Assembly: GCA_965637545.1 (NCBI GenBank)
Contig: OZ281495.1
Span: forward strand, 3,720,001 to 3,784,000
Origin: Phallusia mammillata
Lineage: Eukaryota
Length of the DNA stretch: 64,000 bases
Direction of reading: 5' to 3'
Below the pieces are notes generated by a model. That model saw only the letters and a list, made by a program, of their open reading frames with translations. It was not told where the DNA came from and ran no database searches. Both the position numbers and the translations under genes were made by a program. Shown here one piece after another: positions 1 through 64,000 of the stretch. Within the stretch, counting starts at the first letter, position 1. Each line of letters begins with the position of its first letter.

Positions 1-2031
1 AAACGACAAAAGCACAAAAAAACGCCCATATCAAACGAATGAGCTTGCGCTAAAACTTAACCTTGAATCTTAAGTGTTTTGCGAAACGCTGTTATGACTA
101 CTCTATGCTGTGTTGCTGAAAAATGGAAAGTGTTTAGTGATAAAATCAGCAATTGTTTTAAAATGTTTGAAAACACGTTTAAACAGTCATGTAAAATATT
201 TCTTATTCCAGAGTGTGATCCGTAGCATTTACCAACCTTTCCACGTTCGTTTATCAGGCTCTGCTAGGTAACGTATCTCAAGCAAACAGGGTTTGTAACG
301 TGTAAATAAAAAACAAAAGTTTACCGACAATTTTTGATCAAAAGGTTAAAAACAGATGTGAAAACATAAATAATGTTTCATTCGAGTCTCGCCACGTCAC
401 TTTGCAACAATAAAGCTGATGGGTTGGGGTAGAACGCCACTGAGGCGTGACGGGTAACCAAGTTTGGGGCTCAAGTATCATCACAACGATCGAAACTCCA
501 TTGTTCACACGGCGAACTTGTTTGTATGAATCTGAGTGATTCTGTGGTGCTGGCTGCTGCAAATGCAAACACAACTCAACATTTGTGAATCGGTGATGAT
601 TATATCCAAACCTCAATTATTCATTTCGCGGAAACGCGTTCTGCAGGTTATTACATTTTTGCATATTGGTAATCTTTGTCATTATCATTTGCCTGCAACA
701 ACAACTACATTTCGTTGCCATGAAACATACCAATGAGGAGAAAAAAACTAACGTTGCTGATGTTTTGTGGGTCGTATTGTATTTGTTCACAGGTACATTA
801 GCAAGGCAAACGAAGTATAAGATATTATAGAAAGTATAAGATATCTTTTCCAGCAAGCTGGACTGGTTTTTTGTGTAATTCGTGTGTCAAATACATCCCC
901 AAGCTTTTTCTTGGATAGTTTTTTTCGTCCCAATAAAAATACCCACCCTTCTGCTTGGTTGATGTTTTTGTGGGAAGGAAAGTCTATTGTGTATGTGAAA
1001 CTATCAAACGATAGCAACAAGAAATGCAAAAAATACCAAAAACTCCCGTACACTGTTGAATGTTCAGTCCAACTTCGTGACTTTACGCGTTCACTCATGG
1101 GATGTTTTCATATTGCAAAAATTGCAAAATAGTAAAATAAATAAAAATATCTTGCAAAACTAAAAAATAGTTAAAAAGCAATCATATATGCTCAAGGTAC
1201 AACTTGTGTTGAGAGGTAATGAAAATTTCCCTGTTGCAAGTTTGTAGCCACAACCCATCGTATTTGTTGAATGGTTAATTCTTTATTCACACAAACAATT
1301 GTGATGTCACAATGTTACAATATGGAGAAATGCAAATATGTTTTGTTTGTGTGCTAGCTGCTAGGACTATGATTATTCGATCTGTTATGCACCTAACAAA
1401 ACCTGACTGCTATTTTTTATACTTTTCAAGTTTCGGAGCGAACAAGGAAGATTTGGATTGTCCACTTGTTGGAATCTATTTTTTCTAAATTCCATTTCAA
1501 GAAGAGACTTTTGGCTGAGGTTTGTTCTTCAACAGTTATATTATGCTGATAATAGATGATATTTTATATCTTGTGCTAAGCCTATTCTTTCTAAATGACA
1601 TTTTACATTGATATAACTTTTTTGGGGCTTTCTGCATTTAAATTTGGACCATTGTGAGTTGAATATGAGTTTGCGTACTTAATGTATTATTTCTTCTCTT
1701 AAATAGGGCCAACAACAGTGTCACTTAGTGATGTAACAGTCCAGATCATTGATTACATGACAATGCCCCAATCACCAATGAGCAGAGAAAAAGCAAAAAA
1801 CTGGCCAAACAAACTATCATTGAATGAGAAAAAGATCCCAAATGACATGTTCATAACTATTTATGCATACAATTTTAGGGTAAACTGAAGTAGTCTTTTT
1901 GTGTTTAGTTTTTGGAATTTTAGCATCGATTTTGTATTACTTTATTATTAAGCCTATCCTTTCTAAATGACACTTTTACTTAGTTTGATTTCGCTGAAGT
2001 TTTCTGCATTCAGTTTTTTACCATAGCGGGT
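1..2031 (+). repeat. Segmental duplication, near-identical to 35590-37620
   Basis: Sequence from position 1 matches 35590 onward. ORFs 338..616/35928..36206 and 884..1132/36474..36722 are identical at offset 35590. Identity ends at catagcgggt (2031/37620). Confidence 0.95.
380..745 (+). repeat. Head repeat of the duplicated unit family (copies at about 4985-5340, 11165-11560, 26905-27420, 34530-34855, 35970-36335)
   Basis: Shared core gggttggggtagaacgc(c/t)actga(g/c)gcgtgacgggtaacca...cacaacgat...ctgagtgattct...gctgctgcaaa(c)acaact. All copies have the same orientation; the 5 kb and 11 kb copies are partial or more diverged. Confidence 0.85.
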
Positions 2032-2980
2032 TGAATATGTAGAGTATTTTTTATTTATTTTAATTTTTTGTCTATTTAATGCAATCGTTTTTTTTTTTCA
2101 ACAGGACAAACAACATTACCATTCAGTGATATAACAGTCCAGATCATTAGTCACATGACGATGCCCCACTTACTAGATAATAAAAGCATAAATTGACCAA
2201 ATTTACTATCATTATATGGAAACAAGATTCAAAAGTCAAAAGTATTTGAAAACAAAATTTTAGTAAAAACATGTACAGTTTACAAGTAGGTATAAATTTT
2301 TGTGTTTTTGAATTTATGTGTTGATTTCTAAATGTTTATTTAAAACTGTTGACTTTCAGTATCAGACTAGAGAGCTGAACTGCTACTTTCTGAAGATGGT
2401 TTGACTGCTGATGACCAGAGTGGATATGCTGTTGTGATAATAATCATGGATTTGCAAAATTGTTTGGAATGCAAAACTCATCATGCCTGTTTGTAGGTTT
2501 GTACTTCACTTTCTTTACTCTGACTTTTGCAAAGATACAAATTGCAAGCAATATTCACCCAACACCCTCAATGCCAAATCTGCATATACTATGTTGTTTT
2601 TACAGATTCTATGGTTCAGGTTTTGTGGTTCTGGGAAGTTTGTGTTCATAGTGACTTAATTTGACATACATAATTACAAATACATTGGCCAGAAGAGCTC
2701 TATAAACTTGACATAATTAGTTTGTTATGACATTAATTTGTGTCAGCGATGTTTGGCAAAGACCATTTTGTCTACCTCTTGTTTATTTATTACATTTTAG
2801 TACATAATAGTCTGTGACGGGACTCATTCTAAACCTGATTATTTGTGTCTTTTTTAACTTAAAGGTGTTTCAATTTTAATTCTTAGTATGTGCATGGAAT
2901 TACTTAAATGCTTTATTTGATGGAACTTTAAATGTTTACTCAACAACTTCTTTTGTGATGTAATTAAATTTTCCTTACAG

Positions 2981-3173
2981 TCCTACATTTCTGAACAACT
3001 AGTGGGAGAAATCACTGAAGTGGAACGGTACTTAATAAATGTGACGAAGGACAAATTTTGCAGCAAACAACCGACGGGAAATCGCCGACTGAGACGAAAT
3101 CTTGAATCAGTAGCGCCCACTGGCGGATTTATTAACGCGCCTCGACGTGCCACTGAATTCACCATCCATGAAA
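2981..3173 (+). other. Exon-like segment repeated in the duplicated units (also 7428-7667, 8879-9074, 13633-13872, 15065-15264, 43304-43496); coding status unclear
   Basis: Each copy starts after a pyrimidine tract + cag (ttacag/tttcag|TCCTAC) and ends at a gta(t/c)gt donor. The frame is open here (SYISEQLVGEITEVERYL...) but other copies have frameshifts or stops. Confidence 0.5.
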
Positions 3174-3225
3174 GTATGTCTCATTGTTAGATTCGAAAAA
3201 AGGGAAAACGTCGGACGGTTTAAAG

Positions 3226-3790
3226 CAGTGCTTCCCAACCTTTTCCAGCTCACGGCCCACTTTAAAAAACAATTTGTTTTGGCGGACCACCGTTTAATAT
3301 TGCGACAAAACCACGATGGAAAAAGAACTAAAACTAAGAACGAAAAATAATAACCGCACAAGCAATACGTCTGTTTATGTGAAGCCTCAGCTTGCTGGTT
3401 CGATATGATGAGATCAAGTCGGAGTTTATTGGCAGATAAGCTCACATATCAGTGTCAAGACTGTTTCATGTCTTCGATTTCGTTATAGTTACTGATACAA
3501 GTATAGTGCTGTGACGCGACAATTGCAGTTTAGGTACTGTTATGACGTAACATTTGCAGTTTGTTTGTGTGATAAAGCTTTGTTTAACGTGAAATCTTTC
3601 ATGCTTTCATAGTAACTATAATATTATATTTTAGAGAAATATAGTTAAACTTGAAAGTACGGTCACACGAACTGTGTAACTTTTTTGAACTTCTGTATTG
3701 GTATGGTAATAGTTTGAAATATTTCGCGGCCCACCAGAAAGAACGTCGCGGACCACCAGTGGGCCGCGGCCCACCGGTTGGGAAGCGCTG
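3226..3790. mobile_element. hAT-type MITE (565 bp)
   Basis: TIRs cagtgcttcccaacc / ggttgggaagcgctg. 8-bp TSD gtttaaag at 3218-3225 and 3791-3798. The paralogous unit at about 43535 has an empty site (gacggtttgaaggtctgtatt). Confidence 0.92.
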
Positions 3791-4269
3791 GTTTAAAGGT
3801 CTGTATTTTACGATTACAAAAACACTTGTCGGTTTTACGCCGCTATTTAAACCTGATAACCCAGGGGTTTCCAACTCGTACACACTGGTATGCCAATTCC
3901 TGTGTTCCATCTTGTACAAACGTTCGTTGTTGTTAGTGGTCCCTTTCGAGCATTTCTGATTAAATGTATCAAATAAAGCTTGAGATAAATATTGAAACAT
4001 AATAATTCACGCTGCAGACAGTGCACACTGTTTCGACCTATAAGGTCTCATCAGTGCAGCTGGTGACGAGAGATCGGCCGCATTGGCTAGTGCAGCCATT
4101 CGACGGCTCTCCAGTTTTGTCACACTTCACATGGTGCACAAGGGATCACGTGTATTCCGCAACAACCTTTGCTTGTTGATCACCGTGGAACAGATAGAAG
4201 TGACCCCTGATCCTAATTTATTCGTTGTCTCTAACAAATGTGTTGCTCATTGTTTTACATCAAACATAA

Positions 4270-4497
4270 TCACTTGTTCAACTTCGCTAAATTGAATTGC
4301 ATACTCCTCTTACTTCTTGCAACATATTCTCTTTGTTCTTCCTTAGTTAAATCCTCCGCTGATTTGTCAACTATAATTGCTTTAGTATAATATTCGATTG
4401 CTTCTTTGGTTTGTGAAGTTTCACCGCAAACAACACCAAGATTGTTCAACAAATGACCGTAGACTTGATACTTTGAACTTTCATTCCCGAACTTTGA
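4270..4497 (-). pseudogene. 5'-truncated fragment of the TPR terminal exon
   Basis: Translates FGNESSKYQVYGHLLNNLGVVCGETSQTKEAIEYYTKAI...AKLNK*, matching the C-termini of the TPR ORFs at 20436-21277 and 54781-55541. Upstream it joins duplicated-unit sequence at tttgattt. Confidence 0.88.
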
Positions 4498-4649
4498 TTT
4501 GTGAATGTTTATTTCAGACTAGAGAGCATGCTAAGTGTGGTTCATGAAACGCTATTGTTATGACCTTGCTTTACTTTGAACTAACAAATATCCAGACGAT
4601 ATAATTATAAACCGTTTTAACATCTGCTTCTTAGAAATTCGAAATCTAT

Positions 4650-7600
4650 TTAAACGTACAGAAGCACCCACCACACCCAAAAAAACAGAGTAACTTGTTT
4701 AACTAATTTTGAAAACCGTAACAATAAAATATGGTCTAAATTTGTCATTTGAGTTTGTGTAGTAAATATTGCCAAACACAGGATTGCAGCCAAACGTTCG
4801 CGAAAATCGTTGTTTTCAAGCTCTGCCAGTAACTTATCAAAAGCACATAGGCAACGTTTCCGATATTCTTAGCATTGTTGCCAACGTGTAAGTCGAAAAC
4901 AAAAAGTCTAACGGCAATTGTAATTGGTACATACCAGGTACAGAAGTAAAGGTTAAAAATAGGTGTTGGGCTTTCAGTCGAGCTTCGCCGTGTCGCTTAT
5001 ATTGCAACAATAAAGCTGGTTTCTTTACCACGGCGCCCCTGGTATCGTTTCACAACGATAGAAACGCGACTATTCACATGGAGCATAAGTGTTTGTATGT
5101 AACTGTGTGATTCTGGGGTTTGTGCGTTCTCTGTATGTCGACTGCCGCAAACACAACTAAACAACTTCTGTGGATCGATAATCTTAACACCTCTAATTAT
5201 TCGTTCTACAGACTAAAATTTTTGTCAGCTACAACAACTAAGAAAAAACCTAAACCTTGCCGATTATTGTGGGTTATATTATTTAATGTTCACGAGTGTA
5301 AAACAAATTAAGTATAAGACATCACGGTAAAGGGACACAAAACACACAGGACAAAGTTGAAAACATCAAGCTGTTACAATATCAACAGTAAAAAAAGCCG
5401 GACAAGCATAAAAAACGCATTAGCTGTACCCGGTAACAAAAAAAGGGTCCTGAGAAGGTTGAAATCTCGCTTGAAAATCAAATGGTATTAGGTACCGCGT
5501 CAGGGGTTGGATAAAAACATGGGTTGATTCCAGCCGGAAAATGACGTGATAGGTGAACAACGATCACCAAATCAGAAACCCTAACAACTTAACATAAGAA
5601 TCTTTAGTTGTTTAGCGCAAATTTGGACAGTAACTTTTCCAACACGCTGGACTGGTACATGTGTAATTAATGTGCAAAGATCATAAGATTACATTTTCTG
5701 CGTTAATAACAAATGTTTTTTTCTTTTTATTGTGGACAAAGTTTTTATACTTTATTCGTTTGGAGGGAACCAAACAATAGCGCGAAGCCATGTAAAAAAA
5801 CGAAATCCACCCCTTACCCTTTAGTGCAACTGCGTGACTTTGACCGTTCCCTCATGGGATGTTTGAACTATAAAGATGCAAAAGACCAAAATAATTATGT
5901 TTACATTTGCAGAACCAGATTCAAACTAAAAAACAATTAGAAGAGAACTAAGGAATAACAAGTGTTGACAGGTAATACAAATTTCAATATTGCATCTACA
6001 AGCCATCTTATTTATGGAATTGCTAATTTTTAATTATTCAATTGTGATGTCACAAATATGCACTGTTTGATTGTGATGTCACACTCAAAGTGCAGACAAA
6101 GTACGTGCGACTTTTAACATCATAGGCATTTACCAGCTTAATCAAGTCCACTCTTTTCATATTTTGTCAGCTACTCTCTCTGCTGCTTGGTTTGTTCAGC
6201 TGTGTTGTTTGGTCTGGTTTTATTGGTTTTAATGGATTTATTGCTTGTTTTACACCTGGTTTATGAATGAAAATGTAAACTGTTGATTTCCAGGATGTTA
6301 CAATATGAAGAAATGCAAAAATATGTCGGTGTATAAACACTTAGATTAGTTGATGCCATCTGTATTTTGTTCCAAACAAAACCTTGCTGTTCTTTTCATA
6401 TTTATTAAGTTTATACACGAGCAAAAAAGATTTAAATTGTTCTCAATTAATCTTTATTTTCTAAAGTTCCTATTTTCAGAAGAGAATTTTAGCCACGGCT
6501 TGTTCTTTAATAGTTATATTATGCTGATATTAGACATTTATTTTTCATCTTGTAATAAGTCTGTTCTTTTTAAATGCAAGTTAAATATTAGTTTTACTTA
6601 TTTTGATTCCACTGAAATTTTCTGCATTTAATTTTAGACCATAGTAGGTTGAATATGTTGAGTATGTTTACTCAATGCAATATTTCTTCACTTAAACAGG
6701 ACCAACAACATTACCACTCAGTGATGTAACAATCCAGATCATCCGTCACATGACAATGTCACACTTGAATTGGACAAACATACTATCATTTTATGGGACC
6801 AAGATTCCACAATGACCCTTATGGAATTGAATTTGGTGTAAGTTTTTGTGTTCTTGCATTGATACTTCTCTTGATTTGTGAATGTTTATTTCAGACTGGA
6901 GAGCTGGGCTTCTAACTTCTAAAAAATTTTACATCTGATGACCAGTGCCGATATGTCGTTGCGATGATAATCACTGGTTTTTGAAACTTGATTGGGATAA
7001 AAAAGTCATCATTACTGATTGCAGGTTTGTATTTCAATTGTTAACTTCGACTTGTGCAAAAATACAATTTGTAAGCAATATTCACTCAACACATACCAAG
7101 TTGTTTTTTATAGATACTGAAGTTTATGTTTTGTGGTTCCGGAAGTTTTGAGTTTACCATGACTTTAAATTGCATATATATAATTAATTGTTGTGACATT
7201 GATTTTTGTCACTGATGTTTAACAACGGCCTTTCTGTCTACTCTTGTTGATTTATTACATTTAATTCGTAATAGTCTGTGAGGGGAATTTATGACTTTTT
7301 GATTACCGGTGTAATATTCAACTTAATGCTTTTACAATTTTGTTTCTTTTTTTCCATGAAATTATTTAAACAGTTTACTTTGTGGAGCTTGGACTGTTTA
7401 ATTTATATGACAACTTTTACCTTTCAGTCCTACCTTCCTGTACAACTACCAACTAGTAGCAGGAATCACTGAAGTGCAACAGCACTTGCTGCTCACAGAG
7501 GAAAAAAATCATGAAAGGCAGACTTTGCAGCCCTACCACCAATGGAAAATCCCCGGCCGAATGTAAATCGTGAATCAACAGCGCCCACTGGCGGATTTGT

Positions 7601-10600
7601 TTACACGGATTGACTTGCCACTGATGTCGGCAAATAACACAGGCTTATAAGTTCACAACCCACAAAGGTACGTAACATTGGGCGATTGGAAGGAGTGGGT
7701 AAACGTCAGGCGTATCAAACGTATAAACAAGTTATAAGATTGACAATACGTTATTTGTGAAAGTTACTCGGAATGACGTCACTATTTTTTTGGAAATTCT
7801 TCAGCGCAAAAATATGACGCAACTCACATTTTTTTTAAGTATTAAGTGTTTGCTTCGGTGCAATCGTGGAACAACAGCGACCACTGGTGGATTTTGTTCG
7901 CCGCTTCTACTTGACTTGTGATCGACGCCAGCAAATACCACAACATGTATCGTCCTCAGTGTGCAGTACTGGGACAACACTGGGCGTATTAAACATGTGG
8001 AAAAACATTGTCCCTATCTGAACAGCCCATAAGTATTTTTTTTGCTGGAATATCCTCTCTCTCTTTGTTATTTTATGGCGTCACAAGTAATTAAATGTTC
8101 GTGGTTAATGTTTCTTGTTGTGACTTTACCAAATCAATTGATATTTTCTATTAGTCAGCAAGCAGCCTTAAAAAAAGATACTGGGACGAGGGCCGTCTCA
8201 CAACGACAACCGGGGCCAGTGTTTATTCTGGTGCAGATCTTACTCCGGGACCACACGGAATTTTCGTCAACACGACAATCAACTCAGTAGTCGATGTCAT
8301 TGGTGAAAGGAAAATTATGAGCTGGGCTGCTAACATCTTGAAAAGGTTTGATTGCCGATGACCAAAGTGGATATGCTGTTGTGATAATAATCACTCATTT
8401 GCAATATTCGATTGGGTTAAAAAAGTCATCATCCCTGTTTGCAGGTTTGTATTTCATTTTTTAATTTCGACTAATGCAAAAGTATAAATTGAAAGCAATA
8501 TTCACTTAACACTTCAAATGACGAAACTGCATTTGCCATATTGTTTTTCAGATTTTATGCTTTCATGTTTTGTGTATATGGAAAGTTTGGTGTTTACCAT
8601 GAACTAAGTTGAACATACACAATTAGTTATTGTGACATTATTTTGTGTCACTGATGTTTAGCGATGACCTATTTTGTCTAACTCTTGTTTATTTATTACA
8701 TTTTGGTACGTAATAGTCTGTGAGGGGACTCATTCTAAACCTGATTATTTGTGTCTTTTTTAACTTTTTAGTTTCAATTTTTATTTTCAGTATGTGTGTG
8801 GAATTACTATAATGCTTTTTTGATGGAGGTTCAAATGTTTACTTAACGACTTAATTTGTGATGTCTTTTTCCTTACAGTCCTACCTATACAATTAGTTGG
8901 AGTAATTGGTGAAGTGGAACGGCAGTTGATAAATGTGACGAAGGACAATTTTGCAGCAAACAACAAACGGGAAATCCCCGACTAAGACTAAATCGTGAAT
9001 CAATAGTGCCTCCTGGCGGATTTGTTATCACACATCGACTTGCCACTGAAGCCGACAATTCACCAACCATGAAAGTACGTCACAGTGGTAGATTCGAAAA
9101 AGTGGTATACGTCGGACGCATTAAAGGCGTGTATTTTACGATTACAAAAAAAACTTGTCGGTTTTACGCCACTAATCGAACCTGATAACCCAGGGGTGTC
9201 CAACTCATATACGCTGTGCCAATTTCTGTGTTCCACTCTGTACAAACGTTCGCTGTAAATAGTGGTTCCAAGCATTTCCGATTAAATGTATAAAATAAAG
9301 CTTGAGATAAATGTTGAAACATAAATTACTCCATGCAAAGTAATGCCGCAACCACATGCAGGGTTGCATTCAACTAGTTTCGCAGAATTACCACCATTTG
9401 TTGCAACGCAAAGAAAAATAACGAATCATAGTTGTCCTCAAACATTTGTAATTTTTTACCTGTAACGAAATAAGGAAGCATTGCTGGGTAGAAGTGACTC
9501 GTATATATTCCACACTATTTTGCAATTTACAAGTCGCGCCATTAAATAGGACGACAGAAAAACCACAGACTTTCGGCCTCACGTTTATACTACTGCTTCA
9601 CCTACTAAGATCCTTTACCTACAGAATTGAACGTGGTTTGTCGTACACTAGTGGCATTTTTTTTAAAATTGTGGCAATATACTGTAATACCCAACATTGA
9701 CTGTTGGACAAACTTTAGTTTTAGTTTGGAAAATTTTGTGAGAGCTGGCGTGCCATTTCTACATACGTCGCGTGCCACGTGTTGAACATCCCTGTGGTAA
9801 CATGTCTCGTACGCCCAACCTGAACCGTCGTAACATAATACGTCACAAATATTTACCGTAAATGTTTCTCAGGATGACGCCACAAAGCAAAAAAGTCCTT
9901 CCTTTGTGCAACTGACAGCGCATCGCTCAACCAAGCGGCGTGTTGTTCCCGGTTTAGAACACGCGACGATTTGCAAATTGACGCATCAGAATTGCATTTT
10001 AACATTTTTCTGTTTAGCTTCAAGCGGCCAGCACAGCATATCCCGACAGGGACGAGGAACGTCTTACAACGACAACCGGGGCCAGTGTTTATCTCAGTCC
10101 AAGTCCGACTCCGGTACTACAAGGTATTTTCGTCAACACGACAATCAACTCAGTGGTCGCTGACATTCTGTCTCACGCTGTGAGTAAGTTTGGCACGACT
10201 GCTTCATCCAGCGTGTCCATCTTCACTGAGACTAAATCGTCTTCCATAAGATGTTAGTTATTTCGCATCCGCCATTAATATTTGTCACTTAGTCAACCCG
10301 TTTTTCGATGGTCAAATAAACTTTTTTGCTTATTTGACTTAAACCTAAAGACATTTATTTTTCAACATGTTTCCGAGTTACGTGATATTTATTTCGATGA
10401 TTGTTTCCACAGACATGGGCCCCGTGCTTTAAGATTCAGGACAGGCGATTTAAATATGTGAGATGGGAACAAGTTTAACCTGACAGAAACGCAAACACTT
10501 TGTGGATATAGAACTTGTGTAAAATGAGAAATACTTTTTCCTAATTGTGATTGGCTAAGTCTTCCGAGTTGTTTATCACATGTTTGCGAATCTTGTTTAT

Positions 10601-10800
10601 AAGCATCATAGTTTAATTTCGCAGATCACATTTTAATGCCCAATACTTAAATGTTTTTATCCACTAGGTGGTGCACCAGAGTTATAATGTGTACTTGTTG
10701 TGCTTGTTGTAATTGACGGGGAAAAAGAGTAATTTGGAACCATCTTCAGCTATTTCTATTTCATTTGCGAACCACTAAGCGATTTCACTCAGTTTTCGCG
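4650..10800 (+). repeat. About 6.2-kb tandem duplication, copy 1
   Basis: Identical or near-identical spurious ORFs recur at offsets of about 6180-6206 (5120/11326, 6350/12529, 7278/13483, 8885/15075). Starts at tttaaacgtacagaagcac. Confidence 0.92.
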
Positions 10801-10809
10801 TTTCAGTTT

Positions 10810-13800
10810 CATTTAAACGTACAGAAGCACCTACCACACCCAAAAAAAACAGAGTCACTTGTCACTTAACTAATTTTGAAAACAGTAACAATAAAATATA
10901 GTCTAAATTTGTCATTTGAGTTTGTGTAGTAAATATTGCCAAACACAGGATTGCAGCCAAACGTTCGCAAAAATCGTTGTTTTCAAGCTCTGCTAGTAAC
11001 TTATCAAAAGCACATAGGCAACGTTTCCGATATTGTTAGCATTGTTGCCAACGTGTAAGTCGAAAACAAAAAGTCTAAAGGCAATTGTAATTGGTACATA
11101 TCAGGTACAGAAGTAAAGCTTAAAAATAGGTGTTGGGCTTTCAGTCCAGCTTTACCGTGTCGCTTATATTGCAACATTCAAGCTGGTGGGTTGGGGTAGT
11201 TTTAGAACGACACGAATGCGTGACGTTTTTTTACCACGGCGCCCTTGGCATCGTTTCACAACGATAGAAACGCGACTATTTGCATGGAGCACAAGTGTTT
11301 GTATCTAACTATGTGATTCTGGGGTTTGTGCGTTCTCTGTGTGTCGACTGCCGCAAACACAACTAAACAACTTCTGTGGATCGATAATCTTAACACCTCT
11401 AATTATTCGTTCTACAGACTAAAATTTTTGTCAGCTACAACAACTAAGAAAAAACCTAAACCTTGCCGATTATTGTGGGTTATATTATTTATTGTTCACG
11501 AGTGTAAAACAAATTAAGTATAAGACATCACGGTAAAGGGACACAAAACACACAGGACAAAGTTGCAAACATCAAGCTGTTACAATATCAACAGTAAAAA
11601 AAGCCGGACAAGCATAAAAAACGCATTAGCTGTACCCGGTAATAAAAAAGGGTCCTGAGAAGGTTGAAATCTCGCTTGAAAATCAAATGGTATTAGGTAC
11701 CGCGTCAGGGGTTGGATAAAAACATGGGTTGATTCCAGCCGGAAAATGACGTGATAGGTGAACAACGATCACCAAATCAGAAACCCTAACAACTTAACAT
11801 AAGAATCTTTAGTTGTTTAGCGCAAATTTGGACAGTAACTTTTCCAACACGCTGGACTGGTCATAAGATTACATTTTCTGCGTTAATAACAAATGTTTTT
11901 TTCTTTTTTTGTGGACAAAGTTTTTATACTTTATTTGTTTGGAGGGAACCAAACAATAGCGCGAAGCCATGTAAAAAAACGAAATCCGCCCCTTACCCTT
12001 TAGTGCAACTGCGTGACTTTGACCGTTCCCTCATGGGATGTTTGAACTATAAAGATGCAAAAGACCAAAATAATTATGTTTACATTTGCAGAACCAGATT
12101 CAAACTAAAAAACAATTAGAAGAGAACTAAGGAATAACAAGTGTTGACAGGTAATACAAATTTCAATATTGCATCTACAAGCCATCTTATTTATGGAATT
12201 GCTAATTTTTAATTATTCAATTGTGATGTCACAAATATGCACTGTTTGATTGTGATGTCACACTCAAAGTGCAGACAAAGTACGTGCGACTTTTAACATC
12301 ATAGGCATTTACCAGCTTAATCAAGTCCACTCTTTTCATATTTTGTCAGCTACTCTCTCTGCTGTTTGGTTTGTTCAGCTGTGTTGTTTGGTCTGGTTTT
12401 ATTGGTTTTAATGGATTTATTGCTTGTTTTACACCTGATTTATGAATGAAAATGTAAACTGTTGATTTCCAGGATGTTACAATATGGAGAAATGCAAAAA
12501 TATGTCGGTGTATAAACACTTAGATTAGTTGATGCCATCTGTATTTTGTTCCAAACAAAACCTTGCTGTTCTTTTCATATTTATTAAGTTTAAACACGAG
12601 CAAAAAAGATTTAAATTGTTCTCAATTAATCTTTATTTTCTAAAGTTCCTATTTTCAGAAGAGAATTTTAGCCACGGCTTGTTCTTTAATAGTTATATTA
12701 TGCTGATATTAGACATTTATTTTTCATCTTGTAATAAGTCTGTTCTTTTTAAATGCAAGTTAAATATTAGTTTTACTTATTTTGATTCCACTGAAATTTT
12801 CTGCATTTAATTTTAGACCATAGTAGGTTGAATATGTTGAGTATGTTTACTCAATGCAATATTTCTTCACTTAAACAGGACCAACAACATTACCACTCAG
12901 TGATGTAACAATCCAGATCATCCGTCACATGACAATGTCACACTTGAATTGGCCAAACATACTATCATTTTATGGGACCAAGATTCCACAATGACCCTTA
13001 TGGAAATGAATTTGGTGTAAGTTTTTGTGTTCTTGCATTGATACTTCTCTTGATTGATGAATGTTTATTTCAGACTAAAGAGCTGGGCTTTTAACTTCTA
13101 AAAACATTTATATCTGATGACCTAAGTTGATATGTCGTTGCGATGATAATCACTGGTTTTTGAAACTTGATTGGGATAAAAAAGTCATCATTGCTGATTG
13201 CAGGTTTGTATTTCAATTTTTTTTACTTCAACTTGTGCAAAAATACAAATTGCCAGCAATATTTACTCAACACATTCAACAATGCAAAACTGCATATACC
13301 AAGTGGTTTTTTATAGATACTGAAGTTTATGTTTTGTGGTTCCGGAAGTTTTGAGTTTACCATGACTTTAAATTGCATATATATAATTAATTGTTGTGAC
13401 ATTGATTTTTTTGTCACTGATGTTTAACAATGGCCTTTCTGTCTACTCTTGTTGATTTATTACATTTAATTCGTAATAGTCTGTGAGGGGAATTTATGAC
13501 TTTTTGATTACCGGTGTAATATTCAACTTAATGCTTTTACAATTTTGTTCCTTTTTTTCCATGAAATTATTTAAACAGTTTACTTTGTGGAGCTTGGACT
13601 GTTTAATTTATATGACAACTTTTATCTTTCAGTCCTACCTTCCTGTACAACTACCAACTAGTAGCAGGAATCACTGAAGTGCAACAGCACTTGCTGCTCA
13701 CAGAGGAAAAAAATCATGAAAGGCAGACTTTGCAGCCCTACCACCAATGGAAAATCCCCGGCCGAATGTAAATCGTGAATCAACAGCGCCCACTGGCGGA

Positions 13801-16800
13801 TTTGTTTACACGGATTGACTTGCCACTGATGTCGGCAAATAACACAGGCTTATAAGTTCACAACCCACAAAGGTACGTAACATTGGGCGATTGGAAGGAG
13901 TGGGTAAACGTCAGGCATATCAAATGTATGAACAAGTTATGTATTGACAATACATTTATCGTGAAAGTTACTCGGAATGACGTCACTATTTTTTTGGAAA
14001 TTCACGCTTTAGCGTTATGGTTCAAAAATATGACACAACTAACATTTTTTTAAGTATCAAGTGTTTGTTTCGGTGCAATCGTGGAACAACAGCGACCACT
14101 GATGGATTTTGTGCGCCGCTTCTACTTGACTTGTGATCGACGCCAGCAAATACCACAACATGTATCGTCCTCAGTGTGCAGTACCGGGACAACACCGGGC
14201 GTATTAAACATGTGGAAAAACATTGTCCCTATCTAAACAGCCCATAAGTATTTTTTTTGCTGGAATATCCTCTCTCTCTCTTTGTTATTTTATGACGTCA
14301 CAAGTAATTAAATGTTCGTGGTTAATGTTTCTTGTTGTGACTTTACCAAATCAATTAATATTTTCTATAAGGCAGCAAGCAGCCTTAACAACGACAACCG
14401 GGCCAGTGTTTATTCTGGTGCAGATCTGACTCCGGGGCAACAAGGAATTTTCGTCAACACGACAATCAACTCAGTAGTCGATGTCATTGGCGAAGGGAAA
14501 ATTATGAGCTAGGCTGCTAACATCTTGAAAAGGTTTGATTGCCGATGACCAGAGTGGATATGCTGTTGCGATAAAAATCAGTGATTTGCAATATTCGATT
14601 GGGTTAAAAAAGTCATCATCCCTGTTTACAGTTTTGTATTTCATTTTTTAATTTCGACTAATGCAAAAGTACAAATTGAAAGCAATATTCACTTAACACT
14701 TCAAATGACGAAACTGCATTTGCCATATTGTTTTTTAGATTCTATGCTTCATGTTTTGTGTATATGGGAAGTTTTGTGTTTACCATGACCTAAGTTGAAC
14801 ATACACAATTAGTTATTGTGACATTATTTTGTGTCACTGATGTTTAGCGATGACCTATTTTGTCTAACTCTTGTTTATTTATTACATTTTGGTACGTAAT
14901 AGTCTGTGAGGGGACTCATTCTAAACCTGATTATTTGTGTCTTTTTTAACTTTTTAGTTTCAATTTTTATTTTCAGTATGTGTGTGGAATTACTATAATG
15001 CTTTTTTGATGGAGCTTCAAATGTTTACTTAACAACTTAATTTGTGATTTCATTTACCTTACAGTCCTACCTTCCTATACAACTAGTTGCAGGAATCGCT
15101 GAAGTGGAACGGCAGTTGATAAATGTGACGAAGGACAATTTCGCAGCAAACAACCAACGGGAAATCCCCGACTTAGACTAAATCGTAAATCAATAGCGCC
15201 CACTGGCGGATTTGTTATCACACATCGACTTGCCACTGAAGCCGACAATTCACCACCCATGAAAGTACGTCACAGTGGTAAATTCGAAAAAGTGGTAAGC
15301 GTCGGACGCATTAAAGGCGTGTATTTTACGATTACAATAAAACTTGTCGGTTTTACGCCACTAATTGAACCTGATCACCCAGGGGTTTCCAACTCGTACA
15401 CACTGCTGTGCCAATTTCTGTGTCCCACTCTGTACAAACCTTCGTTGTAAATAGTGGTCCCAAGCATTTCCGATTAAATGTATAAAATAAAGCTTGAGAT
15501 AAATGTTGAAACATAAATTACTCCATGCAAAGTAATGCCGCAACCACATGCAGGGTTGCATTCAACTAGTTTCGCAGAATTACCACCATTTGTTACAACG
15601 CAAAGAAAATTAACAAATCATGGTTGTCCTCAAACATTTGCCTTTCGTTACCTGTAACTGAATAAAGAAGCCATTGGCCCACGTGCATCATTACCAAATT
15701 AGTACGGCCCGCTCTGAAAATGTTTAATGACCTCTTCATACTAATGCTTCTCACAAAATGTAGGTCAGAATTCATTGTCGATTGTCGCAATTGTGACGAT
15801 TATTAGACCTAACATTGACTTGTGTTTTATTTTCAAATACGTCGCATGTCACCTGTTGGACACCCTGTGATAATATATTGTCTCGTACGACAAGTCTGAA
15901 CTGTCGTAAGATCTCACGTCATAAACGTTCATTGTAAAAGTTCCTTGGAATGACGTCACTAAATAAAAAAAATCTTTCCTTTAGGCAACTTACCGCGCAT
16001 TACTCCACCAAGCGGCAAGTTGTTCCCGGTTAGAACGTGCAACCAATTTTTTTTTGAAAAATTGACCATCGCATCATGGTTTATAGATATGACGTTACGA
16101 AGCACATTTTTCTCGTTAGAATCAAGCGGCACAAAATATCCGACTGGGACGACGGACTGCTTACAACGACAACCGGGGCCAGTGTTTATTCCAATGCAAA
16201 TCTGACTCCTGGACCACAAGGAATTTTCGTCAACATGACAATCAACTCAGTGGTCGCTGACATTCCGTCTCACGCTGTGAGTGAGTTTGGCACGACTGCT
16301 TCATCCAGCGTGTCCATCTTCACAGAGACGGAATCGCCTTCCAAAAATGCGTCACTTAGTTTACCCGTTTGCCTGGATGATCAATTCAACTTTTCGTTTA
16401 TATGTTTTTAACATGACAAAGCATTTACATTTAGTCACACTTTTCCGTGTTATGGGAGTTTATTTTCCTAAAACATTTCTCAGGCAGAAACTCATGCCTA
16501 AAGTCAATGCGGGATATGCGCTGTAAATGTGACGTGGACGAAAATTTAATCCGACAAGAGATGGGAATTCGAAGTGTCCAAAGCATTTGCTTTAAGTGGT
16601 GAGATTTCTCTTGGATGTTGTGGTGGGAACTATGTCCTTGTGTTGTCTATCGCGGGTTTGCGATGCTTGTTTGAAAGAATCATATTTATATTAACTACGG
16701 GACACACCTTAGTTCTCTGCCTAAAAATACTCATGCCTAAACAAATTGTTCCGGTAGGTGGTGCACCAGAGCCACAATGTGTGATGTCGTGCACTGCATG
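10810..16800 (+). repeat. About 6.2-kb tandem duplication, copy 2
   Basis: Collinear with 4650-10800. Very similar to about 15.6 kb, then more diverged but still alignable (e.g. taggtggtgcaccagag at about 10665 and 16755). Confidence 0.9.
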
Positions 16801-16929
16801 ACGCTTTCGGCAGGAAGAAAATGCCTATGTTGTCACGCTTGCTTGGGACAGCCACTAGCGATTTGGTTTGCAAACGCCCGCTAGATGTCAGGGCGGGTTG
16901 TTTGTCAAACGTTATATTGGAACTTTTTC

Positions 16930-17032
16930 GGCAGGAACTTGGCCGAATGGTCCAGCGCGCCTGACCGATATGCAGACATAAAAAAACCTGATCGGGATTC
17001 GTCCCCGGGAGAGTCCTGGGTTCGAACCCCGT
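16930..17032 (+). mobile_element. tRNA-derived element (SINE head or tRNA pseudogene, Leu/Ser-like with long variable arm)
   Basis: A-box tggccgaatgg, B-box ggttcgaaccc, variable-arm-like hairpin gggattcgtccc and A-rich tail. Related copy at 56801-56896. Confidence 0.65.
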
Positions 17033-17883
17033 TAAAAAAAAATTTTGGACTTTTTTGCACTTATACGTGACGCACCTCTTTGCATTGGCACAAACTGCAA
17101 AACTTCATGGCGTTCGCTGCTCAATAATCTGCTCATGTACAAGTGTTACATTGTGGCTGAACTCACCTGAATTAGATCCTTGCAATTTCACGATGTTGTA
17201 ACACATCATGTTGGACTTTCTCTCATCAAATTTTAAATACATTATGACGTACGAAGAGAAAAAACATATACTGGTGCAAGATATTTTCTGGTCCCACATT
17301 AAAACAATAGTCATAATTAGATTTGTGTTTATTTGTATCCAAATAGAGAACGAAAATGTGATACTTGGGAATTACAACAACACTTTTCAGCTTCATAGAA
17401 ACAGTAAACATTAAAAAATATGCTCGAAATCCTAATTGTTTATTCTATTTACGCCCTTAACATAATTAAAAAACTGCAATAAAAAACAAAAACACACTAA
17501 ATCAGAGTGAAACCAAAAGTAAGTTATATGTCTAAACGTAATGGCGTACAATGACACAACAATGGGAAAATACGGTGTAACAATCAGAATCGTTGAATCC
17601 TACCTGAAGGGGCCATAAACCTCCTTTCATGAAACTTTACATTCATTTCTAGTTACCACTACTGTGGAATCAATGCATCATATTTACACTCTGTGTAACA
17701 CGTTTTGTGGCCCGAGTAAAACACATAATTTCCGATTGGTTCGCGGGCCGCCAAAAACGCTTGAAGGTGATGGGCTTTATTTTGTCACCATAAGCTACAG
17801 GCCTACTCTTACAAGAAAAAAATGCAATCACAAGTATATACATTTGATGTTAGTGAAATATTCTGGTGTGAAGACTTTCTCTT

Positions 17884-19960
17884 CTATAAATTCACCGAAC
17901 CGCCTCTCGCATCGATGTTTGTTACTTGATTCGGTCCAGTTGGAGCTGAAAAAATTGAAGTTGTCTTAATTACACACATGTATTGCAAGTTACAAATTCA
18001 GATAGAAAAACGAAAGTTTGTCAGATGTAAACACTATTATAAAAAAATGAATACATGAGTATTTTTTGTCATAAAAACTAAACTGGTTACCCAAGACACA
18101 AGTAAAGTCAGCTAAAACTCCGCAAGTTTTCAACCAAGAAATTTCGACGTTTAATGTGTTTTACCCAAACCTATGCATTCCAATAACCTACAGCACTTTA
18201 ATGACAACAGGCTACGCGAGTTCCTCACATACATAGATGCAATATCACTAATAGTATGATATTACTTTTTTTAAATTGGGCCATTTTTTCGTAATGGTGA
18301 CTTTTGATCGAACAAAGTGACAGCGATTAAAACATGACAAGCATTATCCGTTACTCACTTAAATGACGTTTCTGCAAGAAAACAGACTTGACGATGTCTT
18401 GTTGATTTGGATTATTGAAGCTGATCTCCAGTTTAATCTCCTTAATTCCATGTTTCCAGTTTTCGTTGTCCGGCCTTGTCAGGCGAAACTGCCAGGAATC
18501 TCTGATATTGACCAGTGTAGCAAAATGTTCAGCAGGATTTGCTACCGCGTTTCCTGCACTAACTTGGATTTGGACATCTTGTCTTTGGTTTCTGCATTGA
18601 AAGAATTTAAAACATAATTACTTACATCTTGATTTGATTTTCCGTTTAATCATACTGAACTTAAATTCAATACAAACTGAAGCTTAAATAGATTTAAAAA
18701 GGAACTGGGGATGCCATTTTTGCGGCAAAATAAATGATGCAAGTTGCATTGCCCAGCTTAAAACACATACTGATTTAAATTTGCAGAATACATGAGTTTT
18801 GTACGATTATTTGTAACTAGAATCTTGTGCATTGAGCACACAAATTATTTTAAATTCGAATCCAAATTATTTTAAATTTTGTTGCTAATAATTTTAAATT
18901 TTAATCTAAATTGTTTTAAATTTGCTGAAAAACCAGAATAGTAAGGTATTAACCTCAGCAAAATAATCATGTCGAAAACCAAGTTAAGGGGCTTCACATC
19001 TTTAGCTGTCTCAATGTTGTCACAAATAAACACATGTGTCACAATTTCGGATACGATGTCTTCCTCGCAAGGAGAAACTGCCAAGATTATTGCCGTCTCC
19101 TTCATCAGACCAAAAAACTTTTCAACAGTTCAGATCACATCATAGCTATACAAAATATGTTTCAATTAGTAATATAGACATCGATGTATTAAACTGAACA
19201 GTGTGCAATGCCATACATGCTAAAGTGGTCAATTCGGAAGATGAATGATCGCGTTGTTTGATCCATTGAGCGTTGTGACAGAACCTTCCAGTGGGAACCG
19301 TTTGTTTTGCGGCGAATCTTTATCAAAAAAAAAGAAAAAAAAACTTAAATGAAATGTTTACGAATTGAATTATGGGGAATTTCGTGAAAAGGGCCAATGC
19401 CTTATCGTAAGTCGTAACGCCATCACCCTTTCCTCACAAAAGCAGTTTACATACTTTGACAGACACAGGAGATGCTTCGACATTCCAGTAGCATGTAGGA
19501 AGTGTGATTTCTATAGGTTTTCTAAACTTGAAACCTTCTGGTTCACATTCCAACATCGGAGTGAGTCGAACGACGGAAGAATCGAGTAGTTTTGCTGTAT
19601 AAATCTTTATGAAGAAAAACCATTTGATATCAATTTATTTGCTTGCTTTCCGTTTCGTCAAGGTTTGCAATAAAGTAGTTCAGCATAAATCAATATTGCA
19701 TGGTTAAAATAAAATTTCAAATCCACTTTTGACCCAAAGGGGGAAACAACATCTTTCTGGAAAAGGAAACGTAGCTCGACATAGTTAATTATTAAATTTC
19801 AAATTGAAACCTTTGAAGTTCTGTGTTCATAAAGTGATGAGATTACAATGTTAACTTCCTCATCACAGGCACCTTCTGGAATTTCAATTTTGCAACGACC
19901 GGCTCTGAGAGTTCCTCCTGCTTTACCGATGTTTCGTGAATCAGTGTGAAAAAAATACCT
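17884..19960 (-). pseudogene. ZU5-UPA domain gene (UNC5/PIDD-like module), 6 predicted exons, one in-frame stop
   Basis: Predicted exons 19960-19811, 19604-19455, 19317-19217, 19145-18954, 18591-18359 and 17945-17884 all have GT-AG boundaries and compatible phases. Translation gives ZU5 motifs (IGKAGGTLRAGRCKIEIPEGA; LTPMLECEPEGFKFRKPIEITLP; W...FRIDHFS) then a UPA-like IILAVSP...VTHVFICDNIETAKDV. TGA at 19132-19130 corresponds to TGC in the paralog. Confidence 0.8.
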
Positions 19961-20435
19961 CTGTTGGCAACAGGGTAGGAATAAGGTTTAACCAGTGTGC
20001 AAAAAGTATTAGCATCAAAAAACGACTTGCAGAGCTTCCGTTTAAAACCTAGTTATTGAGATACACTATGCTCGTCCCCGAATTACTGTGCAATCAACAG
20101 TGCAGAAAATTTTGATTGCAGGCACCAAGCTTAGTGTCTCCTGTTTTCGCAGTGTTGCTCCTAATATTATCCTTCGTTATATTTTGTTCGGACAAGACAC
20201 ACTTTGTAAATGCGTCTAAGTTCTCTTTTTAAGTATAAGTTAACGTCAGATTTCATTTGTCTTACATGTTGCTGCTTTAGTCTTACAAAGGTTTGTAAAC
20301 ATTTTGATTAAGCAACACAATAACTTTTGTATTTTTACGTTTGTTGCTGGTGTCATACTGTATGTACTGACTGTAAAAGTTTTTTTTTACATTTATACTT
20401 TCATTTTGTTACTTCCCAATCAATAGTAAAAATAG

Positions 20436-21277
20436 TTAAGTCTTGTTATATAGATGAAAGCAATATTTAATGTTTTGGGGTAAGCGTTTTGCTACACACA
20501 CCTTTGCCTCCATTACTTCATAATGGCGTTCATTAAGCCTTGCTTTATTATTTTGCAAATTCCTCTTACTACTTGCAATATATTCTCCTCGTTTTTCTTC
20601 AGTTAAATCCTCCGCGGTTTTGTAGACTTCGATTGCTTTTGAGTAAAATTCGATTGCTTCTTTGATTCCTAAAGTTTGAACGTAAACGTAACCAAGATTG
20701 TTCAACAAGGCACCGTAGACTTGATACTTTGAACTTTCATTTCCGAACTTTGTTTCCATAAGATCAAGTCCAAGTTTTATTGTTATCTCTCTTGATGCCA
20801 AATCCCCGATATAGCCTTGACTCATTTCAATGTAACACAAACACCAAACTTCTAATTCCCACCGAATTTCTTGCTCTATTGGAAGGTTGCGGAATTGCTG
20901 AGTGATGTCACGCATCAGTGGAATGACATAATCGCGTACGATTTGTCTGTTTCTCGAATTTGAATATGAATCAGAATTTTCCATCAAAAGTTTGATTGTT
21001 TCTCGAATTTTCCATGCACACTCCGCTGCACTTTTCGCTACAGCGAAGTCGGACACTTTTTTCACATAGAAATCTGCCGCAATGTTAAACATTAAAATTG
21101 CTTCCAGATATTCGCCGTCGTTTTGAAGTTTCGTGGCTTTTTCTTTCAGGTTTTCTGCAGTGAACCCTGGCCGACCATCGATTAATCTTGAAAGTTTTTG
21201 TTTCCTCGTTTTTGCGAGATCATACATTATGAATTTCACAGCAAGAACATAACTACCGAAGAGTCGATTAAAGTCGT
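20436..21277 (-). CDS. TPR-like helical-repeat domain exon (about 280 codons)
   Basis: Long ORF with the TPR motif GALLNNLGYVYVQTLGIKEAIEFYSKAIEVY. A phase-1 acceptor ttttgcag|AC GAC TTT at 21277 extends the frame upstream of the ORF call. Aligns end to end with 54781-55541. Confidence 0.88.
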
Positions 21278-22797
21278 CTGCAAAAATGTTGTTTATTTTC
21301 GTTGAAAATTGATAGGAAAAAAGGTAGTTTAAAAACCTTCATTTGCAGCTAGTGATTGAGCGCAAAAAAAAATTGACGAAGAAGTTAATGTGATGCATTG
21401 TGACATAGTAACAATCTTGTGGGCCATGATTGCCATACTTTCATGTTTTGTTGTAACTTTGCGTTTGTTTGTTTTTTCCTTATTAGCCTGTTCATCTGTA
21501 TCTTTGCATTTTGTATTTCGTGTGCAATTACTTTTTTGTGTTAGTTGGATTAGAAGCATATGTACTTGTGATAAATTTATCTCTGTTTTTTGAAGTTGTC
21601 GAGTTTTGAGTAACTTACGGTTTCTATCATTCTTTAAAACCTTGCGCACAACACTTTGCTATGGTAAAACTTTCTGTTAAAAAGTATTGCTCCGAAATAA
21701 AAAATATTCGAAAAGCCGAAATGAAACGAAATACCGTCATTTTTTTGATATTCTGGACATTTAAAAACAAATCAGTTGGCTAAAATTTCGGATCGTCGCG
21801 CTATGGTTACAAGAAAAAGCTCCAAAGTTGTGTTGTTTTTTGTTGTGTTTTTTTATAGAAAAAGGCTGTGTGCCGTTATAACCACAAGACTGTGTAATCG
21901 TTTTGTTTAAAACTTCATTTTTTGTTCTGTTTAGAGTTATTAACACCATTGTATTATTTTTTTCAGACCAAATACAGAAAATTATTATCATAAATTAATT
22001 TTGGTCTGAACGGAACGAAATAAAAATATCGGCACCGGAACGAAACAATTTAATTACCTAGAGCAGTGGTTCTCAACCGGAGGTCCGCGACAACTTCTTA
22101 ATTCACGCACAATAAGATTGATCAATCGCGGTTAAAAAAGCGGCTTCGGCGTTTTAAAATAACATGAAACTTGTTTAAAATAACTCTTCCCAGGCGACAG
22201 ACAAACATGCATTGTGACATTTAAACCACATTGTGATGCAACAGACGTAAATAGTCAGTGGCAAACCAGGTCACATCACAATGCAATGGGTTTTTCTTGT
22301 TGATTCACGATGCCCAATATAGCAGACTTTTTTCTGAGTCTCATTAGTTCAACAGCAAGTGGCTCAAAATTACTTAGACCAGACCAAAAAAATACGAAAC
22401 ATGTTTTGTCGAGCTGGCAATACTTATAACTTGATGAACTGCTATTGTTGTCAACTAAGTTACAAAAGATCATTGGTTAGATCGCCGAAAGTCGAATCAC
22501 TTGCGCCGTTTTCTGCCTCTATGGTTCATATCAGTTTTGTTGCTTGAAAAATCAGCTTTGTAGCTTGATTTGGGAGCTTTTAATCCCACCGCAGGCTTTA
22601 TATTTTTCTAGCCTATAGGCCTTGCACTAGGTGGCAACATAAATGACAGGGAGGTTATACGCCATACGCCAGAGTGAACAAACAAAAAACACTGCGTCAT
22701 CTAGAACAGTGGTTTAACTTTGAACCCTTAATATACAAATTAGTCAAAATTCTGAAACAAAATTTTCTGTCAAGGCATTATCTGTTATTTTACTTAC

Positions 22798-23775
22798 CAT
22801 AGGTTCGCGGGTTTATTCCAAATCCAAAAAAGCGTTTAAGCTTTTGCATAAAACTAGGCTCTTCGTGCAAACTTGAGGTCTCACCTTTATAACGAGGACA
22901 TTTATTTTTTGCTACGTGTTTATTTTGTGATTGGTTTACCCGGTGACGTGATGAAACAGGGAATTTCCTCTTCATGCTCAGTGGATTCTTGGATACTGGT
23001 GCTTGCTTGACTGATGGAATCTAAGGACATGGACAGAACAGAAAGTAAAATATGTAAATGGTAATGCGACATTACTACACTACTACGCCATAAATATCCA
23101 AAGTTAAAACTTCAATTCATTTATTTTGTATACATTTTTATGCTTGTCACGTTCATTTTTCTTTTTTTGCCTTTCTTGTTGTCCGTGTAGGTCTTATGTA
23201 ATTTTCTGTTACAGGCTTTGTGGACAAGCTTGCTAATGTGGGGAATTTGGGTTATAAGAAAGGATTTACTTTTTATTGTCACTTGCTGAAAGAAAGTTCA
23301 AGTTCAACGATGTATATACTGGTACTTAATGTAGATGCCACTAAAAAGATTCAAACCTGCGTGAACATTCTAGATCACATCATGATTTTGCTTTCCTCTG
23401 TATATTCAGTAAAAAAGTAATTTGCAACTCCTCTAGTTACGAAGTAAAATTGTTTAACATTTTATCTCATTTCAGCTCGTCAACGTATGCTGGTAAAACG
23501 GAAGTTTTAGTAGCGATAGGAGTCTGCAAGATTTACAAGTCGACTACATCCGAAGTAAGATGTATACGACAATTTGCTTCAAATGGCGAGGGTGTTTCCA
23601 GCGCGTATGACAAAATAACTAAGTTCAAAAAATTGAAAACCCACAATATACTGACAACAAACTTATTTGCCACGTGTTTGTTTGTAATTGGCTTACCTGC
23701 AGGTTGCTCTAGTGATGTCCCGCTGGATTGAGCGTTTTCCTGACGTGACGCGGTGCCGGTGTTTATGGGCAGCAT
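22798..23775 (-). CDS. Ser/Thr/Gln-rich linker exons upstream of the TPR exon
   Basis: Exons 23775-23697 (MLPINTG...EQPA, donor gtaagc), 23020-22940 (81 nt, DSISQASTSIQES...) and 22884-22798 (87 nt, donor gtaagt). All end in phase 1 and are stop-free. The 81-nt exon resembles kinase-2 linker exon 56419-56243. Confidence 0.6.
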
Positions 23776-26700
23776 GGTTCATGTGATTTGAAGAAAGTAA
23801 ACATTTAGTCAAAGAACTTACTTTTGAAATAAAACATCTATTTTACTATTCAACAAACATTTACAGGTCACAAGTTCAATCGAGTAAATGTATCTTATAC
23901 CAGAATGTTGCGATTAGCTTCTGGTGAAATTTTTCCTTTTGGAAACTTTTGTGTACACTTGCAGCTTTGTTAATCGTTCCTCGGTGCCACCTTTAGTTAA
24001 AGTCACTATAATACCCACAATAATTTGCAAACAACGGACTCTAGTTTGATTAATAATCTTAAAAACTTGCTGTGTAACACGTTTTGTCCTAACGCACATT
24101 AGGTCTTAAAAGCTTCTCTTTAAATTTAGCCATGTTGCTTGAGGATCAACACCAGGGAGCAAACCGCTTATCATATGGGTTAAGAACAGTTATTGTAGAC
24201 CGTGCACAGTGTTTTAAGAATCAAGTGTCATATCGCGTACTCCTTAGTGCGCTGTTTTGAAAAAAATGCAAGATATAATACAGGCTGCATTTTTAACGTT
24301 TCGGTTCCGGTTCGGGTCCAACGCCAAACAAAATTTTGGGTTCAACTCCGGGTCTGGTTTTTAGGAAATCGTAATTAGCGCATCAGGTTCGGTTGAGGTC
24401 TAATGAAATTACCGCTCAAACCGGTTCGCGGCTTCGGGGTCGGTTCCGGTTGGACTCTTTGGTCAACACTCCCCGCTCATGCAGACCAGCGCTCTACAAC
24501 CGGTATAAAGTTAAACGGTCCGAGGTCTGCTAAGATTCTCAAAAAATGTACCAGTTTTGAGCCGACGAATTTAAACAGATAAAAGTCAGCCTAGACACAA
24601 AAGTTATAAGAAGACATCTTAGTATTGCAGCACGTAAGCTTTCTCTGACTGTTCAAAGTTTTGAATAAACAAATTCAATGCATTGCGATTTGTAAAACTG
24701 CATCTTAGCCAACAAAGGAAACTCGATTGAGCAAATACAGCAAAGAAACCATTGAGCTGTTACAACTTTACGCTACACTAATCATACAAATCGGCCCGCA
24801 GGTCAAATTCTTGTTGGAGTTACCTGAGACGGTCACGTGCAAAGTGACGTCATCAGTTGATTTTTGACGGCTGAGCAGCAAACGTCACGCTCTTAGCACA
24901 CAGGAACTAACTTAGACCGCAAGACACGGGAAACACTTTGTCTAACTAGAAACGCGTTTTTTCTATATATTGCTAACTGATATGGTTTATTTCCTATTTC
25001 ATCGATTTACCTCATACATCAAATGCTATACTCATATCCGATATATATCATATGTTTCGTAAATTCATTAAGACTCTTATCTTTATTCGGCACTGACAAT
25101 TTATAAAACCAGGTTCTAAGGAAACTAAACGATCGAAACAAAACTTAATAAGCAACATCGAGAATAAGTATATTCAGTTTATTTTTTTAAAGAAAAATTA
25201 TCATTAACATACAGAGGTTATTTGCTAACCATGTGTCCCGTTGCCTATTGATTTTGTCTGAAGTGTCAGTTGGCGCTTAACAAATATTGACTTCTTAGTT
25301 AATGTGCGTAAGATTTCAGATATTAAATACCGCTCCATTTACAGTTAAGCGAACTCCATAGGTTACATCGGCTACGGTGCGATAAGTTACAAAGTTTCCA
25401 CTTTTTTACACACACAATATTCAAATGCACTGATTAAAAAAAAGCGAAAGTTGTTTGTTACACTGGGTTTTGTATCACAAGATTTATATTGATAAGTAGC
25501 ATATAACCAATGTCATGTAGTTAAATAATTGACCTTCCGATCTGCCATTATTGACGACAAAAGTAAAATCAAGGATAATTAATTAAACTCGACAGACAAA
25601 CACTACAATAAACCTTTAGTCATAAACCAACAGAAAATGTTGTGGATATGTGAATTCACAACGCACACTCGTGGATTCTGCTGCTAATTTTACTTGTCAC
25701 CGGTATTTGCACCAAGTGAAGCACACAACTGTGTGTTTAAAATGTTAAAGAAACATACGGCGGTCAATAGTTAGTGACTGGTGTTGAATGGAATATGCCA
25801 GAAAGTAAGCTTAGTATCAAGTATCACTAGGTAAACACTTAAGTCTACCAACCTTGTCGATAGCATCAGACAAATATTGTGAGAGCAAACAGTTTGTGTG
25901 CTCTATGTGTTGTCACGTGATCAGTTGGCAAGGTTAATGATAATTATTTTGTCCGTACAATTTCCTGGTTTTAGTCTTGTTTTGCTCCAGCTAATCTAAA
26001 ACTCCAATGACTAACGTTTTCAAGAAATACGCCTGAAACATTTTTATCAATTAAGTCACATTGATCATCGTACTAGCAATGCTCATCTCAGCAGTATCAT
26101 TAAATTATATTTATCGTTTAGTTTCACTGACGCAATGCCTTTTAAAAGTCAAAACATTTGGGGAATCGCAACCTTTCAAAAGTAGAGCAAATCAAAATAA
26201 TTGTTTACAGGCAATCGATCGTCGATTGTAGGTTTATAAGGGTCAGTTTGCAGCATTGTGTTTGTAGTTACGACCCACCTAAACTTTGTTGAACAAATTA
26301 CTGAAATGATAAAATAAAACCCAGTGAGTTGTTATGCTTGTTGGTGAATTGTTAAATTATAATCCGCTAGACGATGTACCAGAGGTAACAAACATAATTT
26401 TGTGCTGGGAGCATTGGTCGTGGAAAAATGCCGAAGTCGTCATGTTCGCTTGGAACAGTCGCAACTCTGTGGAGCGACTCTATGACATGAATGAAATGCA
26501 ACTTATTTCCAGCAGCAAAAAGTAAAAAAATGGTGTTTTTCGTGCACTCGCCCAGACCGCCACGATATTATTTGTCAACAGAACGTGTAAAGTTGAAGTT
26601 GTGATATCAAAAACATAACCCGCTGAAATAAACGACAAGGTCACGAAAAACGCCCCATCAACAACAAAAACCAGCGAAAACGCATGGAAACTTTATCTTA

Positions 26701-27959
26701 TGTTTTAAACTAAACAATTTGTCATGTGTAATTTGAGCCGTCTTCACCAATATTAAAAAAAAACAGTTTAATCTAGGATAATTTAATAAAATAATGCATA
26801 TCGAAATGTTAGTAACGGGTAATTTGAAAATAAAAGTCTACTAGCAATTTTAGTTTGTTTACTAAAGGCTAAAGATATGTGTTAATGCACAAATAGCCTC
26901 TGCATTTAGACGAGTCTCGCCACGTCACATAGCTACAATAAATCTGGTGGGTTGGGGTAGAACGCTACTGACGCGTGACGGGTAACCAGCGTGGGCCCCA
27001 GTATCGTCTCACAACGATAAAAACGCGATTATTTACATGGCGTAAGTGGTTGTTTGAATCTGAGTGATTCTGATGTCAATGTTGTCGCTGTGTGCTGGCT
27101 GCTGCAAACACAACTCAAAACATTTATGAATCGATGATCTTTAAACCCAAACCTAATTTGTTTGTTCTATATGGAAACGCGTTTTGCAGGTTATTACTTT
27201 TTTTGCGTATCGGTAATCTTTGTGATTATTATTTTTTTGTGACAACAACTACATTGCGTTGCCAAGCAACAAATTATAACCGGTTGAAAAGTCTAAACGT
27301 TGCCGATATTTTATGGGTTGCATTGTATGGAACGTAATTTGTTCACGTGTATTTTCGCGAGGCAAACAAAGTATAGAACATCATGATAAGTTTTCACGGA
27401 AAGCACAGGACACAGCTGCAAAAGCCAAACGTGATTGTAAAACAATAGTAAACAGAAGGAAACCTAGATAAAAACGCAGCAGCTGTACCCGGTAAGAAGA
27501 AAGTGGAACTTTTGTTGTTTTTCGCAAATTGAGATGATAGCTTTACCAACATGCTGAACTGTTGCTTGTGTAACTAATGTGGCCTTATTTTGTACCAGCG
27601 GTATCCGATGAAAGCAAAGGCCATCAGATTAGATTCACTGGGCTAACTACAAATCGATTTACCGATCTTTTTACAGGAATGCTAATTTTTCTGGCGCTTG
27701 TAAAACTATTAACCCTTCTACTTTGCTTATGTTATTTTATGAAAAGGGTAAGTCTGTTGTGTATTTAAACCTTTAGCCGTTTCCTCGTGGGATGTTTGAA
27801 CATGTAGCGAAGTGCTTATTCGAGGTACATCTTAATAGAATAACACAATGTACGAATACGCCGCGTAGAATCAAAGAAAGAAGGCAATCTGTCCGGTTCG
27901 CTGTAGTCTGCAAGAGCACGAAAATCGTAGTGAGAGAGTCCGCTACATTCCCGTTGCCC

Positions 27960-28110
27960 TGAGCATCCAGGCAAAGAAATTTGTTCTCTGTCGGTCCAGG
28001 AGATCGTTTACCCTCAATTGGAACAGTTGAACAGATTTCTTCGAGTTGTTCTTTCCTCAAAACGTGTCCCTGGAATTTCAGTTGGCGCTTGGCAAGGTTC
28101 CATATCATCT
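27960..28110 (-). mobile_element. LINE (RTE-like) RT C-terminal fragment
   Basis: KRQLKFQGHVLRKEQLEEICSTVPIEGKRSPG matches the typical RTE/CR1-type C-terminal pattern (RQLKFLGHVLR...IEGKR.RG). Confidence 0.65.
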
Positions 28111-28249
28111 CTCGTTTTTAACCGACTTGGTGTAGGCAAAAGTCCAACTCCAGGTCCGTGCGCCTCTAGCAAGCTACCCACCCCTGTCATGCACGACTTC
28201 AGCATCTCAACGTCGACATTGTTGGAACGCTTGTTCCTTCGCAGGGTAA

Positions 28250-28690
28250 CAGATACCTCCTCCTTGGTCGACCGTTTTACTCGTTGGTCAGAAGCAATTC
28301 CTATGCTTGATGCCACCTCCATAACGTGTGCACGCGCATTTGCTTTCCATTGGGTATCTCGTTTCGGGGTTCGTTCTGAAATATCATCAGATCGCGGCCC
28401 TCAGTTTAACCCCGATCTATGGACGTTTTTCACCCAGTTTCTTGGAATTCAACTGTACCGCACAACCTCTTTCCACCCTCTAGCTAATGGCCTGGCGGAC
28501 GCTTTCATCGTCACATAAAAAATGCGCTTGTGGCACGTCTAGTGGGCCCTAACTCGGACGAAGAGCTACCATGGGTTATGCTTGGAATCCGCACAGCTTC
28601 AAAAGAAGACCTGCAGGCTTCAACGGCCGAACTTGTTTACGTCTCTGCCATCACCGTTCCAGGCAATTTTGTTTCGCCCAGAATACCAGC
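28250..28690 (+). mobile_element. Ty3/gypsy-type integrase core fragment (frameshifted)
   Basis: VDRFTRWSEAIP...HWVSRFG...ISSDRGPQF...TTSFHPLANGL, continuing in another frame as LPWVMLGIRTASKEDLQASTAELVY. Confidence 0.9.
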
Positions 28691-29055
28691 CTTCACCCTA
28701 AACGGCTCTTCCATTCGTGGTTACAATAAAACTGCCAGTTTGCATGTGCTTGCGCATTTAAGTCAAAACTCCAATAAACTGAGTTTATTATGTAATTTGT
28801 AAGATGACCAAAGAAACACATTGATCTCGGGAGATATCCCGCAGCAACGTATTCTAAACCACGCAAAACATAGCACGAAAAACAACAACATGGCTTTTCG
28901 ACCCAGTTGACAGTCAAAGTAAAATGTCTGACAGTTAGCACTAAAATTTTGAGTGTTTTCATTTGAGAACACAAAACTTTTTTGAAGCTATAGTTTCTTA
29001 CACACATATAAATATAAAATCCGTTCATGTGCAATTTTCGATCTATTTTTGTAGG

Positions 29056-31273
<2,218 letters not shown>

Positions 31274-31488
31274 TCAAATAATGATGAAAAAATTTGTTTT
31301 ATAATTTAAGTGCTACTTATTTATAAATGCATTGGATACCAGGAACCATTTGTTTGCGGGACAAGTTAAGGCTTTGTGACGTGTAACTACTTGTGCGAAT
31401 GTGTTTTTCCGAAATCAGAAATGTTCAACAAATTTAACTTTCGGGATTCGTATAAATCAGTTGCAAAAACATTCAATGCATGTTTCAC

Positions 31489-33876
31489 CGGACTGCTGCT
31501 GTCTTCTGGAAGTAGGAATTTCCCCTTGTCGTGACTGCACATGCTCTTGTTCGCCTTCTGTTGGTTCGGTTGATTGTTTCTTATTGACACCCCGTGTGGG
31601 GGGCACTAAAACACAATGGTTTACAATAAGATAAAGATTTTAAAATTCCAAGTAAACCAACTAGACAAAAACGATGTTTCGAAATACTGTCCTGTTTTCC
31701 AGTGACGTTATTTCAGTTCGCGCTAGACAAATAGTTTATCAACCTAACTGGTAGTGGTAGGTATTTGACATCTATTAACCAGTTTGAAGTATAACTCAAC
31801 AATTTGTTTACCCGTTTCTTACAAATCATTTTATACTCATGGTCTGTGATCTATTTCTGTTGCATGATTTCCCTTATTAATACAAGATTTTCATCACTTG
31901 GTTTGTCATTTTACCATAAAAACTCCTAGACCGCGTTGAAAAGAAGTGAAGAGAAACGCGTTGACCTTCTCTGACTTGCGGTTGCTGGTCCAAATCCATT
32001 TGTTTCAAAGTTGTCAAAACTTGAGTAAGTAGCCTGGTTGTTTGTTGCTTGTCGAGAAGCGTTTTTAATTCTTCTTTTATTTTAAACATCGTGGGGCGTT
32101 TTGTTGGATCTTGATCCCAACATCGCTTCATCAGTAGTAGGAGTTGCTCTGCGATTTCTTTGTCTTCACCGACCAAAGTTTGCATCCAATCCTGTATTTC
32201 TTGACAGTCTGGTCTTTTACCTTTCTTGATTTTCTCCAATAACTCCCTTCGCTCTTCTTCTGCCAGATTTGGATAGGGAGCTTTACGATTAAGAAGGTAG
32301 TGAATTAGCATACCAAATGCATAAACGTCTTGCTCTTTTCTCGGTTCTATAGCGAGATCCTTTAGTTTTTCAGGAGCGGTGTAATAGGGAGTGTATTGGG
32401 GCCTTTCTTTTTTGGTTTGTGCCAAAGGACTCACAGGTGCAGAAATACTATAAGTTGCCAACTCGGCCCCGCCAAAATCGATTATTTTGGAATGAAGCTC
32501 TTTAGTAAGCATGATGTTTTCAGGCTTTAGGTCTTGATGGATTAAACGTTTGTCAGGCAAATTGTGACAGAAAGCCATTGCTGATGCTATTTCATATGAA
32601 ATGCGAAGGCGCACAGCAAGACCCAGTTCTTTTGACGTATCCAGAAGCAGCTCTCTAAGGTTACCCCCTTTGTAATATTCCATCACAATTCCCATTGCAA
32701 AAGACCATTGGACGAAGCCGAAAATTCGAACGACGTTTTCATGATCTGCTTTCATCAAGTGTTCCATTTCTTCTTTAACTCTAAGGTAATGAGTTTTATA
32801 TTACGCTGGATGTTTATATGCTATGCTCTCTTTCCCCAAAAGTAAATGTTGCTTCTCATACGCTGCGAGGTAACGAGCAGGTTGATCATTTTAGGTACAG
32901 CGTCGTTTTTTTTCATACATCATACAATCATTTCATACAACAATTAATCGACAAGTTAGTTAAAAACCACAATTGGCAAACTGGTTGCATTAGCTATTTC
33001 TCACTCTTTTGTGTGAACGGTTACGTCGTGATTTTTTACAAATTTCTGTGATCACACAAAATCAAAGATGTATTAATATAGAAATCGTCCTGATTCACGG
33101 TTCCTTAACTTCAGACGATTCCGTTAAAATATTTTGACATATCTTAGCTGACTATTTCACCATACTTAAATCGGTCTGTGTATGTATTTCTTTTTTACTA
33201 AATCAATAATGACTGATGATGCTATATTATAAGGGCGAAATCGGTATTTGCAGTGTTAGAAATACACGGACTGATTTGAGTTTGCTAAAATTGTCCGCTA
33301 AGAAATGACAAAGCAAAATCACTTTTAAAAGACCCTCACTAACAGTTGTAATTTATGTACATCACTGTATGCGACCTAAAAACTTACGTTTTTGTGGCTC
33401 GAGCCCTTTCCTGTTTTCCACCCGCGACCTCAAAGACTTTTATGGCGACTTCTTTCTTTAGACCCTCGTGATATCCAATTAGAACATCTCCAAAGCTTCC
33501 CGAACCGGCCACGAATTCGTCAAGGTTACATGTGATGTCACCACAATCCAATTCGCGTAACTGTTTTAGCAACATGACAATGTAAATAATCACAAATCTT
33601 TTTACATTTTCTTTATGACTTGTTACGAAACAGAGGTCACTAAAATGTTGGCTAAAACAACTTTGCTACTAACACCGCGGAAATCGACCTGGAACTGCCA
33701 AATGGTATTAGCGGTTTTATTCACTATTATACCCGCATTCTCTATTTTTTTTATATGTTAATTAAGTTTTAAACCGTACTTCATCAAACCGTACTGTATG
33801 TTACATTTTCTTAAAACCATAACCGGTGTTAAACTATTTTTAAATATAATTTACTTACTTCGTTGGTTGCAGCCAT
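31489..33876 (-). CDS. Kinase 1: non-RD TKL/RIPK-like Ser/Thr kinase plus linker exon
   Basis: Exons 33876-33859 (MAATNE), 33560-33388 (GSGSFG, VAIK), 32780-31915 (HQDLKPEN, DFG, APE, RCW...RPT) and 31605-31489 (117-nt phase-1 linker). Phases are compatible throughout. Confidence 0.92.
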
Positions 33877-34179
33877 TGTAATACTTAACTCTTACACTAA
33901 ATCCAGCCTATAAGTAAATTCAGCTCAGTTCCTCTTGCTGAGTAAAATGTCTGGTATCAGTTAAAGTTGGTCAAATATTAATCTAGCGGACACGTAATTG
34001 CAGACTAAATCTCAATGGCTAAAACAAACAATGCCTGTAGCCCAAACTTTTTTATTTTTTTTGGCAGCACTGCATTACTTTAATGTAGAACAAACTTCAC
34101 AGAGTTCAATAATGAGTCTAAATTGCAACAGAACGCATTTTTACCCAGACAACACTATTGGACAATATGGCGACGCGTT

Positions 34180-34222
34180 TATGAGGCTTGGGGACGCGTT
34201 TATGAGGCTTGGTGAGGCGTAA
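34180..34222 (+). repeat. Short 21-bp tandem repeat (about 2 copies)
   Basis: gacgcgtttatgaggcttgg(g) occurs twice, followed by a partial third copy. Confidence 0.8.
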
Positions 34223-37200
34223 CTTCTTGACAAACAAAAGCGACGCCCACAAAACACTGTTTCTGTCGTGTCAGACAAAACGAAAGAATGGAAAGATAAC
34301 AGATACAAGATTTAACCACAGTATTTCCTGCAGGGTGCGCAAATGGCAGTCCAAACAGATTATTTGCGCTAGTCCAACCAGATCTGATTCACAAGCTAAC
34401 TGAAAAACACTTGCAACAGCTAATTGAAAACGAGATTTTACGGTCAGCAACGTGTAAGTCAACAACCAGAATTTTTTCAGGAACTCTAATCGGTATCGAA
34501 CTATAAGGCCAAGAATAGGCAAAACAAAGCTTTGCAACAATAAATGTTGTAGGTTGGGGTATAACGCCACTGAGGTGTGACGGGTAACCAACGTGGGAAG
34601 TAAAGTATCGTCACAACGATAGAAACGCGACTATTTACATTGCGCAAGTGTTTGCATCAACTTGAGTGATTCTGCTTTTGGGTTGTGCTCTGTGTGCTGG
34701 CTGCTGCAAACAAAAGGAATTTCAAACTGTTCTGGATCGGTGATTCTCAACCACGACTCTTACTTTTTAGTTTGACACATTATCATTTTTACTCATTAAT
34801 TTGTAATAATTGTCCACAGTAACAACTATATTTCGTTGCCAAGCAACATATCGATCAGCAGACAAATTGTTTTTTCGCGAAGCATGTATAACGCAGTTGT
34901 CACCTGACTGTGTTTGTGGAAATCCTTCTGCCATAAAATTTGTCGTTTTAAAGATATTAAAATTTTAATTTAGAGTGTTTCACAATTCTAAAAACCTTCG
35001 TTACTTGTAATCAGTTTCTTTAGTAATCACAGAATATACAATTACTAGTTGCGCACAATAAAGAGTTTATGAAATATGCCTGATGGCAACACCGCTGTAT
35101 GTATTCTGAGATACTTTTATCCATAAACACTTTCGACATTGTTTCCTTATTAATGAGATATTACGCACCTCAAAAGCATCACCGCTCCACTACTTATTTG
35201 ATATTTGAGCTATCTTTAGCACATGTGGCTAGTGAACTCAACATGCTAAACCAAAACACCATCTTATGTAGCACAACCTATTACTTAACAAATAGTAATT
35301 AATTTTCTTTCGGATATAAATGTTTCAATGACATCGTCAAATTTATCGCCTCCAACACTCCATTGAACACCTAATTTACTTTTTATTACATCTATTTCTA
35401 TTGCGCATGTGCAGTTGCATGAACAAAAGTCGGACCGACAACACGACTAGTATGTCTGAAATGCGCCTGATGTGCATCAGCTGAAACGAGAAAAGGTGTT
35501 TTTCACAAACTCACCGAGACCGGCGCGTTCTTAGTTGTCACTAGACCGTACAATGTAGGGGCTGAAGACAAAACGTTTCCCAGTAAATTAAACGACAAAA
35601 GCACAAAAAAAACGCCCATATCAAACGAATGAGCTTGCGCTAAAACTTAACCTTGAATCTTAAGTGTTTTGCGAAACGCTGTTATGACTACTCTATGCTG
35701 TGTTGCTGAAAAATGGAAAGTGTTTAGTGATAAAATCAGCAATTGTTTTAAAATGTTTGAAAACACGTTTAAACAGTCATGTAAAATATTTCTTATTCCA
35801 GAGTGTGATCCGTAGCATTTACCAACCTTTCCACGTTCGTTTATCAGGCTCTGCTACGTAACGTATCTCAAGCAAACAGGGTTTGTAACGTGTAAATAAA
35901 AAACAAAAGTTTACCGACAATTTTTGATCAAAAGGTTAAAAACAGATGTGAAAACATAAATAATGTTTCATTCGAGTCTCGCCACGTCACTTTGCAACAA
36001 TAAAGCTGATGGGTTGGGGTAGAACGCCACTGAGGCGTGACGGGTAACCAAGTTTGGGGCTCAAGTATCATCACAACGATCGAAACTCCATTGTTCACAC
36101 GGCGAACTTGTTTGTATGAATCTGAGTGATTCTGTGGTGCTGGCTGCTGCAAATGCAAACACAACTCAACATTTGTGAATCGGTGATGATTATATCCAAA
36201 CCTCAATTATTCATTTCGCGGAAACGCGTTCTGCAGGTTATTACATTTTTGCATATTGGTAATCTTTGTCATTATCATTTGCCTGCAACAACAACTACAT
36301 TTCGTTGCCATGAAACATACCAATGAGTAGAAAAAAACTAACGTTGCTGATGTTTTGTGGGTCGTATTGTATTGTTCACAGGTACATTAGCAAGGCAAAC
36401 GAAGTATAAGATATTATAGAAAGTATGAGATATCTTTTCCAGCAAGCTGGACTGTTTTTTTTGTGTAATTCGTGTGTCAAATACATCCCCAAGCTTTTTC
36501 TTGGATAGTTTTTTTCGTCCCAATAAAAATACCCACCCTTCTGCTTGGTTGATGTTTTTGTGGGAAGGAAAGTCTATTGTGTATGTGAAACTATCAAACG
36601 ATAGCAACAAGAAATGCAAAAAATACCAAAAACTCCCGTACACTGTTGAATGTTCAGTCCAACTTCGTGACTTTACGCGTTCACTCATGGGATGTTTTCA
36701 TATTGCAAAAATTGCAAAATAGTAAAATAAATAAAAATATCTTGCAAAACTAAAAAATAGTTAAAAAGCAATCATATATGCTCAAGGTACAACTTGTGTT
36801 GAGAGGTAATGAAAATTTCCCTGTTGCAAGTTTGTAGCCACAACCCATCGTATTTGTTGAATGGTTAATTCTTTATTCACACAAACAATTGTGATGTCAC
36901 AATGTTACAATATGGAGAAATGCAAATATGTTTTGTTTGTGTGCTAGCTGCTAGGACTATGATTATTCGATCTGTTATGCACCTAACAAAACCTGACTGC
37001 TAATTTTCATACTTTTTAAGTTTCTAAGCGAACAAGGAAGATTTGGATTGTCCACTTGTTGGAATCTATTTTTTCTAAATTCCATTTCAAGTAAAGACTT
37101 TTGGCTGAGGTTTGTTCTTTAACAGTTATATTATGCTGATAATAGATGATATTTTATATCTTGTGCTAAGCCTATTCTTTCTAAATGACATTTTACATTG

Positions 37201-39780
37201 ATATAACTTTTTTGGGGCTTTCTGCATTTAAATTTGGACCATTGTGGGTTGAATATGAGTTTGCGTACTTAATGTATTATTTCTTCTCTTAAATAGGGCC
37301 AACAACAGTGTCACTTAGTGATGTAACAGTCCAGATCATTGATTACATGACAATGCCCCAATCACCAATGAGCAGAGAAAAAGCAAAAACTGGCCAAACA
37401 AACTATCATTGAATGAGAAAAAGATCCCAAATGACACGTTTATAACTATTTATGCATACAATTTTAGGGTAAACTGAAGTAGTCTTTTTGTGTTTAGTTT
37501 TTGGAATTTTAGCATCGATATTGTGATACTTTATTATTAAGCCTATCCTTTCTAAATGACACTTTTACTTAGTTTGATTTCGCTGAAGTTTTCTGCATTC
37601 AGTTTTTTACCATAGCGGGTCCGGACCCCCCCCCCTTTTCAAAAAGTTATGCGTAAATTAAATAGGCCAAAATCGTTCCGTTTACCACTGCGTGATAACA
37701 GGGAGTCGTTATCTCAAAGACGTGAGCCTTCAATCTCTTGTATTCGCTTGTTATCTAATCGCCAATTGTGACGTAACAAGGGTTTAATAAGGAGGTTTAT
37801 GCGCTAATAATCGGAAAGTTACGTTCCCGCTAGGACGCTGATAGCAGTTTCTTGCTAAGTGGTAACTGCACTAAGTGCAACATATCAAACTGTTTTTGCA
37901 TTTGAACAATGTAAAAGTGTTAAAAACGTGTAATGTTGTGTTGCTTTGATCCGCCAAACACGTAATAGTTTGTCAAAAACATTAGATCGATGTAAATCGA
38001 GTTATGTTATTAGGGTAATTTGTTACTTGCCAGGCACAATTTATGCCTTCTGCAGTTACCACCTTTAGTGCATTCGTGACTTTGCGCAACTTAACAGTAG
38101 GATTACCGCTTCAGCAAGAGATTTAGTTCTTTGGAAATTGGACCCTGTTTTTTAAGCAACGATTTTGATTACCTGACAGTCACGTGTAGCGGTTACAACA
38201 CTATTGTGCAATGTTTATGAAAACGATTGCATGTTATTTCGCAATAACGTTTCACACCACGAAATGGAAATGTTTACCCTCATTTCTGCATAGACTAATG
38301 TTTATATTTCCGTTTCTATGGTAGTCATAAGTTATTTTCAGCCATTTTTCGGGTTCCAGAAAGATCTAACAGTAAACATAGTGTTTATTCCCTTATGACA
38401 CATATTTCCGTCGGTATTTGCAATGTTTCCGCAGTTGTGATTCGTATTAGAACGCGTCGTTTCCACCCTGTGAAAAAGCATATGGTGTTCACCAAAAGGC
38501 GCTATGGCACTATAAATTACATGGCTACCTTAAAATAAATAATATAAGTAATATGAGAAAAAGAATTCGTACACCGGCTTATGTTTCGCATTGTTATATA
38601 AGCGTGGACTTTGATGTTTGCGGGGGGCTATTTTCGGCCTTCTATTCGTCGTTCTATTTGGGTTCTATTTGTGGGTTCTATTTGTTCCTGCTATTTCCAC
38701 CGGGAAAGCGGCTATTTTGGGGCTTCTATTGTTATCCCATGTGGATGTGTAGCTGATTTGAACGTTCGCCTTTGACGTTATTCAAGAATACAAAGAAAGA
38801 AGAGACATATGTGTGGCTGTTAATCAGCCAGCTGTTATTGAGATGCAAAGATCAGACTCACCAAACAATTTGCAATGAACATCATAGTTCACACCGTAGC
38901 GGTCCTTCACAGGCCGCCATCTAGGCAGCAGCACCTACAAAGTGGTGCCCACGAGTTACTACACACCTTCCGAGCTCGCTTCCAGCGCAGGCAGATGTCG
39001 CTTCAAATTGGTACCTTACGAGCAAGGTTCGGACAGCACGTTCAAAGTGGTGCCCCAAACGGTTCGAACAAGTCGTCATTTGGACAAGGGTTACTGACAG
39101 ATTGCCCTGACGCTCGACCGAACTTACCAGAGACTTTTCGAGCACAACCAGACATTTTAGTTATGTGCAACGCCACCGACATCCCATTGGAATCAGAAAC
39201 AAAAGATGAGGAACAACTCGACTACCAAGATCACGGAATTAACATTCACGCGTTTGCGCCGATGGAGACGTGTTTCCTTTCTTAAGTAAGTGCGTGTGAA
39301 ATCTGCACTTGACTATTTTCTATATTGTGAAATCTATATTTTATTCGCTAAGTAACACTTTATAAGATAAATCAGCTGTGTATACTTACATGTTTAGTTG
39401 TGTGTATGCATTACTAATTTAGTAAATTAAAAATTAATATAGCCTAAGTAAATATTTTGCTAGTGTCAAACTGTAAACGTGTTCTTCGATGTGTCTCACC
39501 GTCAATTTATGTTTCACGTTTCATGTCAACGGTTTTGTCATGCCGAAAACGTTTTTATTTCACTACTAACGCTGCATGATATGTATTGACTCCCTGGTTT
39601 GAGCTGTTTAATAAGATTACACATTTTCCACACACAAATTTCACATGTAAACAACGAACCTGTCAAAAACAAGTGAGCTCAGTCACGCTGGGGACAATTG
39701 CCCAAACCCAAGAAAACAAGCATCCTAGCCGAAACACGACGTGTTTCTACGCCATATTTTGTCTGCATGGTGCATACCAC

Positions 39781-39995
39781 TTCGAGCAACAAGCTCCAAC
39801 TATTTTCAAGTCTGCAAAAAGATATTTCGAGCAACAAGCTCCAACTATTTTCAAGTCTACAAAAAGACATTTCGAGCAACATGCTCCAACTATTTACAAT
39901 TCTACGAATTATGAGCTAAGAGCTCCAACTACTTACAAGTCTACAAAAAGACATTTCGAGCAACATGCTCCAACTATTTACAAGTCTACAAACGA
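39781..39995 (+). repeat. 45-bp minisatellite (about 5 units) inside the LTR element
   Basis: Consensus ttcgagcaaca(a/t)gctccaactattt(t/a)caagtctacaaaaagacat. Reads FEQ(Q/H)APTI(F/Y)KSTKRH in the env frame. Confidence 0.95.
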
Positions 39996-40035
39996 TATTT
40001 TTGAGTCCTACATTTACGACTCAGCCTAAACATGA

Positions 40036-40980
40036 AGAAGACAGCTGTCAGACATCTTATACTTTCAATGCCAATCTACTCAAATAACGGCGTTACTGGC
40101 GGGGTCCAGTGCACACATTTCCCCAAGCCAGATATTATCCTACTTGAAGGGGAAACCGACAGCAGCGATGACGCACGGCGACATGCTCTTAGAAACCGCT
40201 TGTACCACATCAAAAATGCGTTTGTTGCGAAGTCTGCGAATAAAGAATAGCAATTACTTTGCTACAAGGCCTCTTTTCGTAAAAGTTCATACTGGCCAGG
40301 TGAACAACGATGAAAAGACCTACCAACTTTATGACCAGAGTAATGTTTTCCCAGACCTAGTTTACAAGGAAACATTTCGGCCCAACCGAATGTTCACTTT
40401 CAAAGTTCATAATACTTATTACTTATTCGTCAATTATACTCTTGCAAGAGTCGAAACCAATATCCAGCTACTTTCTCCTATTATCAAGATGATAAATGAA
40501 TCTTTTCAATCTTATGATTTCGTTGAAGCGGCCCAGCTTCTCAAATATATACCTAGTGAAAATCGCGCGTTATCGGACGTTCTAGACGTCCTCTCAAGCA
40601 CTCAACTAAACAACGAACGAATGAATTTCTTCTTCGATTCACAAACTAACCTTTCCACAGAAGGGGGAATTGATGACAAGGTTCTGCCGCAAAATCTTCT
40701 CAAGTCAGCTTTCATCACCCTTTTATCTTCTGTGACCAGTCCTGCTGCAAATGCATTCCTCTCCTTCCTCGTTATCCAAGCTTTGTTCTGGGGAATAGCC
40801 TTGTCCCTGTTGACATTAAAGCATCTTTTTCAACGTATTCAACCAATAGCAAGACCAAAAATCAACCAGGCAGTTGCAGAATTACAACGCCGCTGGAATT
40901 TACGTCATCAACAACAAAACAACGATGACGACACGAATGGACAGTTTCAGGAAGCGATTAACACAGAACCAGAAGCCTGA
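40036..40980 (+). CDS. env: Env-like class III viral fusion glycoprotein, herpesvirus gB-like C-terminal half
   Basis: Open frame from 40036: ...ILYFQCQSTQITALLAGSSAHISPSQILSYLKGKPTAAMTHGDMLLETAC...RSLRI...ATRPLF...GQVNND...RMFTFKVHNTYYLFVNY. Then a hydrophobic membrane-proximal/TM segment (AFLSFLVIQALFWGIALSLLTL) and a charged tail. Motif order parallels gB domains III-V (recalled from memory, not searched). Two stops at 40027-40035 separate it from the upstream ORF in the same frame. Confidence 0.7.
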   Translation, partial: RRQLSDILYFQCQSTQITALLAGSSAHISPSQILSYLKGKPTAAMTHGDMLLETACTTSKMRLLRSLRIKNSNYFATRPLFVKVHTGQVNNDEKTYQLYDQSNVFPDLVYKETFRPNRMFTFKVHNTYYLFVNYTLARVETNIQLLSPIIKMINESFQSYDFVEAAQLLKYIPSENRALSDVLDVLSSTQLNNERMNFFFDSQTNLSTEGGIDDKVLPQNLLKSAFITLLSSVTSPAANAFLSFLVIQALFWGIALSLLTLKHLFQRIQPIARPKINQAVAELQRRWNLRHQQQNNDDDTNGQFQEAINTEPEA

Positions 40981-41488
40981 AATACTGTTCCCAGACTAGT
41001 TGCTGAGCGAACAGCATATGTTACACTATACTATATTAAACATTTCACACACTCAGCTAAGCCTGAACGTAATATTACTCTAGCCGTTTGGCAGATCATA
41101 CCACAACACATTAACTTTAACGTTTCACGTTTGTCATTCTGCTAGAATAGTCAACCAAATTTTGCTTAGGGAAACCAATATATATATCTAATCCGTGAAT
41201 ATTACTAACCTTGTTTCTGCATGACAATTTCTTTTTGCATATATAAGTATTTCTTTGTTTTCGCCTTTCTCATTCAAGTGCAGAAACCCTTATTGTGTCT
41301 CCACTACAAAAATATATAATCAATGTTTTGTAAATAACGTTAAAAACTCAAAATTCGAAACCTGTGGAGAATCCAATAGCACACATTACTTTGTCATATG
41401 AATTTGCATTACATTATTCCGCCCGTTCCTTTTTCACATGAATGTAAAGTAATATATTTATACAAGTATCGCATATACTTATAAAACT

Positions 41489-41494
41489 AAAAAA

Positions 41495-41549
<55 letters not shown>
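41489..41549. repeat. Poly(A) run followed by (TA)n microsatellite
   Basis: About 24 A followed by about 18 TA units, between the env-like ORF and the PPT. Confidence 0.97.
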
Positions 41550-41551
<2 letters not shown>

Positions 41552-42897
41552 TAGCTATCAAACCGCATTATAAATCGATAAAACATTCTTGTGTGCAATT
41601 TTGTCAACTTATGTATCGCCAGTCTATACTTACAGATTATATTCTCTGTTTCCACCCTTGTTTTGACGACGTTTATTGTTTTCCTTACAATATTTATTCT
41701 AAGAGCCGAAGAGTCATACCCTTATTGACAAGATATATAATTGTAATGTTCATTTTCCGTCTTTAATTGTGCATGTTTTTCCAACGTATATATCCCCACG
41801 TGTCATCACCTACCGCCATCTATTGACCAATCTCTCTTGTCGCGTGTCGCTAACGACCATTAATATTGATAAAATGTGTTTTTCATTCAAACACATTGTG
41901 CACCCTTTTTGGGGGGGAGCTTTTTGTAGCGGTTACAACACTATTGTGCAATGTTTATGAAAACGATTGCATGTTATTTCGCAATAACGTTTCACACCAC
42001 GAAATGGAAATGTTTACCCTCATTTCTGCATAGACTAATGTTTATATTTCCGTTTCTATAGTAGTCATAAGTTATTTTCAGCCATTTTTCGGGTTCCAGA
42101 AAGATCTAACAGTAAACATAGTGTTTATTCCCTTATGACACATATTTCCGTCGGTATTTGCAATGTTTCCGCAGTTGTGATTCGTATTAGAACGCGTCGT
42201 TTCCACCCTGTGAAAAAGCATATGGTGTTCACCAAAAGGCGCTATGGCACTATAAATTACATGGCTACCTTAAAATAAATAATATAAGTAATATGAGAAA
42301 AAGAATTCGTACACCGGCTTATGTTTCGCATTGTTATATAAGCGTGGACTTTGATGTTTGCGGGGGGCTATTTTCGGCCTTCTATTCGTCGTTCTATTTG
42401 GGTTCTATTTGTGGGTTCTATTTGTTCCTGCTATTTCCACCGGGAAAGCGGCTATTTTGGGGCTTCTATTGTTATCCCATGTGGATGTGTAGCTGATTTG
42501 AACGTTCGCCTTTGACGTTATTCAAGAATACAAAGAAAGAAGAGACATATGTGTGGCTGTTAATCAGCCAGCTGTTATTGAGATGCAAAGATCAGACTCA
42601 CCAAACAATTTGCAATGAACATCATAGTTTACATTGTAGCCGCCTTTAACAAGTCGCCATCGAGGCAGGTCGGGCTACACACGCTTATTTTGCAGTTGCA
42701 GTTGGGCTGAGTAAGCTGGATAGCAGCGGCGAAATCAGAAAACTACAAAGCTTTCGCTAAAATTACCTGTTCTTCCTGTCAATTAGATGGGTAGAGAAAC
42801 CGCTAATTTTGGAAAAAGTGCTTTGCCGCATAACGCGTCGTTTTGAACGACGTGTGACGTCATAATGACGTCATTGGGGATTTTCCCAAAAAAAATT

Positions 42898-42935
42898 GTT
42901 GGACCCCCCCTTTAAAAATTTCTGGATACGCCCCT
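42898..42935 (-). mobile_element. Terminus of a GC-rich MITE-like element that hosted the LTR insertion
   Basis: Reverse complement is caggggcgtatccagaaatttttaaagggggggtcc. A related gggtccggaccccccc motif lies at 37617-37634, at the other edge of the foreign block. Confidence 0.5.
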
Positions 42936-45900
42936 GGTTCAGGTTATGTGGTTCTGGGAAGTTTGTGTTTATAGTGACTTAATTTGACATACATAATTAC
43001 AAATACATTGGCCAGAAGAGCTCTATAAACTTGACATAATTAGTTTGTTATGACATTAATTTGTGTCACTGATGTTTGGCAAAGACCATTTTGTCTACCT
43101 CTTGTTTATTTGTTACATTTTTGTGCATAATAGTTTATTATGGGACTCATTCTGATCTTGATTATTTGTGTCATTTTTAACTTAAAGGTGTTTCAATTTT
43201 AATTCTCAGTATGCGCATGGAATTACTTAAATGCTTTATGTGATGGAGCTTTAAACGTTTACTAAACAACTTATATTGTGATGTAATTAAATTTTTCTTA
43301 CAGTCCTACATTTCTGAACAACTAGTGGGAGAAATCACTGAAGTGGAACGGTACTTGATAAATGTGACGAAGGACAAATTTTGCAGCCAACAACCGACGG
43401 GAAATCCCCGACTGAAACGAAATCTTGAATCAATAGCGCCCACTGGCGGATATGTTAACGCGCTTTGACGTGCCACTGAATTCACCACCCATGAAAGTAC
43501 GTCACATCGTTAGATTCGAAAAAGGAAAAAGGTTTGACGGTTTGAAGGTCTGTATTTTACGATTACAAAAACACTTGTCGGTTTTACGCCACTATTTAAA
43601 CCTGATAACCCAGGGGTGTCCAACTCGTACACAGTGCTGTGCCAATTTCTGTGTTCCACTCTGTACAAACGTTCGTTTTATTTTGTAGTCCCTTTAGAGC
43701 ATTTCCGAATAAATGTATAAAATAAAGCTTGACATAAATATTGCAACATAATTTCCTCCATGCAAAGTGATGCCGCAACAACATGTAGGATTGTATTCAC
43801 CTATTTCGTAGAATAACCACCATTTGTTGCAACACAGAGAAAATTAACAAATCATGGTTGTCGACAAACATTCACCCTTTGTTACCTGTAATAGAAGCGA
43901 GAAATATTGCTCGATAGAGGTGACTCTCATACATTTCACACCATTTTGCAATTTACAAGTCGCGCCATCAAAAATAAGACGACAGAAAGATCACAGGCTT
44001 TCGGTTTTTATACTATTTGGCCCTCGCGCATTATTACCAAATTCATACAACTTCTTGTTAACAAATTTAGTGACCTCTGGTTTATACTACTGCTTCACAT
44101 ACTAAGATGCTTCACATACAGAATTGAATGTGGTTTGTCGTACTTGTGGCATTTTTTTAATTGTGGCAATATTATACCTGACATTGACTGTGGACACCCC
44201 CGAGTTAACATATTGTCTCGTACGACCAACCTGAACTGTCTTAAGATATCAAGTCACAAATATTTAACGTTCAGTACACGGAATGACTTCACTGAGTACC
44301 TAGAAACCCTCTTCTTTGGGCAACTGACAGTGCATCGCGCCACTAAGCGACGTGTTGTCCATGTGCAACGATTTGAAAACTTAGCGTTGTAGTTCATAAA
44401 TATGACGTAACAATGTCCATCTTCACAGAGACGAAATCGCCTTCCATAAGATGTTTTTTATTTCAGATCCGCCATTAATATTTGTCACTTAGTCAATTTT
44501 TGACCATCGGTTGCTTCGATGGTCAAATATGCTTTTTTGCTTATCTGACTTAAACCTAAAGACATTTATTTTTCAACATGTTTCCGAGATGCGTGATATT
44601 TATTTCGATGATTGTTTTTACAGACAGATGCACGTGCTTTGTGACATGGGAACAAGTTTAACCTGGCAAAGACGAAAACACTTCGTGGACAAAAAGTTGT
44701 GTAAATTGATGAAAAGTTTTTCCTATTGTGACGAGTTTGACTCAGCCCATGGATTGTATATCACATTTTTGGGAATCTTGTTTAAAAGCATAGTTTTCAC
44801 GTTAACACGTCACATGTTAATGTCTAATACTCAAATATTTTTATCCACTAGGGGGTGCACCAGAGTTATGATGTGTGATATTGTGCTTGCTGCATTCGAC
44901 CGGGATGAAATGTCAAAATTAAAACCGTCTGCAGTGATTTGGTTGTGGTTCCCCTTGTATCCAAGCTATAGTTTTCCCCGTTTCTGCAACAAAATCTGTA
45001 CCTTTTGCACTTTCAATGCTGATTAAGTTTTGTGATTTTCAAAAATCTTTGAAGGACCAAATACTTGTGGCTCTCTTCAAATTGGTTTGAAACACCGATT
45101 TGTGGAGGCTAAAATTTTTGCATTTTTAACTTGGGTAGCAAGCTCTACAAGAAAATACTTCATTATCAACACAATACTACAAATACATGAGTATCTTCTT
45201 GAAATTTGTCGCCGGACAACGTACACCGCTTATTTAGTCGATGGCTAGTCACGTTTTAATGTGATAAATAACCACCGCCAGTCTGAGTGGTTCTGCGATT
45301 TATGTGTTTGCCGTGGTGCGTAACAACTGTTGCTTTCGGATAATGGCAAAGCAAAACTTCTAGTGCAGTGTTTCCAAAACGTTTTCTACTCGCGTAACTC
45401 TTGAAGATATCGCTTAGTTTTCGCGTTTCACTTTTCCAAATATAGATTACACTGTAGCAGCCATCATCATGATAGTACTGTTTGTTGCGTCATAAACGTT
45501 TCAAAGGCCTGTAAACGTGATCATGGCAAGAATGCGCAAATACACTACTTAATTTTTTCATTATACGATATTTCGATATTTTTGCCAACTATAGTAAGCT
45601 TATGTGCCACATGAAAAGCCTTTGTGTACCACAGTTAAGAAACCACACTCTACTAGTAGCTATGCACAGCGACATGTTGTAATTGTAAGGTGGTTTTGTC
45701 GGGGCAGCCAATTATAAAATAGAATAACGTTATGACACCAACACGCCTGTTACTGCGAAACGTTATGACGTCACGCCTTATTGAGATCGTGCATCTGTCA
45801 CGGTTGTTGCACAAGCGGTCACGTGTTTATTGAAAGAGATGGACGTGACAACTGATTCTAATTTTATTTCGTTGTCGTTGATCCATTTATTAGTTGATAA

Positions 45901-46073
45901 TCCATACCATTTCTTAAATAAAGCGATTGTGCACAAAGTCAAAAAATCCAACATAAAGTTTATTTAGCACGAAAAATTGAATTTGGTAAAAGGATTTTGT
46001 TACTGACAAAACTTCATCTGTTTTGCAGCAAACATAACCACTTTTTCATTTTGAATGTCAATTTTCGTCAAGC

Positions 46074-46245
46074 CAAAGTTTTATTGTTGTTTCCATCGAT
46101 GCCAAATCCCCGATGTAACCTTGATTCATTTCATAGCAATGCAAACTCTCAACCTACCAATTAGGCCTAGATCGATTTTTCCCGTTTATTTGGAGTTCGC
46201 GTATTTGCTAAGTCATTTCACGCATCAGTGGAATCACGTGATCAC
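46074..46245 (-). pseudogene. Decayed internal fragment of the TPR exon
   Basis: aagttttattgttgtttccatcgatgccaaatccccgatgtaa is identical to 55027-55069. Translates ...DHVIPLMREMT*QIRELQIN...EMNQGYIGDLASMETTIKL, with stops. Confidence 0.88.
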
Positions 46246-47419
46246 GCTCTACCGCAAACGTAAGCAGTGCTTTCAAAGTGTTGGTCATGAAATAGCTATT
46301 AGGTGTGTTTTTATGTAGCCTACTCCAAAATCCACAATTGAAGCTACAACTCTCTGTGATGTCATGCTTTAAGTGCGTGCAAACGATAAAAGTTTACATT
46401 TTTTTCTGTGCGCGTTATTTTTTTGCTAACAGCGACATTGTCTAAAAATTTTTTTTTTAAATAAAGTTGCCCTGAAGATGATCTAAACCAGTGTTTTTTT
46501 AAATAAGGCCCATGCCCCTTTGATAATCGTGCAATGTACTAGTCGCATTCAGTGTTATTACCCTGAGACGTTGGAATAAAAGTTAATTTAATGTAAAACT
46601 ATTTCTGCAATAACATGTAGGACTAAATTCACCTAATTTTACAGAACACTCAAAAGGATCCAAAAGTTGTTTGTTTTATCACAGACCAAACCAAAAGTAT
46701 CAACGCCTTCATTATTGTGCGTGAAGAAACTGCTTTCTAATGTTAATTGTGATAGAATAAATGAGTTTTGCCTGCAGCAAAGATTCTATAATTTTTGAAA
46801 CAATTTTACTATTTGACAGTAGCACGATCTGACTCTAGCAAAGATTGCAATGTTGTTGGTTCCGGAAAGACGCGCGTTAGGGCTTGCAAACTATGTGGCC
46901 CTCGCAAGATATTTTTAATATTATCCGGCCCGCAGTGAAAAATGTTTGATAATCCCTGCGTTCGGACAATCAGTACAAAACCGTGCTACGAATTGATTAT
47001 TTGCTTATTACACAATAATGTAACGGGCAAGTCATAACGGTTTTTGTGACATCTCAATTGAATGTGTGATTTGTTTACTGCTGACGTACAGAAGTAGTGT
47101 GCTAACAATTTCAGTTGCAACTTGTTACATAAAAAACGTTGGTGTTTCACTTGGCGTTGGCTCTCTTTACATGTTATGCAGAAAGGACCTATACATGTTA
47201 AGTACGGCTTTGGAAGCTAAAAAGGGGGCCTTAGAAAAAGAAAAGCATGGGATTGGAAATGTTTCGGACGTCACAATACACCGAGCGTTAACTTGAGATG
47301 CTTGCTGCTCGACCAATCAAAACAATTGCAGTTTTGGCCCATCATGTGTACTAAAAAAGCAATGAGCACTGCATGTAGTTAGTGGTATCATGTTGAATTA
47401 ACCATTAGAATATCTAAAG

Positions 47420-48509
47420 TAGGGTTGCCATATTTTATGAAACACAATCCCTGACAAAATTTATCTCGGTTGCGTGAACCCAGTTTTTCTCAAACTTTAA
47501 GTGTAAATGTGTTGACGTAAGTCGTGTATTTCAGAAAAACTAAAGTTGATTGCAGGATTTTAGCTAGTTATGCAAAATTGCGCATAACAATGATCCAAAC
47601 CTGACATCACCGACAGGACAAAAAACATTACAATTGTGCGCGAACAATTGCATTTTTGTTAGTTGTCATGCAATAAAGCCTATTGTTTAACAATGGAGAC
47701 GGTCGATTCTCACTTGAACTTTGATTTCAACTTATCTAGTTGCACAAACTGGATAAAATAAGGATATAAAATTACTTCCACCTTTTCGAGGTCCCCGCAA
47801 AATGCCCTAAAGGACCGCGGACCCCAGTCTGAGAACCGCTGCGTTGACCATTTTTGCGATCCAAACACTTCTATTCCGGAATAAATTAGAATATTGGGAA
47901 GTCACACGGACAGCGATACGAGAAAACGTTACATACGATACTCTGATCCTTGTCAATTAACTTTCTGCGCACCCTCTGTTTAGTTAAGTTTTTTTTAACC
48001 AAAACAATTAAACGATGGGAGTCACAAGGACCTTTTTAAATTTGAAGTAAAATGCAACTGTAAAAATGTTCTTATGTCTCACGCACTTGACTTTTAGTTG
48101 TAAGTTACTTCCCTGCATAATAGGTACACAGTTAAATGAAAGTTCCCCCGTTCTCATGTAGCTTCGAATGCTGTGTTTTCTTGGGACGCGGATTTTTATT
48201 TGTGTATTTAACGCATATTGTTAAACATCTAGTAACAAACAGGTATTGTTACGCGCACACACACACCAAACAGTAACATGTACGTTAACCTGCGCGCCGC
48301 CAGTTTACCTCTTATCGTTTCATGGTATAGGCGCGGTTGTAGCTATCTACTAGAAACTTTCTCCGTCGGTACATTAATTTAATAATATATACAAATACTT
48401 TTTCTTGAATTCCGGACTTTTAGGTACATTTTAACATTTCTCCCTGACGCAGATTTAAACAGTAAATTCCCGGACATGTCAGGGAAAATCCGGACGAATG
48501 GCAACCCTA
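47420..48509. mobile_element. hAT-type MITE (1090 bp)
   Basis: TIRs tagggttgcca / tggcaacccta. 8-bp TSD atctaaag at 47412-47419 and 48510-48517. Confidence 0.92.
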
Positions 48510-49236
48510 ATCTAAAGTAACTTACATCTTTTCTTTGTTTTCACTTAATCCCTTATTTCCCCTTAATGCTGTTTTTTATTTGCCTTATTTTTCTTTGTCC
48601 TAGTGGCACGCTTTTTTCACGCACTGTATTTTCCTCGACGCATTTTCCGCATCGTTAATTTGCGCTCCCGGGTGTGCCGGGAAACCTTGTGATATTGTGC
48701 GAGCCGGTGATTGGCCAACGGCTTGCAAACCTAGTTCCGTTTTGCACGTGTTGATAAAAAACGAGGCAGTCTTCTGGTGGGCGTCTACTGTACGGTTGTT
48801 TTCTTGTGTCGTTGTTTTTATGTGCTGTGATAGTTGACAGGTAAAGAGACCTGGCTTGTTGACGTTGGTGTGACGTTGTTTATGCTATAGCTTATAATAT
48901 AATAAACTGTGAGACGCCCCTTTAGCAAAACCAGTGTTAGGTAGATCCGGCTTTTGTGGTGAGCCGTCATTGCAGGGTTCTGGGCCGCTTACAGAATTGG
49001 GGAGACAGTCTCGGGGAATAGATCAGATTGGCTGGGCGTTTGGGACTTATTTGGCAAAGGTAATCCCACCCCCGAGATCGCTAGACCCAATTCCGGGCTG
49101 TCAAAACAATTGGGTAACCAATTGGCGAGCACGCCAGGACCCTGCCACCACGACCCACTGGTTTCGGTAGGAAGACTGTTTTTTTATTGTATTTTATTAG
49201 GTTTTTACATTTTATTCCATTTTTATTATTTTTATC

Positions 49237-50682
49237 ATGTTTTTTGACCTCATGATGCAACCTCCAACACTGAGGCCTGGAGACGATCTAACCCAGTATT
49301 TTATCGTCTTTGAGTCCTACTGCTCCTGCGTTAATGCCTCTGATCAAGTAAAGCGGCATTTGTTGCTTTCGGCCATAGATAATGACCTAAAATGGGCACT
49401 GCAAGACAAGGACTGTAACTTGGATGAAGTCGAGTACGAAGTGTTGAAGGAACGCGCTTTGCGCCACAGGGACAGTGGGCAACACGGTGAGCACCGCAGG
49501 GATGAACTGATTGGACGCGTGCAACTGCCCGGTGAATCCAGTCGCGAGTTTGTTTACGCACTCCGCGCTTTACGAGATATCGCATACCGCAATGGTTCCG
49601 ATGCGGCGTTGAGGAACGAGATGTTGTATGTGACTTTGTTGCGAGGTTTGCACGACCGTCGATTGGCCAACTCAATTCCATCTCTCATCAAATACTCGCG
49701 CGATTTCGCGGGCGCGTCTCAAATAGTTATTGATCATACCAGCTCTCCTGTTATTGAAGTAGCCGCGGTTGAATCAAATACTCCGGATATGGAGAAGATT
49801 CTTAAAAAGCTCGAAGCTATGGAAATCCGGACCCTGCAAAGGACCGACGAACTGACAATGACCATTTGCGCCATGGAAGCAGAAATATCAACGCTGAAGA
49901 GGACGAACGAACAATTACGGTACAGTCCAGTACATTCGGGCGAGCGCAGATGTTTCGAATGCAACAGACCCGGTCACTTTAAACGTGAATGTCCATTTCT
50001 AGGTACGACCGGCGCAAAGGCGCGTGGCCCCAAGGGGCAAAGATCAATGAATTCTTGCATTTCTAGACACGCGGACCTTACGCGAAGTAAACGACAGAAA
50101 ACGACACCATCTCGGGCCTGGAAGCAACAGCTTCAGCCAGTCGACGTAAACAACACCGACAACTCCCGTTCGTCTTCGGCCCCGGCTCCCGCACGATTTG
50201 TGAGTTTACTGGTAAACGACAAATATGCATGCACTCTGGTAGATACCTGTTCCAGTGCTACTATAACTAGCTCAAGAAAATTCCAGCAAGTAGGTCTTGT
50301 ATCGGGAAGTAACAGACTACCATTAACCGCTAGATTAATGGGAGCTAATGGAGCCGAACTGTCGGTCGAATGTAGGGTAAACCTAATGATTAATGTCGGT
50401 TCTCGTCTCGCAGAAACAGATGTTTACGTCGTAAAGGATCTAAAGTACGACGTCATACTAGGTTTGGACTTCTTACAACGTCACCAATGTTATCATTCCA
50501 ATACATTATCCGCTGGTGAAGGAAAGGTGCCTTTGCTCAGGTCACCCATGCCATCCCTGAGCGCTGCTGATGTTTTCCTTATGGAGGATATCGAAGTTTC
50601 CCTTTTACCGAGGTACGTGCGTCTTGTCGGATTTGTTACGACCGGCCTTTTGACCCAACTAGCTCGTTGCCCGTGTTTTTAG
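49237..50682 (+). CDS. gag: Gag (CCHC zinc knuckle) plus aspartic protease of the gypsy element
   Basis: CFECNRPGHFKREC knuckle; protease motif LVDTCSSAT (DTG degenerate); DVILGLDFL. Confidence 0.9.
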   Translation: MFFDLMMQPPTLRPGDDLTQYFIVFESYCSCVNASDQVKRHLLLSAIDNDLKWALQDKDCNLDEVEYEVLKERALRHRDSGQHGEHRRDELIGRVQLPGESSREFVYALRALRDIAYRNGSDAALRNEMLYVTLLRGLHDRRLANSIPSLIKYSRDFAGASQIVIDHTSSPVIEVAAVESNTPDMEKILKKLEAMEIRTLQRTDELTMTICAMEAEISTLKRTNEQLRYSPVHSGERRCFECNRPGHFKRECPFLGTTGAKARGPKGQRSMNSCISRHADLTRSKRQKTTPSRAWKQQLQPVDVNNTDNSRSSSAPAPARFVSLLVNDKYACTLVDTCSSATITSSRKFQQVGLVSGSNRLPLTARLMGANGAELSVECRVNLMINVGSRLAETDVYVVKDLKYDVILGLDFLQRHQCYHSNTLSAGEGKVPLLRSPMPSLSAADVFLMEDIEVSLLPRYVRLVGFVTTGLLTQLARCPCF

Positions 50683-52975
50683 AAAGATTGTCTGGGTTTA
50701 CCGAAAAGTATGGCCTGATGACAGCGGCAAGTTTAGGTACAGCCGCAGGAGACAGCACTACAGTGCTCCTGGCAAACCTTGGGGACCAAACGATAAGTTT
50801 ACCTAGTGGATTAAGAGTAGCGCACGCCCTTCCGGTGTCTGTCTTTGGCGATATTAATTGCTACCTGCCTGAAACGTATGTGGTCGTTGAGAGACGCGAC
50901 GATGTGTGTAACCACCCTGATTGTTTTGGTTCGCAGCTTGAAGTGTGTTTTGTGTCATCTGCACCTGTAGTAGCAAATGACCAACTTCACTGCATATTAG
51001 AACAAGTTAATATCGGTGTAAATTTGTCAGATAAGCAACGGACCGAGCTGGACCAGCTGTTGTGAGAACACAGTGATGCGTTTGCCGCTTCGAAAAAAAC
51101 TCTCGGTCGAACTGAAGTCGCGCGTCATCACATTGACACTGGAGAGCACCAACCTGTTCGGCAACCTTCTCGAAGGATGCCCCACCACAACAAAGAAAAA
51201 GTCGAGGAGATACTTAGGGAAATGAAGAGCCAAGGTTTGATACGGCCGTCGAAATCTCCCTGGTGTAGCCCAATCGTGTTGGTAAGAAAGAGATCAGGAG
51301 AGACTCTATTTTGTGTAGACTACCGTAAACTCAATGAACTAACAAAAAAGAATAGCTACCCCCATCCCGCGCATAGACGATAGTCTTGACCAAATGTCAA
51401 AATCAGTCTATTTTTCTACCCTAGATTTAAAATCCGGGTATTGGCAAGTTACTGAAGATTCAGAATCACGTGAAAAAACTGCTTTTACGAGCCACGTCGG
51501 GTTATTTGAGTTCAATGTGATGCCTATGGGCTTGTGCAATGCTGCCGCAACCTTTCAGCGCTTGATGCACCTGGTGCTTAATGGAATTGAATGGCGTGGT
51601 GCACTTGCATATTTAGACGACATAATCGTCTATTCCAGAACGTTCGAAGAACATATACATAGGCTTTCTGATGTTTTGGGACGCATTAAATCCGCCGGGC
51701 TGACGCTAAAGCCGTCCAAGTGTTCACTCTTTACAGGTGGTAGTTGATTATCTAGGTCACGTTGTGTCAAAAGAAGGAATTCGCTGCGATCCATGTAAAA
51801 TACAGGCAGTGTCACAATGGCCCGTACCACGGGACGTTAAAGAGGTCCGGCATTTTTTAGGGTTAACTTCCTATTATTATTTATTTCGGCACGAGAAGTG
51901 TCAGCAGGCGTTTTCACTTCTAAAGGAGCATCTGACGACTTCTTCAATCTTGCGATATCCTGACTTCAGCAAACCTTTTATTATTGACACGGACGCCTCG
52001 GATACAGCTGTAGGATGTGTGCTCTCACAAGAGACTGACGGTAAGGAGTCTGTAGTCGCGTATGGCAGTCGAACCCTTAATCGCGCTGAACGAAACTATT
52101 CGACGACCCGTAAAGAATTACTCGCTGTAGTGTTCGCAACCAAGCTATATCGTTGCTACCTGCTGGGCAAAAAGTTTCTACTCCGTACTGACCATGCTTC
52201 ATTAAGGTGACTATAGAGGTCCAGGGGACTGTATGGTCAGTGCGCCCGGTGGGTCGAACACTTGTCGTCTTACAATTTTGTCATTTCTCACAGCCAAGGT
52301 GATAAGCACCGCAATGCAGATGCTTTGTCGCGACTAAACGTGGAGGAAGACTGTTTCCCTTACAAACTGGTCCAAAGTGCTCCGGATCACACAACCGAAG
52401 AGGGCAACGTCGTCGATTTTCGTGCGTCAATCGGGTACAACTGTGACGAACTACAAGAGGAGCAGGCATCAGACGACGATTTGATGGAGGTGATCGACTG
52501 GCTCAAACGAGAACAATCGTCGATGGGATGAGGCTCTCCCCGCAGTCGTTGCAGCTTACAACGCAAGCGCACATGAAAGCACCGGTTTTGCACCACATAC
52601 CCTGCTTACCGGACGCCCTCTCCGCCTCCCTGCCGACCTGTCTGGACCCGACCATACGGTGCTCCTATGAGGTAGAAGTCGACCGAGTGAGGGATTGCCT
52701 ATTACTCGCCGAGGAAGTTGTCCGAGAGACTCTTTCGGTGCAGCGACAAAGAATGGCGGAAAGGTACAACAAGCGACAGTACGGCCAGTCGCATGAGGTG
52801 GGAAAGTATATTTTACTTTTTACTTACAAATCCGCCAATCCCACAGGGCAAATGTAAGAAGCTGCAACCCTCATATAAGGGACCATATCGCGTAGTAGAA
52901 ACCCAAGGTCCGGTAAATTACGTGATAGAAGATAGAGACGGAAATCGACATACAGTACATTATAACCGAATATAG
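50667..52975 (+). pseudogene. pol: Frameshifted pol: RT, RNase H, integrase C-terminus
   Basis: SPWCSPIVLV/CVDYRKLN, LDLKSGYWQV, YLDDII, DTDASDTAVG, TDHASL, then the GPY/F motif LQPSYKGPYRV. Multiple stops and frameshifts; integrase DDE core not visible. Confidence 0.92.
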
Positions 52976-54780
52976 GCAACTACGGACCGGTTTCATCAAT
53001 GCAGCATTAGCGAGGAAGACGAACAGGATAAGGAGACGAGCCCTGTACCGAACAAGTTTTACCATGTCTATTGTCCAGGTGCAACGCAAACATCGTCATG
53101 TGCCAACGGGGCGTTGGATAACATGCCAGAGGTATCTATTGAGAACAAGGCGGAATCGCTCGAAGGCCGCACACGTGATTGGCCGTAAGAATTTCCACCG
53201 GTGACAGAAGATAAGAGATGATGTTAGGCCAACACGCACGCGAAAACAAACAAGGTTTTATCCGGAATCCGAGTAGTCTAACAGGACTAGGACAAATTCT
53301 GGGATGGGGGAATGTAGCAAAAATATTTCACGTGTCCGCCGCTGCGCATTTTCTTGTCGATTTGTTTCAAACAACACGTTTCTTTCATCTATTTATTTAT
53401 TTGGCTTTATGTTATTCGTGTTCACTTATGTTCACGTTTCACCTATTTGTTTTATATGTTTCACTTATTTTCTCATTTAAATGTATTTCTTACATGTTCT
53501 AAAGTCACTTACATCTTTTCTTTGTTTTCACTTAATCCCTTATTTCCACTTAATGCTGTTTTTCATTTGCCTTATTTTTCTTTGTCCCAGTGGCACGCTT
53601 TTTTCCACGCACTGTATTTTCCTGGCCGCATTTCCGCATCGTTGATTAGCGCTCCCGGATGTGCCGGGAAACCTTGTGATATTGTGCGAGCCGGTTGATT
53701 GGTCAACGACCCGCGAGCTGTGTTCGATTTTGTACGTGGTGTAAAAGACGAGGCAGTCTTCTCTTGGGCGTCTCGCGAACGGTTGTTGTAGTGCCTTGCT
53801 TTTTTGTTTATGTGTCGTGGTTGTTTTATGTGCAGAGGTTTTGTGTACTGGAGTTGTAGTGAACAGTCCGTAGTATTGAAATAATATATAATATAACAAA
53901 CTGTGAGACGCTCTTTTAGCAGAACCAGTGTTAGGTAGATCTGGTTTTCGTGGTGAGCCGTCATTGCAGGGTTCTGGACCGTTTACAGAATTGGGGAGAC
54001 AATCTCGGGGGATAGATCAGATTGGCAGGGCTTTTGGGACTTATTTGGAAAAGATAATACCCCCACCCGAAATCGTTAGACCCAATTCCGGGCTGTCAAA
54101 ACAATTCGGTAACACAGCTTTCTAGTTTAGTTTGGGTTTTGAGTTTTGACTTTGGTGGTTAGTGACAGCAATCCCGTGTTTTATTGTGAAACTGTTTTAC
54201 TGATTTTAATTATTTGAGCGTGTTTGTTTTAACATTCATTTTTACATCGATTTAGATTTCCAGGAACTGATGATGCCACATTGGCGAAATATATATTCCT
54301 TTATTTGAACCGACTGATTCTGTTTTATCAAGGATTGTCCATTGGTTTTACTGTTTCAAACTTTAAAAGCCAACTTTTCCATGATGTACCTAGTTCTGCC
54401 AATGCAATGCTGTCCAAATTGTTTAATTTAAAAAGGACAAATTGAATTTGAATTTGATGATATAAACTGGACTAAAGTAGACTAAAATCTTTGATTTTAA
54501 CCATCTGAAATAAGAATAAACAGGATGATCGACGATCAAAATATAACTTTACACGCTAAAATGTAAACAATGCGAAATGAATGGAAATAATGTTCACTAA
54601 ATGATCTCCAAAAAATGTGGAGTTCATAATTTATGTCAACCTTTTAAATGAGCGAATTTATTTTTACATTTGAGCAAAAAAATCATCGCTAAAATAAAAA
54701 TTTTGCACAACGCTGAAAAATCAAACGAAAAGTTTATTTACAACGAACATTTTTTGTGATTTAACAATAAGCAATTTTAA

Positions 54781-55541
54781 TCACTTGTTCATATTTTCTA
54801 TGTTGTTTTGCAAACCCATCTCACTTCTTGCAATCTTTTTTTTTCTTTTTTCCTCAGTTAAGTCCTCGGCTGATTTGTAAACTTCGATTGCTTTCGTGAA
54901 ATATTCGATTGCTTCTTTGAATCGTGAAGTTTCCTCGCAAACAACACCAAGATTGTTAAACAAGGTACCATAGACTTCATATTTCGAGCTTTTATTCCCC
55001 AAGTTTGTTTCCATTAGTTCAATTCCAAGTTTTATTGTTGTTTCCATCGATGCCAAATCCCCGATGTAATATTGACTCAGTTCAATGTAATTCAAACACC
55101 AAACCTTCCCTAATAATCGAATTTCTTCGTTTATTTGAAGGTCACAGATTTGCTGAATCATATCACGCATTAGTGGGATCACATGATCGCTCACGATTTC
55201 TCTGTTTCTCGACTTTGAAGATGAATCAGAATTTTCCATTAAAAGTTCGATTGTTTCCTGAATTTCCTCCGCACACTCAACTACACTTTCCGCTGCAGCG
55301 ATGTCGGGATTTTTTCTCACATAGAAATCTGCTGCAATGCTAAGGAGTAAAATGGTTTCCAAATTCTTGCCGTCATCTCTTAATTTTGTGGCTGTTTCCT
55401 CCAAGTCTTCCGCAGTGACCCCTGGTTGACTTTCGAATGACTTTGAAATCTGCTGTTTTATGGTTTTTGCTTCCTCATACTTTTTTGTTTTTAATAATTC
55501 AACATAATTTAGGATTTGTTGATTGAAGTGATCACTTTCAC
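54781..55541 (-). CDS. TPR-like domain terminal exon (kinase-2 gene model)
   Basis: 253-codon exon with phase-1 acceptor tgcttttag|GT GAA AGT; TPR motif GTLFNNLGVVCEETSRFKEAIEYFTKAIEVY. Confidence 0.9.
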
Positions 55542-55781
55542 CTAAAAGCAAAAAAAGTTGTTATTTGCAAAAACTGGAGAACGTAAAACAGGTTTTGTGT
55601 TGTTAATAGAAACGGAAAACATATGTCGTTTTACTTTAACAAAAACGTCCCAATGTGATTTTTCAATGAACACGGATGGTTTTTAATAAAACAACACGAT
55701 TTACGCACATGGTCGCATCCAGCGCGGACTTTTTGTGTCAAACCTCATGCTAAGAATGCTGATAAAATCAATTCAATTAAC

Positions 55782-56774
55782 TTTTGTTGAAGTTTTGACA
55801 GATAGAAAGGGGCTGTTTGCTTTCGTTATACAATAAAAGATTTGGGTCGGTAGGCAAATCTAATTTTGAATTTGCAGCGTATTAATCTGTAGACCCAAAT
55901 CAAACAATATTATCCTACAACTATTGACTTTGAATGTCAGGGAGTGTTACTGATTGTAAGTATAGTCCTCCAAGGCCATCAGTGAAACTGCAGATCACAA
56001 AGCTGTTGCTCATTTACAACGGCAAACACAAAAAGCATGTATCGTTAAACAAATGCTGTGATTCTGGTACCTGTTTGCTCTGTTCTGACGAGTCTAGGAA
56101 TGTGTTGCGATGAAAAAAGCGGTGTTTGAGTTTGAGCTCCCTCTTCACCCCGGTTGCTTGCATCTCTGCTTTGATCTAAACACATTAAAAGACTTTAAAT
56201 ACGTTTGCTACTTTTTAGTTTAACTTTGGTTGTTTTTTGTACCTAGTTGTTGTGCTCTGCTCGTCGTGAGAATATGGCTTTCATGTGAAGACGAAGATAC
56301 TTGCTGTTGTGCGCCCTCTATAGGTTCACGTACATATTCTAGTGATGTGATGATGCGGACACTTTCCTCTGTAGTTTCGAGGAAGCGTCCCACTCCTGTG
56401 CTTGAAGAACTGCTGGAATCTAACACGAAAATAAAAAACCTTGCGACAAACCTGAAACATTTTTTGGTATATTTACTTTTGTGTAAAATTGGTACTTATT
56501 TTTTATACCAAGTAGGGGACTCTTCCCTGAAACTTCGACAGAAGATGTTTGCAGTTGTGTGATTTCTATAGAGGTGTTGGTTTTGCAAAAACAACGTTTA
56601 ATTGTAAAAAGAATATACATATAACGTAATCAGTGTGTTGCTTACCCGTGTGCTGTGATCTGCTGCTGGTGGTAGGAGTTTTTACTTGTCGAGAAGGAGA
56701 TTGTGCTTGTGCTAGTGTGCCCTGTGTTGGGTTTGTGGTTTGTTCCTCAGAGCCGCTGGATGAAGTAGATGGGA
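55782..56774 (-). CDS. Ser/Thr/Gln-rich symmetric phase-1 linker exons of kinase 2
   Basis: Exons 56774-56646 (129 nt), 56565-56509 (57), 56419-56243 (177), 56175-56071 (105) and candidate 55859-55782 (78). All lengths are multiples of 3, with AG/GT boundaries and no stops. Confidence 0.78.
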
Positions 56775-56800
56775 CTGAACATTAAAACAGTTTATTAAAA

Positions 56801-56896
56801 AAGGATGCTGAATGATCCGGCGCGCTTGACACATATACACACATTAAAAACCTGATCGGGATTCGTCCCCGGAAGTGGCCTAGGTTCGAACCCCGT
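56801..56896 (+). mobile_element. Second tRNA-derived element, in a kinase-2 intron
   Basis: Shares aaaaacctgatcgggattcgtccccgg...ggttcgaaccccgt with 16930-17032; A-box degenerate. Confidence 0.65.
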
Positions 56897-56934
56897 AAAA
56901 GATGATTTAACTAATGTTTTGTTAGTGGTTTTAC

Positions 56935-58167
56935 CTTCGAAACGACCAGTTCTTGGGGAAAAGTAATGAAGCGGTACGCGACTTTCTGCGTTGAATGGAT
57001 GGTTTACAACCATTTCCCTGGCAACACTTGACACTTGGGAACGTAGACTTTCGGGGTTTTGTTTTTTTAAAAGTTTTTTCAAATCGATGTTTATTTCGGT
57101 CATTGTGGGACGTTTTGTTGGATCTTGATCCCAGCATCTCTCCATCAATAGTTGGAGTTGCTCTGCGATTTCTCTGTCTTCACCGACCAAAGTTTGCATC
57201 CAATCCTGTATTTCCTGGCAGTCTGGTCTTTTGCCTTTCATAATTGCGTCAAGCAATCGGTTTTGATCTCCACGTGGATAGGGATGTTTGCGAGAAAGTG
57301 CCATGTGGATTGTCATTGCAAATCCGTAAACATCGTGTTCTTTAATTGGCTTCATGGTGGGATCCTTCAGTTTTTCAGGAGCGGTGTAGTAGGGAGTGTA
57401 TTGGGGTCTGTCTTTTTTGCTTCGTTTCAACGGATTCATAGTTGCCAAAGTACTATAAGTTGCCAATTCCGCGCTACCAAAGTCGCCGACCTTGCATTGG
57501 AGCTCTTCAGTGAGCATAATGTTTTCGGGTTTTAAGTCCTCATGTATCAAACGTTTGCCGGGTAAATTGTGACAGGAAGCCATTGCCGATGATGTTTGGG
57601 ATAAGAAGCGAACGAGCACAGCAAGGCTCAGTTCTTTGGATGTATCAAGAAGTAGCTCTCTGAGGTTGCCACCTTTACAGTATTCCATTACAATGCCCAT
57701 TGTGAAAGGCCATTTGACGTAACCAAGAACCCGAACGACATTTTCATGATCTGCTTTCAGCAAGTGTTGAATTTCTTCTTTAATTCTAGGAATATTATTT
57801 AATATCAACGTGTAAAAATTTTGACCAAAATATCTTTTAACATACATTTTTTCCAGACGCGCCTTCTCCCGTGGTCCACCAGTGATTGCAAAAACTTTGA
57901 TAGCAACTTCTTGCTTTAGACCTTCATGGTAACCCGTTATGACATCCCCGAAACCTCCTGAACCGGCCTCGTAGGAATTAGGATCACACGTGATGTCATC
58001 ACTGGCAATTTCTTTCAACTGTATTTTTTAGTAAAACGGTTTTAATGACATTTAAAATCCAAAGGTAGTAAATTTTTAAGCAAAACAAAATATGTTTGTA
58101 AAAAATTCTGAACACTGAAAGTTCATTATATATCAAGAATTTTACTTACTTCATTTGTTGAAGACAT
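56935..58167 (-). CDS. Kinase 2: non-RD TKL/RIPK-like Ser/Thr kinase
   Basis: Exons 58167-58150 (MSSTNE), 58018-57846 (173 nt, same length as in kinase 1) and 57785-56935 (HEDLKPEN, DFG, APE, RCW...RPT). The donor after FEG matches the kinase-1 donor after FYG. Confidence 0.93.
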
Positions 58168-61100
58168 GATGAGATCAATATCAGTTTTTTAAGCTTTTTC
58201 TGCGCTTGTGGATGCTAAAAACAGTTTCAATCAAATGCCTTGCTTCTCAAAGTTCTGCCTTATCAACTGTTACTGTTACTGAGTGAAACAGTTGGTGCCA
58301 GCTAAATTTTAACAGATTATTTTTCACCAAACTGGTGACAGACGCCAACGACCTAATTGTTTTGCAACATACATTCAAATCCCGCTTAATCTGAAGTGAT
58401 GTTAACAAAACGTCCTTTTTGTTATGGGCTTACTTTGATGCTTCGTGCGTTGGAACTGCCGTTCAGCAAACAAAAGCCACAATGAAAAAGCGGCAGTTTA
58501 TGGCTGTCGCGTCGCAAAACGTCAAAAGGTTGAAAACATAAAAATATACGAGATTCTGCCGCCGAACAGCTAGAAGGCCGTAAAGTTTTATTGAATTGTT
58601 CTGCTTAATTTTGTGTTTTGCTGAAATTAATAGGTAAAAAACACCCGGGAATAATGTTTTAGGTACAGCAAAAACCGAATCCATGACAATCAGAAGTTCC
58701 ACAAATTAAATGATTTTTAGTGCAGGTTTGAGTCATTTGCTGATTGCAAGTTTGTGCAAATTACCTGGTTTTAGGAACCACTAGCCGAGCTTTACCAGCG
58801 GCCTGCATGTCAGAATTGTGTTGTAAATATTTAAAATGATAGCAAATTCAGTATACAACCAGATAAAGCGGAAACGCTTTCAACACAGATAGTGTACTTG
58901 ATAGGAATACACAAAACGTCTGTAACAAGAGGAACTACAAGGTATCGCTATTTTAACACCGTGAAAAGTGTTCTATGTATTTTTGGATCAATGAGTGCGA
59001 AACACCAACCGAAATGGGCCTGTATGCGCAATGATATAAAAGCCAGACCATTACAGTATCTACCCAATTGCAAACACTTTTACTGCCTTACAGACCATAA
59101 AAACCCCATAACAAAACAATCGACGACCATTGTCTGTGAACTGTTAATTCGGATCGCTGTGCTTTGCAGTTTATGATCGCACCGACCTCAACCACGTTTA
59201 CCGTCCACCATGAAAAGTTCGCATGACGTCTGCGCAAGTCATTTTTGCGTGTTGTTCCGTTTAATTTATTCTGAGTCAAATTCTTTACATGCGAAATTCA
59301 CTGCAACGAAAAACATCTTTTCATGTTGCTTACACTATCTATGTTTTTAGAACGGTGTTACTTAACCACCCAAATTTGTTAAAAAGATTTAACACGCTGA
59401 AAAGATTTGTACACTTCCTCCAATATCAACACACACACACCTCAATATCAACACGAAACTTGTTTGCTTATAGGTTCGCTTAACCTTATGTTTTCCGTGT
59501 TATGATTCTTCACAACTTAATGACAAGTACCTATAGAGGTTAGATGTTTGTCGAAAAACTACGCGTCCGCGGGAATACTTACGTTTACTGTGTATGATAC
59601 AAAGTTTAGTTTAAAATGAAGTTTGCCGATGATTACCGCTCTCTACACAAATATAATCCAAAACCTTCGAAACAAAATCAACCGTTGTACACAGTAACAG
59701 AATAAAGTTTACCAATTTTTTATGTAATGTTCAGTTCTTGTGAGCACAAATACAGCATTGCTATAAAAGCGATAAAATAGTAAAATAGCAAAACAATAAA
59801 AAGTAAAACATGCTGTCGGCATAAAATATCCAACTATAGTGAAAAATTATTCCAGAGTGTACGAAGAACTGTTATCGGACTGTCAAGTCTGCTGCAGGTG
59901 TGTTGCAAACAGAAAGACATAGAGGTGTAGAATACGATAAGAAAGTAATAAGGTTAATGGAAAACGGATTTAACGAACATGCTGTAGAATCATGCGCTGG
60001 ATGTTTTTTTTGGCGTTGGTCAACGCCAACCGCTTTGCTGCGCGATCACTGTGTCACCTTGTTGCAAACGATTTTCGTTAGTAATTATTTTCACTAGTTG
60101 CATGCTCCACCGGCAGCTCGTTTTACTATGTTAACCTGTTTGCCGGTTTGTGTTTCATTTCTTCACTTCCACGATATTCGCTCACACTTCCAATGCTGAA
60201 ACTGCAAATACCGTGCGATTTTTTATAGATGCTACCGTTCATGTTTTGCCGATCCAGGAATAGACCTTTAATTAAACATACATAATTTGTTTGTTAGTCT
60301 ATTGATTTGTGCCACTGATGTTTAATATTGTAGCGCACGTAACTCTTAACGGAGAGCCTTTGTGTGATTATTTTTCATCTTATCCCGCTGCTCTTGTACA
60401 CTTTCGTTTGTGCCCGCATATGTCATTCATTGCCCTGTAGAAGCATTATACCAGTGGTTCTTAACTGGGGTTCAATCGAAGCCGAGGGGTTCGGCAACGC
60501 CAAATCAGCGGTTCGACGATTGTCTTTTTAAAGCACAATACAAACACTCGTTTTTGTCAAACTTTAGGGTCTATAGTCGCTAAAAACGGCAATTTGTATT
60601 TGCTAAATGTCAAAACACTGGAAGGTGTAGCGGTCACGTGCTTTTAAACCATCATTTTGACACTTTGGTTTGGCTAAGCATTAAGTAATGGAAAATTTTA
60701 ACTTTGCAACCATGACTTTTCGTTACATGGAATTTATATGCTGCTTTTGCGACTTATTGTATCGGGCGGTGTAACTTTACTGTTCCATGTGTTCTCATGA
60801 TTCAGTAACTATTGGAAGCACATATTCAGTGTCGTTGTTACATGTCCCCGTCTTCCTCATATGTTCCAACAGCCTGACCATAAGACAGGCTGTTGCGTAA
60901 ACCGGATGTTTCGAAATAGTTGTGCAATTCATTGCAGTGCTGCAAATCTTTGCAAGCGTTTAACTTAAACAAACTAATAACTGATGTGAGTAAAAGAAGG
61001 TACTGTTCTGGAATGATCGCACGAAAAACGAGTATCAGTTTAAAAGCCAATGTTTATCGTTGATCCCTCTCTTTTCCATCGTATTCTTTCCTTGAGATAA

Positions 61101-62747
61101 ATGAGACTCGATGCGTGTTGCGTAACCAGAATAAAAGACAAGAACTAAACTGATCTTTTGTGGGTCATGTCGGCTCTATGCAGCAAGCGTTGAGAATCGT
61201 AATAATGAAGTTACTCGCTACTGCAGACGACCGATACGAGCCACGAGAAGCAGAGGAAGTATCAAGCTTTCAATTAAACAATAACACGCGAGCACGGGCG
61301 CGCACGCTAGTCCCCGCAAAGGTTAAACTTAGACATGGGTGTTTTAAACTGGTCTAAACAGTTTTTGTGGTACTAAAAAGAGTATTATCTGCCTAATAAC
61401 CATTTGTGTCACACTTTTTTGTACGTCTATTGTGTGCCAACAATGCGAACAAAACAGATACCACAAGCATCATAATATAGATTATGACATCATAAACACT
61501 TAAGACTGATCTACTCGCTGTTCAGCCCAATCTATGCACCGAGCTAGAAATTAATCTGGGCATTTTGGGCGCTATTAGATGGTAAATACATAATATAAAC
61601 CAAGTATTTTAAAACAAAAATAAGCCGGTAAATCGTGGCAGTTGGTGAAATAAGAACCTGCGATGCGACCGTCCTAGCAAAATGGTTGTGCAAAGAGCAT
61701 TGTTCGTGTTGTTCGTAAGCAGAAACACAACGAAATTTTGTTGGCAGCAAAAACTGATTACTTCATCTTTTTCATGTTTGTGTACAGATGCTAAAATACA
61801 ATGCTTCATTTTGGTAAAAACTAAAAATTGCCGAAATTAAAGCAATCATGAAACAAGTTGCTAATTGAATTTTTCAAATTGAAAAGGAAAGGGAAAAATA
61901 TGCCGAGGCTTCATCACAATTTTTAATGCAAGCGCTAAGCCAGTTTGATAATTTGTGACTGGCTTAGCGCTGAATCACAAAGTCACGAATATGTCTTCGG
62001 GGCCACTGACAGCGTATTTGCAAGTTTTTGTGATTTTGCAATTTTGATTAAGACAGATTTAAATCTGCAGTAAAACTGCGACATTGGTCTTTTTAATGAC
62101 TTAATTCACGTAAAGTACAAACGATTTCTACTTGAAGTGAAAAGTTAAATAGAAAAAAAAGAAAAAAATGCGAAGCAAAATCTGTATGGCACCACACATG
62201 TTACAAAATAGTCACTGTGCTGAGCTGTGACATAACGACGAGGAAGAAAAATCATTTGATTTAATGACCTTTAGCATAAAACACGAAAAAGCGTTTCCCG
62301 TTGCCTTTTTCACAAATTTGGTTGACTTTCGGCGTTCTATCTCACTTCACATCGATTCAAACGCAGTTGCGTATCTTCTGTGTTCGTACCAATCCGAGTG
62401 AATATTCAGTTTATGTGTATTAACGGTGGCGCGTCAGGCAGATCTAGTGGGTAAACACTAGATTGCCACAGGTCAGTCTGTTGCGCATTGGCAAACAAAA
62501 ATGTCACCTGTTACCAATGAACGTCGACCACGTGACATGAATGTGACTTCAGTGTCGTTTTGTTACCCCGGACAGAGTTTACGACACAATTTTCACATGA
62601 CTGCCACCCTCTTTTTCAATTTTAGAAGTAAAATGTGAAATGTGAACAGGGTTAAGATATTTCGTGGTTGGCTGGAACAAGCTACAATAGCTTTCGTATT
62701 TCGAAATTCCGCCATAGTTGAATATTATTTCGTGGAGACCTTTTCTT

Positions 62748-63919
62748 CTATAAATTGACCGAACCGCCTCTTGCATCGATGTTTGTCACTTGGCTCGGTC
62801 CAGTTGGAGCTAAAGATAGAAATTGGAGTTAATAGCATTTTTGAAAACTTACACTTATCGGTATTTTAGTGTTGCAAATGAGATTGGATACCCAAGACAG
62901 AAGTCAAGTCAGACATCAAGTTTAAAACAAAACAAATCTAAATTTAAGGCAAAGAAAAAATACTGCAGTGAGTAAGATGCTTTTAAAGTGTTTTACCCAA
63001 ACCTATACTTTCCAATAACCTTCAGCATTTTAATGACAACAGGCAACACGAGTTCCACAGGTACAAAGATTTAATACAAGTAATAATATGATACTGTTTG
63101 TTTTCAATTGTGCAGTTTTTGTTTATAATATTGACTTTCAACTGAATAAGTTGAGACTGTTTAAAACAAGCAGTATCCCACTTAAATGACATTTTTCCAA
63201 GAAGACAGACTTGACAATATCTTTTAGATTTGGATTGTTAAAACTGATCTCCGGTTTGACCTTCTGGCTTCTGTGTTTCCAGTTTTCGTTGGCTGGTCTT
63301 GTCAGGCGAAACTGCCAGGGGTCTCTAATATTTTTTAGTGTAGCGACATGCTCGTTGGGCCCCGCCTCTGTATTTTCAGCACTTACTTTGATCTGGACGT
63401 CTTCCTTTTGGTTTCTGTATTTGGTTTTACTCATATATGATGGATGATTTTGCATGTACAAACCAAAAACGATTAATTAGCCACTAGATAGCGGTATATA
63501 GAACAAGTGATGTATCACAGCATGCGTGTTTGATTTTATTTTTACACTTTTCTTTCACGAAAATTTGCTTTTCATTTGTTTTTTTTTAATTGAAGCCTAT
63601 TTGTTAATGTCTATCCTCTATAATAACGATGTTTAGCCATATTTGTCGGAATTTGCCGCTAAAAAAAACACGAAAACGAAAAAAACACGACATAAAAGAG
63701 CACCCTTCATTTGCACAGACAACTAACCTAAGCAGCACGGTCATATCAAAAGCTGAATTAAGCGGCTTCACATCTTTTGTTGACTCAACGTTGTCACAAA
63801 TAAACACATGTGTCACAATTTCGGATACGATGTCTTCCTCGTAAGGAGAAACTGCCAAGATGATTGGCATATCTTTCATTAAACCAATAAACTTTCCAAC
63901 AGTGCAAATTCCTTTAAAG
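62748..63919 (-). CDS. 3' exons of a second ZU5-UPA gene (5' part beyond the window)
   Basis: Exons 63919-63728 (192 nt), 63414-63182 (233 nt) and 62809-62748 (62 nt) have exactly the same lengths as in the 18-19 kb paralog. Open frame, with many synonymous differences (e.g. agc ttc aat / agt ttt aac). Confidence 0.85.
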
Positions 63920-64000
63920 CTTGGAAAAAAAAAATTGGAATTTAAGATAATTACTAAGGGCATGTAAACAAAATAGTAAAGGACGTACAAGCTATAGTGG

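Follow-up and report, generated by a model that had tools for sequence, protein, structure and literature searches.

How did an LTR element whose recognisable coding content is a herpesvirus gB-like reading frame come to be inserted in the genome of Phallusia mammillata? An earlier note on this locus had offered either a satellite mobilised in trans while carrying a fusogen or a deletion derivative of an infectious-type element. We analysed the element within a 64,000-nucleotide stretch of DNA (the window; positions below refer to it) and think it likely that this is a non-autonomous element, derived by deletion from an ascidian Ty3/gypsy element with an env of the herpes-gB type (errantivirus) and mobilised in trans.

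The cis signals announced for the element (LTRs, 4-bp target-site duplication (TSD), PBS-like site and PPT) are all present and intact, and gag and pol are absent. Both LTRs carry the termini TGTAG...CTACA, and the interior between them, given before as 3 kb, measured 2,985 bp. A TATA-like site (LTR position 413) and an AATACA (position 603) suggest a U3/R/U5 order in the 5' LTR. The TSD call is based on two flanks, and no empty insertion site was found in the 64-kb window. A 4-bp TSD is typical of gypsy-type elements and, together with the env relatives, points to the Ty3/gypsy superfamily, the alternative being a BEL/Pao parent. The element occurs once in the window, and an Rfam search over 37500-43500 returned no matches. 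The window as a whole is rich in near-identical duplications.

Table 1. Positions in the window of the parts of the element and of the sequences that flank it.
Feature	Position	Strand	Remark
Target-site duplication, left copy	38181..38184	.	CACG
5' LTR	38185..38939	+	755 bp
136-aa ORF starting inside the LTR	38875..39285	+	no Pfam match
U5 end of the 5' LTR	38890..38939	+	16/50 bases unlike 3' LTR; homology still clear, 0/100000 shuffles
PBS-like site 1	38943..38954	+	TGGTGCCC; 3 nt past 5' LTR
Module 2	38956..39020	+	diverged U5-end copy ending CA, then PBS-like site 2 (TGG at 39009)
Module 3	39022..39059	+	CA, then PBS-like site 3 (TGG at 39048)
Consensus splice donor, retained	39286..39291	+	GTAAGT
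149-codon repeat frame without ATG	39580..40029	+	env homology absent
Join of upstream sequence to env remnant	40032..40038	+	ATGAAG|AAG...
C-terminal half of gB-type (class III) env	40036..40980	+	314 codons open
Antisense GT-AG intron, 417 nt	40234..40650	-	accounts for internal gap of P0122
Antisense GT-AG intron, 403 nt	40807..41209	-	accounts for VSA-stop ending common to P0121 and P0122
A24 run, then (AT)19	41489..41549	+	within 944-bp 3' UTR
Polypurine tract	41911..41919	+	G7AG; T run upstream; 5 nt before 3' LTR
3' LTR	41925..42679	+	755 bp
Target-site duplication, right copy	42680..42683	.	CACG

The reported lack of RT, RNase H and integrase was borne out in all six frames read through with X, in which gag and protease families were likewise absent, and six gag/pol segments taken from other parts of the window gave a best match to the element of only E 0.098. 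The ORF described as starting inside the LTR does so, with its ATG opening the last 136 codons of a 147-codon frame, and is probably leader sequence with putative coding capacity. The repeat-containing ORF exists as a frame with a 45-bp tandem array (39781-39992, 4.8 copies), but it has no ATG; it may be a leader repeat, the start of gag or the tail of pol. Reading this frame as an env signal peptide or linker was dropped as unsupported: a CF..IFCLHG stretch that resembled env domain II scored -3.3 bits alone against a profile built from 29 relatives, and the frame did not match the Phallusia relative P0122 (E 8.7). Two GTRAG sites lie on the sense strand of the element, one of them the GTAAGT at 39286.

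The gB-like frame is real, but it runs from stop to stop and holds only the C-terminal half of an env, lacking the first 290-335 residues found in 12 full-length relatives. It comprises the end of the domain III helix, domains IV and V, one hydrophobic segment (residues about 237-262) and the tail, and matches Pfam PF00606 with an E of 1.3e-9, under the curated cut-off. Its AlphaFold model (pLDDT 81.9) aligned to HSV-1 gB 518-665 (2gum_A; Z 11.0, rmsd 4.4, 141 aligned), and the chain range began at residue 473 or later in all 50 structure matches listed, while a full-length relative aligned from HSV-1 gB residue 111 (2gum_C; Z 14.3, 406 aligned). By class III criteria, domain IV, domain V and the membrane anchor are present, and domain III only from the hinge onward. 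Signal peptide, domains I-II and fusion loops are absent from the remnant; PMC7518877 locates the gB fusion loops in domain I. Because these parts are missing, the remnant cannot act as a fusogen. Hence the element is neither a fusogen carrier nor 'env-only' in the sense proposed, its env beginning at the equivalent of HSV-1 gB residue 518. In contrast, descent from an infectious-type element gained support, its relatives being full-length gB-type env proteins. A satellite with a working fusogen, for which the 314-codon open frame, the gB fold and the hydrophobic anchor could be cited, is extremely improbable given these losses; moreover, the first Met lies at codon 45, preceded by 24 ATGs, and a search of all upstream frames for env-like sequence yielded nothing better than E 0.015, a match that fell at the wrong place in the profile.

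Two UniRef proteins from Phallusia mammillata, P0121 (96% identical) and P0122, allowed us to ask whether the element belongs to a family. Judged by the two predicted introns, the element family is a source of spliced antisense transcripts; no antisense ATG ORF longer than 67 aa was found in their unspliced or spliced forms. The antisense introns superseded an explanation of the VSA ending as read-through of donor 39286. Comparing P0121 to the window copy, 43 of 50 residues matched the off-frame reading from ATG 40032, M-K-K included, and 202 of 207 the env frame. The M-K-K start at the join is common to both, whereas P0122 is without it and its env residues continue upstream of the join point. 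Since P0121 derives from antisense-spliced RNA, its join lies in its DNA template; the join as an antisense intron end was rejected, as the P0122 residues before it do not encode the needed AC.

P0121 and the window copy differ at 7 or more bases in 150, far above the single difference in 705 between the element's own LTRs. Six of the seven visible differences fall at env third positions and 5 of 207 in-frame residues differ, which argues that the env backgrounds diverged under selection, and all seven lie within codons 21-50 (P 0.02), as would fit a crossover just downstream of the join. A second, diverged join-bearing copy therefore probably exists, pointing to a family of non-autonomous elements and away from the decay of a lone copy, with two residues of one protein as the evidence for the shared join. 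P0121 thus leans, indirectly, against a single copy with unique deletion breakpoints, the finding that according to the earlier note would speak for post-insertion decay. Loss of the middle from a single provirus after its insertion, with no transposing family, fits the one copy in the window and the helper missing from the three places described below, but could give both divergences, between the join-bearing copies and between the LTRs, only if the LTRs were recently homogenised, and we regard it as improbable. The polarity of nine amino-acid differences is mixed (four favour the Phallusia state as ancestral, two or three that of the window), which, as far as these residues go, does not establish neutral env decay on this lineage; the frame is open over 314 codons.

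The open frame also raised the possibility that the half env is selectively kept as a membrane-anchored modulator or inhibitor of the helper Env trimer. Its start directly after the domain III hinge (HSV 515-517), the presence of Met at codons 45 and 50, both Ile in P0122, and a one-base shift in P0121 through which the ATG of the join comes into frame at roughly that point would all agree with such a role. However, entry to the secretory pathway would need a signal peptide, which is missing; ATA often mutates to ATG by transition; some nine amino-acid changes could accrue by chance without producing a stop; and the transcripts observed are antisense only. All this makes selection quite unlikely.

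In the most probable course of events, the element RNA would be transcribed from the 5' LTR and packaged by an intact relative that supplies Gag/Pol and any Env; reverse transcription and integration would follow, with the env remnant as a passenger sequence upstream of the 3' UTR and PPT. The join would be older than this insertion and, being present on at least two env backgrounds, points to a transposing lineage whose members recombine with other copies. Mobilisation in trans is supported by published ascidian Ty3/gypsy elements with gB-type env (PMC13524379) and by the Phallusia copy that appears to share the join. No helper or second genomic copy was found in the 64-kb window. A neighbouring gypsy element (48.5-54.1 kb) was rejected as helper, its LTR score being equalled by 114 of 200 shuffles and its PBS being different. 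Among 4346 candidate proteins, a weak search, no longer protein with the full-length env of this family was found, and of 90 pattern matches in GTDB genomes none was confirmed.

How the join first formed was weighed between two routes: a short-homology template jump, moved by recombination, has about an even chance in our estimation, and splicing of sense RNA is a real possibility that falls short of one. A specific version of the deletion-derivative explanation, which we hold more tentatively still, holds that a sense RNA, whose splicing joined a donor following ...ATGAAG with a cryptic mid-env acceptor, was integrated to give the element. Such an RNA would keep the leader and so be packaged, and would arise repeatedly from different intact copies, like MLV SDARE and spliced HERV-H (PMC2925334, PMC11998498). 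In line with splicing, the sequence upstream of the join closes with AAG, which matches the exonic donor consensus, and the retained part is immediately preceded in P0122 by F-R, which corresponds to TTY-AG; TTYAG, the candidate acceptor, is found at 1/943 positions in the env remnant and 179/64000 in the window. In addition, the element still has the consensus donor further upstream (39286), a feature of SD' RNA too, and one join on two selectively diverged backgrounds is expected of recurrent splicing. On the other hand, the residues N-D-E-F before the acceptor in P0122 imply a purine-rich stretch and hence a poor acceptor tract, ordinary microhomology would also give a common AG, the pattern was spotted post hoc with the 5' end of the intron (GT) outside the visible sequence, and 20 identical codons after the join favour a single origin with recombination.

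Near-identical LTRs had been taken to imply a recent insertion, which holds for 705 of the 755 bases but overlooked discordant U5 ends. Bases 1-705 differ once, against 16 differences in the final 50, a clustering (P 1.8e-19) that rules out age as its source; the CTACA terminus is kept on both LTRs and the TSD is intact. The last 45 nt of the 3' LTR carry a terminal inverted repeat of 7 bp and form a more stable fold than shuffled sequences do (z -2.7), and comparing the RNA folds of the two U5 ends revealed no common structure. We slightly favour an origin of the discordance in the reverse transcription of this one copy: minus-strand synthesis would have begun on a co-packaged, diverged RNA, and a template switch within U5 would have given the 3' LTR the U5 end of that partner. 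There is a precedent for heterozygous particles producing discordant LTR signatures (PMC5651808). Alternatively, an LTR of another subfamily may have converted the U5 end later, or the assembly may be chimeric; this agrees with the short tract with its sharp edge and with the abundance of near-identical duplications in the window. We nevertheless consider it unlikely, as the tract runs right up to the LTR terminus, the starting point of reverse transcription, and both LTRs keep CTACA within an unbroken TSD.

The LTR end plus PBS motif occurs three times in tandem, and the pattern used to search for these modules was derived from the same three sites. The first 8 nt of PBS-like site 1 fit several tRNA 3' ends by eye, and there are no tRNA genes in the 64-kb window. 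Module 2 resembles the end of the 3' LTR (5 of 3000 shuffles as good) and that of the 5' LTR (49/3000), and the U5 likeness of the upstream part of module 3 was not significant (157/3000 and 1962/3000 shuffles).

LARD/TRIM-type elements and internally deleted gypsy copies also combine cis signals with a lack of coding capacity and depend on a helper; unlike them, the element still has a recognisable class III env half, three LTR-end/PBS motifs in tandem and U5 ends that disagree. With herpesvirus glycoprotein B the remnant shares the fold of the domain III helix end and domains IV and V, but it has about 20% identity, no domains I-II and a retroelement origin. Chary and Hayashi described the Amen, Atur and Clep elements as ascidian HSV/gB-type errantiviruses (PMC13524379), retaining intact elements only and without annotating P. 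mammillata. Like these, the element has LTR flanks (755 bp here, 266-785 bp there), a PBS few bases from the LTR, a gB-type env in last position and an ascidian host, yet it is 4.5 kb rather than 8.2-9.4 kb long, its env is halved, and of the errantivirus criteria LTRs, PBS-like site and PPT are present while gag, Ty3/gypsy pol and an intact env are absent. The relative P0129 resembles Amen_errantivirus_2, and this family is not among the nine ascidian elements of that study, both judged by eye. The MLV SDARE / SD' RNA is similarly a defective LTR element that keeps its leader and is packaged together with full-length RNA in a heterodimer before reverse transcription and integration (PMC2925334); its splice sites are proven and its acceptor is the canonical env one, whereas splicing here is putative with a putative mid-env acceptor. 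As in splice-associated retroelements, LTRs and TSD are complete, unlike a poly(A)-tailed LINE retrocopy. In spliced HERV-H and rem-intron-deleted Mtvs, the same precise deletion occurs on different backgrounds and was attributed to spliced cDNA and recombination, according to PMC11998498, citing Goodchild 1995; these are vertebrate retroviruses, and the Mtv deletion is in frame, corresponds to a known intron and spares gag/pol.

Ascidian gB-env retroelements were described recently, as intact copies only and with their replication mode unknown (PMC13524379). A defective copy of recent origin that has discordant U5 ends and shares its join with another copy would indirectly indicate two-RNA packaging, recombination and parasites of gB-env elements, and the join and the two U5 types are sequence tags for finding the helper. 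For this element, LTR-pair dating and 'env-only' calls are misleading, and the two UniRef 'Phallusia proteins' are wrong-strand translations of spliced antisense retroelement RNA. More speculatively, and with a low probability in our view, intact ascidian gB-errantiviruses may be a source of invertebrate splice-associated retroelements, repeatedly shedding spliced, packageable satellite RNA, with the U5 mismatch recording heterodimer packaging with a diverged helper and the modules serving as alternative priming and integration ends. If true, the tandem modules would open different helpers to the satellite and produce LTRs of 755, 821 or 860 bp, and the retained half env might also be tolerated, or selected as an inhibitor of the helper Env.

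The boundaries proposed in the earlier note held: the element has two 755-bp LTRs that start with TGTAG and end with CTACA, is flanked on either side by CACG as target-site duplication, and carries a PBS-like site (TGGTGCCC) 3 nt 3' of the 5' LTR and a polypurine run (G7AG) 5 nt 5' of the 3' LTR. The absence of gag/pol was likewise borne out, as Glycoprotein_B (E 8.5e-9) was the one relevant Pfam match of the 2,985-bp interior in all six frames, read through with X, and comparison with six gag/pol pieces taken from other parts of the window reached no better than E 0.098. All three interior frames named in that note exist, but the repeat frame lacks an ATG and the first Met of the gB-like (env) frame is codon 45. 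A frame that starts with an ATG and runs across the 45-bp repeats, composed of 15-residue amphipathic-looking units with one stop, is a possible gag start. Directly downstream of a TATA-like site, each LTR contains short tandem repeats (13/24 bp) and one direct repeat of 21 bp, and an A24 run with (AT)19 in the 3' UTR is either a microsatellite or a captured poly(A) tail.

Features of the element and its surroundings (window coordinates)
Feature	Position	Strand
Element	38185-42679	
5' LTR; 3' LTR	38185-38939; 41925-42679	
LTR-internal repeats	38626-38730; 42366-42470	
LTR-end/PBS motifs	38938; 39004; 39043	
Modules 2; 3	38956-39020; 39022-39059	
Repeat frame	39580-40029	
ATG-started frame	39767-40037	
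Join of upstream sequence and env remnant	40032-40038	
Env frame	40036-40980	+
Region of predicted antisense splicing	40234-41209	minus
P0122 internal gap	40234-40650	minus
Gap ahead of V-S-A	40807-41209	minus
V-S-A-stop	41213	+
A24 run and (AT)19	41489-41549	
Sequence around element	37621-38184; 42684-42934	
Paralogous segment; part replaced	1-3225; 2032-2611	
Ty3/gypsy-like element	48511-54113	
Integrase-core fragment	27934-28518	
Duplications (98.9% and 94%)	1-2031 and 35590-37620; 4648-9483 and 10811-15676	
Protein kinase and TPR-repeat genes	31877-32800/56795-58027 (minus); 20436-21338/54781-55560 (minus)	

The suggestion that the element carries a fusogen did not survive structural comparison. 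An AlphaFold model of the env frame, built on a 62-sequence alignment (pLDDT 81.9), matched herpesvirus gB in Foldseek (E 2.5e-9), but aligned to HSV-1 gB only over residues 518-665 (Z 11.0, rmsd 4.4, 141 residues). The gB chain range started at residue 473 or later in every one of the 50 matches listed. In the available text of PMC7518877, the fusion loops lie in domain I, ahead of domains II and III, with a hinge at 515-517; domain I is thus missing from the frame. The full-length relative P0129, in comparison, aligned from HSV-1 gB residue 111 (Z 14.3, 406 residues). Because the gB alignment begins late and a search upstream found nothing env-like, the env frame is broken off 5', at approximately 40036-40038. 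Two in-frame stops directly precede it, and its single hydrophobic segment spans residues 237-262 approximately. Among 76 env relatives recovered from 1.84 billion representatives, 12 of the 16 aligned were full-length (573-639 aa) and extended N-terminally beyond the start of the env frame by 290-335 residues, 10-15 of them cysteines.

By eye, these relatives are of the same type as the nine ascidian Ty3/gypsy elements, each carrying a gB-type env, that Chary and Hayashi describe in the available part of PMC13524379, where those with LTRs given measure 8.2-9.4 kb and P. mammillata is not among the annotated species; the element's own family matches none of the nine by eye. Ascidian gB-env errantiviruses, non-autonomous LTR derivatives, spliced proviruses and recombination in heterozygous particles are already known. 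Full-text searches outside subscription journals, Repbase/Dfam and preprint supplements revealed neither tandem PBS modules nor a non-autonomous derivative of an ascidian gB-env element.

A full-length env of the element's family was found neither among 4346 longer candidates, in a weak search, nor in GTDB contigs. The window's older Ty3/gypsy-like element is degenerate (LTRs 83.7% identical; frameshifted gag-protease, RT and RNase H) and was rejected as helper, its LTR (score reached in 114 of 200 shuffles) and PBS being unrelated. An integrase-core fragment (Pfam rve, E 1.7e-4) lies by itself elsewhere. About 0.8 kb of sequence that matches nothing else in the window surrounds the element and takes the place of part of a paralogous segment; its TGACGTCA palindrome and the GGACCCCCC motifs at either end resemble those of non-autonomous DNA elements and suggest that it is one. 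The window also contains recent segmental and tandem duplications of a multi-copy locus, of which two exon-like frames gave no match to Pfam, and duplicated long single-frame protein kinase and TPR-repeat genes; judged by best hit (for one kinase, P. mammillata, 41%), these gene pairs are ascidian-specific expansions.

Two P. mammillata UniRef proteins, P0121 and P0122 ('uncharacterized'), share 94-96% identity with the env frame; together with the best hit of the kinase, this points to an ascidian host, probably Phallusia or a near relative. Both proteins end in V-S-A, which, followed by a stop, has a single site on the window's plus strand, in the 3' UTR. The gap ahead of it and the internal gap of P0122 can each be placed as a minus-strand GT-AG intron. 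Of 200000 gaps drawn at random, 1914 were bounded by GT-AG on one or other strand, although the true chance is a few per cent per gap, because the proteins permit five placements for each. Stronger evidence than the GT-AG ends is the identical donor, AAG/GTTAGT, a 9-mer that occurs twice in 128 kb (both strands), at these sites. Since both gaps fit minus-strand introns with identical donors, P0121 and P0122 are best read from sequence as wrong-strand translations of the family's spliced antisense RNA. Their records are presumably transcript-derived, as the antisense introns also imply, and P0121's join must then lie in its DNA template.

In P0122 the env sequence carries on upstream of the join point. 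P0121, in contrast, starts with M-K-K-T-A-V-R, the window's off-frame reading from the ATG at 40032 (43 of 50 residues), and enters the env frame after that through a one-base shift. Because the P0122 residues there cannot encode M-K in the off-frame reading, P0121's template appears to have the same join as the window, on the basis of two residues in one protein.

How the join arose is divided between two routes. A one-off template jump has, in our estimate, an even chance. A sense-strand splice, which we rate somewhat below that, would leave just such a join by analogy with MLV SDARE, whose spliced RNA, according to the available text of PMC2925334, is co-packaged in a heterodimer and goes on to reverse transcription and integration; likeness to rem-intron-deleted Mtvs and spliced HERV-H (available part of PMC11998498, citing Goodchild 1995) leads to the same expectation. 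AAG closes the upstream side, and the F-R that P0122 has ahead of the retained part implies TTY-AG, a pattern with a single occurrence over the 943 positions of the env remnant. However, the GT end of the supposed intron is out of view, the acceptor tract would be rich in purines, the AG is equally plain microhomology, and the pattern was spotted after the fact.

The LTRs, described earlier as near-identical, are so over bases 1-705 (one difference) but not over bases 706-755 (16 differences, eight transitions and eight transversions; clustering P 1.8e-19), where the two U5 ends nevertheless retain homology (0 of 100000 shuffles). In normal reverse transcription, a single U5 is copied into both LTRs. 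A divergent tract running up to the LTR terminus, with CTACA preserved, is consistent with minus-strand priming on a diverged co-packaged RNA, after which the template would have switched within U5; the 5' LTR would have retained the U5 end and PBS native to the element. HIV-1 is documented to transfer strands between dissimilar RNAs, though in a pattern other than this exact one (available text of PMC5651808). Gene conversion or an assembly chimera is a possible alternative source of the discordance.

The LTR-end/PBS motif CA-AA(G/T)-TGGT(G/A)CC occurs three times. None of 5000 shuffles placed two extra matches within the leader, yet the window's plus strand has nine at two mismatches. Module 2 resembles the whole U5 end, that of the 3' LTR (5 of 3000 shuffles) more closely than that of the 5' LTR (49 of 3000), whereas module 3 fell short of significance against the U5 ends. 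PBS-like sites 1 and 3 match, by eye, 8-9 nt of tRNA 3' ends such as Met-CAU (candidate primers), and the modules may be relics of shifted priming sites.

Seven base differences (four synonymous, one ambiguous, two not) are visible between window and P0121, six of them at env third positions and all seven within codons 21-50 (P 0.02). Among in-frame residues, 5 of 207 differ. Polarity, judged against distant relatives, was mixed. The two env backgrounds diverged under selection, far beyond the element's LTRs (1 in 705). Most simply, the join is old, the insertion is young, and members of the family have recombined with one another.
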